Part shown: positions 1-64,000 of the stretch, one piece after another
How the letters are laid out: each line of letters starts with the position of its first letter
Numbering within the stretch: the stretch's first letter is position 1
DNA from: Perna viridis
Lineage: Eukaryota
Direction: 5' to 3'
Assembly: GCA_037379345.1 (NCBI GenBank)
Contig: CM074511.1
Span: 51,714,862 to 51,778,861, forward strand
Length of the DNA: 64,000 bases
Made by a program: the position numbers and the translations under genes
Notes under the pieces: generated by a model
Databases searched by the model: none
Told to the model about the DNA's origin: nothing
Seen by the model: only the letters and a program-made list of their open reading frames with translations

Positions 1-529
1 TTTTTTAAATTAACAATTATTCTTAAGAACTCCTTATCAAGTTTTTTGCAAGATACCCATTGTTTTGAATCTCCTGTTAATTTGAAACCTTACACTTTAG
101 TTTGAAAAAAAAGATATCACCACTTGATGTATATTTAAGTCATGTGGAATCCAATAATACCTTTTTTAACAGTATTTAGGGCCAACAATAGAAACTGATA
201 GCTTTAGGTAGAGACATTTTAATAGATATTAATTTCCTAAAAAACATTACAATCAAATTAGTGAAAAAGGGCTTGTACTGTCATATGACCAAATGATCAT
301 GTGAGTAAACATCACTACAGCTGACCCAAGATAACAAGTTGAATTATCTCCCCTAATAATAATAATAAAGAATAATGTTTTTCTTCAATAAGATTGTTAG
401 TCAAAAGTAAGAAATTAGATAGCAGATCAGGTTATAACATGTGTGAAGAGAGAAAATGAGAAATGGATAAGTGAGTGATCCACTGCAAACAGTCTATTTT
501 GTCTACCAGTGTGACTTAAATGGATATAC

Positions 530-550
530 CTTTTCTCATTTTCATTCCTT
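530..550 (-). CDS. PDE10A: Candidate 21-nt PDE10A microexon (RNENEK-R)
   Basis: gtttttgcag acceptor, AAG|gtatat donor; purine-rich, phase 2-2, open frame. Confidence 0.5.
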
Positions 551-3500
551 CTGCAAAAACACAATAAACAATCAAATAACTCTAAAAAAATATACTGATG
601 TATCTAATAAAAAATAAAAGTAAATTCTAAACAAAATCAAAGGAGAAAATATAATTTCTACTACAAGTACTTCTGTGGCTACTAATTAAGCATTGTATTT
701 TCTACTCTTTAACCCGATTCATTTTGTACCCCCCTAAAAAGTGAAACTAAGATCAATGTCTAAAAGCTGAAGCATCAGGGTGGAAATGAAGCATTGTTTG
801 GCACTGAATTTGGTAGGAACCAAGCTTTAGGACTATGAAGTGGGATTGAGAAAAAGTTTATCTCCAGTGTTAGCAATCAATACACAAAATATCAAAGATA
901 TCATGTCACTCGATTAAAACAATATCTCACCCTTTAATATTGCTGAAAATATTCAAGTTCATTCAATAATTTGAAAAATAACAAGAAATTAATTGCAAAT
1001 CAAGATTTATCACATGGCTTGTAAACTTTAGATTTTTTCTTTGTGTAGATAGAAACAAAACTCAACGTAAATTAAGAAAAAAAAATGTAACAATTTTAAC
1101 ATTTGATTTTAAGCCTAGAAAGTAATTTTGATTTGAAATTTGATCCTTTCGATAAAAAATATGTTTCTGGTGATGAAAAAATAATTGTAGCATTGTAGTG
1201 ATAGTTTGATTGACCCTCACTGACAGCAGATTTGGTGGTAGACAAATAGAAAATTATAAGTTCAGTGACTGATGACATTGGTGAGTTACATGATGTCTGT
1301 AATACTTACTTGGTGGCCATACAGAAAATGTCTTTCATCATATACAATACATGTACACTCTTAGCCATATCTTCGACTGCCCATGGAGAAAACTCATAAC
1401 TAAAATAACAACTGATTCTTAATGAACAATACCATACAGAAACAATTTTAATAATTGGGACTGCCATGTATTTGTCCAAAGTCATTTATGAATTATCCCC
1501 CTTGTACAATGACACCAGTTGTGTTCTTCAGTACAACAATTCCTTAGTTCCTGGGATTTAGACTATTTTTGCTCAATAACACAGAAAGATAAGAAAGATT
1601 GCATAATAATATTTTTTAGGAAAAAACAGTTCTTAGATAAACTGACTTGGCAACACCCTGTTTTTATTTGTAAACTGACTTGACAATTCTAGGTATATCA
1701 GTATAAGCTGACTTGACTACAATGTTCTGTCTTAACTGGGTTGACAACCCAAGTATATCAGTATAATACTCATTATTCAACAATTTCCCAGTGTTTCAGT
1801 ATACACTTACTTGACAATACCCGGTATTTTTTCAGGAAGTGGATTGGATTTGATCATTTTATATTCATCATCAGTACATTGGGCATGGTATGACAGAACT
1901 TCTAATGCTACTTTATATTTCTGTTCCGATCTCCTGATTTTGTCATACAGCTGAAAATACATGGTGGTATGAATGAATAGACAGATGTCAAATCAAAGAA
2001 TGAAAATACTTTAAAATTTGAAATACTGTAACCATACCTTTATTTGTGGGTACCAATTTTCATGGTTTCTGAAAAAAAATTATCAGTCCACATATTCTTG
2101 AAATGGTGGATTTGACAACTGTACCATACAAATGAATGGAAAATTTCCCTTTCATTGGGAACCAAATTACGTGGTCTACCAAGCCCACCAATACCACAAA
2201 AATTTGTACCCATGAACAATAATACTTTCATAGTACCTGGTTCATCATAAATACAGCATAACAAGTTTTGACAGAATTTATCACAGTGTGCCAGATAGGG
2301 CAAAATATGAAGTTTTGTCTTATAGTACAAAGCAGGTGATATTATGTTTATTGGCGATATAACGATTGATTTGATATAACGATGACATTTGAAATTACCA
2401 AAGTTTTTCAATATCAGTCATTAAGAACAACTGATAAGTTGCAAATAAATTTAATATGTTTTACTTTAGTACTTGCTTACCTTGGCATGATGAAGTGCCA
2501 GTCCACAATAAATTGCAAATGTTTCAAATGACTCTTCATCAGCCAATGTGAATGTTCCCTCTTTCTTGTTTACCATCTGTACTACACCTATTATACTGTA
2601 ATATCAACAAAAACTATTATTGAAATCTGAGTTACACGGTTCCACAATTCAGGAAAGCTCTACAAATCATTATTAAGGTAGATCATACCGCATATTTCTA
2701 ATCTATAAGTTTTCTTATTTTTCTGGAGGATGACCTTGAATGAACGTACTTCAGGATTTGGATGTAAAAACAGAGGTCATCGAGCTTGATTTTGAGATAA
2801 TTGAGCCTTAAAAAGATAATTTGATCTGAATTCTAAGCAGAATTTCACTATTTTGCAAACTATCAAGAAATAGTAGATAAAATTTCTTCCCAATTTACAT
2901 AAAGAACATTTAATTGACATTCTTTCATATTTCAAAATTAATTTTGGGTTCACTGAACTCTTTCTGTACTATTAAAAAAAACAATATTCCCATTACATTT
3001 CTATAGAACATTTTCCCTCCAATTATCTCCCCTTAAAACAGGCCTTATACAAGTAATGATAGTAATTTTACCATAAATTTTTTTAGTTCAAACATTTAAA
3101 AAAAAAAAATTTAAACATAATATTTTTAAGCCATTTAAAACATTTTTAGTTCATTGAAAATATACATGTCTGTATAATTTTGTAAGATGACAGAGAAGAA
3201 TGCTCAATGTAATAGGTATGATCTACATTAAAGGGGTAGTGTACATTTTTTTATCAATAATGTATCTACCTAATTTAACTTAATGTTCTAGTTGTAGAAT
3301 ATAAATACTTGTACATAAATAATGATGAAAATACCATATTCTTTCACAATACAACTTTTTCATGATCAAAATGCTCAAATACAACATATCTTTATTTGTT
3401 TAACAGTTCTTTTTAAATTTTATGTTATCACAGACTAAGACTTTTGTTCAATTGTTTTTAAAAAAATTTCATAGACGTAAAATTGCCCTAACAGACATTT

Positions 3501-6500
3501 TTTATGATTAATGCTATTTCAGCATCTACATGGTTCCATTCTACAAAAAATACAATTTCATGGTTTGATCAACACACAGAAACAACCTCACATTTTCATC
3601 TTTAATCTACATACCTTCCCCTGATATATATTGGCATACACAATATTGACTTTGTTCTGTACCCTGTTTGCATATCAACTTCTCTGAAAACAAAAACAAC
3701 AGAAAAATAAGTGTAAGAAAATGTACACATTTATATAATGCTTGAAATTGTTGGCTAAAATTCAAACTCTTTTGTACTTCAATTTGCTAAAATATATTGT
3801 AAGCAACCCAAAACAACCTTTTCATTAAAAACAGTGTATTTATAAGTCATTCAACAGATTGAATTTCCTGCACAATATTCAAATATCTTAAGTTTGCATA
3901 ATAAAATCATCTCCATATACGGTAGAACTCAATGTAATGTCAAATGACATGAAAAAAAGAGAACAAATAAAGATTAGCCCCATTCAATAACATATCACCA
4001 TCTGAATCTACAATATCTGCATTCCTCCTAAAACAGAGTCATTCAACCACTAGACCTCCTATTGCAATAGATACTAATAATATTTACAACCCTTCCAAAG
4101 TACTGTTACTTACCTATTAAACCTCCCATCTCCATAGGCATCCATAATATTTAGCACCTGCCCTGTGGAAGCAACATGTCCAGCAACACCTTTGTCCATT
4201 GGAAATCTGAAATTCATAAAAAAAAATACATATATCAAGTCATCCATTATACACAGCTAGAAAAGTTTTAAAAACTTGAAAAGATAAAATATAACAACCA
4301 AAGTTTTTGCAAGAAAAATAAGAGTATTTAGAAACTTACAATGTATGATAAGGGCTGCATATAAGAAACAATATACATAGCAACATTATGAATAAAACAC
4401 CTTATATAATTACCTAATTTCCTTTTGTGGTACATGCTCTTTACCCGTATCAAATATCCGAGCATATAATTCACTAGTCTTAGTATCTACTAGAAACAAA
4501 GATGCTCTGTCAGCATTGACCAATTTCTTGGCATAGTTCTGTAAACATATCATAAATTAATGGTACATTCAAAAGCAAAAAATTCCATGTTCATTTGTAC
4601 TGGTATTCCATAGTTAGGGGTATGATATTTGCCGATTCACGTACATTTTACTTGCAACCTCTAGTTTTGAGTGATATTTATGCGGCTTGTCCTTTGTATG
4701 TATAAGTTCCTTTGTAATGTTTTGTCTTTTGGTGTTCCTCTCTACTGTAAATGTACTAATTTTTGCGGTGTACCAATTTCTGCCATTTTCAGAAAGAAAA
4801 GCATGAAAAATGGTACCTGCAAAATTGATTTGTATTTAGCAACTGTGAAATATAATATTATTTCAATATTTGATGTTTTTGGTTGTATTTTATCTGAAGG
4901 TTTCACTTTTGTCTATATAATTGGTTGTATTTTATCTGAAGGTTTCACTTTTGTCTATATAATTGGTTGTGTTTTATCTGAAGGTTTCACTTTTGTCTAT
5001 ATAATTGGTTGTGTTTTATCTGAAGGTTTCACTTTTGTCTATATAATTGGTTGTGTTTTATCTGAAGGTTTCACTTTTGTCTATATAATTGGTTGTGTTT
5101 TATCTGAAGGTTTCACTTTCGTCTATATAATTGGTTGTGTTTTATCTGAAGGTTTCACTTTTGTCTATATAATTGGTTGTGTTTTGTCTTAAGGTTTGTC
5201 TGTTGTCTATTTGATGTTGTCCAAGTGTTTTTCTGTTGTTCATGTGATGTTTCTGGTTGTATTTTGTTTAAATGTTTGTTGTTTCTTTGATGTTGTCCAA
5301 ATGTTTTTCTGTTGTCCATGTGATGTTTCTGGTTGTATTTTGTTTAAATGTTTGTTGTTTCTTTGATGTCGTCCAAATGTTTTTCTGTTGTCCATGTTAT
5401 GTTTCTGGTTGTATTTTGTTTAAATGTTTGTTGTTTATTTGATGTTTTGGATGTATTTTGTCTAGCAATTTGTCTGTTGTCTATTTGACATTTTTGGTTG
5501 TTTTTCTAATGATTTGTCTGTTGTCAGTTTGATGTTCCTAATTTCTTTCTCTTCTAGAATTTACTCTCATCTGACACTAGTATTTCTACTTCCTTCTTGT
5601 ACTTTCTATTTGCATGAATTAATAAACATATGCAATTTCTTGTATTAAAAATAATCTTGATTCAGTCACTGTGAAAAAGAAGTGCTTTCTTTTACCTTAA
5701 TTTTATTCATTTTTTTAAATAAAAAAAAATATTTAAGGTATTCTTGTTTTTTTAAATCTCTTTGTATAACCATCTCATCATTTAGAAATATACACTCCTG
5801 GCATTAGGAAACATTATCATTTTGTAATTGTAAATTATGTTATGGCTAGCACACAAAAATACATGCATATACACAGATAAAAATATTTTATGTAACAATT
5901 ATCTGATTTTCATCCATATTATTACAGTACATAACATGTACTCGAGTGCTCAATTTCTGCTTTCTAGTGTACCTACCATTATTTTCATGATAACAGTGTC
6001 CATACTAACAATGTCTTGAAATATCGACCTGAAATATCATTAACATCATTTAATTCTATACAGGACTCATTTTATGAGTCTCTGAAGCTATTTCTAAACT
6101 TCAAAGTAAACACAGATAACCCTTACTTTGTATTAATCCAATCATCAATGTAATTTTTTGCAGTTTATTTCTATAGAAATCCTCAACATGCCATATTTTA
6201 ATGTAAGATCTCTGCATCACAGTTTGATTAATGCCTCTATAGAATGCAAGCAGAAAATAAAATAGAAATTGAAATTGAGATTTTCTGTTTAATGGTTTAA
6301 ACAAGCTTAAGATAGAATTGTGTAATACCCATTAATCAGTTTGTTACCTACATAAAACATGGCAACTTTAAACAACTTGGGACTTACTTTGTGACAGCCA
6401 ACAAAAAGTCATTTAACTTCCTCTGTCGCATCATACTGTTATACATCTATAAAAAAATAACACTCATCATCATATGCTATAACCTCTCTCATGTTTAGAA

Positions 6501-9500
6501 ATGAAATCCTATTTTTTTTTAAACTGTATTTTGCATATTGTTGTGAAATATCAATTCACAACAGAACAAATGGTCAGAGTAAGAATGTCTGGTGGTTAAT
6601 ATTTTATCAATTCTATTTATGAGAGAAGTTATGTGAAATTCTGATATAATGCATTAAAAATATGATCATTTTGACTGTATATGAACAAGAATATAACACA
6701 CAGTGTCACATAAAAAATTAAAATTAAACTTAAAAGAAATATTCTTATTTAAAATAAACGTATTTTCTCTCCATATTTTAATACAAATATAGTAATACAC
6801 TTTAATACAAAATGAAGGGAATTTTTTTTATCAGAAGAAAACCACTATAACCGAGATCTTCACGAATTACAGCAAAATTCAACAATGAGCTGTGCCTAAT
6901 AATGATTCAGTGTGATTTCTTTATTTAAAAGCTCGTTATGGTTTGACAAAAATAATTCTCCTGAAATGTGGCAAGGTATTGCTCAGAGATACAGTTACAC
7001 GATACAGAATTAGTGGCAGCAACTGTGTCACTCACAATCTCTGTTTGAATCTATATAGACAACAACCCATTTATTATTGCACTCAAGAAATGACAATAAA
7101 CAGGGTAGGATCATGCAGTGACAACATGACACACTACCTCTATGAAATAGGCAGCAAAGCTTCCCCAGAAAATCAGGTTAGCTGCAATCTAAAGCAAAAT
7201 ACTCATGTTAGTCAAAATAAAACCATAAAGGTGTTAGTTTAACTTAAAGCACTACAAATCAGAACCCAACAAGTAGATACTTGCCAATCTACACTACACA
7301 ATGATTATGTAACTGTTCTAATCACTCATTTATACAAAGAGGTATGGATAAAAAGCTGGAGGAGAAACATTGGTTCAAACAACTGGTGTCAATTTCATAA
7401 AAAGTCGTAAGTGGAAAATTGATCTTAAGTTATGATGTAACAATGTTATTTTCTTTTATGATGTCATTACTACGATCAACTTTACACTTATGACTTTTTG
7501 TGAAATTGATGCCTGAATTGTAAATTTCCTACATGTAAAATGGAAATAAAGGGAAACCTGTCAAAACCAAACCCTAAATAAACCAAAAATCTGTCGAACC
7601 TAGCTCACTTTTATATCCTTTGTGGCAGTTTAAAAGTGGTCTGAATATGAATTAACCAAACACTTGTTCAAGGAGGTAGACCTAGGATAAGGGACATAAC
7701 TCTTGAAATCAGTGATATGTTTGTATCATATTCAATTTCACCAAAGCCTATCAAGTTTTCATTTGAAACAGAATAAAATCAGTCCAAGTTACTTTGATGC
7801 TTACATGAGATTGATGTCAAATGCTGAATACAAATATTCCAATGTTTTGTAAGAGTTGTGTCCCTTACCCTAGGTCTACCTCTTACACAAAACCAATGTA
7901 CAGTTCAAAAGAGATTTGGTTCGGATAGGTTTCACTGAAGTTGTTATCTTTCAGTTTCAGTTTCTTACTTGAAACCTTATATACTTCTATTTCTGATCTG
8001 GTACATGTTTTTCCAATAGCTTTATATTGTAGTAGGAGTTTGCTGCTGTCAATACCATAAATCTGCCATTATCAAATGTCGTCATGATGTTTTAATATCT
8101 GCAGAATGTTATATTGTATAAAATTAATTTCTTGGTTCTAAGCAGATTATGGTATTAAGCACAAACTCTTACAGGTTTAGCACACAGGAGTCATTTCCCA
8201 ATCATATATTGATATGACCCTTCCAGTAATATAATTCTTACAGGTGTAAATTTATTATTTGTTTCCTGTTAATCCTAATAGTGATATAGCATTCCTGATG
8301 AATGTATCAATTTTCACTTATCTTTGCTGTTTTCAATTTCATTTGGTAAGAAACAATAATAGGGAAAATGTAGTACTGGTCAGTCACTTCTTCCAATAAT
8401 TCTCTCATGCAGTGAAACTGGTCTAAACCAAACCCCAAAAAAATCTGAAAACCTGTCTAAACCAGTTTAAAATTATTCTGAACATTCCTTAACTTAAAAC
8501 CTGCCTTAACCAGACCAATTTTTAAGTCAAAAAGTGGTGTGGTATAGACAGGTTTGCAGTGTATCAGGTCTGGTTTCCATTTCATAAGATGTGAAGGAAA
8601 TGCCAATTACACAACAATCTCCAAGATGCTTATGAATATACAATACAAAGCCTTAACCATCAACACTGAGTCGGAATGAACCAAAAAAAAAATCGAACAT
8701 TCACGCAGAGTAACTATTATCCAATGATAGACACCATTGCCATAATTTGATAAGTACCAAAACCATGTAAAATTCAGACACTGACAATGACAGAGGTCAT
8801 AACAGGTGCAGAAAAATACTGGTACATTGTACCAACAATGTTTTGTTCACTCTACATACTACCGGTTCTTACAAAACTATTGCCCTTTCTGCATATACCG
8901 GTAGGTATATATTTTTGAGAAAATCGTACATTCATCAACAATATCAAGAAAGGTAACTCTTGCAAAGTGCCACTAATTAGATTTTGTCTCAGAAATACAA
9001 CAACTGATTGACAAACTTAGACTGGTAGTGAAGTCTGTTTGCGAATTAGAAATAAAGGTAAATTTTGTGTGTGGGTGTTTGACATGATTGATTCACCCAC
9101 TTCCTAATTTTTATGAAGGCTGCTAACTAAAATATACAAATGAAAGATAGAACAACTGAATTTGGAAAATGTAAATTCAAGATACATCCTACATCATTTA
9201 AATGGGAGATAACTCCTGTATCAGTGAGAATGGATTATATATATCAATAGCTGGCATAAACTGTACATCAATGTTTACCTGAACATACTCCACACAAACA
9301 TCAGCCCATACTAACAATGTAGCAGTCACCTAGAACACACAACAATAAAACATGCACACAACATTTGTCATACAAGTATAAAAAAAACAGGGACTTCATG
9401 AATACCATCTTTATCAATTATCATAAACTTTCTTAAGTATTATGTCATTATGTTTAAAATTGGTATTTATTACACACAACCATTAATTCTACTCAATATA

Positions 9501-12500
9501 AAGAAATACAAAATACAACATGTAAAATACAGGGAAGAAAGATCACAACACAGAAACATTGGAACAACAACAGAAGTACTTAGAGTTTTAAGTAAAAAAT
9601 ACAATTATTTCCATGATAATGCATCAATATGTCAAACAGGCTATCAACATAAAAATGATAAGTAAAATTTGATTTTATTAAAAAAAAAAGTTGTATATCA
9701 ATTTGAACTATTATATTTGCTCATTGCATTTAGCCAATTACTTTTGTCAACAATTTTATTAACATGTTATACAGGTAACATTTTGTTGGTTTTCACAATT
9801 TAATAAAGTCACCAATAACATGTCATGTGCTGTCATGACCCCACTGATAGAGGAAGTTGATATCCAATAACTTAAATGTATGTCTGGTCTATATAGTCAC
9901 TTACCAAATATGAAATTGATCCATTCATTGGGAATTGAGATAATTTTGGTGAAATTAGAGCAGACAGAATAACCAAAAGATGGACTGATGAACAGAGACA
10001 CAGACAAACTGATATCAAAACGCATTGGGTGGGGGGTATAATCTAGTTGGTTCTTATTTCAGGCACTAGCTGCAAGGAGAGCTAAGTTTCTTATACAATT
10101 TGAAGACCTTCCAAATAAAATTTAGTATAACTATCTGAAATGGACACATCAGAAAATTCCACAAAAAATTGATTTTTTTTAATTGACTTCTGTCCTACCT
10201 CTTCATCTTCCTGAGTAAAAGGTTCAGCACTGAACTGTCTGTACAACTCTACCACACCTATAATAACAAAGTCAAGGTCATAGGTAATAACAGTGCACTC
10301 TGATATACAGACAAGGCTTAGAACTGTGGGAAAATATGAGTCTGTGCCGAGCATCTTCAATGATCGAGCCAAATGCATATATCAAAGTTTTGGTTAATGT
10401 GTTCACATTTTTAATGGAGATCCCCAATTTACAATCTAGCAGTATTCTTTAAATAAATATACAAGTAAAGGCACTTTAAGTTAATCATTAGGCAATAGCC
10501 TATTGTTATAAATCACTAAATCCATGAGATAATTTAAATTTCAACTTTCTAATACAGAAATTTTCAGTATTTCTTTATATAAGTATAGTTATTTCTTCTT
10601 TAAAATGTTATGTCATTTGTAAAACTTCACTATAGATTATGTCACTATTTCAGAGGATGTGACAGACAGAAAGACAAATATAGAGGATGAAATCCTTTGT
10701 GCAGGCATATAGCTAAGATTTTTAAGGAAGTACATTAGGAATGCTTTTCCAGTGAAGCTTAGACCCTCAATATAATTCAGAACAAAGGATAAGTAGCAAA
10801 CCACCATTTCCTTGTGTTTGATATCTTTATCAACTTCATAAACAGGGTACATACCAAGAACCCCTGAGTCTTCCTGTAAAATAGGAACAGCTAACACAGT
10901 CTGGACATGGTCCATCTTAATACCCAAACCTGCTGGGAACCTCATGTCCTAAAACACACAAAGTTCAATGACATTTGAGATAGAAAGAAACATAATGAAA
11001 GTATTCTCACTTTCTTGGGTCTATTTGCTTACTGGTTTCATCTGGTGTATATGGTTTAAACCTATTTTGATTATTTAGAATTCAAATTTACTCTTCAGAA
11101 TTCCATGTACTAGTAGTTTTAGAGATGTCATTGATCAAATAATTGAAAAAGTAGAAAACCAATACAAACATGAGAGTATTTAAGTGGTTCTGTCAAAATA
11201 TTGTATTAAAAGACCCAAAGACCAATGTCCTTTCCATTTCATTTGACTTCAAGGGCCAAAATATTTCATTGAATTGTGTTTTGTAACATTTCACAAACAT
11301 TTTATCCATGTAAGCGTCTTCCATGGAAACGAAGTCTTATCCTTAAATTGCACTCAGTTTTATTATTATGAGGGAAAATACTTTTAGCTCTAAAATACAG
11401 TTCATTTCAATAAATTTCAAATCTGTTTCTGTTACAGATAAATGATACTTCTATCCATTGCTGATGATTCATCAGATGAAAACATAATTGTTATATGGAC
11501 TTTAACTTTTCCCCTTATAATGATTTGACTTCAAAGGATTTTAAGTAGTCCTACAAATTCAAATGCCAGTTAAGATGAAATAAAACACAAATGGAGTTGT
11601 CTGAAATGTATAATTCTGAGACATTATTGGATATTTTTTGTAGTTTGATATGTCTTCATCATAAATGCTAAATTGTTCTTATATTTTGTTTTCATACAAT
11701 TCTATACAAAGTTAAATTGGTATTTTTAAGTTGTTTAAAGCAAATTTAGGTGCATACCAGGTAGTTACTACAAGTATTACTATGTAAAAGAAGATAAGTT
11801 TGTTAAAATAAAAATGAAATTCTGTTCAGCAGTTTCAGTGGATTTGTGATGACAAAAAAGAGGGCTGAAGGACTGACACTTCAATAACATTAAACCCTCT
11901 GTAAATTTATAATAAAAATTGTGATATTTTGTTCCTACTGGAAATTTACACTCAATGAATAAACTGTAAATTATTGTATAAGACGGGTGTAAAATAAACT
12001 ACAACTTTAACTTAAACAAAACCAAGTAATTGAAATTGGACAGGAAGTAATAAAGAAACCAAGAACACTTTACAGTTACCATGTGATATGCATCACATTT
12101 TTAAACAATGTCATATTTTTGTCAATATGAGCAGAAAACTTCATGTGACTTACCCCTTGCACATGATTGGTTCTAATTGTATCTTTCGTCTTGGCAACAT
12201 AAGAGGGCAGAGAAGTTCCTGTTTCTATGTTACCAATGTAGGAACCAGTAGATGATTTGTGTTTATCATGTGACCTCGAACCCCTGAAACACAAACAGAT
12301 GAAAGTAATATGACAATTCTAAACCAATAAAAATAAAGTATTATTAGAGGACACTACACCTTGATTTATTTAGCATTTGAAGAATTCAGTTTTCCCCAAA
12401 TCAACAGTTTATCATCCAGCCCCTACTGATTGTTCTGTTCACGCAATACTGGCCATGATCACCCTGACCACATAACACTATATATAGCCCTAACTGACTG

Positions 12501-15500
12501 TCCTGTCTACACAACACTAGTCCTGACTGTCCTGCCTACACAACACTAGTCCTGACTGTCCTGCCTACACAACACAAGCCCTAACTGACTGTCCTGTCTA
12601 AACAACACAAGCCCTAACTGACTGTCCTGTCTACACAACACAAGCCCTAACTGACTGTCCTGTCTACACAACACTAGTCCTGACTGTCCTGCCTACACAA
12701 CACAAGCCCTAACTGACTGTCCTGTCTACACAACACAAGCCCTAACTGACTGTCCTGTCTACACAACACAAGCCCTAACTGACTGTCCTATCTACACAAC
12801 ACAAGCCCTAACTGACTGTCCTGTCTACACAACACAAGCCCTAACTGACTGTCCTATCTACACAACACAAGCCCTAACTGACTGTCCTGTCTACACAACA
12901 CTAGTCCTGACTGTCCTGCTACACAACACAAGCCTTAACTGACTGTCCTGTCTACACAACACAAGCCCTAACTGGCTGTCCTTCCTACACAACACTAGTC
13001 CTGACTGTCATGCCCACACAACACAAGCCCTAACTGACTGTCCTGTCTACACAACACTAGTCCTGACTGTCCTGTCTACACAACACAAGCCCTAACTGGC
13101 TGTCCTGCCCAAATAAAACTAGCCCTAACTGGCTGTCCTGCCCACACAACACAAGCCACAACTGGCTGCCCTGCCTACACAACACAAGCCCTAACTGGCT
13201 GTCCTTCCTACACAACACTAGCCCTCACTGGCTGTCCTGCCCACACAACACAAGCCGTAACTTGCTGTCCTGCCTACACAACACTTTCATGTCCTATCAA
13301 CAGTATATGGCTCTATCTTGTTTCCTGCTGTTATTTGCAGCAAACAATGAAAGTGTTCTTCGAACATGCAATTTAACTTCCACAAAGATATTCTAGCATT
13401 AAACCTAATGTCAAAAATATATAAATAGGAGATGTGGTATGTCATCCTTCAGAAGCCAAGCAACGAACAATTATACTTCTACAGGGCACCACATGGTTTT
13501 CAATGATGGGCAAAGCCATACCATAAAGCAAGCTGTGAAATTCCTCAAAATGAGTGAAGAAAATTATTCATAAAAAATGAAAATTAACCTAATCTACAGA
13601 AAAAACATAACATGAATAACAATAGACATTAAAAAAATGACAACCACTGGACTACAAGTTCCTGGGAAAAGTAGACAGCATAAAAAAATGTAAAAGTTCT
13701 ACTGTGGCAATATGATCATCATGATCTAAAAAAAAAAACTTAAAAAAAACAAAAAAGTAAGCCAAAGATATAATGAGTAATGGACAGCTAAAGAGAATAT
13801 CAACAGCTAAGGGCACAAATAGATAATCTCTATATTCTCCCTACTCACTGTATTAAATACAAGAGTATAAAAGGAAGTAACAATGAATCTGTCATTGTAA
13901 AGGACAAAGCAGTGCATGTTTATGTTAAAGGTTACCCTCTATAATTAACAACTTCTTCTGATTGTTAATATGGCAGGTGTTTTCTTCTGCTGTACCTCAG
14001 TGCAAAGTGGCAAAATTATCACATAGTTGTGAGAACAAACTGTGCTAATGTTTTTACATATTAGTCAGTCTGAAGAGGGAGAGATTCATTAATCAATAAA
14101 CAGCAGCAATTTATATCACCAATGCTGCATCATGTACCTCAATCAAAAAATTACATAATTTTTTTATGTAACAAAATATTTAAACATAGAAACATGTCCC
14201 CTGCTTTGGCAAAGATCAAGTGCAAAAATCCCATAACTTCTACACTACTTGTAGAATCAAAATGGCAGTGCAAATGATTAATTACATATGATGACTAAGA
14301 ATCCTACAAAATTTGAACAAAATCTGTCAAGTGCTTTCCAAGGAGTTGCATCTACAATGTACTACTCTAGTGTAACATGTATAAATTCAACAACAAAGTT
14401 CCATAACTCATGTTAAAATTTCTTTTATCAAAATGATATGGCAATATTATGACTTACAATCCTACAAAATTTGAACAAAATCTGTTGTGTCACCACAACA
14501 ATAACATACATAAATGTTTGTTATTCTACAGATTCAAGGAAATTGATATTATTTCATTCTACAGATTCAATGGAAATTGATATTACTATGACCCCTTTCA
14601 TTGTGCAGTGGAGGACAACTAAAAAAGGAGATATTCATAAACAAATATACATGCATATTAATATCTATTCCAAGCACCACTTGCATTTCAATTACTGAAT
14701 AAATATGACATGACCACTTCAGTCTGCATCAACTTATTTGCTTCTACCATTCAGTAAATGTAAACATCTTTAAGCCTTTTTTGAGATACTGCTGCAATCC
14801 AAAAGAATCTACCAAAAGTTAACATAAATCTGTACAATATTAACCTCTTTGTCATTTCCTTATTAATGTTGTATTTATTTAAGAACTTTTTTCAGGATTC
14901 TTTGAACAAAGGTCTTACAGACTAATGTTGGGACAGGAAAGTTGAGCTTCTGTATATGATTTCACAAAAAGTGTACAATGTGTTGTAGGATATGCCATCA
15001 CAATGCTTTTTTCAATTTCTGTTATGATGTCATTACTAACAATTAATATTACACCTTTTTTTGTGAATCTAGAATTACTGTAAACAAAGCTCACAAAAAG
15101 AAACTCTGTGATAACATAAATGCACACATACCCAGTGTACCCAGTGTAAAATAGGCACTGAAGCTTTCTTTGAAGATTGGGTAAAATCATGTAAGAACTT
15201 GGTACACATAGACACCACTGAACTTATAAAAATGTATGTTATTCTACAGATTCAAGAAAACAAGGGGACATCAATGCATGGCTTGATATTTTTTACTGTT
15301 TAATATCAATTTCTCACCTGCTGGATGATATTGAAGAAACTTTGTGATGATACAACTGAAATGATAGGAAATAAATACTTAATTAAATTTCAGGTATGTA
15401 ATGAACCCCTCAAATATAGTAAAAACTTATCATTACGTTTCAAAGTACATGTAGTAAACACATATAGCTTTGATAAAAAAGATCCTAGGTAACAGGTGAT

Positions 15501-18500
15501 TTAAAGTATAAAATAAAAACTATGGACCTGCTAAACCTTTTACCCATAGGAAGCTCCCAAACAAAAGCAAGGCCATGTGAACCACAGTCTTATCATGCAT
15601 CTAAAGAACGAACTGGAGTTGTTGTGAAATATGAAATGTAGTCATCCCTGATAAATACAGCTAAATTAAGTTTAATTCAGGAAAATCTTTGACTAATGAG
15701 ATGTCATACAGGGTTTTTCAATACAGTTTATAATACAAATAGAAAATGTCCAGAAAATTGATGGATATAAAAATCTCATTCTGTTTTCCTTCACTGAAAA
15801 CATAGAAATCTTTTTAAAAATCAATTTGATTTTTTCATTTTAGGCTATTTATGGAAATTGAATATTTTTCATAGCAATAAGAAAGTAAGATTAATTTGTC
15901 TTTACCTGTTGATTGCTGTCAGCCAGGTATAAATTAAATCCATCTCCATTTGTAGCTGAAATTATATAAAATACAAAAATATGCAGAATAATACTTACTT
16001 TCTGTTCCATTTTCATATGATCAGTATCTAAGCATTTTTACCATGGAATCCATAAAATAAACATATTATTTTATGTACATACTAATTGTTCAATATCATA
16101 ACAAATTATACAACATTAAATGCTCTTTTACTTCAATTTTGACTTGAGAAAGCACATCTGGTGATCACAATTAGATGCTTTACCTATCCAAATTTTGTCA
16201 ATTTATAAAATGCTCCTAAACAGAGCACATCTGCAGTCATTTTCACAAAAAAATCTTAAGAGCAAACTTAGGTGTAAGTGATGATGTCATAATAGATCAA
16301 ATTATTGTGCAGTCTTAAGTTATGACTAACATATCTGGACCTGTTTTGCCAGCACATAAGTATCATTAACATGTATATAAAAACTAAGCAAGTGAAATAA
16401 TTATAGTGTGGGTTACAAATTAGTAATGTACTAATGATAGCAAATGCTGTTGAAAATATGGTTAAGTTCAACATGCTAAAAAGAGAGGAAGACATTATTC
16501 ACATGTTACTTCATAATAAAAGGTACTTATCTTCAATATGTATATAAACACTGTGCAAAGTTTGAATAATACTGGTTTCATACCTTTTGAGTTACAGATT
16601 ACATAATGTAGGTACCCCTAAGTATGACAGATAGTTGGACAGACAGCTCCTTAACCTGCTTTCCCAGTGGGTGACAAAGGTAAAAATTTAGGTATTCAAA
16701 ATTTATTAGAAAATCACACTGCATTTATGTGTGCCTTTGTTGAAAACAAAGTTTTTTTTACAGCAGTCTTTACATGAATTGGAAACAAAAGGAAGTTAAA
16801 AATACATCCAAACTGATGAAAAATGACTTTTTTTTATAAAAATCATTTTTAAGAGATATGGAACACATGTGCCAAAATCTTACATAATGAATGTCATTTG
16901 AATTATGACAATTCCTGGCAAAATATTTTAAGTTGTAAAAAGCATGCATTCTATAACCCACCACTTTATCCCTAACTTTGAAAACTATATAAAGTAATAT
17001 ATTGTGATGTCCTTATAGTGGACAATAAGGATCATCGTTATCAATATTGTGATGCAACAGAATGCAAATTATGTTTACACGGAGTAATTTTTAAATATGA
17101 AAATCAGTTTGAAAAAATAATTGGCCTTAAAATCTACCCATTTCAAACCTTGAACAATGTGCATAGACAAATTTGGACACCATCACCAAGCTTGATGCAT
17201 CTCTTTACTTGACCATGTATTTGACACAGTTTAGATATATGATGTATTATAAATGTGATTACATTACATATCAAGAGGTACTGAACTTCAATTGCTGTCT
17301 TAACCAAGAAAAACAGTAAATTAGTACTTCAAATGGCAAGTTTCCAAGATAGTCTGTCCTTGAAAACCATGATTATTATATTCATAGAATTATGTAAGCA
17401 CCACTGAAAAGCTCTTTTCCAATCAGGAATTTAATGAAAAATTAGGAGACATGAGAAGCCCTCATAATGCACTTGCAAGTTCTATGTTAATTATTAAGTG
17501 TTATGGCACATGAAACCATTATATATTCCTTACAAGACAGAAAAGAGGAAGTCTATAACCATTATAAACTAAATCTAATGGTATTTGAGCTGTTAAACTG
17601 TCAACATATAGGGTTTGTAATGTTTCTAATAGGTTTCCTTCCGTAGCCTTATACAGCATAGATAAATGATTTTACTAGACGACCTATCATAAATAAATGA
17701 AATTTTTCATGGAAAAGATAAGTTACTTAATTCATCACAAAATTTACAATCCTGTTCTCTGTCTGGTGACCTTAAATTGCATGCACTATTTTGGCTTGGG
17801 TATAACCAGGGTTTCAGCCAATACTACCCTCGCTTATAGTAATTAATGATATTGTGGGCTCTATTTCAGCTAATTGTACTCTCCCTTGGACAGTCCTCAT
17901 TTCACAATAATGATCAATGAAAAGTAACAATTCAGTTTATTTTATTGAAGAACTTTATGTGACTAAAAAACTTATTAAGAGTTCTGTTAGACTGATAAGA
18001 GGTGCATATCTCAGCAAGCATATTCACATGTATTAATATTTAATACCAAAATAATAATGTAATAAATTTCACTTATTCAGTACTTTTCACAGAATATAAA
18101 GTACCAACTTCCCACAAAACTTACATTTTTATGTGGAAGATTCTTAATTTTTCATTAATTTTGTGGTTGTCTCCCCCCTAATAAGGGAGGGTTAACTGAT
18201 ATATGTAAGGTACTTACAATCAACAGCACACTGCGCAAGCTCAGCTAAGATCTGTAATTTGTCTGTTTGATAGCTGATATCTCTAGTCATCTCATGTAAC
18301 ACCTTCCATTTGTTTGACTGTACACAAGTCTAAATTAAACAAATCAAATTAATGGCATTATCAAAGTACATGTAGCTTAGTACAGGTATTCGTAATTATC
18401 CATAATTTTTAATCTATCAATCATTTAGCTGACATAAAAATATATTACATCATGGTTGATCCAGGATGTACTGACAGTCCAACCCCATACCCACTTTTAT

Positions 18501-21500
18501 TGGAAACTTTTATAAACGTTGTAAAAAATTCGAGCTAAAGAGAAAATATTTCCCTGGAACCCCTCTAGACCCCCCAACTTTTTCTAAATTTCTGGATCCA
18601 CCTTTGCTCTAGATATTTCAATTTATCAATCTAAAAATATTTATAAGTATGTAGTACCTGTACATGTAATAGCAAATTAACTTCAATTATCAGACATTCA
18701 AATTTAGAGTTTTTTTTATTCAACAATGGAAAAAAGTGTATTAATAGAAAAATCTTATGGAAGACAGTGATGACCATATTTCTGAGTTTTCATCTATGGT
18801 AACACCTATTTTTTTCTTTGGGTTTCAAAGAATTAATATGAAAATAAACTTATTTATAGTATTTTTTTTAATCTGTAGAACAAAATTTTTACTTGTATAC
18901 TTCTATGAAAATTCAGTTATCAAAATCATGTTGCCTACTCTTTACTATAAATAGAAGAGTTTTACTTCAATTTAAAAAAAAAATATCTGCATTAATTTTT
19001 TCATTTTATTATTTTATATATAAAATCTGTTACTGAAGTTTTTGAAGGTATACTTGATAAACAGATTTTACATGAAATGAACTGTAAATGGTACCACCTA
19101 TGCGCATGAAAAGTTACGTTCAGTGTGATCTTATCAATAGAGTACAGAAAGACATAAGCCAACTGAAATTCTATCACAACATACTTATTACAACAGGAAC
19201 AGAAGATCTAAAACAAGATGTTGTATGGTACATCGCGCTAAGATTATCACTACTCAACAATTTCTGTCATTTTATGCATTAAAGAACTACATGTTTACAA
19301 TTAACAGTCATACAGTAAAGAGGAAGTAGATAAGTGAGGAATCTGGAAAGAGGCGACATGGTACAAGTCATCATAAGTCATGTCCAAAATATCTAAGCAT
19401 TCCCTCCAATAGAAGCTGAGCAATCTATTAAAAAAAAGTGTAACAGACAGATGGACAACAAAGGTGATTGCAGTATAGCTCACAATATAATAAGCTGGGG
19501 TATAAAAAGGTTAACTGGTAGGAATTAAAATAAGTATAGCAACCTCAGTGTAAACTTTCAAGCTCCATGCAAGGGCGGTCGTTTGTTTCCTCTTTTACTA
19601 ACCGCTGCAGACAGGCCTTTCAAAGTTCTCCAACATAATTCATGTCAAACGTTATTTGACAACTGGATAACCTCACGTAAAATCATTCACATATTCCCGA
19701 CTTTGCAAGATTCTTTTTTATCTGAGAAGGCTTGCAGCAGGGTCTAGAGTGAATTTCGAATGTCAGATGCTTTTTCAAAGCTTGGTCAAATTTATTGATT
19801 TGTTTCACACCACATCAACTAGATGTTCTTCAAGTAGAAACAAGCTTCTCTAATGCAGTTTCTACTAAAATCATTAAAATGACCAACTTATATAATTTGC
19901 AATATTGTTTTATATGCCTATTGCACAAGCATACTAATTATAATATCTCTCTTTTTTTACAGGGACAAAAAAAGCTAGAATCTAAAAGGTCAAAATCTGG
20001 TGTAAAATGAATTAACTGCATTAAAATAAGTTTGAAACTATGGTCATTCAGATGATATAGTGAATTAGACATTCTTCAAGTGAGAAAATCACAGAGATAA
20101 TTGTGCTTAGTAGTAAGTGAAAGTGGACCTTGTTACCTGTAAATTGCTTGGTGAATGCTTCTGAAAACACCAATATAGAATTTTTTTAGATTGTAATAAA
20201 TAGCCAGTTTCTGGATCAAACAATTCACATAAAATTAATTAAAAAGAGCACACACACAAGCCACTTTCCTGAACAATAATATCTGAGATTTTAAAAGTTT
20301 TTTCTTGACTTGAACTCCAGGTGAACTTCAGCTACGATAGTTTCTTTATTTTTAAGACATACTTTACAGGTACCGGATATACAGTGTCATTGTCCTTATC
20401 AGAGTTCTCTGATTAGGTTTTATAGAGCTCTGATGGGCTATAATTAACATTTTTTACCAATGTTTTCAGACAAATACTAAAGAAACATTATCTCATTAGT
20501 TTTATATATTGCATTAAAATCTAAACTATAGAGTATAAGAGTTTTGAGAAAACTCATCTGTATATTCCAAGTAAATCCCTTCTTAGAGGAGTTTTCACCC
20601 TTTGGAAGAGTATGTTGCGCTGATCTAAAAGAGCAATATCTCTTCATTTTTGGCAATTTTTTTATATGTTTACCGCCCAGGTATAATTATATTGTTTACC
20701 TTAATCAAAAAGCATAAAAACTACTAAATCTCATTTTTTTTCAATCTGTAAGTAATTTCTGCCCTTTTTCGATAATTGCAGTATATATGGTTTAATGTAA
20801 TGTATTGGTAACTCCAATTTCTGCAAACAGGGATATTAAAAAAATCAACAACATAATAATGCTAGCTGAACTTAACTTATATCAATAAGTTCAGACCTTT
20901 ATATCACAGATAACATGTACTTTTACAATGGAAATAATTTAAAAAAAAAATGAAAACAGAACATTATAAAATGAACAGATAAGAAAGTTCCAATGTGTTA
21001 TTCCTATGGTACACAATATAATTAATCTACAAGGAACAATCACTGGATGCAGATGATAAAGTAAGATTGGGATTTTTCTGTTCCATTAGGCAAGATTCAT
21101 GATGGCTCTTAGGATTAAAGGATCTGTAAGAGAGTAATCAAGGGAACCAAGGTTATAGCGGTAATCAAAAGAATGTAATTCAGGGACAATGACCACACAT
21201 GGAAAACAAACACACACAACAAAGAACATAAAGTAACTAAATCATACATACAAAGTAACAAAAGTAAATTAGCAACTCGGACTCCGCTAAAAACTGGGAG
21301 CATGGACCAGGTGCACCGGTAGGGTAAGCATCCTCTGCTTTTCTAGAAACACCCGCCGAGTTGCTCATAAAAAGTCATGTCAAGTAACATGTACATAGAT
21401 TTCATTAAAATACACACAATTTCTCAACCAAGTCATTTTAAATAAATATGTCAAAATGCCTTCACCTGAACTGGAGTTCCAACATAATCCACCCAAAATA

Positions 21501-24500
21501 TTTCTTTACTATTCTTACTTGTTAGCTTGAGGGTTTCTTTGGTCTTTACCATGTTTTAAAATGATCGACAACTTAAAAGAAAAGTCAAATTTAATCTTTG
21601 ATATTTTTGTGTTCAATTGAGAACAAAAAGTATTGAGAAACTTCAACCCACTAAACAACATGGAATAAAGAATAAATCACTGAACACAAATGCCAGGAGA
21701 AAATTTAATAAATTCAGTGCTTTCATAAAATAAACGTTTAAAAGATGATGAATGCATTGACAGGCATATTAATGGAAATAAAGACTTAAAATGTGCAATT
21801 TTCATATTCCTAAACAAAATGACAATGACTGTGACATCAAAGTCAGACAGGAAATCTACTTCAAATCATTTGTATGAGCTAAAAAAAAATTTCAATTCAT
21901 TTCATTTTGAATTATGTGCTTCCTATAATTTTTGTCTTCTTCTATTCATGCAGTATAATACATTTTTAAGAGACTGATATGAAAACAGGATAGTTTTCCA
22001 AAAAATTGTCACTGTTAATAAGAAATAGGTGGTATCATATTTCAAAAGTCTGATAATTGCTGGACATCCATTTAGAATTATTTTAATAATCCTAAAATTC
22101 CTACATTGATTGAGGAAATTGGATTTTTCCTTGGTCAACAATGATATATACTGATAACCCGAACTGTTTTCTGTTTCCAACCTATAACTTTTGAAGAAAG
22201 CAAGCAGTTTTCTTTCTAACTTCATAGGCATAATGACATAAAAGTATACATCTCAGCTTTCTCCACACTGCTTTTACAAGATAGATAAGAAAACAACTGC
22301 TTGACCCTCCCTTTTTTACCAATAAAACAGACAGGAACATGATGATAGTCATCCAATATTTCAAGAGACTTGTTCCTGACCTCAAACGACCTTTCCACAG
22401 AACTTCTCAGTTATCAAAAAATATATAAGCAATGTACGCATAGCAAATATCTGTGAAGTTCAAAGTATCAATCATAAATAATCAATGATACACTCATATC
22501 AATTAACTTGTATGGGTTATCAAAGCGCATACTTTATTATCCTAGCAAGTGTAACGACTCTTATCCGCATGTCTAAACTGTGTCAAACTTTACGTCACAC
22601 CGCTTAACAGTTTAATGAGATATTCTTTCCGTGCAGTATATGATCAAAAAGAGATTTAAACCATGTGTGAGAAATAACCTGAAACACCTTTTAAATAAAT
22701 CCCCAACTTACACTACCCGTTTCTCTTCTGCCAAAATCTTTTCAGATTATATGTTACCTAGTGATATGCAAATAAACTCAATAGATCATCAAAATGAAGT
22801 CTATTAAAAATAATCCTCACTTAATATCTTGTCAACAAAGAAAAGAAAACTCCTTGAAAACATCAATTCATCGATTACTATGCAAAATCCTCCATAAAGA
22901 CCCTTAACAAAATGTATCTTCAGATTTGAATTTAATGAAGGTCTTTCACACATCACTAGAAGAATATTTATCCTATGAAATATGTTAAACTATCTTATTC
23001 TAACAAATGCAAGGATTGAAGTAGTGGAAAACGAACAAAAACTCTTCAAGTAAAATATGAAAAAGCATCACTGAAATCCATGACTGAACTTTAGATCAGT
23101 AACTGAGACATTAAGAATCTAACACTTCTGAAAGTGCAAGACAGAAAAAAATTTAGAAACCAAACAACAAGCCCACTTTTAATCAGATTTTGGCTCAGAG
23201 AACACTGAAATCTTCTAACCTAGATGTGTTTGATTTTTATTTTGTTCTTACTTCTACCAATTCTGGAAGCCCTGCTTATTGAAATTCTTTTTATGTATAA
23301 TACATCATAAAATGTTTTATTGTGACCTCACAATGTTGTGTGTTTTTGATTCAACCATGGGTGAGATTACAAAATCTTACATGGCTAAATATAAGAATAT
23401 CCTTGTCTCTTTAGTGGGAATCATTGTTTTCTATTGAAGGGGTTATTCTCCTGTATAAATGACTGCTTTTGACATTCAATATACAGAATAATCTTAATAT
23501 ACACAATAACAAAACTTGCAGTTAAAACAAAAGGAAAATACATTTAAATTTAAATTACCCGTAAGGAGTTGTGCTTATATGGTTTGAATATATATAAACA
23601 ACTACCTTTACAGGCATTTATGTTCTCCTTCATACATATTTACATATGGTGCCTGTACCCCCTCGAAAATTTCATCAAAATTGAAGAAGTTGCACTTGCA
23701 AGATATGAGAACAGACAGATAGATGGACAGACAGACAGATTTCAAATACCTATCAACTTCTCTTAAAGGGGTATACAAATAATAAGCTGACAGTGATACT
23801 GCTGGCCTTTTCAAAACTATCAAAATTTTTATCAAAAGTGCACCTAGGCTTACAATCCATTTTAAATCTTAGCAAAAAATGTCAACAAGTCCTGATGGTA
23901 CAATATCTTCAGTCAGTATAGATTTCATTTTATTTTGATTCACAATAAACAACATAGGTAAAATATTTGTGAAACTCATTTTGACAAAACTTGCATATTT
24001 TTAACCAAATCAGAATTTTTAAGCAAAAAAAATTACAATAAAATGAGATTGTCAAGGAAAACAAGTAGATGGATTTATGAGACTATTTGAACATTTAAAT
24101 GCTCCCTATTGTACAATATAAATAAGAAATGAAGTAAGAGTGATTGGTTGTAGATTTATAGGGGGCAATAAACTTTGTATACATCTTATGACATAAAACC
24201 ACATAGACATTTTATTTTCTCCTCTTGACACCTTTTGTAAAAACATTTAAGTTATTAAAACATTTGCTTTATAAATCTTTCTCTCAATTTTTTTTGACAT
24301 TTTGCTACAAGATGTTTTAGTGAATTATAATATTTAAAGTACAGATTAAAGCTTAGACTATAAATAGAGGAAGGTCAGGTCTGACAAACTGGGCTAATGT
24401 CACCTTATCATGTTTTCTGGTGTTGGTCTGTTCTAAATCTAATGTCCAACTAGAAAAATCTATTAGCAAAAATCACCATCCACTTCCCAAAAAGAAGTTA

Positions 24501-27500
24501 ATGTTGCCAAAGTCTGATATCAAATCCTATGATATAACAAAACTTCTATCAAAATATTAAATGGCTGTGATAAGTCATTGCAGAAAACGCTGTTGATGAA
24601 CAAACTATGAAGATTTACTAACACCTTTAGTTATTTTATTAAAGTGCCATTATACATAATTATCAACCATTCAGCTTATAGTCAATCCCAAATGTAGCTT
24701 TGTTCAATATCCTCAACCCTAACATGCATACGGGGAAATATTTTCCTACAGAAAAAAAAAATATGAATAGTTTCAGGAGTTTAATTACAAGTGCCATCAA
24801 CTGTCCATTATGATACAATGGTAAAATGGTGCACAGACAACTAAAATGAAAAACACTTTAATTATTAAGACTTATTTAGTCATGAAAATGATTAAATTTC
24901 ATTGCCACCAAACTATTCTTCTAAAAATATATTTAATAATTTACCTTTCAGCTTTAACTACTATATCAAATGTTTCTAAATTAGTCCTAATTAGGTTTCA
25001 ACACTCAGGTACAATTACAAGTAGAAAAGCAATTTTTTTTTCAGACACAATGCATCAAAGTTTATCAAATGCAGTATGATTATTAAACATGTATATGTAA
25101 TACAACAATAATCCCTGGGGAGGACTGTATTGTATCGGGAGAAGAAGAAAGCAAGGAAAAACATATCATCAATCTAGTAGCTACAAATGTACATATAACA
25201 CAAAAACTTCAGTCAGCACTAAACCAGGAAAGGGTTCTGGAGGTTAGAACCTCTCCTCCCTCTTTATTGGATTTTTTTTAATTATACTTCTTGCAAAATT
25301 GGACAAAAATGAGAAAAAATGGCCTGGGTCCACTTTAAGAATCTCTGCATCCATCCCTGGCAAAAATATGGAGAAATATAGTAAACTTATACTAATTAGT
25401 AGTTGTACCTTCTACCTGTGCAGTGGAGGACACTTACCATGGGCAATATTGTGAGGTGAGATATTACCAGCTTAATTTTATGGTTTTGGCACAGTTTTAA
25501 TAAAATTTTCAATCGAGATTCAAGTTTATTTCAAAATTTGAAACGCAATTAACTAATGAAAATTAATACATTGTACAACAATTAATACTCTTTCTGTGGC
25601 AACTGTAGAAAAAACATAAATAGAGTGATCTTAGTTTCATTCAGACCATCACAAAAATACCAAAATCTCATTTTAAAAAATCTTGACACTAGTTTACTTC
25701 ATTCATACTACAAATAACTTAAAGTGGATCTGTCCAATAAATAAACAACTCTCTACATAACTATTAAGCCATGGGAATTTATGGTACACTTTTTGGTCAT
25801 AACTCTTCAAGGGAAATTTAATAAAAACTGGTAATCTACCTATAAGTCCATGCTAATAAATTTAAGTTTGTTTAATCTTTAGAGTCATGTGAGAAACATG
25901 TCAACAATCTAACAGAACACACAAGTCTTAACTTCAAACCTTCAGCGCAAACTGATAATGCATATAACTTGTTGTTTGTTCAGAGTTCTAAATACTTATA
26001 CTCAATATATTCATGGGTTGAGAAAAATGTCCAGAAAACTGTTTGTTGGGAAAGGACAAAAGGACAGCTGGGCAGAAAAGAATAAAACTAGAAAAAATAC
26101 AAGATCACGTTTTTTTTTAAAACACCTGTAAAATAACACAAATGATACATTTTGATTATTGTTGATAAAAAAATTGTTTTTGATAATAGCTTATACTTCT
26201 AGACTCTTAACTATGACAGGTTTTAACTTTGCTTCATGTACGTAAAGCCTTAGTGAAAGAAAAAGGCACACCAATTAACATCAACTTAATATTTCATTAG
26301 GCCAGTAAGTTTTCAATTTGGAAATTTAGTACATTTTACAAAATAAGGGTAACAATAAAATTACTGAATTCGATTCATAATCAAGTCAAGTCTAAAATAA
26401 ATCAGGCAAAATAGATATTACACCACCACAGCAGCTGGTACCACCATGGTCTTTAAAAAAATCACAAAAATATTTTCCCCAAAAATAAAATGACTATCAG
26501 TAAAAAAAATAATTAGTTTATAGTTCCTTACAGAAATCTCCTCTTTAACTGACAAATATGGAACTAATTTCAGGTACAAATACAAAAGCAAAAAATTTAG
26601 ATAACTTAAAAATATGCATGTAATATTCAGATATTTTGCACAGTAATCACTTAACATGGGCCAGATTCCAAATCCAAACAAATTTTAGGCAGTATATATG
26701 TACCAATCCTATAATTATAGCATTACCTGTTTTGTTTATTGCTCTTAACAAAGGCTTATATAGAAAGCAGTTCATTCATATGTATATATTATAACTTTAA
26801 CTTGGACAAGAAACCTTAAACCATTCACCTTACACACCCAGATTCTTAACAATTTTTAGAAAGACTTGAATAGCTTATAAAAACTATTATAACAAAGTGT
26901 ACTGTATATAAAGACAAACCTAGCATTTGTGTTAAGCTTGAATATGTCCATCACCTGTGCAAAATATCTACAGGAAACTTATCACAAACATTACACCATG
27001 AGCTTTATTCCCCCCAATACAACCATGAGCTATATTCCCCCATAATACAACCATGAGCTATATCCCTTCCCTAATACAAACATAAGCTATATCCCCTCTA
27101 ATACAACCATGAGCTATATCCCTTCCCTAATACAAACATGAGCTATATTCCCCCCTAATACAACCATGAGCTATATCCCTCCCTTAATACAACCATGAGC
27201 TATATCCCTTCCCTAATACAAACATGAGCTATATTCCCCCTAATACAACCATGAGCTATATCCCTTCCCTAATACAAACATGAGCTATATCCCTCCTAAT
27301 ACAACCATGAGCTATATCCCTTCCCTAATACAAACATGAGCTATATCCCCCTAATAAAACCATGAGCTATATCCCTCCCTTAATACAACCATGAGCTATA
27401 TCCCTTCCCTAATACAAACATGAGCTATATCCCTCCTAATACAACCATGAGCTATATCCCTTCCCTAATACAAACATGAGCTATATCCCCCTAATAAAAC

Positions 27501-30500
27501 CATGAGCTATATCCCCTCATAATACATTAAACGGCAATCAGGAGAAGGATGCACCAGCCCTGCAAAGCACATTCAGTGTGGCCTTGGTGGTTTAACTGTC
27601 TTACTCATTGGTTATCACTTCTCTCAGTTACTATGGATACTCTGCATGTGTATGATATGATCCTGCTTTGTTTGGACTCAAAACAGTAGTATAAACGTAT
27701 ACATTTTCACAGTGTACTAATTTTCTTGATAGTAAAATAATCGCACAAAATAGAACCTACAAAATTGATCTTTTACACTACAGGAATGAAGTGACAATTT
27801 TTTTCAAAACCATTTTGATCCCCACCAAAATGTTTCATTGCAAGAAGCTACAAAAAATGGCAACTGTGAAAATTACAGTAGTTCATTTAGCATCAAGTGA
27901 CATGTCAAAGGTCGTCAGAGACAGCAACCCCTTAAATAAGGACTCAGAGTCATTTGGTTTAAAATCAAACATTTTAAGTATAGTCATTGAATTACCTTCC
28001 ATTTACTGCTTTTCTTATCTCTTAAGACATCTCCTAGAAAAAAAAAACATTAATAGTGTATTAAGTGAGATAGAAAGTCAAACAAAATAACTGCTTATAA
28101 CCACTTCAACAATTAGCATACAGGTCAAACATGTGAGTATTTTAGTTATCATTACCATTTTTTTGTAATATTTATGTTCATAATGGGTTTTCAAGAACTA
28201 CTGAAAAGAAAAAAACACAAAATACAAAGAGCTAAAATTTCAGTAATAGTTCAGGGAAGTACTTATTTTTCACTGCAATTTAGCTGAGTAATAATAAAAT
28301 TGATTATATGATGTAGTAACTAAACTATACCCCAATCATACATTGTTTTCAACATGCAAGCACAATGCATCACACTAATTAACTGAATCTTTTCATATTT
28401 TACACAGTTAGTTCCATTAGGTGCACATATCTTCTTACAATTTATCTGCTTAATTAAAGCTTATCATATCATCAGTACTGTCATACTTTAGTATTACTTG
28501 GTACAAATGTATTATGACAAACAAGTTACACAGAGGACAAATCATATCTAAATTAAAATAACTGGAAATCAACACTATATGTGCATTGCATATATGGTGT
28601 ACCAAGAGGCTCAAAAGTATTTTTATTGCATATGCCATAAAAAATGAAGCAGCATATGCTGCCAATAATGTAGGATATGTTACATTTTAGCATATGCTCC
28701 ATTTTCTACTGTACAATGCTGTATGGTTCAAAAATAGTTTTAAAGCTTATGGTACAAGTTTAGCATATGCTGTAATTTATTTCAATTTGATCATATCTTA
28801 TTTCCTAATGTTCAAAGATTCAAATATATTGTAAAGCATATGCACTTCTTTGTTTATTCTAATGCACATTCCTGCATAATTTTAATATGTTTGTAAATGT
28901 TAAATATACTTTGTTTCTCCCATAGTGAATTAATTCGTTATAAAGCTAACAATGAACCATTAGGGTGCTTTTATTATTCTTACGAGTACACCGATTCATA
29001 CTCAGCGTCTTTAACACATATTCATAACACATTTTGTTTTTGAGGCATTTGCAACAAAATAATATTTGATAATTACAGTATACATAAACTAAATGCATAT
29101 GCTACATACAGAAACAACTCAGGTTAAAAATTACCGCATATGGTACATATAGTACAGCATACGGTATATTTAATACAGCATACATTGCATATGCTACCTT
29201 TTTTTAATGAACCTCTAGGCATGTAAATGCAACAAAACCGAGATATAGTGTTAGCTGTAAAAATATATTGCATATGCTACAAAATATAGTATGTGCTACA
29301 TTTTTTGTAGCTTATGCTACAATTTTTACAGCATATGCAAATAAAAATATTTTTGAAACTGTTCATACACCATAGATCCATGAGCAAAAATGAATTTTCC
29401 AGTTTTAGTCTACTTCAAAGAAATGTGTAATTCTATAAAGGGACCTCACTCAATAAAGAGCAAACGACGCACAAGATATGCTGCTTAACTAGTTTATAAA
29501 CATGATAAGGGTGATCCCAGATAGGAGATGTTTCAATTCAAATAAATATGTTAAGCATATTACTATTTACTGCTCTATACCCACTAAACAAAGGATAAAT
29601 CCAAGAAATAAATGCAGCTTTCACCATAAAAAATGTACTTCTCATTGCATCAAAATAAGGATTTGCATTCAACTTAACATTTCTACAGCCAATTTTAACA
29701 AAAGTGAAACTTCAACAACTTTGATGAAAGAAATTCCAACATACCTGATACTTATGTTTAGGTCATTCCATTACAATACTCCCATAACGTTAGAGATGGG
29801 AATCCCTTTCCTACATACCCCAACACATCAAGTCCGAAAATGGTTTGCCAGACACCTCTAGCATAATCCCTTCTGATATTGGTTGCTGGAGATATCTTTT
29901 TGTTTTGACCGATGCTGGTGGTCAAAACAGAACCATATCTCCAGCACCGAATCACAAAAGGGATTATCTCTAGCATTGCTCACTTGCTGGAATATTTCCG
30001 GAGTATCCCTGGAAAGTGATATGTTTAAGACCAGTGCCAACTACCTGTGGCCAATGATGAGCTTGACTAGTTTCAAGCCCCAAGATGGTTAAGATTTGAT
30101 ACTTCTAATTTTTTTATTCAACTTAATGATTCTGAACTTGTTCAAAACATGGATGCTATAAAAATATAGTGCATTTTCTTTTTGCCTCTCTATAAACTAA
30201 TGTTTTGTCAACAGATATGAACAATGACTTATAAAATAGAGCAAACATCACACTGTAAGATGAAGAACTTTTTTAAAAGAAAATCTAACATAATATCATA
30301 AAAATGTTCCACTGAAAAGGTTGGTTTGGTGAGTGCAAAACGAAAGTGAAAGTAGGGAAAATGGCTATTTACAGTTCAAGACTACTTTTCTGTCCGATCT
30401 TCGTGGACTCACCCTATTTTCTTTGCGGGAAATTATTTTTTCACATGTCCTTAAAAATGCTACATAAGTGAAAGTTTTATTGAATCAATTTGCATATTTT

Positions 30501-33500
30501 TTTTAAATCCTAAAAATATGCACTTCACTACAGAAGTCTATGAGAAAATTAATACGATACTGAGACCTACTAGAGTAGGGTACCATTAGACATCGGGGTG
30601 TAACAACAAGCTTAAGACGTTTACAAGTCCATTGAATCGGCCCTTACGCTATGGTTCGCCCCACATACATGTTTATAATTGATCTCCAAGATTAATCATG
30701 GATGGCGCAAAAAAAAACTTTATCGTTAGATTATCATTGTATAAATTAATTTGAGATAAATACTGTTATCTGGTCAAAATAATTTTGTTATATCTCAATG
30801 GATAAAAAAATATTGACACGCCCTTATTCAGTTAAATTCAGAGCTACTTTTCTCATGTTTAAAGATAATAATATGTTTTAAAATTAATGTATAAGAATTG
30901 GCTATGATAAAAATTTTGTCTATTGAAAAATAACAAATTTTCCTTGTGCATATTTTGTTTATTGCACTTCGCGCAATTAACATATGCACATGGAAAATTT
31001 GTTATTTTTCGATAGACAAAATTTTTATCATCCAATTCTTAATTGTTATTATTAAGTCGAAATATTTAGAACACAGTAATGCACCCATTGTTTGCTCTGA
31101 AGTTATTGCTAGATATTGGCAGGGCGGATCCAGGATTTTAGATTAGGGAGCGCAGTTAAAATTTCGCCTCGCTCCGCTCGGCGAAAAACTTTTGGGGGTT
31201 AATTTTTTCAAATATTCTTCAAGAATGGGTGCATTGTAGATATCTTTTGTGGTAAAATTAGCGAGATATTAAAGTTTCAACCTAAAACCGCCGAAATCTT
31301 CCCCTGACAATCCTTGCTTTGCAAATTTTAGGGGGGACGCACGCCCGTCACGCCCCAGCCTGAATCCGCCCTAATCGCTAGTTTGAGTCCGACTTGGAGA
31401 GATAAATGCACCTAAGATTTAATGAATATGAATAACTCAAAAGTAATTTGTTCACATAAAAAAAATCTCACCATTGATGTTGTGACCAAGTTGTTTTGTG
31501 TAGACGTTTTTGCCCTTGCGTAGTGACCATTGTCTTACTCTATCCTCGGGTACATGTGTAACTACATATCTGTCTAAGAAGTCCGGGTTCTCATTCAAAA
31601 AGTGCGTAACTAATTCCGGAGAAACATCTGAAATAATAAAGAATCTTAAATATGCTTCAACAGACCAGGTTTTAAAAACAATCCTTGAAACGTTCACGTT
31701 TCCCATTTTGGCGTTCGTTCAGACACACGATGAACGCACGATAGGAGCGTGCGTTTCTTTTTGTACATTCATTATTTCCTTTATTCAACTGTTATTTTTA
31801 TATTTTTTGCCATCATTATTGTTAGCTTTTTCAGTATTTCTATTTACTATTTTTTCTTTATTAATTATTTGTTAATATTATTATTTTTGATCGATCACCT
31901 ATCGTGCGTTTAAACGCACGCTGAGAGCGTTCGTTTGTCGTGCGTTAGGTGAGCATTTAGCGTGCGTTTAGGTATCGTGCGTGCGCGAAACCTAAACGTC
32001 TCAAGGAGTGTAAAACTAACACTTTCCGTAATAGAAAGTCCCTGAACGGGCATTGTAAAGTAAGCGTCATTCTACTCTTTTACCTCTCTCGAAACAAAGT
32101 TAGTGAATTATACTTAAAGCCCCAATTTTTGAAAGATGTGAACAATTTACATCATATTTATTTTTTTTTTCAATTTTCCAATTTCACAAGGGATAATGGG
32201 AGCGGGACCATTCACGCGTGAGATCCGCCCATGGAAATTGAACTGTAATAAAATAAATGTCTTGATGTAATGAAGAGTTCCTATTCCGCGATAAGGTTAA
32301 TAATTCATTAATTGGGTAAAAGTAATTTAAAGATATGCAACTGATGTTGTTACTAGTGCCTATAGTAATGTTTCTCAGCAACTAAATAGTATTCTGAAAT
32401 GCCTTGACATACACACGTTTGATTCATGAGATTTCACAGTAAGTGATATATAAAATTAAGTCATTCCATTTGAGTGATAGAAATGTCGAGATCGATTTTC
32501 TACTTAGTGGTACATTTAAAACCAATCTATAATCCAAACACATTTATGAAGTCCCTTTACACATTTTCTAAGCACGGTCGTCGGAACAGTAAATATTTAT
32601 TTAGCGAAATTTCTTGATAAGTTTTTATTTTTGACAATAACAATGCAAACATTTTACTGTGACGTCCATTGAAAACTTAACATCAAATCCCGTAATAACT
32701 CAGATCAACGTTAAATTGGTATTCGTTTTCTAATAGTAACTTACAAACAAGAATAAGCAAACCCTCCAGGTGACATTTCTGGGGGAAACCAACGTAACAC
32801 GAGTAAGCAGGATAACATTTTGTATATTAAAATTAGGATACAAAGTTCTGGAAAACATTTTGACACAAAGGACACTGTTTGCTTAAAAAGTAGTAATACG
32901 ATAAAAAAGTACCCCCCCCCACAAAAAAAAAAGAACAAAAACAATATAAAAAAATGAATAACACACACAAGTCAATCAGTTAAATATTGTATTATATGTT
33001 CTAATAAGTTTATCGCAAATCTTACATAAAAGCATGATGAATACACTTTTTATTGACAGATCATCAAACCAAACAAACATTGGTATGTTTTCTCTATAAC
33101 TTCGATACAGTTCACAATTATGACTCCAGTGCTGCAAGACCGAACAATTGTGGAACCATTTATAATTATGACTTCAGTGCTGTAAGTCCGGACAGTTGTG
33201 GGACCATTTATAATTATGACGCCAGTCCGAACAGTTGCATTTATAGCCATTTATAATGCTGCTCGTTATATATAAATGCAACATACCTCCATAATATTGT
33301 TCCAAAGTCGATCCTTAAATTCCTTTCTATGAAATAAAGCAGAAGATTTTCGAGCCTAATTAAATTGAGTGTTAGATGATTTCATTCCTGACAAATTACT
33401 TTTGACATGACATAACTATGGTTCTGGTATACTAATCAGCGATAATGTTCTAAGAATGCAGGTGTCTATACAGGTCTAGATGTTTATAATCACAATAGTC

Positions 33501-36500
33501 GTGACAAACCATTACAGTGTTTGCTCGCAATTACTTGTCTTGACTACCACATGATAGCGTATGCCAATGAAAAAAAAACAAAAAAACAAGTGATTATCGC
33601 CTGGTACAGTAAGAGCAATGCCGCTCACGATCAGCACCACCAGAGCAGCAATGAATTAGGACAGTTTTACAAGACCGAATAAGAAACTTAACGGGTTCAC
33701 TGCATTAGGATATTATTCGGTAACTCATTTCATGGGTTGTTTTGTAAGGATTTCTTACGATATAAAATAAAAGAACCAACTTTAAAACACTTATTCAACA
33801 GGAGATATAATTATTTAAGCATTTCCCCCATTTAGTATGAATTTTGACCAACTTATATATTCGCTTTTACATTTTCAACCAGAATACAAACAAATAAATA
33901 ACCCATACATACGTTTTGCAATTTACTACTGATAATATGACTGATAACCGACTTTTGTTTATAATGATAAAATGGATCATGACGACATTCAAGCGGCGGA
34001 ACCATTGTTGTTTGTTAAGACCATCCAGGCATAAACCTTGAATAAGGTTATTGCGTATTGTAGCTATAATATTGTCAATTAAGTCACATGAACAATACAT
34101 TAAATACTCCACATTGTCTTGGTAATAATGCTTAATTATTTTACAATGGCATAACCTTTCCCGAGCTATTGCACTTTGTAGACCTTTCCCAAGGAATATG
34201 TTTTCCGAATATTCATAGCTTACATACTAATTACAATAACATTTGACTAAATGCGAAAATATATATTCATCAAATCTAAAGTTGTCAGATGAATATGTAT
34301 TTCTAATCCATATGATCTAAATTTTAAAAAAAATCAAAGCGACTGAATGCATTCAACAGAACAATATATCATAACCTACTTGAAAGGTTACATTATATAT
34401 CCATAGTGATATATTACCTGCCATACTAAAAGAATGACCATTATACCACAGTCCAAAGCCACTTTCTAACACACATTTACGGTAAAAATATCCTCCGCGG
34501 GTATTGACAACACTTTTCCGTCATTAAATTCACGGTACACTTTTTAAAATCGATTTTCTATTTGTTAGCAGAAAGGGCATATAGAACAGTATATTGGTAT
34601 AAGCAGATTATTGTTAGTACTGCCAAATATTAAACTTATCCATAACATAAACTCGAATGTCCAAGAACCGTGAAATCCGTACGCACAAGTCAAATATACA
34701 TTTTAATTTAAACGGTCGTACTTGGACCGCCAGATAAATTAGTTATAGAATTCATATCTAAACCTGGAATTTAAATTCTGATCAAGTCGGTCGAGTCTAA
34801 TTTGTTTACTCAATTCACGATACACCTTTACTCGCGTTCATTTATATACTTCTGTTGCACATTAAAATAAATTTACTTCTAAAACTGCAGTTCATTCTCG
34901 TTGAAAAAGTAAGACATAAAATATACATATCTTCGTATCATTCTTGAATTAATTGTTAGCTTTTAAAACATAGTATGTAAGGTTGTTTGATTTATGGCTA
35001 TTTTACATACGAGACAAGAATAAATAATAAAATTGTCATACAAAACATTCATATTCATTCCAAATATATCATCACGTAGTTTTCTTATGTAGATTCACAA
35101 AACTTTCTTCTTTTCATAGCAAGAGAACCCCACAAAGAGCCTGCAGTTCCGCCATTAGTCTTCGTAGTTAAATGGGGTTTTAACCAATTTTCCACACATC
35201 GAACATAAAGGAGACTCTTTAATATATGCAGAGACTCTGGGAACGTATCCATTATAATAAAAGAAATTTCAAACAAATCCTGTAAAGCCATTTCTAAAAT
35301 GGCACCACTATGATCGTATCTTCTGGTACTTGTCGATATTAATGCTGGTCTTACAGCGAGTATAATAGTACATTTCTTGGATATAGTTTGTTTTCTTTTG
35401 ATTTTCTTTTGATTAAATGACCCCACTCGATGAACTGCTTTAAGTAGTTACCTGGATTTCCATAGGTATTGCTCCTTCTCAATGCATTGTCCAGTTAACT
35501 ACCAGGCACACGTGTATCGGTCATTCAATCGCAGATCAAGACAAAGTTACTGTTTTAATCGCTATAATGTACTTAATGTAATAAAAAATACTCAAGCAAA
35601 ATTTTGAACCACTCAAAAAAGTTATTCAATTTCAGTCTATTTAAAAAGCTTACATGATCAGAAATTCTACTTAAAAAAGTATAACATATTTTAACTACAG
35701 TAAAACAAACAGCTTCTACATTCAAGTAGGTCAGATGCCCCGAAAAATGGACAAACAGGCAAAAGGAAGGAATTATTTTTTTTAAAATGCGTAAAATTTT
35801 ATAATACAGAAATCCTTAACACTGGAAGCGTTCGTTTATCGTGCATTTTAAACGCACGATAGAAGCGTTCGTTCATCGTGCGTTTAGTGAAGCGTTCAGC
35901 GTGGGTTTAGGTATCGTGCGTGTGTGCGTGAAACCTAAACGTCAAGGAGTGTAAATGAATCAGAAAAAAAATCTGCAACCTTAAAATCTCTTTGGAGGAG
36001 CTCAAGATCTAGAAACAATGAGCGATTCGATGATAGTAATCTATACGACAGTTACAGTAAAGCCATACCATCTTCTTTTCTTCATTTCGAGAACTTACTC
36101 CTGCATTTCAGCAGTCTCACGTTGTATAAAAACAAATGAAAAATAATAGAAAAAAAACGTTTTATTTCGGTATTCAATTCACTCAAACTGACTAAATGTT
36201 TGGCGTCGATATGAAAGGAAATCAACCCGATGTCAATAAAATCTTAAAAAAACTATACGTATGAATCATAAATAGATATCGTAATATAGTGTTAATCAAT
36301 TTCTATCTCAGATATAAATTCCAAATTTTTAAAAAGTTGGGTTTCAAACCGAAATAAAATTCAGGACTAAAATCCATGAGGAAGAAACTTCGGTGGTACT
36401 TGTAATATATATTGGGAAAGAGGGAGAAGTAAAGCTATAGTAAGAAATTACAGAGAAAAACACAACCAGAACATAACACAAACCCTTAAAGAAATCAAAT

Positions 36501-39500
36501 TGTTATTGCGAGGCTAATTCATAATTGGAATAATATCAATGTTTATCATATATTTAGATTGAAATATAACTTTTTTGTATATGAATTATAAGTATTTGTT
36601 TGAACCCTATATTGTCTACCCTATATCGCGTACCCTGTATCACACCCCTATACCTATATCGCATACCCCAAATCTCACCCCTTTACAGACCATACTGGAA
36701 GTACGGTTAAAATATATGATATAATGAATGTGACACGTCAAAATCTGTATCACATGCTGTATCAACCCGAAACTCCTATGTTATCCAAAGGGCCACCAGC
36801 CCGAGGGGTGATATAGGTCTAGGGTTGATACAGCATGCGATACAGATTTTGATATGTAATATTCAGTATGTTATAGGAAAACAAAACAACTTTGACAGGA
36901 ATAAACAAAGTGCAGGAAGTCAAGCCATTACTTGAAATATGTACTCTACGTGAATATGGAAATTAACATCAAAATAGAACTCCATAGGTCGCATAACTAA
37001 CTGACAAGACAAATACTAATCAGAAATAATCAAAGGATGGTGCAGATTTAGATCTGGCTTCTATTATCTAACGGAACATGCATTATATCCAGGAAGGCTC
37101 GTACACGCTTATTAAAAGACTTATCTGTCATAGGCTACATTAATGACTGTTTCCATCAAATCAACGACAATTGATTCTTTGATCCACGGACTTCATTTCT
37201 AATTAATAATTGTATCTACGTAAACACTAAGTAATAAACGGATGCTTATTTTCCTGTTAGATTTTTCAGATCAAACCAACTCCCTTTGACGTGTTCTCAA
37301 TCTTTAAAGCAATAAAACACTAACACACACGTACAGAAGTAAAATGACCATATGAACAATGAAAATAAGAGAATTACTACAATATTCCTAGAAGTGAGAG
37401 CTAAATCTTTGGAAGCCATCGTGACAGCGATATTGAGACTTAACTGTCATGAAGCAAAAAAACAAAGCAAAGAAAATGAAATACGTGTAATTATAACGAA
37501 CACAATAGTCACGTACTACTAGCTGAGATATTAGTGTTCTTTGTGTTTTCGAGCAGCAAGAAAACACAGAAAATACTAGTATGGGAGTATCACAGGTTCT
37601 ACTAAAATGAACTAGAAACATTAGTGGGTAAGCGTCCCATGCTGTGCTAGAACGTTAAGTTGCCTGTGAAACGCACAAATTGCCAGTGCAACAAGGGGGG
37701 AAATCTATGACGAGACGAATCAATCTGTGATAATCTAGATATTTACACCGTGAATCACGAAATTAGGAATCATGATATTATGCACTTATTGTGAGTTCAG
37801 ATACTTTGGAAATTATTTATATAAGCTATTTGGAGAAACGATCGCTAGTCTGATTGTATACAGTGATCGGATCCAAAGTGGCGCTACAAAACACTTCCGT
37901 ACTCATTTATGCTAGGCACTACTAGTAACAACAGTGGCCACTCTTCCAGACAGAGTCATCATATATTTAAAACTTGCCTCTCGATCAATATTGCAATGAG
38001 CCTATACTACCTCCGTCCCCAAAAATAAAAAAAAAAAAAACAAATTAAGAGACAACTTAACACAAAATAAACGCCATGGAGACAGAGATTTGGGAACCAC
38101 CAGAGACATACACAAAGACGACTTGTGATCGTTCGCTAGCTTCATTTGTGGAACTTACAAATATGTGATTACGAAATAACAAAAAATAGTCAAAATTAAA
38201 ACAAGATGTATTTAATGCAATGAAATATATAACTTAGTGTGCTAAATCAATGAACAATACACATTTCTAGACAATTGCACGGGTGTTCAGTGCTCTAAAG
38301 GCAAATCCGAATCACTTAACTTTATAGTAAACGATCAAACGTTAGATAACGTCAGCGTCTTTATATTCTACAATGTGATTTTACTCCATTAATCGATTAA
38401 TTTGCTTCACAAACATATCTAATATCGTTTTAGTCAGGAAACACTGCTGATTTTACAAAGAACACAAGTTTTATGCAAAGGCATAAATAGTAGATTTTCT
38501 ATGGCAAAAGATGTAATACTGATCTGAGACTGTTCCTTCTATTAGCGTTGTCCATACAATTTTAAAGGAAAAGACATGTTAGAGAATTTTTATTGGAGAA
38601 CTCACCTGTACCCATATAATGACGACCACGGCTTGACGTCATCGTCTGATCGTTAAAAACTGAGCTAATTCCTGTAAAATACAAAGGAAGCAAGTTAATT
38701 AGCGCATGTATTATTGCAGGAATGACTGGGTTTAATAATCATTGAGCAACTCGTGTGCTTAGCGTGTTCATTTGCGTAATTGGTTTACAGCAATGAACGT
38801 ATTTGTGGAACTTGAAGAAGTCTGTTGATGTAAATATAAAGGATTTATTCTAATGAATCGTCTTGCTCTGATCTAGTGAGGGAAACTGATTACTTGAGTT
38901 AGTCATTAGATCTCCGCTCGGAATTTTGATATCATGATTTACCTAAAATTAAAAAAACGGTTCTAGAAAAAAGTAAGATTATCAACCAGTGTAAGTCCAA
39001 CGGAATTACAAGAAATGTAAAAAGCCACAAAATGATAATCACGAACGCTGAGGAGCAAACTATGAACAGAACACACAGTTACTCTTCAAACAGTCGCCTA
39101 AAATTGAGCCATGCATATTACAAGTTAATCTCAAGCATTTGAAACAATGATTCCTAATTCATTGTTTTTAACATTTGTCATTACCCTTTGCTTGTCTTCT
39201 TCTGTTGAGGTCCTATCAATGTTGGAATGATAAAAATCGCATAAATTGAAAATACACATATTTTTATTTTTTCTATGTATTTTTTGGCCGAGGACATTCA
39301 CTCGTTTAAATGTATTCCCGCATTAAATCAAGATTGAGATCTCAACAAGATGTCAAAGGGACAGTTGACGAGTATAATGAAATGAAATTACTATTTCGCT
39401 TGATTGTGCATTTTTAAAGTTTAATGTATGTGCATAAAAATCATATTTTCATAAATTTAAAATAATAGTGAAATTGCATTTTGGAGTTTGCAAAATATAA

Positions 39501-42500
39501 AAAAATTAGAACGTATTTAAATAATGAATATATTAACATTCTTATGTGTGTATGTGTATGTCCTATAGGTTTTGACTTTGGAAGAACCATAATGTTGTTT
39601 ATCGTTTTTTCTCCCCATTTTTCCTTCTGACGGATATTTTCTATCCCAGGGTGCTATCATGATTCTAAGAAATTTCGGCACTTCCTAATGTCTCCGTTAT
39701 GACTTCCCCCATGAACAGAATAACGTAAGTCAGAACAACAGAACTCATCATATGGGCGCAGGGTAATAGCGAGCGCCGAGAAGCGGTGTTGGCTCTACCT
39801 TTATTACGTGTACTTTCTAATTTTCCCTTAAGGTTCCACAATATACTTACGAAAAAAAAAGTCATGTCCCGGAAGTAACAAAAAGTGACTGTCCTTACGG
39901 AGAAAATTCATTATTTCCTTCAACCAAACAAATGAAAAATATATAGGTTAAGATTACGTTTCAGGAAAAATAAATTCATCTTTTCTGATAGTTTTCAAGT
40001 CTTTTTCTGTATTTTTTACATAAAGAAGTGAATGCGGTGTTTTTAAAAACTTCGGGAAACCCGTGGATGTACGTACGTGTATCTCCGCTGTTCCACACTG
40101 TTGCTGTTGTCAAGAACCTAACCCGCCTTGGAAAAAATATAACTCCGATTGTATTATCCAAGTCGAAGCATAGCTTTTCTAAGACAGGGAAGGCAATCAT
40201 TTGGAATTTGGAACTGTCGTCTGAATTTTCTTTACGTCGCATGATGTGTGTAAAATAGTCCTACCATCCGTGGAGAACTGTAATATTTAAGGTTCTCAGT
40301 ACAGATTAATCTGACCGGCCAAAACTGAAAAGGATGTTGCTAGAGGTGCTTTTAAGGGTTAAACATGTGAAGTATTGCGAAGTGCTATAAAGTTATCGAC
40401 CACTTTGAAAGAAATGGGAAAGGGTGTATGGGGCTAGGATTTTTCCAGTCACTCATTCATTAAAAAAAAACTCTCCCATTATTTAACAAGGCAGATTTTC
40501 AAATAAAAATATTGATTTCGCTTGTTGCTTAAATATAAATATTTATTTATTGCAATGTCCTTTATTATTTTTATGAGTCTCACACAGATGGCACATGTAT
40601 GGTACAGCCCACGGTGCTCGCTGATTTAGGCATTGCCTACTCCATATTATAGCAAAAATATGTATAACTGTAATTCATGGCTTGTTAGTGCGAACACTGA
40701 TTACAGACATAATGGCAGTAAGTGGACAACGTGTATCTGATTCAGAAACCAGTTGTAGTTATTGAGACGTCGGCTAGGATTAAAATTGAACTTGAAAAAA
40801 AACGTTGCATGGATGTAGTCTGAATAAACAATGATGTTTCATTACACGTTAAACGTGTAAAATTGTCGAGTCGTTTGAATGTTTTCGGTTTTTTTTATTA
40901 ATATGGGATCCTTACCATCTAGATCTACACAGACTTATTTTTCACACAGACCGCCATTTATTTTGTATTTAACACCGCTATTCTGATTTTAATTCTTTTC
41001 TAATACGATAATACATGTATATCAACTTGACAACTTTCATACATAGAATTAAGATATTACAGAACTATTAAGTAGAACATAATCTTTACACCAAAGAATT
41101 GTGGAAAAAAAAATTAATAAAAATCATTTCAAAATGTTTTATTCGTGAGAACATGTTCAATTATTCTGTTTTAGCCAAATTCGATAGATTTCGAATTCGT
41201 TGCACCCACATGATAATTATACGCTTTTCATAAGTGGTTAGTAAATATCATTGAAGGAATTGAAGTTTCCTAAATTGGTTTTAATACACAGTGTCGATAT
41301 AGTTTTGCAAGGCTATATTACATTTGGAACGGTTCCGTTTTAGTTCTACATAATTATACAGAAATAATTCTATATTAAACGGGAAAGTAAAATAAGCGAA
41401 ACCGCCACAGGATCGAGGCCAATCCAAAAACAAGAAATACACTAAAACAAAAAACAAAAAAACGAAAGAATAAAAATCACACAAAAACAGAATAAAAAAT
41501 GCAACCGAATGTTCATAAACAAAGCGGTCATTAATCAGTAGCAAAAATAAGGAAATCGTCCAAAACCTTAACAGAATTTCCTGTCGAGTTATCATTATGG
41601 AGTCCGATATTTCAGTCCTCGAGAGGAGAACGGCATTTCAATCTTCATGGTGGGGAACGGGATTTCAGTCGTCATGGTAGAGAATGAAATTTCAGTCCTT
41701 TTGATGGAAAATGATATATCAGTCCTCAGTGTAAAAAATGATATCAGTAGAGTGATATTTCAGACTTAATGGTGGTGATTAATATTTCAGTCCTCAAGAT
41801 ATAAATTATACTTCAGTCTTCATGGAGGTAGAATGTTCAATTCAGTCCGCGTGGTGGAGACTGAGATTTCAGTGAAATGCTATTTCAATTCTCGTGGTGG
41901 AGAACTATATTTCAGTCTTCATGGACTGGTGGACTTAATATTGGTAGATGCATAAATAACGGCGGTTGAACACATACCGACAGGTGAAACCATCGCGTCT
42001 GTTATCAATTTCTATAAATAAGTCGATGAATGAAGCTAACTTAACAGAGTCTATTGTTATAGTAGACTTCTGTGATAATAAGAGATTTCTTCGTGCTTGC
42101 TAACCCGATGTTGAGATATCTTATTTTAATGGTTTAAGACAAATACGATTTAGAAAATATCAACATTTCTATTGAATAAAGGAAAACACATTTGTGCCCA
42201 ACACATTCTAAACAAATCTCAATGATGAAAGAAAAAAGAGAGAAATCACACATCGTATAAAATGGCGATTTCACGTGACAATTCAAATACTGGTAGTATT
42301 TATTATACCCCTGCCCGCTTAAAGATTGATCATGTTGTCCGTCCCCAGTTCAGATCCGCAACCCCCCTTAAACCACTGAATGGACTTTGATTCAACTTTC
42401 ACACTTTCTTTATCACACGATACCATTGTGCAATTTCTATTTTGTTTTTTTTTTCATTGGGGTTTCAGTATATGGTTTCTAGGGAGGGGAGCAGGTGTAC

Positions 42501-45500
42501 CACCAAGTGAGCTATGCACATAATTTGTCTAGTTATATTAGAATATGTCTGTTCCGATTCATTCCATAAAAAAAACAGTTTCTAATTATAAAACTCTAAT
42601 AAATGAAACAGGCAAATGATAGTAAGAGGATATCGAAGTAACCCGAATTAATTTTTCTTGCAAATATATAAAGAATGTGACCACTTAATACTCGGTAGAT
42701 ATATATATATATCAGTGGGAAACGCATCTAAAAAACATTATGCTTTACTGGATATGAAAATATTGAATGGCCATTTCTCTATTTAGTACATATGAATGCA
42801 TTTTGATTTATATCTTATTTGTTCACTATTAAATATCTATAAGTATAAAACATCATGATCCTAGATATGTTAGTAATTTATTTTCCAAAGAATCTTAGCA
42901 ACATTTGGATACATGCATATTTGAAACTTCATGTAACTTTGATCAATGATAAAGGACAGCATAAACATTTATGGAAATATATAATTAAATTCCATGTTCT
43001 TCCCACATAAAATACCTTTCTGGAATTTAGTCATGACTAGAGGCGGATACAGATACTTTCAAACCTTCGGACACAAGTTCGGTGCGCCCCGATCCTGTAT
43101 TCGCATTTGGTGATTTGCAATTCGCAAATTTCAATATAAAAGATGATGTTTTAAATCCTCTAGAAAAGCATAAGAATGTGAAATATCAATACACAACGTA
43201 CGGATTTGGCGCAAAAATGAAATTGTAACTTATTAAACTAAACAACGTTGTTAAGGGCTTCATCGGCGTAATAGCAAGAAAAGGTAAATACCCGAAAATA
43301 AAATCACAATAAAAAGTATGGATATAATAGAACAATCGAGAGCATGCAAGCAATTTTCAAACCATTAGTCAAACTCAACAACAGGTTAATAAATTTATTT
43401 TCAACGAATTACCTTTCAACTTTCGTTTCTTGTGATGACCTGAAATAATTTATACTCATTATGCTTTGACTGTATTAGCAGTGAAAATGGATAAATTACA
43501 TCAAAACCTTGATAAACGTGACATTTACCCTAACTTGTCCTTTATTTAATTTTCGAACGGACTACAATTAGGTTCAACACCAACTGTCCCGGAATTTTAT
43601 TGATTTGAATGATTAGGGCCTAGACACACAGACAGACAATTCTTATAACAACTATATTTAGAAAGACATAACAAGAATTATAAGCAATCATAACTGAGAT
43701 ACGAGCAATTCACTAAAACAGTGTTGCTAATGGCTTCGGGTCACATGTTATTGGCAAATTCAAGTTCGTCAGACATTATGAAATAATTCTGAACTTGACT
43801 GTCCTTACCTGATATTTATTTCGAATCCTTTTAAAGGATATTCTTCATTAAATGTTGCCATCATATCAATAATTTTACCACCTCAAAGAAACGGGTTTTC
43901 TTGATCGCCTACTGAACACACCGCTGACGCGTGTATGTGCCAGTTTTCTTGTTACCTTATAAGGAATACAAAGACGTGTCAAACCCTTACTGCATCATTA
44001 TCTCAGATATTTGTTATCCTTATTTAAAAAAAATGACAATAGCCATTGTACCATGTGGAGATTGTTTCTTTGCAGATTTAAAGTATGTATCGTTACATGT
44101 GTGTTGACATTGATACCAAGGCTGGCAGATCATAAAACATCACTTCCATTTATTAATTTCATGTAAGAAATGAGATTTAGTTAATTATATATGAAACAAT
44201 TTTATTTTATCTGACGTATTTTTCAGGAACTAAGAATATTTTGCACTTTTTCGTGCAACAAATCTTCTGTAGATTGTCTGTGAATTATTCATTTTTACCA
44301 CAGACCAAGATGACACTGTCATGACTCCTTGATAGACTTTTTTATTTCATACAAATGCGGTTTTTTAATCAAGAAGGCGGAGAAAGATATTGTCCATTTA
44401 ACACATCCATAGACCACTCCGTACATAATTTGCAAAGCCAATCCAAAATCATTTTTATAACGAATCGCAATACTTTGTCTGAATTAATTGTAATAGTCTG
44501 GGATAGTAATGTAATCGAAATTTATGCCTTTGTAAAAAAGGCTGGTGTTAAAGCGTTTTCTGTTTCACCTGAAAGCTTCAGTTGTCAATTTTCCTATATT
44601 GTGTCGCTTTGGAATTTGCACATTATTTATATTTAGTTTCGGTATATCATTGCATTTATGTAAAGCGAAAAAGATATATGTTCGGTTTATTTCAAGTCAA
44701 ATCAGAAATATATATAGTAAAATATGTGTTTACTTATTTGCCAACATAGAAAATTTTACTGCTTTGGTTATCTTTTTTGAAAGACAGTACATGTATGCAG
44801 TTCATTCGCGATATATAATATGAAAACCTTGGTGCATAAGTAGCCAAATCTGTAAATTATGCCAAATTGGGGAGGGGGTATACTTGCTTTCATTATATTT
44901 TCCTTACAGGAGAGTTTGGTCACATGCTTCAGCAACAAAAATATATATTCCCATGAAAGCCTAGTGTATCAGAAAACTTTTGACGGCATATTTAGTCTGT
45001 TGAAGCGTGTGGTCTATATGTCCGGATAAAAAAAAAAAAAACACTTGCAAAGTTCTAAATTTCGTATAAGATTAATGAAATTTGCATAGAAAAGATACGT
45101 TGAGGCACTTTGACACATAACAACTCATGAATCTTCTTTAGTTTGCCGATGTGTTAAACCTCACACTGAGCCAAAAAGCTGATATGAAAATGTCTACAGG
45201 TCCATTTCCACACATATATCAATATACACATAAACACTTATAGTAGATATATTTGTTGTCTTAGTAACACGAAGCGTAAAACTTTTATTTTAACCATGTT
45301 AAACCAGTAATTATTTAATGTTTGACAGACAATTACGACCAGAAATATATGAAAGTACACGTATCTAGAATTCAATGATTGTGAAGTATGTGTTTAAGTT
45401 TATTGATTTTCGGTTTCCTTTTGCGTCTTTTTGTTTTAGTTTCCAATTTTCAATTTACGATATTTTCTGTAGGTGTTCAAAAATCAGAAAATAATTTGAT

Positions 45501-46456
45501 TCGGTTAAAGTGAAAAGAAAGGTACAAAGTCGATTTCGCCAATATTCATATTCACGAATAACACTGTTTACAAGTGTTACTTGACAAAGGGACTTATTCA
45601 CAACGATTTTTTTCGCGATCTTTGCTTGGTCTTGAAATAAGCGAAAAAAAATTTCTTAAGTCTTTTTTTCACATCTGATCGAATAAAGATGATTTAAATA
45701 AGTTGTCATGACTCTGCAATAAGGTGAACTTTTTAAATCTCGGCCTTACATGACGTGAATTTGCTGTTGCGTCATCATGGAATTATCAGTAATTAGACTT
45801 TCTTATGCTTGGCACTTTAAGATATTTTACAGATGGAATATAACACCAAGTAAAATATTGTTTTGTATTGGTCAATGTTTAAATTTTAACAGTCAATATA
45901 AACAAGTAATTAGAAATGACCGAAAAATATTGATTTTGATATTTTAACTACTTGTTTAATTAGCCATGATAAAACTTTAAAAGGTTTTCCTAATAAGAAT
46001 TTGCTATGTGATTTTTAACAGGCTGGACATAAAATACTTAATGGTTTAATCGTGCAATGAAATATATTACATGGCGATATTAAGTTTTGTATGATAAGTT
46101 CCAAGCTTAGGCATTAATGTCACTTTGATTGTATATTATTGTAACTGTAAGGACGGTTTGATATTTACCACTTGGTATTTTTATGACAATTTCATGCCAT
46201 AGGGTTGGTAGTTTGGCATACAATTATGTTGGACGTGAAACTGTGATAGATCGTCAACATGATAATAAAATAATCAATTTTAAAGAGAAAATAGAATGGA
46301 AAGGAGGTACGAATATGACTTACCTGTTATCATCATCTCCTCTGTGGGTGTATGCATTGGTCTGTCCCTCCCTCGACATGGAGATTTTCCCGGCGATACC
46401 CCTGGTAATGGGGGTAGCCGGCGTTGGTTCATCTGCCGTATAGGACTAGACATCAT
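530..46456 (-). CDS. PDE10A: PDE10A-like dual-GAF cAMP/cGMP phosphodiesterase; multi-exon gene, 3' (catalytic) part lies outside the window
   Basis: Hand-assembled GT-AG exons with matching phases give ...[21 protein letters not shown]...DMRFPAGLG...GVVELYR...[45 protein letters not shown]...[50 protein letters not shown]...[60 protein letters not shown], recognisable as PDE10A GAF-A/GAF-B. Confidence 0.93.
1310..1399 (-). CDS. PDE10A: PDE10A exon at the start of the catalytic region ([30 protein letters not shown])
   Basis: ttttag acceptor, gtaagt donor; 90 nt phase 2-2, open frame. Confidence 0.87.
1811..1950 (-). CDS. PDE10A: PDE10A exon ([30 protein letters not shown]...)
   Basis: GAF-to-catalytic linker 'ALEVLSYH'; 140 nt phase 0-2. 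Confidence 0.94.
2024..2235. mobile_element. MITE-like fragment (tactgta...tagta ends)
   Basis: Imperfect terminal and subterminal inverted repeats; similar-looking fragments at about 4742-4850 and 27685-27880. Confidence 0.45.
2481..2595 (-). CDS. PDE10A: PDE10A GAF-B exon ([38 protein letters not shown])
   Basis: NK...F...DE GAF motif; 115 nt phase 2-0. Confidence 0.95.
2677..3227. mobile_element. Non-autonomous DNA transposon with TTAA target duplication (Kolobok/piggyBac-type MITE)
   Basis: ttaa-GGTAGATCATACC ... GGTATGATCTACA-ttaa: 13-bp TIR with one mismatch, TTAA on both sides. Confidence 0.75.
3615..3683 (-). CDS. PDE10A: PDE10A GAF-B exon ([23 protein letters not shown])
   Basis: GAF 'TGYxTxxILCMPI' motif; 69 nt phase 2-2. 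Confidence 0.95.
4114..4206 (-). CDS. PDE10A: PDE10A GAF-B exon ([31 protein letters not shown])
   Basis: Classic GAF 'GIAGxVAxTGxxLNIxDAYxDxRFN' motif; 93 nt phase 2-2. Confidence 0.95.
4414..4538 (-). CDS. PDE10A: PDE10A GAF-B exon ([18 protein letters not shown]...KEIR)
   Basis: GAF-B motif; 125 nt phase 0-2. Confidence 0.95.
4879..5197. repeat. 42-bp minisatellite, about 7.5 copies
   Basis: Unit ttggttgtgttttatctgaaggtttcacttttgtctatataa; explains the repetitive 173-aa ORF. Confidence 0.95.
5211..5450. repeat. 76-bp tandem repeat, about 3 copies
   Basis: Unit starts at 5211, 5287 and 5363. Confidence 0.85.
5977..6028 (-). CDS. PDE10A: PDE10A exon ([17 protein letters not shown])
   Basis: 52 nt phase 2-0; tttcag acceptor, gtaggt donor. 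Confidence 0.93.
6388..6446 (-). CDS. PDE10A: PDE10A exon ([20 protein letters not shown])
   Basis: LNDFLL inter-GAF helix; 59 nt phase 0-2; canonical splice sites. Confidence 0.93.
7112..7117 (-). promoter_or_regulatory. Rbfox motif UGCAUG 21-26 nt downstream of exon A
   Basis: catgca on + reads TGCATG on -. Confidence 0.55.
7138..7188 (-). CDS. PDE10A: PDE10A mutually exclusive exon A ([17 protein letters not shown])
   Basis: 51 nt, phase 0-0, ttttgctttag acceptor, GAG|gtagtg donor; W at codon 8; same structural slot as 9279-9329. Confidence 0.8.
7383..7515. mobile_element. Palindromic MITE, about 130 bp
   Basis: ggtgtcaatttcataaaaagtcgtaagtg ... cacttatgactttttgtgaaattgatgcc inverted arms. 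Confidence 0.7.
7549..7937. mobile_element. CAGT...ACTG-type MITE interrupted by a nested element; related uninterrupted copy at about 8410-8562
   Basis: gaaacctgtcaaaaccaa ... ttggttcggataggtttcactg ends; same family ends at 8410 (cagtgaaactggtctaaacc). Confidence 0.6.
7672..7883. mobile_element. MITE with ~32-bp TIRs nested in the previous element
   Basis: gaggtagacctaggataagggacataactctt / aagagttgtgtcccttaccctaggtctacctc. Confidence 0.8.
9279..9329 (-). CDS. PDE10A: PDE10A mutually exclusive exon B ([17 protein letters not shown])
   Basis: 51 nt, phase 0-0, ttctag acceptor, CAG|gtaaac donor; W at codon 8 as in vertebrate PDE10A 'VATANLAWASVAIHQVQ'. Confidence 0.82.
9351..9356 (-). promoter_or_regulatory. 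Rbfox motif UGCAUG about 22-27 nt upstream of exon B
   Basis: catgca on + reads TGCATG on -, in the branch-point/polypyrimidine zone. Confidence 0.55.
10199..10257 (-). CDS. PDE10A: PDE10A GAF-A exon ([20 protein letters not shown])
   Basis: GAF motif; tatag acceptor, gtagga donor; 59 nt phase 1-0. Confidence 0.92.
10855..10948 (-). CDS. PDE10A: PDE10A GAF-A exon ([31 protein letters not shown])
   Basis: DxRFPxG motif; ttttag acceptor, gtatgt donor; 94 nt phase 0-1. Confidence 0.92.
12154..12283 (-). CDS. PDE10A: PDE10A GAF-A exon (GSRSHDK...[25 protein letters not shown])
   Basis: GAF 'YVAKT' motif; tttcag acceptor, gtaagt donor; 130 nt phase 2-0. Confidence 0.9.
12486..13285. repeat. Minisatellite of interspersed 33-bp and 29-bp units, about 25 copies
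   Basis: acacaacacaagccctaactgactgtcctgtct (33) and acacaacactagtcctgactgtcctgcct (29). Confidence 0.95.
13420..13690. mobile_element. Degenerate bivalve SINE-like fragment
   Basis: Motifs 'agatgtggtatg', 'caaagccataccata', 'gacaaccactg' recalled from an abundant mussel SINE; not database-verified. Confidence 0.45.
15318..15355 (-). CDS. PDE10A: PDE10A GAF-A exon ([13 protein letters not shown])
   Basis: catttcag acceptor, CAG|gtgaga donor; 38 nt, supplies the required phase 0 to 2 change. Confidence 0.78.
15906..15955 (-). CDS. PDE10A: PDE10A GAF-A exon ([17 protein letters not shown])
   Basis: Resembles PDE10A 'ATKADGFALY'; tttcag acceptor, gtaaa donor; 50 nt phase 1-0. Confidence 0.88.
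18218..18329 (-). CDS. PDE10A: PDE10A exon ([37 protein letters not shown])
   Basis: ttag acceptor, gtaagt donor, 112 nt phase 0-1; entry helix of GAF-A. Confidence 0.87.
20137..20160 (-). CDS. PDE10A: Candidate optional 24-nt PDE10A microexon (KHSPSNLQ)
   Basis: gtgttttcag acceptor, CAG|gtaaca donor; frame-preserving inside a phase-0 intron. Confidence 0.5.
21125..21378. mobile_element. Dispersed repeat fragment (retroelement-end-like)
   Basis: CpG-containing 'ggtgcaccggtagggtaagcatcctctgc...cacccgccgagttgctc' within CpG-poor DNA; resembles a common mussel repeat (from memory). Confidence 0.45.
26993..27525. repeat. Minisatellite of ~26-29-bp units, about 19 copies
   Basis: Core aataca(a/c)catgagctatat followed by a variable C-rich spacer. 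Confidence 0.95.
27996..28033 (-). CDS. PDE10A: PDE10A exon ([13 protein letters not shown])
   Basis: Poly-T ctag acceptor, AAG|gtaatt donor; 38 nt, supplies the required phase 1 to 0 change. Confidence 0.82.
28593..29374. mobile_element. Foldback-like non-autonomous DNA element with many internal GCATATGC palindromes
   Basis: TIR tatggtgta...tacaccata, long imperfect subterminal inverted arms, about a dozen gcatatg(c) motifs. Confidence 0.7.
29752..30085 (-). ncRNA. Unidentified multi-hairpin structured element in a PDE10A intron (candidate ncRNA or structured non-coding exon)
   Basis: GC-richer island with a ~115-nt hairpin (29858-29973) and several smaller stems whose mismatches are G-U pairs only on the - strand; ACA follows the last hairpin. 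Confidence 0.4.
30892..31041. mobile_element. Near-perfect 150-bp palindrome (MITE-like)
   Basis: taagaattgg..atgataaaaattttgtctat..gaaaaataacaaattttcc / ggaaaatttgttatttttc..atagacaaaatttttatcatccaattctta. Confidence 0.8.
31120..31373 (+). mobile_element. 'GGCGGATCCAGG'-TIR MITE; inverted copy at 52146-52434
   Basis: TIRs agggcggatccagg / cctgaatccgcccta; interior matches the reverse complement of 52146-52434. Confidence 0.8.
31472..31627 (-). CDS. PDE10A: PDE10A exon ([38 protein letters not shown]...)
   Basis: Resembles the PDE10A pre-GAF helix region; tttcag acceptor, gtgag donor; 156 nt, phase 1-1. Confidence 0.9.
31678..32011. mobile_element. CACT-ended MITE with CGTGCGTT subterminal repeats; partial second copy at 35825-35953
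   Basis: Ends ..tccttgaaacgtt / aacgtctcaaggagtg; right end nearly duplicated at 35825-35953. Confidence 0.75.
33115..33255. repeat. 48-bp degenerate tandem repeat, about 2.7 copies
   Basis: Recurring aattatgac..cagtgctg..cc..aca.ttgtgg.accatttat. Confidence 0.75.
36718..36876. mobile_element. Palindromic MITE, about 160 bp
   Basis: tcaaaatctgtatcacatgctgtatcaaccc / gggttgatacagcatgcgatacagattttga. Confidence 0.8.
38606..38671 (-). CDS. PDE10A: PDE10A N-terminal exon ([22 protein letters not shown])
   Basis: attttacag acceptor, CAG|gtgagt donor, 66 nt, phase 1-1, open frame. Confidence 0.72.
41605..41925. repeat. Old degenerate ~30-bp minisatellite
   Basis: Recurring atttcagtc(c)tcatggtgg(a)gaa motif, about 10 times. 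Confidence 0.7.
42301..42534 (+). mobile_element. Short Helentron-associated (HINE-like) fragment
   Basis: ttatacccctg start, gtccgtcc motif, caggtgta sub-TIR and ctagtt end. Confidence 0.45.
43413..43439 (-). CDS. PDE10A: PDE10A 27-nt microexon (HHKKRKLK)
   Basis: ttatttcag acceptor, AAG|gtaatt donor, phase 1-1, open frame. Confidence 0.6.
46324..46456 (-). CDS. PDE10A: PDE10A putative first coding exon ([45 protein letters not shown])
   Basis: ATG preceded by an in-frame TGA; GC-rich; strong donor CAG|gtaagt; ends in phase 1, matching the downstream exons. Confidence 0.7.
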
Positions 46457-46835
46457 TATAGGGTCATCAGCAGCTCATATGTGAATATCCAGCGAACCTT
46501 CCCATCATAGAGTAAACAACTGAAGCTGAAGATTCGTATAAACTGATACAGAAGATTGAAGTTTACTTTTCCGTGCAATCTTTTTAAACACACTAACCAA
46601 TACAGCAAAACATTTAATGTATTTAAATCCTTTTCAACTGACTGTGCCAATTTCCATATTTATATAAAGATTAACAGTGGTAAAATGTTCGCTTCGATTT
46701 ATTAAACGCTTATTTATGCTGCTGACAGTTCCTCGACAAGATAGGTAAATGGAGGAAAAAACTTCTTTCTCTCTCACAAATCAATATAAACCACAACACT
46801 TAAGTTCCACCTGTTTATTTAACGGAATTGTTCTG

Positions 46836-46843
46836 TGACGTCA
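46836..46843. promoter_or_regulatory. Palindromic CRE (TGACGTCA) about 380 bp upstream of the putative PDE10A ATG
   Basis: Exact consensus match; function is inferred. Confidence 0.35.
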
Positions 46844-47778
46844 TGAAGAGGTGAAAGATCAGGTAGACGAAGATGCTGATAATCAGAGACAACAGAAGAA
46901 TCTCCATTGATCAGATAATATACATGTACATGTAAGGTTTGTCGTGCGTACACCCGATTGGTGCTTACTATTACAATGCTGTTAACTTTTTACGTCACAT
47001 GTAGTATCGGAATGTTTATAAGATATTGTTAATTTGTTGAGAAGTTTAACATAAAATTGTTGTAAAATAAAAACAAAAAGTACAATGAATTTGTCTATTT
47101 TCTATAGAAAGGCGAAGAATAGAAGATACCCTATTATTTCTTTCGAATGGGTAGTCATGGAGAAATATTATACTCAGGGCATGGATAGTAGTAGTATTTG
47201 TACCTCTGTACAAAAAAGAAAATAAAAACAATGGATTCCTAATATGATTAAAAAAACGTGCTATTACGGTAATACGTGGTTGTATGAAGCCGTGAGAAGT
47301 ACTTCATCGTCGGCGACAGGCTTTTGAACTTTCGGAAACTGATAAGAAAATAATCGGTATATATGTGCTGTCAACTTGATAATTGTCACAATTAGTTTCA
47401 AAGAAGAATTCATTAAAGACATTTCGGACGATCTTTGATGATGCATTTTTAAAAATGTTTTTTTCAGTAATATTGGAAGTTTATCATGACAAATCATAAA
47501 CATTATATAATTTCTAAACAAACTGAGATAGCATTATGCTGAATTCTGTAATTTATTCTTTTATACACGACGTAATAAGAATTTGTAACCAGATTTTTCA
47601 GTCGAAAATTGCAAGTATGGAAAGCCATACACAATACATTCTTATTTTCGACAATTTATGACATTAGAAACAAGGATCCGTTCCTGGCTGGAAAGGACAA
47701 TTGAAATATACGATAGTAACATATGTTTCCCTCATTTCAATGTAAATTAGTTTTCAAGAACTTGCATAAGCTGTGTTA

Positions 47779-47966
47779 CTGATGAGCTTTAGGTGACGTG
47801 TCGCCTTCTATATCTTGGGTTCTAAAATTTTCACTCCAAAAGATATGAAGCGTAGGCATTAATAACTCTTGGTATATATATGCTTTTTTTTTATTAAGAC
47901 CTTCCTATGTACTTGTTCTATCAATGCCACTGATGAGAGGTTATTCCTGGAAACACGTGTACAGCA
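47779..47966 (+). other. Two degenerate hammerhead-ribozyme-like cores (Penelope/retrozyme-type remnant)
   Basis: CTGATGAG at 47779 and 47930; the second is followed by stem agg-ttatt-cct and GAAAC-ACGT-GTA. Confidence 0.4.
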
Positions 47967-48050
47967 TACCAAAATTTGCAAAATAAATGAGTGTAATTGT
48001 TTTTGATATAATGAACTCAATTTGGTTCATTTGTCATACCGGTAACCGGC

Positions 48051-49273
48051 TTTTTAGTTCACCTGGCCATTGGTCATGTGAGCTATTGCCATCACTTGGC
48101 GTCCGTCGTGATCGTCGTTAACAATTCTTCAAAAATCTCTGAAACTACAAAATGAAAGATGAAACTTAAGATTGTTCCCTAGAGTCTCCTCAGAAACTGC
48201 TCTACAGAATTCAATGAAAGTTGGTATTTTTGTTTTAAAGGGCATCCTTAACAAAATGTCCGTTTGGATTTTTGATCTGTTAAAAAACATGGCCGCTGTT
48301 ACTAAAAGTAAAACAAAGGGGTCGAAATACAGTTTTTAACAAATAACTCAAAAACATGAATTTTGCCAAATTCCTAGTGAGAGTAATATTGTTAACCATC
48401 AGAAGACGGACCTTTGCCAAAATTTTCAAAATGATTTGTTCCCTATTGTAGGATTTTTTTGTTGTTTTAATGTGTACAACTCTCTGAAACCAATTGCAAC
48501 TGCAACAAAATTTAATGAAAGTTGGCATGCATGATTTTTTAGGGTTTCCTCCATAAACTGATCATTTAAAATTTTTCAAACAACATGGCCGTCGTTACTA
48601 AAATATAACTTGGAGTCAAAATGCTTTTTTTTTGCTTTTTCCCCCTAAACTATAGAAAAATAATGAGAATGAAAGCTATCCATAAGATAAACATAAGTTG
48701 ACAGGTAGTATTGAATTTATTTCTTAGGCGGCCATTTTCAAAATGGCTGCCTATTTACGACCATTTTCACCAGTTGCTCAGATTCCATTCTTAGGAAACT
48801 AGGTACTTTAAGTTGAAAAGTGATGACGAAAGATTGTTCTGTGCAGCCACTTTTCTGCAATTTTTTATACTTGCTTTGATTTCAACAATAATTGGTTTAT
48901 ATAGTAAACATGGTCTCCTGATATGAATGGTGATGATGAACATTTTGGATAGCCGTGGTTTAACCTCATTTCATGTTCTTTTTTTTCAGCAAATCTATAC
49001 CAAGATATTGCCTGCTCAGAACTGGTGGAATAATAAGGCATGGGGACCCCTGCGAAAATTTCTTCCAGAGGTTCTAAAAACACGTTGAAGGCATTTCCAA
49101 CATTTTTCAGTGCCTTAGGTACTTTTTTGAACTTACAGCATTCTTCAATATATGCTTTTTTTCAGTAATTTTTTTTGTCAAACATGGTAACAAAGCGTGA
49201 TACCTTTACATACTTAATCAATACGGTATGGTTTGTCAGGTGAGCGATTCTGGCTCTTCGAGAGCCTCTTGTT
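48051..49273 (+). mobile_element. Non-autonomous Helentron-type element (HINE-like)
   Basis: T-run then agttcacctg; gtccgtcgt microsatellite; 3' caggtgagc sub-TIR followed by hairpin ggctcttcgagagcc and tcttgtt. Confidence 0.75.
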
Positions 49274-50939
49274 TCTATTTCATACCAGAGATGACACGAG
49301 CAGCTTTAATGAAGAATCTAGGAAAGCAAAGGCTGATTACTCTACCAGTGCATTTGGTCCATGCTCGGTGGTTTTTTGTGGCGTTCTTAAAGATTTGTAT
49401 GTTTCTTCATTTTTTTGCTCACTAGTTTCTATTTCAACTTTCTTATCTTTTTCGAGACCCTCTACTTTTTCTTTAACCCCATTAATCCGTGTTCTGCTTG
49501 TTAAAGTAACTTTCCCGGTTTAAGAACATGCAACCACTAATATTTTCGGTAAAATTTGGTGTGCTAAAATCCCAATAAGTTTCTGTTTTTCTCTATAAAA
49601 TGAATTTACATATTTTGCATAGCAAATAAGGATCTGTGGAAATATCACTGATAAATAGTGTTGAAAATTAGAAATTGAAACAAAACATTTTTGAAGGAAG
49701 GTACGGCAATCAGAAAAGAGGTAAGGCTTATGAAGTTTCAAGTAGACCCAATAGCGGATCTATGATTTCAGGTTCGGAGGGGAGTAAATAGAGAGTGCAT
49801 AGGCGGATCAGAAGAGGGGGCTTATCAATTTGCAAAATTTATGAAAATAACTATTTTTGTGCGTAATTGCATACATTATAATTTGTTTATCAAGATTTTT
49901 TTTTGTCCCACTGGTGGGCACTCATTAGGCAATTCTCTGGATCCGCCGCTGGCGTGTCGTGATGTTGGGGTCTTAATTGCATGGGACTTCGGTAGGGTAC
50001 CACGAGCGCTGTCAGAAAGCCATATAATGTAAATAACCAAAAAAAACTTTTTTTTTAAGTTTCACACGTTTCGCCATGGACACTAATACTAAATATTGCT
50101 CGATATACTATCACAAATTAAAAATTCTTTGTATCAAGAGAGATAACTTAGTTTAAACATGCCCACTAAAACGTGAACCTCTATTATCAAATAACAGACT
50201 TATCATAACGGCCGAATGAAACATATTTGTTATTTTTTTTTCTAAAAGTCTAATGACGAATATTTCAAAATGTCATGCACCCGTATATTTCCTTACGTCT
50301 TTAAGATGCTTCTAGGTGACAAATATGTTTCATCGACGAAATCAAGTTACTTTGTACATAAGATCTAAAGCGTTGGCTTGGTAATTCAGTGTACGTATAT
50401 GGTATTTTTAGTCATATGTAGTGCTCTACTCACCCACTTACGATGATGTGCGCGCAATATAATTGTTTTGTGCGCACAAGACAACAATATTCAGCGCACT
50501 ATATAACCATTATTAAGTTTTTTTATCGTGTTATTTGATAAAATATTCGTGTCCTAATAACATACTGCGCTTCCCAGGTATTTAAAAGGGAAATTTAGAA
50601 CATAATTGTCCTAGAGAAGCGCGTTCTTTGGAATCTACGGATGTCACTGTCGCTTTGGAGATGTAAGCGACCAATGACTTCTACAGGGATGGGAGAGGAA
50701 ATAGCTCAAGACATGTTCCTACTTCTATTTCACATGAATTCGCCAACACAATATGAAATACTAGAATAAACTAAAACATTCTATGATTTATTGATTGTTT
50801 AATTATCTTTCTGTATGTCTGATAATTGTGAAATGAAGGAAACTACACAAAGCAAATACACTTCAATCCACACACCAAGAAAACGGTGTGTGTGTGTGTG
50901 TGGGTGGAAGGGGGGGGGATTAAATTAATTTCAATGGGT

Positions 50940-51385
50940 AGGTACAGATGTGCGGCCAGTATCGGTCTACTTTTATGATTGGTAATATACGAAAAGGGTA
51001 GGTATTTTAGTTGCAGTATATGTTATTGGGGTCAACATTTACAAATAGGCTATATGGTTACCCATGGTTACCCATGGTTATTGACTTCAATTAAATCATG
51101 ATCCTTAAAATTATCAAAGTAAATAAAGATTAACACTTGACTGATAAGCAGGAAGGGTTCCAGTTAGCTCTGACATGTTAATGATGTCTTTAAATACAAT
51201 GTCATTTATTCTGATTAGAATCCTGCTGTGATATGTAGACACTGATAAGTGCCATGCATATATACATGTTATATATGAATGGATTACATATATGCATTGC
51301 ATATATTTGAATGGGTGTCCGTTTTTCATTGTCAGAATATATGAATGGGGTGGGTAAAAATTTTCGGGGCCGCACACCCGTGCCG
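50940..51385. mobile_element. MITE-like element
   Basis: ggtacagatgtgcggcc / ggccgcacacccgtgcc imperfect inverted repeats, next to a (TG)n and G run. Confidence 0.5.
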
Positions 51386-52145
51386 TAAATAATCGTCAAA
51401 TTCAAAAAATATGGGATGAAAGCAGGATAAAAGGAAAGTACAGGATCTGATACACAAGCTTATTGTTTTAAATGATTAATATTGATCTTTTATTTTTAGT
51501 TTACTATTCTGATTACGAATGACATTTAATAAACACACAACAAAATTTGTGATGCAATGTAGCATGCGGTGCACCAGTTTGCGAAATATTCAGATTCGAT
51601 GTTGGTTTACATGGAACACCTAGATGAATTAACCAAAAACATCCAACACGCAGCATAATTGAACTACAAACTACTAGTTGGCCTTTCCAAGTTTCTAAAT
51701 TTTCAAATCGAAATTCAGTTTAAAGATTTCCAGGTCGAAACCGTCAAATCATTCAAACTCTCAAACAATTATTGAAATAAAGCATTTCCGTAGATATATG
51801 TCTCTCTCAACTAGGTAAATTTCTCAGTTGATAAGCTACATAGCTCAAGTCCCACAAGTCAGCGCATAGAAACTTATGTGTCATGTAAAAACGCTTAGTT
51901 TCAGGGCACCTAGTTTCAGAGACACGTACATTAACATAAACGCCGACGTCTTAGAATATAATTTCAACAATCATATCTTGTGCGGGAAACACTCGCCGTG
52001 CACTTTTAAGACTCTGAAGCACCTACAACTCAATCATTATAAAACATTGCCAAATAGCCAAATAGAACGATTATTACACAAAGCAATAGCACCAGACCAC
52101 AGACTGACACCATTCCTGAGAAATGCATTATCGAAATTCCTATGC

Positions 52146-52434
52146 CAAGGGCGGGTTCAGGCGGGGGCGTGGCGGGCGTGCGCCCCCTAAAGTTTGCAAA
52201 GCATGAGTTGTCAGGGATAGATTATGAAGGGAGGGAGAAGTCACTTTTCCTATTCACTGAATCATAGATTATGCCCTGAGATTTAGACGGTTTTAGGTTG
52301 AAACTTTAATTTCTCGATAATTTTACCAAAAAGATATCTACATTGCACCCACTCTAGAAGAATATTTAAAAAAAATAACCTCAAGAAATTTTAACTGTGC
52401 GCCCCCCTAATCTAACATCCTGGATCCGCCTCTG
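52146..52434 (-). mobile_element. Second copy of the 31120-31373 MITE, with a ~60-bp internal insertion
   Basis: Shared blocks (ggttttaggttgaaactttaat, aagatatctaca); tatgc flanks both ends. Related degenerate ends at about 18450-18608, 25225-25360, 43040-43110 and 49800-49932. Confidence 0.8.
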
Positions 52435-53544
52435 TATGCCATCGTCAATAAGCAAAGTTCATTTCATCTTCAGCTTCCGATGTCACGAGGCGGTAACCGT
52501 AATAAAATGTACGATATGGTGATTGATAGATCAGGATGGTTTCGTGGGTAATGCTACCCTTTTGTTATAATTTAGCAAAAAATGAGCGGCAAATAATAGC
52601 CTGGAACAGGAAGTGTAGTCCCTGTCTGGAATCTCTTTCTTTATATGTTTCTTGATCGGAACCACTGCCCCTTTTGTAAATATATGGATCTGCAAAGCCC
52701 TGCATGAAATATCTAAAACAGCTCTTCCAATTGGTAGTCAACATTGTTCTTTTTCATTTTTATGATCGATGACTATTTATAATCTCGCATGGTTTTCATT
52801 TCAAGCTTAACATCATATGGTTTATTAGGTAACTTGTTTATAAATATATACATTTCATATGATATAATGAACGATTAGTTAATTCGGGTAAATGAATAGA
52901 AGTACATGAAAACAGGTACTGATGAGGTTAGAGGTCAGCTATTTTGATTGGATCGTTGTTAATACAAACCAAATTAATCAGTACATTTAGTTCGCAGTAA
53001 AAGTTGTTTATTGGTTTAAATAGCATAAAATTAAATGTGATGTATTAAAATACCTTTAAAGTGGACCTAACAATTTGCATTTGAACCTCTATAGGGTATG
53101 CCAATGGGACTATTTTCCTGCGGTAGTGTAAGATAATTGCAGATGCTAACAGGCTTCACAAATCTAAATGCTCTGGCGACTGCTATATCAATTCTGTTTT
53201 TCGATCTAAATTGATAAAAATCGTTCTGCAGTATGTAAACGCACTTTGTACATTTGTCATCAATCCTATTTCGCCTATTGCCTGTGTGTCACAGCTATGG
53301 CACAATCTTCATTACAAGATTTGCTGATAATTAGAAAACACAAAAGCTGTTTTTCACGCGTCTTACAAGTGACGTTTGTGTTCGATGCAAACCGTCTTAA
53401 AACATCCCATATTTTTATCCTTATCAAAAAAGTGGTAAACATAAATGATAGCACGGTACAAATCTTTTTTTGCTTCTGTTATTAGGTTCGTTGTCGATGG
53501 AAATAGTGATGGATAAATAAAGTCAAATAAAGAGCAGATCAGTT

Positions 53545-53722
53545 AGGGAACTACCACTTGATTTTTAGGGGAGCTAGGATAAAATTTGCAAAAAAGGCAG
53601 GATCTATTTTTGTCCTAATTTTTTTTTCGTTGGCGCCAAAGAAAAGATGGCAGGATCTAAATTTTCCCAAAATGCAGAAAATTTGATCATAGCCGCCCCA
53701 TAAAAATCAAATGGTTGCTCCC
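53545..53722. mobile_element. MITE with GGG...CCC TIRs
   Basis: gggaactaccacttgatttttagggg / ccccataaaaatcaaatggttgctccc. Confidence 0.7.
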
Positions 53723-54698
53723 GTGTACCTCTCAAAGGAAGGCCTCTTTTGAAAAAAAAAAAAATAAAATAACGTAAATGTAGCCTTTGTATTGTTTTCT
53801 GCGATCTTTAACTCTTTATTACTGACATGTAACAATCAGATGGACTTCCTGTTTTTATAGACATGTGTCATATAAACAACGAGCAAGTCATGTGTTGCTA
53901 CCAACTATAAACTTTGAAACAAATTCTGAAGAAAATAATACTTAGACACTTTCCTGAACAAAGCAACTGTTTATGGAACATATCTCTCTAAACATTGATA
54001 TACAAAGTTTATCTATATTTTTTTTACATAAAAAATATCACAGAGATAAGGGAATTTTGAGTCCACTTAAGTCTAAGTAGAAAATTTACTTAAATTTTTT
54101 TTGCACATATTTAATTACAAGTTTGAAGTAAAATATTTGTGGTATATTATTGGTTCAATAATTAATATGTATAAAATTATGATAAAATAATGAAAATAAA
54201 TTAAAATGAGAAACTTATGATAGTTTGAACATGTTGTGTATGTCGTGTGCTTTCTGAGATTACTGTGGAACACTTTGGTCATTAAATCATAACTTTGATT
54301 ACATGAATTTTTTTATCTAATCAATAGATTAATTATTAATTAACCCATGTAAATATCATATTAATCCAATCAACAAAAACATTATGGTGTATAATTAGCT
54401 TATGATGGTCATGACTTGACAGAACAGGTAAAGCGCCCTTCAAAGTGTGATCAATATAGAAAATATTCAATATGACATTTAAAAAATTAAGTTCAATACT
54501 CGGTCGTCGGAAATTTCCGTCAGTGTTGTTCGGCAATTTACGTAGATAGTTTATAGTTACAACTTGACAACGGGTAAAATATTTATCATTATTCTGATAA
54601 GAACAATTGAAACTTTAAATCGGATTGTTTTGGTGTCGTTAAATACTTCTCCGATTTCATCGAAATTTCATTCGAACTTTCTTGGCCACAGAACAAAG

Positions 54699-55050
54699 AT
54701 GGGATGCAAACAGTCTAAACTTGCAGGCAGAATTCAACCAGTAGGACCAGCTAGAGATAAAACAGACAATACTAAAAGACACCGGGGAGAAGTACAAATT
54801 GATGACAAAACAGGAAAGAAAATTAGAAAAACAAAATCACAGACAAGCAAAGGGTTTGGATCGAGCGTGAGCTTAGATGAGGACAGATCATTAGCAGATT
54901 CTGATCGAGGATTTTCAGCTCAGTCTAAATTTTCAAAACAGAGCGGTGATTCTGGATTAGAAGCCGACTACGCCTTCGTCATCACAGAGGATTCTGATCC
55001 TGATAAAGTCAGAACAGTTGAGCACGAATTCACCAATAATGAAAATCTAG
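54699..55050 (+). CDS. Stathmin-domain protein (STMND1/CCDC198-like), exon 1, N-terminus MGCKQSK
   Basis: aagATGg start; 352 nt open frame; gtaagt donor at 55051; MGC acylation motif. Confidence 0.88.
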
Positions 55051-55118
55051 GTAAGTGATTGAGTTTTAAAGTCAATGTTGTTTTTAAACTAATATCCCAC
55101 TGGAATGGAAAAAAAAAA

Positions 55119-55149
<31 letters not shown>

Positions 55150-55445
55150 AAAAACAAAATACACTAAACGTACACGAAAAGGGTTGGTGTTTAAAATTTA
55201 GTGCGTGGTAAATACATCATACAAAGAACCAAAAAACTCCATGAATATTGTAACGTTATAAAAAGTTTATTCGCATATTTTGTTAAAAACAACCTATAGC
55301 TTTTACAATTTCCCCACCATCTGAAATTATTGCTTTCCCTAAAATACTATCTAACAATCTAATGTTACATTTGATGGGAAATTGGTTTTTAGTATTCATT
55401 CTATTATTCATATAATGTATTATTCATTTCGTCATACTTTTTTAG

Positions 55446-55732
55446 ACTTGGCATTAACCGGAACACCATGTCCCGTGAGAACAAGTGCCAAAGACAGAGA
55501 GCGAATGGAGGAATCCATGATACTTCAGTCATTGAGGGAAGAAGGATTGATTACTCGACCAAAGAGGGAAAGCTCAAACTTCGCTACTTTTGAAATCGTA
55601 GCTGCTAATACTCCAGGTGATGCTAGGCCTCCGCCAAGGTTGGAAAAACTGGAAAAAAGAAGAAAAAAGAAAAAACAACTCACCGAGGAAGAAATCAAAG
55701 AAAAACTCGAACGGGCAGAGAGGCGAAAAAGG
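55446..55732 (+). CDS. Stathmin-domain protein, exon 2 (...ILQSLREEGLI...PPPRLEKLEKRRKKKKQLTEEEIKEKLERAERRKR)
   Basis: ttttag acceptor, gtaagc donor, phase 1-0; stathmin-like 'EEIxxKLxxAExRRK' motif. Confidence 0.9.
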
Positions 55733-55996
55733 GTAAGCACTATTGACAAGGAAAAAAAAGAAATGCTTTTTCTACCAAATAAAAAACACAAAAACAGCTA
55801 TCAATAAATGATAAGCTGTCAGAATAAAAATAGAGGACAAATTTACAGAAACCTTTATTTCCTCAACTTCAAATAAAAACGCATACATTAAAATAAAATT
55901 TATCTAAACAAATGCATGAAGGTCACCTTAAGCTACTCATATCTCACGTCTGAATATTTTCGCCTGTGATTTATTCGAAATAATTTTTGTTTACAG

Positions 55997-56284
55997 AAAA
56001 AGGAAGAGGAGAGATTGGCTAAAATTAAAGAACTTGAAAAATCCAACACAAATACGTGTCTTAACTTATTTATGGAAATGCAAAAACAGAAAGAAGAAAC
56101 TGTGCATAAAAAACTGGACACTGCCGCTGAAAATAAAGAAAAGAAATTACAAGAATTGAAGGCAAAACAATTGGAGCGCGAAAGACGAGCAGAGAAAGTC
56201 AGACAACGTAAGCAGCTAGCATTAATGGAAAAAGAAGGACAAGAAGAAAGTGCTATACCAATAGGAAACCAGTTAGAGTTTTGA
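55997..56284 (+). CDS. Stathmin-domain protein, exon 3 (coiled coil, AAENKEKKLQELKAKQLERERRAEKVRQRK; stop); total 308 aa
   Basis: tttacag acceptor, phase 0, TGA at 56282-56284; second stathmin repeat. Confidence 0.9.
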   Translation, partial: KKEEERLAKIKELEKSNTNTCLNLFMEMQKQKEETVHKKLDTAAENKEKKLQELKAKQLERERRAEKVRQRKQLALMEKEGQEESAIPIGNQLEF

Positions 56285-56545
56285 ATCATTTAGCCTTTCA
56301 GACTGTGGTAACATGAATTGATATTATATGGAATTCATAATTCCGAAAACGCGTCACCCCAAGAATCAATGACGCTGAGCGCTGTTTCAAGTGCGTACAT
56401 GCAGAACGCCCTAGATTCGTACAAGTTGGCATTTTTTTGTTTTTCCTATCTTTGTTCTGTCTCCAATCAGTATTATATCATCAGTATTTATACATCAGCA
56501 ATGTGTGTCGGAACAAAGTTGTTCTAGTTTTTGTTAGAAATTGTT

Positions 56546-56551
56546 AATAAA
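56546..56551 (+). terminator. Probable polyadenylation signal of the stathmin-domain gene
   Basis: AATAAA about 260 nt after the stop codon, followed by a T-rich tract. Confidence 0.55.
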
Positions 56552-59018
56552 AACATAAGAAAAGATATGCTTTTTATTTTGGAGAAAGCTGACCTAATAT
56601 ACATTAATATACATAATCTTCTAACGGGAGCACAATTGCCTAACAGTATTAATTAGTTTATTGTTCGAGACCAAATCCATATAGATTTAATCTATATTAA
56701 TACTGTTAAAAAACACTATAATTAAAGTACGATTCTAATCCTTATAAGGTCGTGTTCTTAAAAAACCTACATGTAACTAAGCTCACTGAAAGGCTGTATT
56801 GTGTAACCGATACCCGTTAAAAGACTTCTATTTTTGAAATATATATATATCAGAATTCATGATCAAATAATAAATCAGAAGTATAATAACAAATATCATT
56901 AAGAAAGGTTATTGAAACCTGAACAAACTTATCGCAACTTTCGACATGGTTGTATTATTGAAAAAAAATACCATGACATATCAACATAAAGGATATTTTA
57001 AAGTAATCTAAGTTCAATAAAAATACGTTTACATCGTTCATCAAATTTTGCCCATTAAATTAAGGGTAACTTACTTAGGTGGTACGATGTACAAAATGAT
57101 GAAGATAAAAAAAATCAGGAACATAACCCATATGATTGAAAACATGGTAATGAACTACATGGAAACGAGTCATACTATATTTAAACGTTGTTTTTCAAAA
57201 AAAATGTAAGATCAAATACAATCTTTCACATGTCACATTTGAATTGTAATTATTTTTGAGAATACCGATGACTTTTTGTATCATTCTATTTCATATTGAA
57301 AAAAAAAGAAAAGAAAAGAAAACACAGGACCCTTAAATAGCCTATCCCTCCTTTTTATTTCAAATTTCATCCGAGCTACTTATAAAAACAAATGTTGGTC
57401 ACCTCAAGAATATATATTTTTTGACTGGTTGTAAAGGACTACATGTACAACATTATTTCAATCCATATACTCGAAGTATCAATCATTAACTAAGCGCTGA
57501 AATGAAATTCGTACCAAGGAACTACTTCAAAAATGTGTACAATGTGTATCAAGTTCCAAAGCTTTTCCCAAATTACGGTTTCACACCTATATAATACGAT
57601 CTAGAAAATTATATTGAGAAAAGGGGGAGGGTTTCCAGGGTACCATATGCTCAATTTTGCATAAAATTAACGTTTTCTAACAGAAGTAGGATTCTGACTC
57701 CTGAAGACCCCCCTTCTGGGATACAATGTAACAGAATACACATCTTTACTATGATCTAAACGCAAGTTAATTTATAAAGGTTAACCAGTGAAATAGGCAC
57801 ATTATGGCACCTGCTAAATAAAATTTAAATAAATAATCCATCATTAAACCCCACACGACTGTATAGAATTAAACCACCTTAAAAACCCCTAACATGTTTA
57901 AGCGACGCCGCGCAAAACTTAAATCAACAAGCCAAAATACTGTCTACATTAGAGTGCATAAGTGTTTCTGAGTAAAATTTTAACATAAGAATCAAATAAT
58001 GTAAAATAAATGTTTTACGAACAATTAACGTCTATTTACTGTATGTCTGTGTTTGTGATAATTCAATAGCCCCTTTGTTTACACTGTATAATAAGCAGTC
58101 AAAAAAAATGTTAAGTATACCAGTGACGTCAACTCTTTCAGTAATGTTTCAATCCTTTCCCGTATAAAATTAAAATAAGCCCTTTCGGGTCCTTTGAAAA
58201 GTTATAATGATTCTTCAAAAGAATGTCCACTATGATAAAAAAATGTCTAATTAGAATAGTGGGTGTATAAGTGTAAGTCCTCATCAATGTATAGCAACAA
58301 AATGTCACATTCTTTGTTTGATTAAAATCAATGTTGGTGTTCAGTTTATTTAAAAATCTAAACCTGTCAGTAACACTTGGTAAAACAGAGGGTTCCTTTG
58401 ACACTAAATGTTGTAGTCCTAAATCATATCAATATTGCATACACAAATTTATATCCAGACATTAATTCGTATGAAAAATGAAGACAGGGCGTTTCAAGGC
58501 ATGTTCCCGCGGCAAACCTACTATAATAAATGTTGCATTTCAAATGTTACATCGAATTAAAAAAAAAATCATACTACAATATTCAACATATTAATCTAGG
58601 TTTAAGGCAGTACTTAGTCAGCATAAGCTGATACCGGGAATGAAATAAATAATACCAAACATTTGATAGCAGAGCATTGAATGCACAGTGACCGTAAAGA
58701 CACTTTCATAAGGATATAATATTCCTGTCCCTAAGAACAACCAATGCTTCAAAAATCAAAGTCTCTAAACTATAATTTAGTCTTTTAATCTACCTATAAA
58801 GTACCAACATAGCAGTATTCTAGTGCTGAGGAAGATGATAGAAAAGAAACTATAACTGCAATATTTTGTATCACATTTATTTTATACGTTCTATAACAAA
58901 ACAGAATAACAACCAAATGGATTTGTATACAAATAATAATCTATGACAAAAAGCACATATAATCAATGATATTACTATTGCACTTTTAACATTCACACCA
59001 CTCAGGAATGCATAACAG

Positions 59019-59146
59019 TAACCAGAAGAGGAAGATATATAAAACTGAGTCAAATTCTAGTACCTACGGTCTGTCACATTCCTAACCAGAAGAGGAAGAT
59101 ATATAAAACTGAGTCAAATTCTAGTACCTACGGTCTGTCACATTCC
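59019..59146. repeat. Exact 64-bp tandem duplication (2 copies)
   Basis: taaccagaagagg...ctgtcacattcc starts at 59019 and again at 59083. Confidence 0.95.
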
Positions 59147-60039
59147 ATGCCTTCACATAAAACCAAGACAAATGTACCAAGTACTCTACAATTACATTTT
59201 TTTATATCTATAATTTAATGCACCAATAATCTGAATAAATATATACTAATTCTTCTAAAAGCTATCATTTCATATAGGTTTGTTATTTAACAATTCATTA
59301 TAGTGAAATGGAAAAGATACCCTAAGAAGGTGAAAAGCGTGGAAATGTTAATTACAATATACTCTTCTTCTCGCATCGATATTTTCTCCCTTTTACCTCA
59401 ACAATAAAACCACAAAATGCAATCACTTGGCCACATACATTTCTAAGTATTGCTGGTGATAATGAATACTTTAAAATCATTTTGAATCCCTGCTTTGTAT
59501 TAACTCAAGTTATAGGTAGCTCTTTGACTTATTGATATGATGCACATTATAGTACAAGAACTTGAGATTTAGTATGGAACATAAATCTTCAATACAGATA
59601 AAGTACTATTAACCTATTCTACCTATATCTAAAACATAACTTCATTGAATATATTATTTAAATACCACAATTATTTATGCATGACATAATACACTTATAA
59701 AAGAGAGGTATAAGGCTGATTTATCACCAATATCTTCAGTAAAACATGAAACTTTCATTAGATTTAAGAATATTACATCATTTGACCTCACTTCACATTA
59801 GACCAAGATATCAACTAGTATATTACAAATATACTCCATTAAATTGGCATGATAAGGCATGGTTAGTCAATGGTTGATTCATTTTGGAATATTCCTTTAT
59901 ATAAAGTTAAACAGAACTTATAGATTGTTCAGTGTAATTTACCAGTCTATATAGCTCTTCCTAATGTTCTCAATATCATATTCTGATATTAAAACAATTT
60001 TTGTTCTCTTACAGGTTTCAGATATTATTTTCCCATGCC

Positions 60040-60135
60040 AGAACGCTAATGGCTACAAAGGGAGGTTTAGTTAGCCATAAAACCCGGTTTATCCCACCAT
60101 TTCACTTTGAAATGCCAGTACCAAATCAGGAACAC
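60040..60135 (+). mobile_element. SINE core fragment (Nin-domain-like)
   Basis: taaaacccggtttatcccaccattt...aaatgccagtaccaaatcaggaa resembles the Nin-SINE central domain (from memory). Confidence 0.5.
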
Positions 60136-62276
60136 AGTGGGTATATTCACTTTTCTGGTTTCTGATGTTACCAGTTCATGTATTATTTAATATTTCCCTC
60201 CGATCTGGTAATTACATTTTTTATCTGTTTTTCCATATAAAAGTACCTGACATTGTATCCAGACAATATAACAAATATTACTCCCTTCAGTTTCTGATTT
60301 TTTATCCTGATATAGGACAAATGTATTTTCCCCTTAAAATCCTGATAATATGGGCAATATTTTCCCTTAAAACCTTGATAATATCATATTCTTATGACAA
60401 CACTATTTTTCATCAAAATTGTTAATTCAAATCAACATTATCAATGCAACCAACTTTTACAAAAATTAAAACATACATTTTAGAATCTCCTCTCATTTTT
60501 ATAAAATACTAATGTTATTTGAATGGATTACACTTTTGAAGATGTAGAAAATATTTACACACAAACATACACATTCAGGGCATCCTTCAATTTGACAACA
60601 AATATTTGAAATACTTTGTGGTGCAACTATAAAGAATTCTTGGCAAGCTGTGTTAACCTTATCAATCTAATTGTTTTATCTTAGGGCTGGTAAATAATTC
60701 TTCCCAAATATTCCTGATATGAAAGTCAATGTGTACAACACTGAATTCAAGGGTCTCAAGAATTGTTAAATCTGTCATTGACCAAATAGACTATTCACTT
60801 AATGTGTTTTACTTTGAAGAATTCCTAAAACATGTGCAAGTACATTACAAATAAATGCTTTATAGAAAAAAATTATGATGGTAAGTTTAACACAGCAATG
60901 ATAAAATGCAACTCCTGGCAAACTTTCTAAACTACAGGTGGTTTATTAATGCAAAAAGATTGCATATACAGAGATACAGTATATAGCAAAACATAGATAT
61001 TTAAACTGAACCCAGAATAAGCCAGCACCCTGTCTTAGTAGAACATGGAGTCCATTTCTGTTAGTTTTAATGCATTTTGAACCTGTATAAAACTGAAAAA
61101 AAAAAAACTCCAGTCAAAAAGACAGGTTTCATTATATTTTAAACTAGAAGCTTTTTTATCTGCTTGTAAATCTAAAAATTGGTTATAAAACTGGGTATTG
61201 AGAGAAGTACCATTTTTCAAAAACTTTTACAGGCATTGTGAAACAGAGATTTCCCATATATATACCATCTGCTTATGCCTAAAGTATAAAGTATGGCATA
61301 CCATAGCCTTAAATAGAAAGAAAGAAGTAATGAGGAATATATCAAAGAGACTACACTCTATCAAGCACTGAAAAAAAAAACCCAGCTGTGGGCAGTCTAT
61401 GCACCTTCAATAGAAGAGCCAAGACAGTGATCTACATGTATATGTAGAAAATAATTGCTGGTTTCTGCTTTAAAATATAGAACAAAATCGTCACAACATT
61501 CAAAAATTTTGCTGAATTTCATTCTACTTAAAACTGTCATGTACAAGTATACATCAAACCAATCACACAAACCATCCACTAGTATACAAATAACATATCT
61601 ATATCTCAATCATATAGGTTCACAATAATACAATAATGTATTAAATAACTTAGAAGTGAATTACTGTCAATATGGTTAAAAACAAATACACATATCCAGT
61701 TCAAAGGTCATATAACGTTTGGGTTCTTTATTAGTTAACTTTAATTTTGAGCCAGAAAAAAAATATATATAGTTCTTTGAAAAAATTAAGAGACAGTTTT
61801 ATGCTCTTATTTCAACTTGTTAAGTTAAAAAACTTATTTGTTTAAGTTTGTATATACCTTCCCTTTGTATGATTGAAGTATATAAACCTGACAAAGAAAA
61901 CAGCTCATAACTCATCCAGCAGAATGTTATGGCAAATCATAGCATAACTGTGCTTAAACATTTGCCTGTACAAAAACTAAACCTATTGTAAAAAAAAAAA
62001 CAATGAAACAGTCATCTCAGTAACAAAATAAAAAAAATGTGGATGAACAGTATAAAAACTTCATTGTTCCAAAATGTCCAGGTTTAAAAAGCAAACATGT
62101 TTTTGACAGTTGCATAATGTGATACATAAATGTTCAACAAGGGCCAGACTAGGTCTCTGTTCATGTGGTTGTAGTAAATTTTGTACTTGATTGTGATGGG
62201 TGAATAGTCAATCTCTACTAAGTATTGTGTATGATGGTAATAGCCAATTTTTGACATGCTGGAAAAGTTAATCTGA

Positions 62277-62366
62277 TTATGTTGCGGCCCATATGATAAG
62301 TATCAGGAATATCAGTACGACCAAAACAACGACCAGTAGTATACACTTCTTTCTTCTGCTCTTCTT
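62277..62366 (-). CDS. Last coding exon of a syntaxin-7/12-like Qa-SNARE (KKSRRKKCILLVVVLVVLIFLILIIWAAT*)
   Basis: ttgacag acceptor; basic juxtamembrane stretch, Cys and a C-terminal TM helix ending 'IIW', as in STX7/STX12; upstream exons lie beyond the window. Confidence 0.82.
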   Translation of the reverse strand, partial: KKSRRKKCILLVVVLVVLIFLILIIWAAT

Positions 62367-63160
62367 CTGTCAATATAAAACATAGATTGTAACACTTTAT
62401 CTTATTGTTTCAATGGCAACAAATAAGCAGTTTGGATGCAGATAAAATGAATCATTCAAAACAAAACTGATAAAACATGCAGGAAACAGTAGTACATTGT
62501 ATAATGAAAGATTTGAATCAAACATAATTTTTTTTAAGTTACATAGTGATGAATAGAGAAGGGTCTTTGAACCATAATAAAAAACAAAAAACAAAAAAAA
62601 CAAATACAAATACAACTAATTGTTCAAGGAAAACTAAGTTGCTTTAAATATCATAGCACTATTAAAGGCAGTTTAAGTAAACTTCAGTAGACAGTTTAGA
62701 AAACTCTGAAATTGTAACTTGAGTAGATTATGGTTGCATTTTTGTGGCACAAATGTTTAACTATACACAATAATCAAACTATCTAAAACTTCTTTCAACA
62801 TGTAAGTATAGTTTTGTCTTCATTATTTACTAATTAAAAAACATGAAGTAGTTGAATCATACCTTTTACTTATTTGAATAAACTGCAATTAAAATAATCG
62901 CAACAACTGCAATTACTACCAGTACTATAACCAAACATATACATTTTTTTCGTCGTGCTTTCGACTGAAATTAAATAAAACTAAATGGTAAAACTAAAAC
63001 AAAGAAAACATGTAACACAAAGGGCAGAAATAAATTAAGGAACAAAACAAAAAAATAAAGATCAACAAAGAGTACATAAAACATAGAATATATTTGTCTG
63101 CCTACCTCATTGGTTTTGATTAAATTAAGCATGCATACTTTCCTTAAACTTAAGGCTCTC

Positions 63161-63859
63161 AAACTCAGAAGCCTGAATCACTCACCTGGTTCACCTTTTG
63201 TCTTTCAAGGGCAATAACTCTAGATACGAGTCATCCTACAACTTCTACACAAAAAAAACTATCATATGGATCATTACAACAACCCAATGTTTTTTTCCTA
63301 TTTACTATAGTTTTCAAAATATTGGATAAAATCTTAAAAAGTAAAACCATAATTTTTGGCTTATGCTAACAAGGAGTCCCACAACCATGACTCAGTGGAG
63401 ACTTCTGTAGGCCATATCATAAGTATAATTTAATCAATTGAACGTTTTTTCTATCTCCTCCAGTTTTTGAGATGTTAGCTAAAAACTGCAAAAATCATTT
63501 TTGGCCTTTCAAGGGCAATAACTCTAAGTGTTGTTCAACGACTTCCACCTAATGGAGACTTTTGTACAACTCTCCAAGCTGAAGAAGGGATATCACATTT
63601 TTTCCAGTATCTCATACAGTTTTTGATAAATATGTAGAAGTTGGTGACTTGACTGGTGTTGTCTAAAATAGCAACCATGGCCATGTTTTACCCTTGATGA
63701 ATATAATCAACAATTATCAAAGTAGAAACCCTAATGATGCTGGTGACTAAGTCGGGTAATTATCCATGAAGAAGATTTTAAAAGTAAATTCAACCACCAC
63801 AAGAACAGACTCCAAAGAGATGGCAATAGCACACATGGCTTTAGACCAGGTGAGCTAAA
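63161..63859 (-). mobile_element. Non-autonomous Helentron-type element of similar design, opposite orientation, in the syntaxin intron
   Basis: ctcacctgg ... gatggcaatagcacacatggc..ccaggtgagctaaa is the reverse complement of the 48051 element start. Confidence 0.75.
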
Positions 63860-64000
63860 GACCAACTTTCATAACCTTGTTTGGTGAGTAAGGAAAGGGT
63901 AAACATTTGGTAATTTCTATCACAAGTTTTAAGGTATTCTGTTCAATAAATACTGAGCAACATCAATATTTTAAAAAAAGGCAAAAATTACAACAAAGAG

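Follow-up and report, generated by a model that had tools for sequence, protein, structure and literature searches.

The window (the whole 64-kb stretch of Perna viridis DNA analyzed here, to which all coordinates refer unless another locus is named) carries on its minus strand a PDE10-type tandem-GAF phosphodiesterase gene with two neighboring 51-nt exons, A and B. Taken together, the evidence makes it moderately probable that the pair arose as an ancient tandem duplication of one 51-nt exon, that A is the default form, and that B is of the ancestral type, is regulated by an Rbfox-type factor, and mostly replaces A where it is used.

Gene Identity

A search with the GAF-B exon (4538..4416, 41 codons) found a 923-residue protein of Ostrea edulis as the closest full-length relative. 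RefSeq names this protein "probable 3',5'-cyclic phosphodiesterase pde-5," after the C. elegans gene; the names PDE10 and PDE10A are used for its relatives in Mytilus coruscus and amphioxus. The orthologs carry two GAF domains (PF01590/PF13185) and a PDEase_I domain (PF00233). The solved structure that best matches the oyster catalytic domain is PDE10A (304 bits, vs. 241 for PDE5), and the exons in the window show few or no differences from Mytilus proteins called PDE10 or pde-5 by their sources. We therefore assign the gene, on sequence grounds, to the PDE10-type tandem-GAF phosphodiesterases. The first-pass annotation had called it a PDE10A-type gene, and both the domains of the orthologs and the best catalytic-domain match agree with that call.

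The gene shares with vertebrate and other deuterostome PDE10A the domain order of GAF-A, linker helix, GAF-B, and catalytic domain. The lophotrochozoan genes differ in having a second, derived copy of the segment (A), which is now the major form, whereas the amphioxus, acorn-worm, and sea-star orthologs have one B-like segment in all isoform models. The known variants of vertebrate PDE10A differ at the N terminus. Isoform X12 of Ostrea edulis (P0154) is without a 52-residue catalytic stretch, and that region is thus alternatively spliced in relatives too.

The Exon Pair

The exons and motifs discussed below are as follows.

10199..10257, minus strand: upstream constitutive exon, region of the last GAF-A strand; acidic run at its end; 3' end in phase 0
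9351..9356, minus strand: UGCAUG, 26 nt upstream of the exon A 3' splice site; putative Rbfox repressor position
9329..9279, minus strand: exon A, 51 nt, 17 codons, derived "W-A-D" type; default form in the species
7188..7138, minus strand: exon B, 51 nt, 17 codons, ancestral-like "W-G" type; alternative exon
7112..7117, minus strand: UGCAUG, 22 nt downstream of the exon B 5' splice site; putative Rbfox enhancer position
6389..6446, minus strand: downstream constitutive exon, continuing the inter-GAF helix; start in phase 0
5975..6028, minus strand: next constitutive exon, linker helix/start of GAF-B

Exons A and B are both open in frame, with AG before them, GT after them, and Trp as codon 8. 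The earlier description of two 51-nt, phase 0-0 exons with canonical splice sites and Trp at codon 8 between 10199 and 6446 was thus confirmed from the sequence. It had also been claimed that neither exon appears among the listed open reading frames. This holds for exon B, which sits in a 25-codon open frame below the listing length, and fails for exon A, which lies inside a listed ORF (9198..9329). The intron between A and B is 2090 nt long in the window and 565-5069 nt in other species. Exon B has kept its frame, its length, both splice sites, a consensus-like branch point (CTAAC), and the GCAUG that follows it. Since the flanking exons are in phase 0 and A and B are 51 nt each, the reading frame is kept with A alone, B alone, both, or neither.

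In the window, A and B are identical at 3/17 residues. Across the whole 64 kb, B is nevertheless the best match to A among 120 candidates with an open frame of 51 nt between AG and GT (BLOSUM62 score 28; the next candidate scores 9), and a score of at least 28 against A was reached by three of 40,666 stop-free 17-codon windows. A profile built from the A- and B-type peptides of relatives matched exons A and B alone between 6300 and 10400, and there is therefore no third copy in that interval. The similarity of the two exons is far beyond chance, and they are homologous duplicates. As tandem duplicates should be, they are homologous neighbors in one interval, equal in length and phase, with canonical splice sites.

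Transcript Evidence in Perna viridis

In seventeen public runs, between 6% and 12% of the words sampled from 2400-11000 are present, about the share that exons alone would give. Four RNA-like runs from four studies (X1, X3, X4, and X6) were compared with 5700-10950. The runs consist of assembled contigs rather than raw reads, from unstated tissues, and minor variants drop out of such contigs. Single contigs in runs X1, X3, and X6 join 10853|10255-10197|9327-9279|6446-6386|6026, and in run X4 the upstream exon is joined to A in a low-depth contig. The junctions 10853|10255 and 10197|9327 are present in all four runs, as is the joint 6026|6386. Because contigs of three of the four runs splice the upstream exon, A, and the downstream exon together, A is the main, default form in this species. 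The two predicted junctions of exon A, 10199>9329 and 9279>6446, were thus both recovered within single contigs of X1, X3, and X6; no contig covers exon B in any of the four runs.

In the assembled contigs the bin containing exon B (7108-7283) has a depth of zero in 4/4 runs, and the junction from A to B (9279>7188) is likewise absent. Contigs lose minor variants, so zero depth is not proof that B is silent. In run X4 a downstream contig with a depth of 32.8 ends two bases beyond 6446, and the contig with the upstream exon and A has a depth of 5.4. The end of the downstream contig is the point at which A, B, and the upstream exon all finish in AG, and the low depth of the A-bearing contig hints at a branch, perhaps another upstream path that was left unassembled; neither a joint to B nor a skip joint is listed for this run.

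Conservation and Origin of the Pair

Approximately 170 isoform models (RefSeq, plus GenBank records) were sorted by their content from the acidic tail of the upstream exon to the beginning of the downstream one. The models are predictions, and they fall into the following groups.

Separate A-only and B-only models, bivalves: Ostrea edulis, Magallana gigas, Crassostrea virginica, Saccostrea cucullata, Pecten maximus, Argopecten irradians
Separate A-only and B-only models, gastropods: Babylonia areolata, Pomacea canaliculata
Separate A-only and B-only models, nemerteans: Lineus longissimus, Tubulanus polymorphus
Models with A then B: Mytilus edulis, M. trossulus, Saccostrea echinata, Dreissena polymorpha, Patella, Tubulanus
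Skipped models, with neither exon: Ostrea, Magallana, Mytilus
A annotated alone: Pinctada, Mactra, Ruditapes, Littorina

In 4/4 loci of the species in the last group, an unannotated 51-nt exon of B type, with an intact frame and AG/GT sites, lies between A and the downstream exon.

Pinctada imbricata, locus L002, 8530-8580: unannotated B-type exon
Mactra antiquata, locus L003, 24229-24279: unannotated B-type exon
Ruditapes philippinarum, locus L005, 9094-9144: unannotated B-type exon
Littorina saxatilis, locus L004, 13512-13562: unannotated B-type exon

Orthologous B exons were found in 15 other species. The order A then B, at the same intron position, is shared by oysters, scallops, pearl oyster, clams, Dreissena, limpets, caenogastropods, and nemerteans, and the length of 51 nt, the phase 0-0, and the AG/GT sites recur for both exons in five other genomes. 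The A peptide of the window is identical to the Mytilus A segment, the B peptide equals that of Mytilus edulis at 15/17 residues, and the flanking exons differ slightly from every Mytilus entry. Among 16 species, the mean number of identical residues out of 17 is 9.6 between A exons of different species, 6.5 between B exons of different species, and 4.3 between A and B within a species. Differences at codon positions 1, 2, and 3 run at 0.48, 0.31, and 0.63 in B and at 0.33, 0.17, and 0.58 in A. In both exons position 2 varies least and position 3 most, a pattern of coding constraint. Arthropods, cnidarians, a bryozoan, echinoderms, hemichordates, and amphioxus have a single B-like "W-G-G" segment.

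These comparisons indicate that the duplication is older than the split between bivalves and gastropods, and it is probably older than that between molluscs and nemerteans. Both copies have been kept as coding sequence and maintained by selection. As B resembles the single segment of other animals, B is the ancestral type and A the derived copy, which became the major form in bivalves. The search for both peptides in other lophotrochozoans, proposed with the first-pass annotation, thus found the pair kept across molluscs and nemerteans.

Other variants occur at or next to the same slot. A third alternative, of 23 residues, is present in Tubulanus (P0374), and the annelid Owenia (P0418) has two B-like copies in tandem. 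Optional micro-exons follow the segment in Lineus (6 residues; P0205) and Ptychodera (10 residues; P0423-P0431).

Position in the Protein and Effect of the Swap

AlphaFold2 models of the unaltered Ostrea edulis isoforms X1 (A) and X2 (B), each from an alignment of 40 sequences, both have one continuous helix from residue 289 to approximately 335, after the last GAF-A strand (272-281). The alternative segment corresponds to residues 294-310 of the models, with a pLDDT of 69-85, and makes up the first third of the helix from GAF-A to GAF-B. Residue 383 of PDE2A aligns with oyster residue 312, and the alternative segment sits just before it. This places the segment where GAF-A ends and LH1 begins, LH1 being the name of the linker helix between GAF-A and GAF-B in structures of PDE2, PDE5, and PDE6 (PMC13199883). 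Both the models and the PDE2A alignment bear out the earlier placement of the segment at the end of GAF-A, running into the long inter-GAF helix. In a literature search, no paper on natural isoforms that exchange the LH1 helix turned up for PDE2, PDE5, PDE6, PDE10, or PDE11.

The two forms differ most at positions 9, 10, 12, and 14 of the segment. At positions 9-10, 12, and 14, A has Ala-Asp, Cys, and Glu, respectively; in B the same places hold Gly with a small residue, Ala, and an aromatic side chain. By helical periodicity these positions share one face. The swap would change that face from acidic residues plus Cys in A to small plus aromatic residues in B. It could plausibly alter the packing of the helix, a dimer contact, or the coupling of the GAF domains to the catalytic domain.

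Mutual Exclusion and Alternative Explanations

At least eight species have separate predicted isoforms with A only and with B only, as expected under mutual exclusion. We consider mutual exclusion well supported by the models in oysters, scallops, caenogastropods, and nemerteans, and a hypothesis for Perna viridis. In the closest relatives, Mytilus edulis and M. trossulus, none of the 24 models compared is B-only; B always occurs together with A (Mytilus edulis X2, X9, and X21; M. trossulus X9), and the Mytilus models also include A-only and skipped forms. The features of the locus do not enforce exclusion: the exons are multiples of three, the A-B intron has 2090 nt, and all sites are GT-AG. 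With lengths divisible by three and an intron of 2.1 kb, nothing structural prevents leaky forms with A and B together or with both skipped. An inverted-repeat search of 6380-10260 for competing RNA pairing returned a transposon-like hairpin and weak AT-rich pairs, with no convincing docking/selector pair. Trans-acting factors might nonetheless regulate the choice.

The first-pass annotation had called the exons probably mutually exclusive. The A-only and B-only models of many relatives agree with this, while the A+B and skipped models of the nearest relatives do not, and the four runs here show the A form only. Its further remark, that the arrangement had not been described for PDE10, stands as regards the literature, in which no paper was found (a search for PDE10 or other GAF phosphodiesterases with mutually exclusive exons returned nothing relevant). 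It does not extend to the databases, where RefSeq isoform models of other molluscs carry both forms.

In mytilids, B might instead be a cassette exon that is added after A, the regulated product containing both and having a helix 17 residues longer. This reading fits the four Mytilus models with A then B and the lack of a B-only model among the 24 Mytilus sequences. Co-inclusion of two 51-nt exons stays in frame, and outside Mytilus there are A+B models for Saccostrea echinata, Dreissena, Patella, and Tubulanus. However, eight or more other species have B-only models, an insertion of 17 residues would put a continuous helix out of register, and no 9279>7188 junction is present in the four Perna viridis runs. 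The A+B models may moreover be artifacts of model building, since most Saccostrea echinata models are A+B, whereas in S. cucullata, of the same genus, the A-only and B-only forms are cleanly separate. We regard a cassette exon as unlikely.

That exon B is a silent relic in this mussel, its sequence kept by recent descent and its splicing into mRNA lost, we consider very improbable. Such a loss would fit the zero depth over B in four runs from four studies, but contigs of this kind are unable to show absence, and the frame, length, splice sites, CTAAC branch point, and downstream GCAUG would all have had to survive intact. The exon has been retained across the divergence of bivalves, gastropods, and nemerteans, and 2/17 residues differ from the B of Mytilus edulis. 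There is next to no chance that B is an accidental open frame flanked by accidental splice-like dinucleotides. The low identity of A and B (3/17) is the one point in favor of an accident; B ranks first among the 120 candidates by a wide margin, and the orthologous B exons at the same place in 15 other species refute it. The reading that we prefer thus remains a duplicated exon pair with A as the default and B as a regulated alternative.

Rbfox Motif and Proposed Regulation

A GCATG motif lies 7-22 nt downstream of exon B in 4/4 bivalve loci (the window, Pinctada, Mactra, and Ruditapes). From locus-wide motif densities, the joint chance of this placement is ~4e-7, or ~1e-5 with the two venerid clams taken as one. 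The intron sequence around the motif has no evident similarity between the bivalve loci. A (U)GCAUG near exon B, as expected of an Rbfox-regulated exon, is thus conserved in bivalves, and both gastropod loci (Littorina and Patella) lack GCATG downstream of B. Conservation of UGCAUG upstream of A is weak, with the motif found only in the window (-26) and in Patella (-39) among six loci. A search of the genome for the Fox-1 C-terminal domain gave no match, and neither did the controls.

Rbfox usually promotes the inclusion of an exon from a downstream site and represses it from an upstream one. The conserved GCAUG after exon B suggests that inclusion of B is activated by Rbfox. In C. elegans, RBFOX acting on UGCAUG controls the mutually exclusive exons of egl-15 (5A/5B) and unc-32 (7a/7b) (PMC3585155). 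The mussel pair resembles these in consisting of adjacent homologous exons of equal length and phase, with a (U)GCAUG at a conserved position in a flanking intron, and a tissue-specific choice would be expected for it as well. It differs from them in that double inclusion and skipping are in frame in the mussel gene and occur in some public models, and the role of Rbfox here is a predicted one.

We propose the following mechanism. The exon encoding the first 17 residues of the helix after the last GAF-A strand (LH1) would have been duplicated in tandem, leaving A as the default and B as a regulated alternative with the ancestral sequence type. Most likely an Rbfox-type factor, acting on the conserved (U)GCAUG just downstream, switches B on; in cells that express Rbfox, B would be activated and, in this mussel, A perhaps repressed. 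B would then be confined to certain cell types, for example in nerve or muscle, and where chosen it would mostly substitute for A. Use of B may thus be tissue specific. Restriction of B to Rbfox-expressing cells would explain its absence from bulk-tissue contigs.

Repeats Around the Locus

The A-B intron contains a short repeat at 7636-7987 with 32-nt terminal inverted arms (7673-7704 and 7851-7882, 94% complementary). Its summed contig depth is 50,000-70,000 in 4/4 runs, and it is probably a very abundant element of the MITE or SINE type that is transcribed in many places. Two adjoining tandem arrays occupy 4879-5446, in the intron downstream of the 5975-6028 exon, one with 7.9 copies of a 42-nt unit at 97% identity and the other with 3.5 copies of a 76-nt unit. 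At 12000-14000, within an upstream intron, the GC content rises to 0.40 (vs. ~0.31), with strong negative GC skew and short minus-strand ORFs that repeat one motif. This block looks like a satellite or tandem repeat.

Significance

It is possible, and we suggest it tentatively, that a switch of the GAF-A/LH1 helix of PDE10 pre-dates the split between molluscs and nemerteans (possibly also annelids), has persisted for more than 500 million years, and in nerve or muscle is controlled by Rbfox. The pair adds to the known alternative exons a deeply conserved and probably Rbfox-linked one from outside the usual model organisms, and exon B is missing from several mollusc annotations. The route from the GAF ligand to the catalytic site in PDE2, 5, 6, 10, and 11 is still debated, with the linker helices as the presumed conduit. 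Here, two versions of the first 17 residues of such a helix have been kept side by side over a large part of the animal tree. If the proposed switch is real, it would yield two forms of the enzyme with different allosteric coupling or dimer pairing, a natural experiment on signaling from the GAF domains to the catalytic domain. The natural A and B isoforms would allow the role of the helix in dimer stability, cyclic-nucleotide binding, and activation to be tested directly.

What the first reader, a model, noticed from the sequence alone, without database searches (positions are those of the whole stretch)
7112..9356. Rbfox UGCAUG motifs in switch geometry around the two alternative exons
Seen: on the transcribed strand UGCAUG lies about 22-27 nt upstream of exon B (9351-9356) and 21-26 nt downstream of exon A (7112-7117); a third copy is at 8406-8411. 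Known: Rbfox/Fox-1 proteins generally repress exons from upstream sites and activate from downstream sites, mainly in neurons and muscle. Inference: Rbfox-expressing tissue would skip B and use A, with B the default elsewhere. This independently supports both exons being real.
Basis: partly seen in the sequence, partly recalled or inferred. Interest (0 to 1): 0.78.

Follow-up and report, generated by a model that had tools for sequence, protein, structure and literature searches.

The report
Conserved Rbfox-type motif beside alternative PDE10 exon
Two interchangeable 51-base exons of a mussel-like bivalve's PDE10-type phosphodiesterase gene are flanked by UGCAUG motifs exactly as reported; the copy just after the rarely used exon recurs in a pearl oyster and a true oyster, so it is probably a real splicing enhancer of a well-known kind, but tissue-specific use was not tested.

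Summary
Observation confirmed. On the minus strand, UGCAUG lies at 9356-9351 (21 nt before exon B, 9329-9279), at 7117-7112 (20 nt after exon A, 7188-7138) and at 8411-8406.

The gene is a PDE10-type GAF-GAF phosphodiesterase. Both exons encode the same 17 residues after GAF-A. RefSeq models of oysters, scallops and a nemertean carry A-only and B-only isoforms. Mytilus models show B only, B+A or neither.

- **Motif after A:** it recurs at +22 in Mytilus coruscus, +18 in Pinctada and +69/+157 in Crassostrea virginica. In Argopecten it appears only at +626. Over five species that intron holds 9 copies against 1.8 expected (P about 1e-4).
- **Motif before B:** kept only in Mytilus, at the same -21 position; absent in the other three.
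- **Third copy:** it sits at the edge of a dispersed repeat and is not conserved.
- **RNA:** contigs from three studies join through B and skip A. Exon A was not covered in any of the four runs.

Interpretation partly supported. An Rbfox-type enhancer of a weak exon A is likely. Repression of B is a mussel-family feature at best. Tissue specificity, Rbfox binding and an Rbfox gene in this genome remain untested. This is a new member of a known kind. Other first-stage notes flag Rbfox motifs elsewhere in this genome.

The parts
10199..10258 (-). Constitutive exon encoding the end of GAF-A (ends ...EDEE); its donor joins to exon B in RNA contigs
   Evidence: RNA-contig piece 10197-10258 and joint 9327->10197 in X1, X3, X4 and X6; sequence and GT donor; tblastn with a Mytilus protein
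9351..9356 (-). UGCAUG 21 nt upstream of exon B, embedded in GUGUGCAUG, next to a possible branch site and polypyrimidine tract
   Evidence: Conserved at the same -21 position in Mytilus coruscus inside a 32-nt conserved block. Absent in Pinctada, Crassostrea and Argopecten
9279..9329 (-). Exon B (51 nt, 17 aa, 'W-A-D' type), the form seen in RNA contigs
   Evidence: Joints 10197->9327 and 9279->6446 in X1, X3 and X6; orthologous B-type exon in all bivalve proteins examined
8406..8411 (-). Third UGCAUG; lies at the edge of a dispersed repeat and is probably irrelevant
   Evidence: At least 68 genomic matches begin at or within a few bases of the motif; RNA contigs break at 8410; no TGCATG in the Mytilus B-to-A intron
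7207..7214 (-). UGACUAAC, the likely branch site of exon A; conserved with Mytilus
   Evidence: the conserved block reaches 29 nt upstream of A
7138..7188 (-). Exon A (51 nt, 17 aa, 'W-G' ancestral-like type) with a weak donor (GUAGUG); skipped in all laid RNA contigs
   Evidence: A-type exon found in Mytilus, Pinctada (not in the one deposited protein model examined, P0154), Crassostrea and Argopecten loci. A-only isoforms annotated in oysters and scallops. Zero depth in bin 7001-7200
7121..7129 (-). UCAUGUUGU element 9-17 nt downstream of A's donor; UGUUGU lies within 35 nt of the donor in all five species
7112..7117 (-). UGCAUG 20 nt downstream of exon A's donor: candidate Rbfox-type intronic splicing enhancer
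   Evidence: Recurs at +22 (Mytilus), +18 (Pinctada) and +69/+157 (Crassostrea). It is one of only four hexamers shared by window, Pinctada and Crassostrea in that 100-nt flank
7100..7143 (-). Predicted hairpin pairing A's 5' splice site (GGUAG) with CUACC, and UCAUGU with GCAUGA
   Evidence: Fold energy -16.7 kcal/mol, z -3.3, 0 of 200 shuffles as stable. Similar but weaker hairpins in Mytilus, Pinctada and Argopecten (z about -1.2); none in Crassostrea
6387..6446 (-). Next constitutive exon (consensus GUAAGU donor), joined directly to exon B in RNA contigs
   Evidence: Joint 6446->9279; sequence

Best explanation
The gene is a PDE10-type phosphodiesterase with two GAF domains, on the minus strand. 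Two adjacent homologous 51-nt exons encode alternative versions of the 17 residues that start the helix between GAF-A and GAF-B. Exon B has the better donor and is the default. Exon A has a donor that is weak in every species examined and needs help to be used. The UGCAUG 20 nt downstream of A is most likely an intronic splicing enhancer of the Rbfox type. Where an Rbfox protein is expressed, it would bind there and promote recognition of A's 5' splice site. In the mussel family a second UGCAUG, 21 nt upstream of B and close to its branch site and polypyrimidine tract, probably adds repression of B. Together these would move the choice from B towards A (or towards B+A). Shown here: the motifs and their positions, the homology and reality of the exons, B as the assembled form, and recurrence of the A-downstream motif across three bivalve lineages. 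Inferred: Rbfox as the binding protein, the direction of each effect, and neuron or muscle specificity.
For: Coordinates and splice sites are confirmed. Orthologue isoforms with A only, B only, both or neither show the pair is truly alternative. RNA contigs from three studies splice 10199->B->6446 and skip A. In Mytilus coruscus both motifs sit at the same offsets (-21 and +22). Conserved blocks there reach 32 nt upstream of B and 37 nt downstream of A, against mostly 3-19 nt at constitutive exons. In Pinctada an A-type exon absent from the deposited protein model has UGCAUG at +18 and +198. In Crassostrea virginica the motif is at +69, +157 and +497. Over five species the A-to-next intron holds 9 copies against 1.84 expected (Poisson 1.3e-4); the other two introns are at expectation. 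In an unbiased hexamer comparison, TGCATG is one of only four hexamers shared by window, Pinctada and Crassostrea in the 100 nt after A; the other three flanks share none. A's donor lacks the +4 A in all five species, whereas B's has GUAA. Published rule: Rbfox enhances from the downstream intron, and fly and worm homologues bind the same motif (PMC5538552). In C. elegans, RBFOX represses the upstream exon of the egl-15 exclusive pair from its upstream intron, and promotes a unc-32 exon from the downstream intron (PMC4165533).
Against: No RNA contig covers exon A in the four runs laid, and their tissues are unknown. The scallop has no copy within 600 nt of A. The motif upstream of B is missing outside mussels. 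Window and Mytilus are related, so their agreement is not independent. The Mytilus models listed show B+A rather than A-only, which does not fit simple B repression. Both flanks are UG-rich, which raises the chance rate. In mussels the A-downstream motif is predicted to pair with an upstream CAUG inside a hairpin, so structure could explain its conservation there. No Rbfox gene was confirmed in this genome.
Confidence: 0.55

Rival explanations
1. The motifs are chance products of UG-rich splice-site flanks. Their agreement with Mytilus only reflects the general constraint on intron ends next to alternative exons, with no dedicated UGCAUG reader.
For: The window-wide count is at expectation. 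Local-composition shuffles produce the hexamer in 4-12% of trials per flank. The scallop lacks a nearby copy and three species lack the B-upstream copy.
Against: The motif lies within 70 nt of A's donor in window, Pinctada and Crassostrea; its joint chance within 100 nt is about 1e-4, calculated by hand from the per-locus densities. The A-to-next intron is enriched about fivefold over five species (P 1.3e-4), and the neighbouring introns are not. The rest of those flanks is unalignable, yet this hexamer is shared.
Confidence: 0.13
2. The conserved element is an RNA hairpin that hides exon A's weak 5' splice site. UGCAUG is kept in mussels because it pairs with the upstream UCAUGU. Exon choice would then depend on hairpin stability or a helicase rather than on Rbfox.
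For: The window hairpin has energy -16.7 kcal/mol and z -3.3. It pairs GGUAG with CUACC and UCAUGU with GCAUGA. Mytilus keeps both stems. Pinctada has a 9-bp stem of different sequence over its own 5' splice site.
Against: Z-scores outside the window are only about -1.2, and Crassostrea shows no hairpin. In Pinctada the motif lies in the loop, and in Crassostrea it is 69 nt away, so pairing cannot explain its recurrence. The two ideas are compatible: a hairpin could present or mask an Rbfox site. No covariation test was possible with five highly diverged sequences.
Confidence: 0.12
3. Another RNA-binding protein is the main regulator. Candidates are a CELF/Bruno-like protein on the UGUUGU element after A, or a SUP-12/RBM24-like protein on the GUGUG before B. 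UGCAUG would be secondary.
For: UGUUGU lies 9-34 nt after A's donor in all five species, including the scallop that lacks a nearby UGCAUG. Per-species chance is 0.03-0.08. GUGUG overlaps the B-upstream motif in both mussels. CELF and RBFOX sites often co-occur and act antagonistically (PMC5538552).
Against: UGUUGU was found after the fact among 4096 hexamers and is common in these introns (1 per 500-1300 nt). Its reader is unknown. It does not exclude Rbfox action, since combinatorial control is the norm.
Confidence: 0.15

Closest known systems
C. elegans egl-15 exons 5B/5A (RBFOX family ASD-1/FOX-1 with SUP-12)
   Same: A pair of alternative exons. RBFOX binds the intron upstream of the upstream exon and represses it in muscle, so the downstream exon is used (PMC4165533). 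This matches the proposed role of the UGCAUG before exon B.
   Different: In egl-15 the intron between the two exons is 14 nt, so double inclusion is sterically impossible. Here it is 2090 nt (808 nt in Mytilus), and B+A isoforms are annotated. From my own recollection, not checked here, the worm composite site has UGCAUG followed by GUGUGC; here GUGUG precedes and overlaps the motif. The B-upstream site is found only in mussels.
C. elegans unc-32 exons 7a/7b and the general vertebrate Rbfox RNA map
   Same: RBFOX binding in the downstream intron promotes inclusion of the adjacent exon (PMC4165533; PMC5538552). This matches the recurring UGCAUG after exon A.
   Different: No binding or functional data exist for bivalves. 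The regulated exon here lies in a PDE10-type gene, and I found no report of such a target.
Vertebrate SCN-alpha exons 5a/5b with conserved TGCATG elements
   Same: Duplicated mutually exclusive exons with several TGCATG copies conserved in the flanking introns, interpreted as Rbfox sites (bioRxiv 10.1101/2025.08.16.670673).
   Different: A different gene family and phylum. That study also found conserved pairing elements. Here only a weakly supported local hairpin was seen.

Membership tests
Rbfox-regulated alternative exon | (U)GCAUG in the flanking intron within about 300 nt of the regulated exon | tested here: met
   Copies at -21 from B and +20 from A
Rbfox-regulated alternative exon | Motif conserved in orthologous introns | tested here: met
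   Met for the A-downstream site: Mytilus +22, Pinctada +18, Crassostrea +69/+157; 9 copies against 1.84 expected over five species. Argopecten is the exception (+626). The B-upstream site is conserved only in Mytilus.
Rbfox-regulated alternative exon | An Rbfox homologue is encoded and expressed in the organism | tested here: inconclusive
   The Fox-1_C (PF12414) search of the window's own genome was blank even at E 10, and a short degenerate pattern was blank. Both are weak tests on an intron-split gene. An RBFOX3-like transcript is reported from octopus (PMC5736919).
Rbfox-regulated alternative exon | Exon usage follows Rbfox expression (neurons, muscle), with the direction depending on site position | not testable with these tools
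   The four runs are contigs of unknown tissue, and all show B and no A.
Rbfox-regulated alternative exon | Direct binding of the Rbfox RRM to the site | not testable with these tools
   Needs EMSA or CLIP
Mutually exclusive exon pair | Adjacent homologous exons of equal length and phase | tested here: met
   Both are 51 nt and phase 0-0, and both align to the same 17 residues of PDE10-type proteins
Mutually exclusive exon pair | Exactly one of the two exons appears in mature mRNA | tested here: inconclusive
   A-only and B-only isoforms are annotated in Ostrea, Saccostrea cucullata, Crassostrea virginica, Pecten, Argopecten and Tubulanus. B+A appears in Mytilus, Saccostrea echinata, Dreissena and Tubulanus. 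Neither exon appears in some Mytilus and Ostrea models. In this species only B was seen.
Mutually exclusive exon pair | A built-in mechanism that forbids double inclusion (steric, frame/NMD) | tested here: not met
   51+51 nt stays in frame. The intervening intron is 2090 nt here and 501-1572 nt in the other species, far above steric limits.
egl-15-type RBFOX/SUP-12 composite site | UGCAUG immediately followed by GUGUGC (arrangement recalled from memory, not checked in a paper here) | tested here: not met
   The order is reversed and overlapping (GUGUGCAUG) in the window and in Mytilus

The most novel reading that the evidence does not exclude
An ancient swap of the helix that couples GAF-A to GAF-B in PDE10, possibly dating to the common ancestor of molluscs and even nemerteans. 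It would be driven by an Rbfox site held in or beside a hairpin that masks the weak 5' splice site of the ancestral-type exon. Neurons or muscle would then make a PDE10 with different cyclic-nucleotide allostery from other tissues.
Probability: 0.2. Interest if true: 0.6.

Novelty: new member of a known kind. Interest (0 to 1): 0.4.

Why it matters
Rbfox control of alternative exons is textbook in vertebrates, flies and worms, but has hardly been examined in molluscs. A UGCAUG site that recurs beside the same exon in mussels, a pearl oyster and a true oyster suggests the rule also operates in bivalves. It also gives a concrete, testable target. The exon pair changes the helix that links the two regulatory GAF domains of a PDE10-type enzyme. 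A tissue-specific swap there could alter how cyclic nucleotides tune the enzyme. The two natural variants would be a useful handle on GAF-to-catalytic-domain signalling. The mechanism itself is not new.

Tried and rejected
- **Third UGCAUG (8411-8406):** rejected as part of the system. It lies at the end of a dispersed repeat with at least 68 genomic copies and has no counterpart in Mytilus.
- **Rbfox gene in this genome:** the Pfam Fox-1_C search was blank at E 0.01 and at E 10, and one short degenerate pattern was blank. The point stays open.
- **Pfam on single exon translations:** gave only a sub-threshold GAF_3 hit. Gene identity came instead from orthologous proteins.
- **Orthologous loci that could not be fetched:** Mizuhopecten and Dreissena have gene ranges above 100 kb. 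Ostrea, Saccostrea, Mytilus edulis, Tubulanus and the partial Dreissena protein are not on record as the longest product.
- **Search for A-containing transcripts:** returned only cluster representatives already seen.
- **Literature search for Rbfox in bivalves:** found nothing usable.
- **egl-15-type composite site:** considered and rejected, because the order of the two elements differs.
- **Spliced protein model:** I did not build a joined model of the window's gene. Exons were searched singly by reference, and database orthologues served as full-length queries.

Full report
**What is there**

On the minus strand, TGCATG occurs at 9356-9351, 8411-8406 and 7117-7112. Exon B is 9329-9279 and exon A is 7188-7138. 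Each is 51 nt and phase 0-0, with an AG acceptor and a GT donor. The window contains no N.

**Is it more than chance?**

- Window-wide the hexamer is at expectation: 36 found against 35.5 expected.
- At the minus-strand density of 1 per 2667 nt, a copy within 30 nt of both named flanks has P about 1e-4.
- Both flanks are UG-rich.
- Sequence of this window alone is therefore suggestive, not decisive.

**The gene**

Single-exon translations resemble GAF-domain phosphodiesterases. I searched the 41-residue exon 4538-4416 by reference. This returned full-length orthologues. The closest named ones are annotated 'probable 3',5'-cyclic phosphodiesterase pde-5' in RefSeq and 'PDE10' in Mytilus coruscus. 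Their catalytic domain matches human PDE10A chains more strongly than the equivalent PDE5 catalytic-domain chains (about 295 against 236-241 bits).

Pfam places the alternative 17 residues about 28 residues before GAF-B. They lie directly after the conserved acidic end of GAF-A, at the start of the connecting segment between the two GAF domains. tblastn with a Mytilus protein maps about 18 exons of the gene between window positions 46456 and 1309 on the minus strand, and the gene continues beyond the left end. I did not build a joined spliced model. Exons were searched singly and database orthologues were used as full-length queries.

**Are both exons real and alternative?**

| Isoform type | Species with an annotated model |
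|---|---|
| A only and B only | Ostrea edulis, Saccostrea cucullata, Crassostrea virginica, Pecten maximus, Argopecten irradians, Tubulanus polymorphus (a nemertean) |
| B+A in tandem | Mytilus edulis, M. trossulus, Saccostrea echinata, Dreissena polymorpha, Tubulanus |
| Neither exon | Mytilus, Ostrea |

- The A type keeps the W-G signature seen in insects, cnidarians and amphioxus. The B type (W-A-D) is seen in bivalves and several gastropods. The pair is therefore old, and A looks like the ancestral version.
- Nothing built in forbids double inclusion. 51+51 nt stays in frame, and the intervening intron is 2090 nt here and 501-1572 nt elsewhere.

**RNA in this species**

Seventeen probable RNA runs hold parts of the gene. 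I laid four runs from four studies on 4401-10400.

- In X1, X3 and X6 one long contig joins 10199 to B, and B directly to 6446, then continues to 6026/5977 and 4538. Exon A is skipped.
- No run has any depth in the bin that contains A.
- In X4 the main contig (depth 32.8) stops two bases past the 6446 junction, and the B-containing contig has depth only 5.4. I could not explain this.
- All runs are contigs, which drop rare variants, and their tissues are not given. B as the default is supported. Absence of A is not shown.

**Conservation, the decisive comparison**

I obtained four orthologous loci: Mytilus coruscus (L001), Pinctada imbricata (L002), Crassostrea virginica (L003) and Argopecten irradians (L004).

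| Species | UGCAUG upstream of B | UGCAUG downstream of A |
|---|---|---|
| Window | -21 | +20 |
| Mytilus coruscus | -21 | +22, +977 |
| Pinctada imbricata | none within 200 nt | +18, +198 |
| Crassostrea virginica | none within 150 nt | +69, +157, +497 |
| Argopecten irradians | none within 150 nt | +626 only |

- In Mytilus the remainder of the introns is unalignable with the window.
- Local alignment between window and Mytilus runs 32 nt upstream of B, and 29 nt upstream and 37 nt downstream of A. At constitutive exons it mostly runs 3-19 nt.
- The Pinctada A-type exon is absent from the one deposited protein model I examined (P0154), but it has good splice sites.
- Summed over five species, the intron after A has 9 copies against 1.84 expected (Poisson 1.3e-4). 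The intron before B has 2 against 1.58, and the B-to-A intron has 1 against 2.16.
- Without assuming any motif, the only hexamers shared by window, Pinctada and Crassostrea in the 100 nt after A are TGCATG, ATGTTG, TGTTGT and TATATA. The other three flanks share none.
- The third window copy lies at the end of a dispersed repeat with at least 68 copies.

**Supporting anatomy**

- A's donor is weak in every species (GUAG or GUAU, no +4 A, no +5 G). B's donor has GUAA, and the next constitutive exon has consensus GUAAGU.
- A has a consensus-like branch site, UGACUAAC.
- A weak donor with a nearby downstream UGCAUG is the classic setting for Rbfox-dependent activation (PMC5538552).
- The B-upstream copy lies just 5' of a possible branch site and the polypyrimidine tract, where a bound protein could hinder 3' splice-site recognition. 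This placement argument is my inference.

**Other things seen at the same place**

- UGUUGU lies 9-34 nt after A's donor in all five species. It may be a site for a UG-binding protein.
- The window's exon end and first 38 intron bases fold into a hairpin (-16.7 kcal/mol, z -3.3). It pairs the 5' splice site with CUACC, and UCAUGU with GCAUGA. Mytilus keeps both stems, and Pinctada has a different 9-bp stem over its own splice site.
- Z-scores outside the window are only about -1.2, and Crassostrea has no such fold. Structure could explain the mussel conservation but not the recurrence of the motif in Pinctada and Crassostrea.

**Comparison with known systems**

- The B-upstream site parallels C. 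elegans egl-15, where RBFOX with SUP-12 represses the upstream exon of an exclusive pair from its upstream intron.
- The A-downstream site parallels unc-32 and the general Rbfox map (PMC4165533; PMC5538552).
- Conserved TGCATG beside duplicated exclusive exons is also reported for vertebrate sodium-channel genes (bioRxiv 10.1101/2025.08.16.670673).
- Differences here: there is no steric block, B+A forms are annotated, the GUGUG element is on the other side of the motif, and the repressor half is restricted to mussels.

**What remains open**

- An Rbfox gene was not confirmed in this genome.
- Tissue specificity and binding could not be tested.
- Other first-stage notes flag Rbfox-type motifs beside alternative exons elsewhere in this genome. 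One follow-up found conserved GCATG after a RasGAP microexon. These are leads, not support.

**Verdict**

The repressor half is supported only within the mussel family. The tissue prediction is untested. This is a new member of a known kind, of moderate interest.

Noticed in passing
window 7600-8000: The intron between exons B and A holds a repeat whose RNA-contig depth reaches 45,000-61,000 in all four runs. Many contigs break at 7670, 7745 and 7884. This looks like an abundantly transcribed dispersed element (SINE- or MITE-like).
   Followed up: no
window 7121-7129 and the matching places in L001-L004: UGUUGU lies 9-34 nt after exon A's donor in all five bivalves, including the scallop that lacks a nearby UGCAUG. 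It may be a second conserved splicing element with an unknown reader.
   Followed up: partly
window 7100-7143: A predicted hairpin hides exon A's 5' splice site (z -3.3). Pinctada has a 9-bp stem of different sequence over its own splice site, which hints at compensatory change. It is too weakly supported to call.
   Followed up: partly
window 6446-6448 in run X4: The main transcript contig of X4 (depth 32.8) ends two bases past the exon junction, while the B-containing contig has depth 5.4. Neither exon A nor the upstream exon is covered at high depth. There may be a branch to an unseen upstream exon or start site.
   Followed up: no
window 4671-5500: Two tandem-repeat arrays lie in the intron: a unit giving repeated in-frame ORF text on the plus strand (4671-5192) and a roughly 76-nt unit (5155-5500).
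   Followed up: no
window 12500-13250: A GC-richer stretch (0.40 against about 0.31, strong negative GC skew) with a short tandem unit that reads as a repeated peptide on the minus strand.
   Followed up: no
L001 51993-52561, 35009-35289, 71589-72129: In Mytilus coruscus, fragments of three coding exons of this gene are repeated in tandem inside the adjacent introns (for example eight copies with a 71-nt period).
   Followed up: no
Proteins P0359, P0361, P0363 (Tubulanus polymorphus): The nemertean orthologue has three versions of this 17-residue exon (A-type, B-type and a third with six extra residues). The alternative cluster may therefore predate molluscs or have arisen twice.
   Followed up: no
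L001 69783-69917 and 71507-71620: Two homologous copies of a catalytic-domain exon lie in the Mytilus locus, consistent with the scan's note of a second exclusive pair just left of this window.
   Followed up: no
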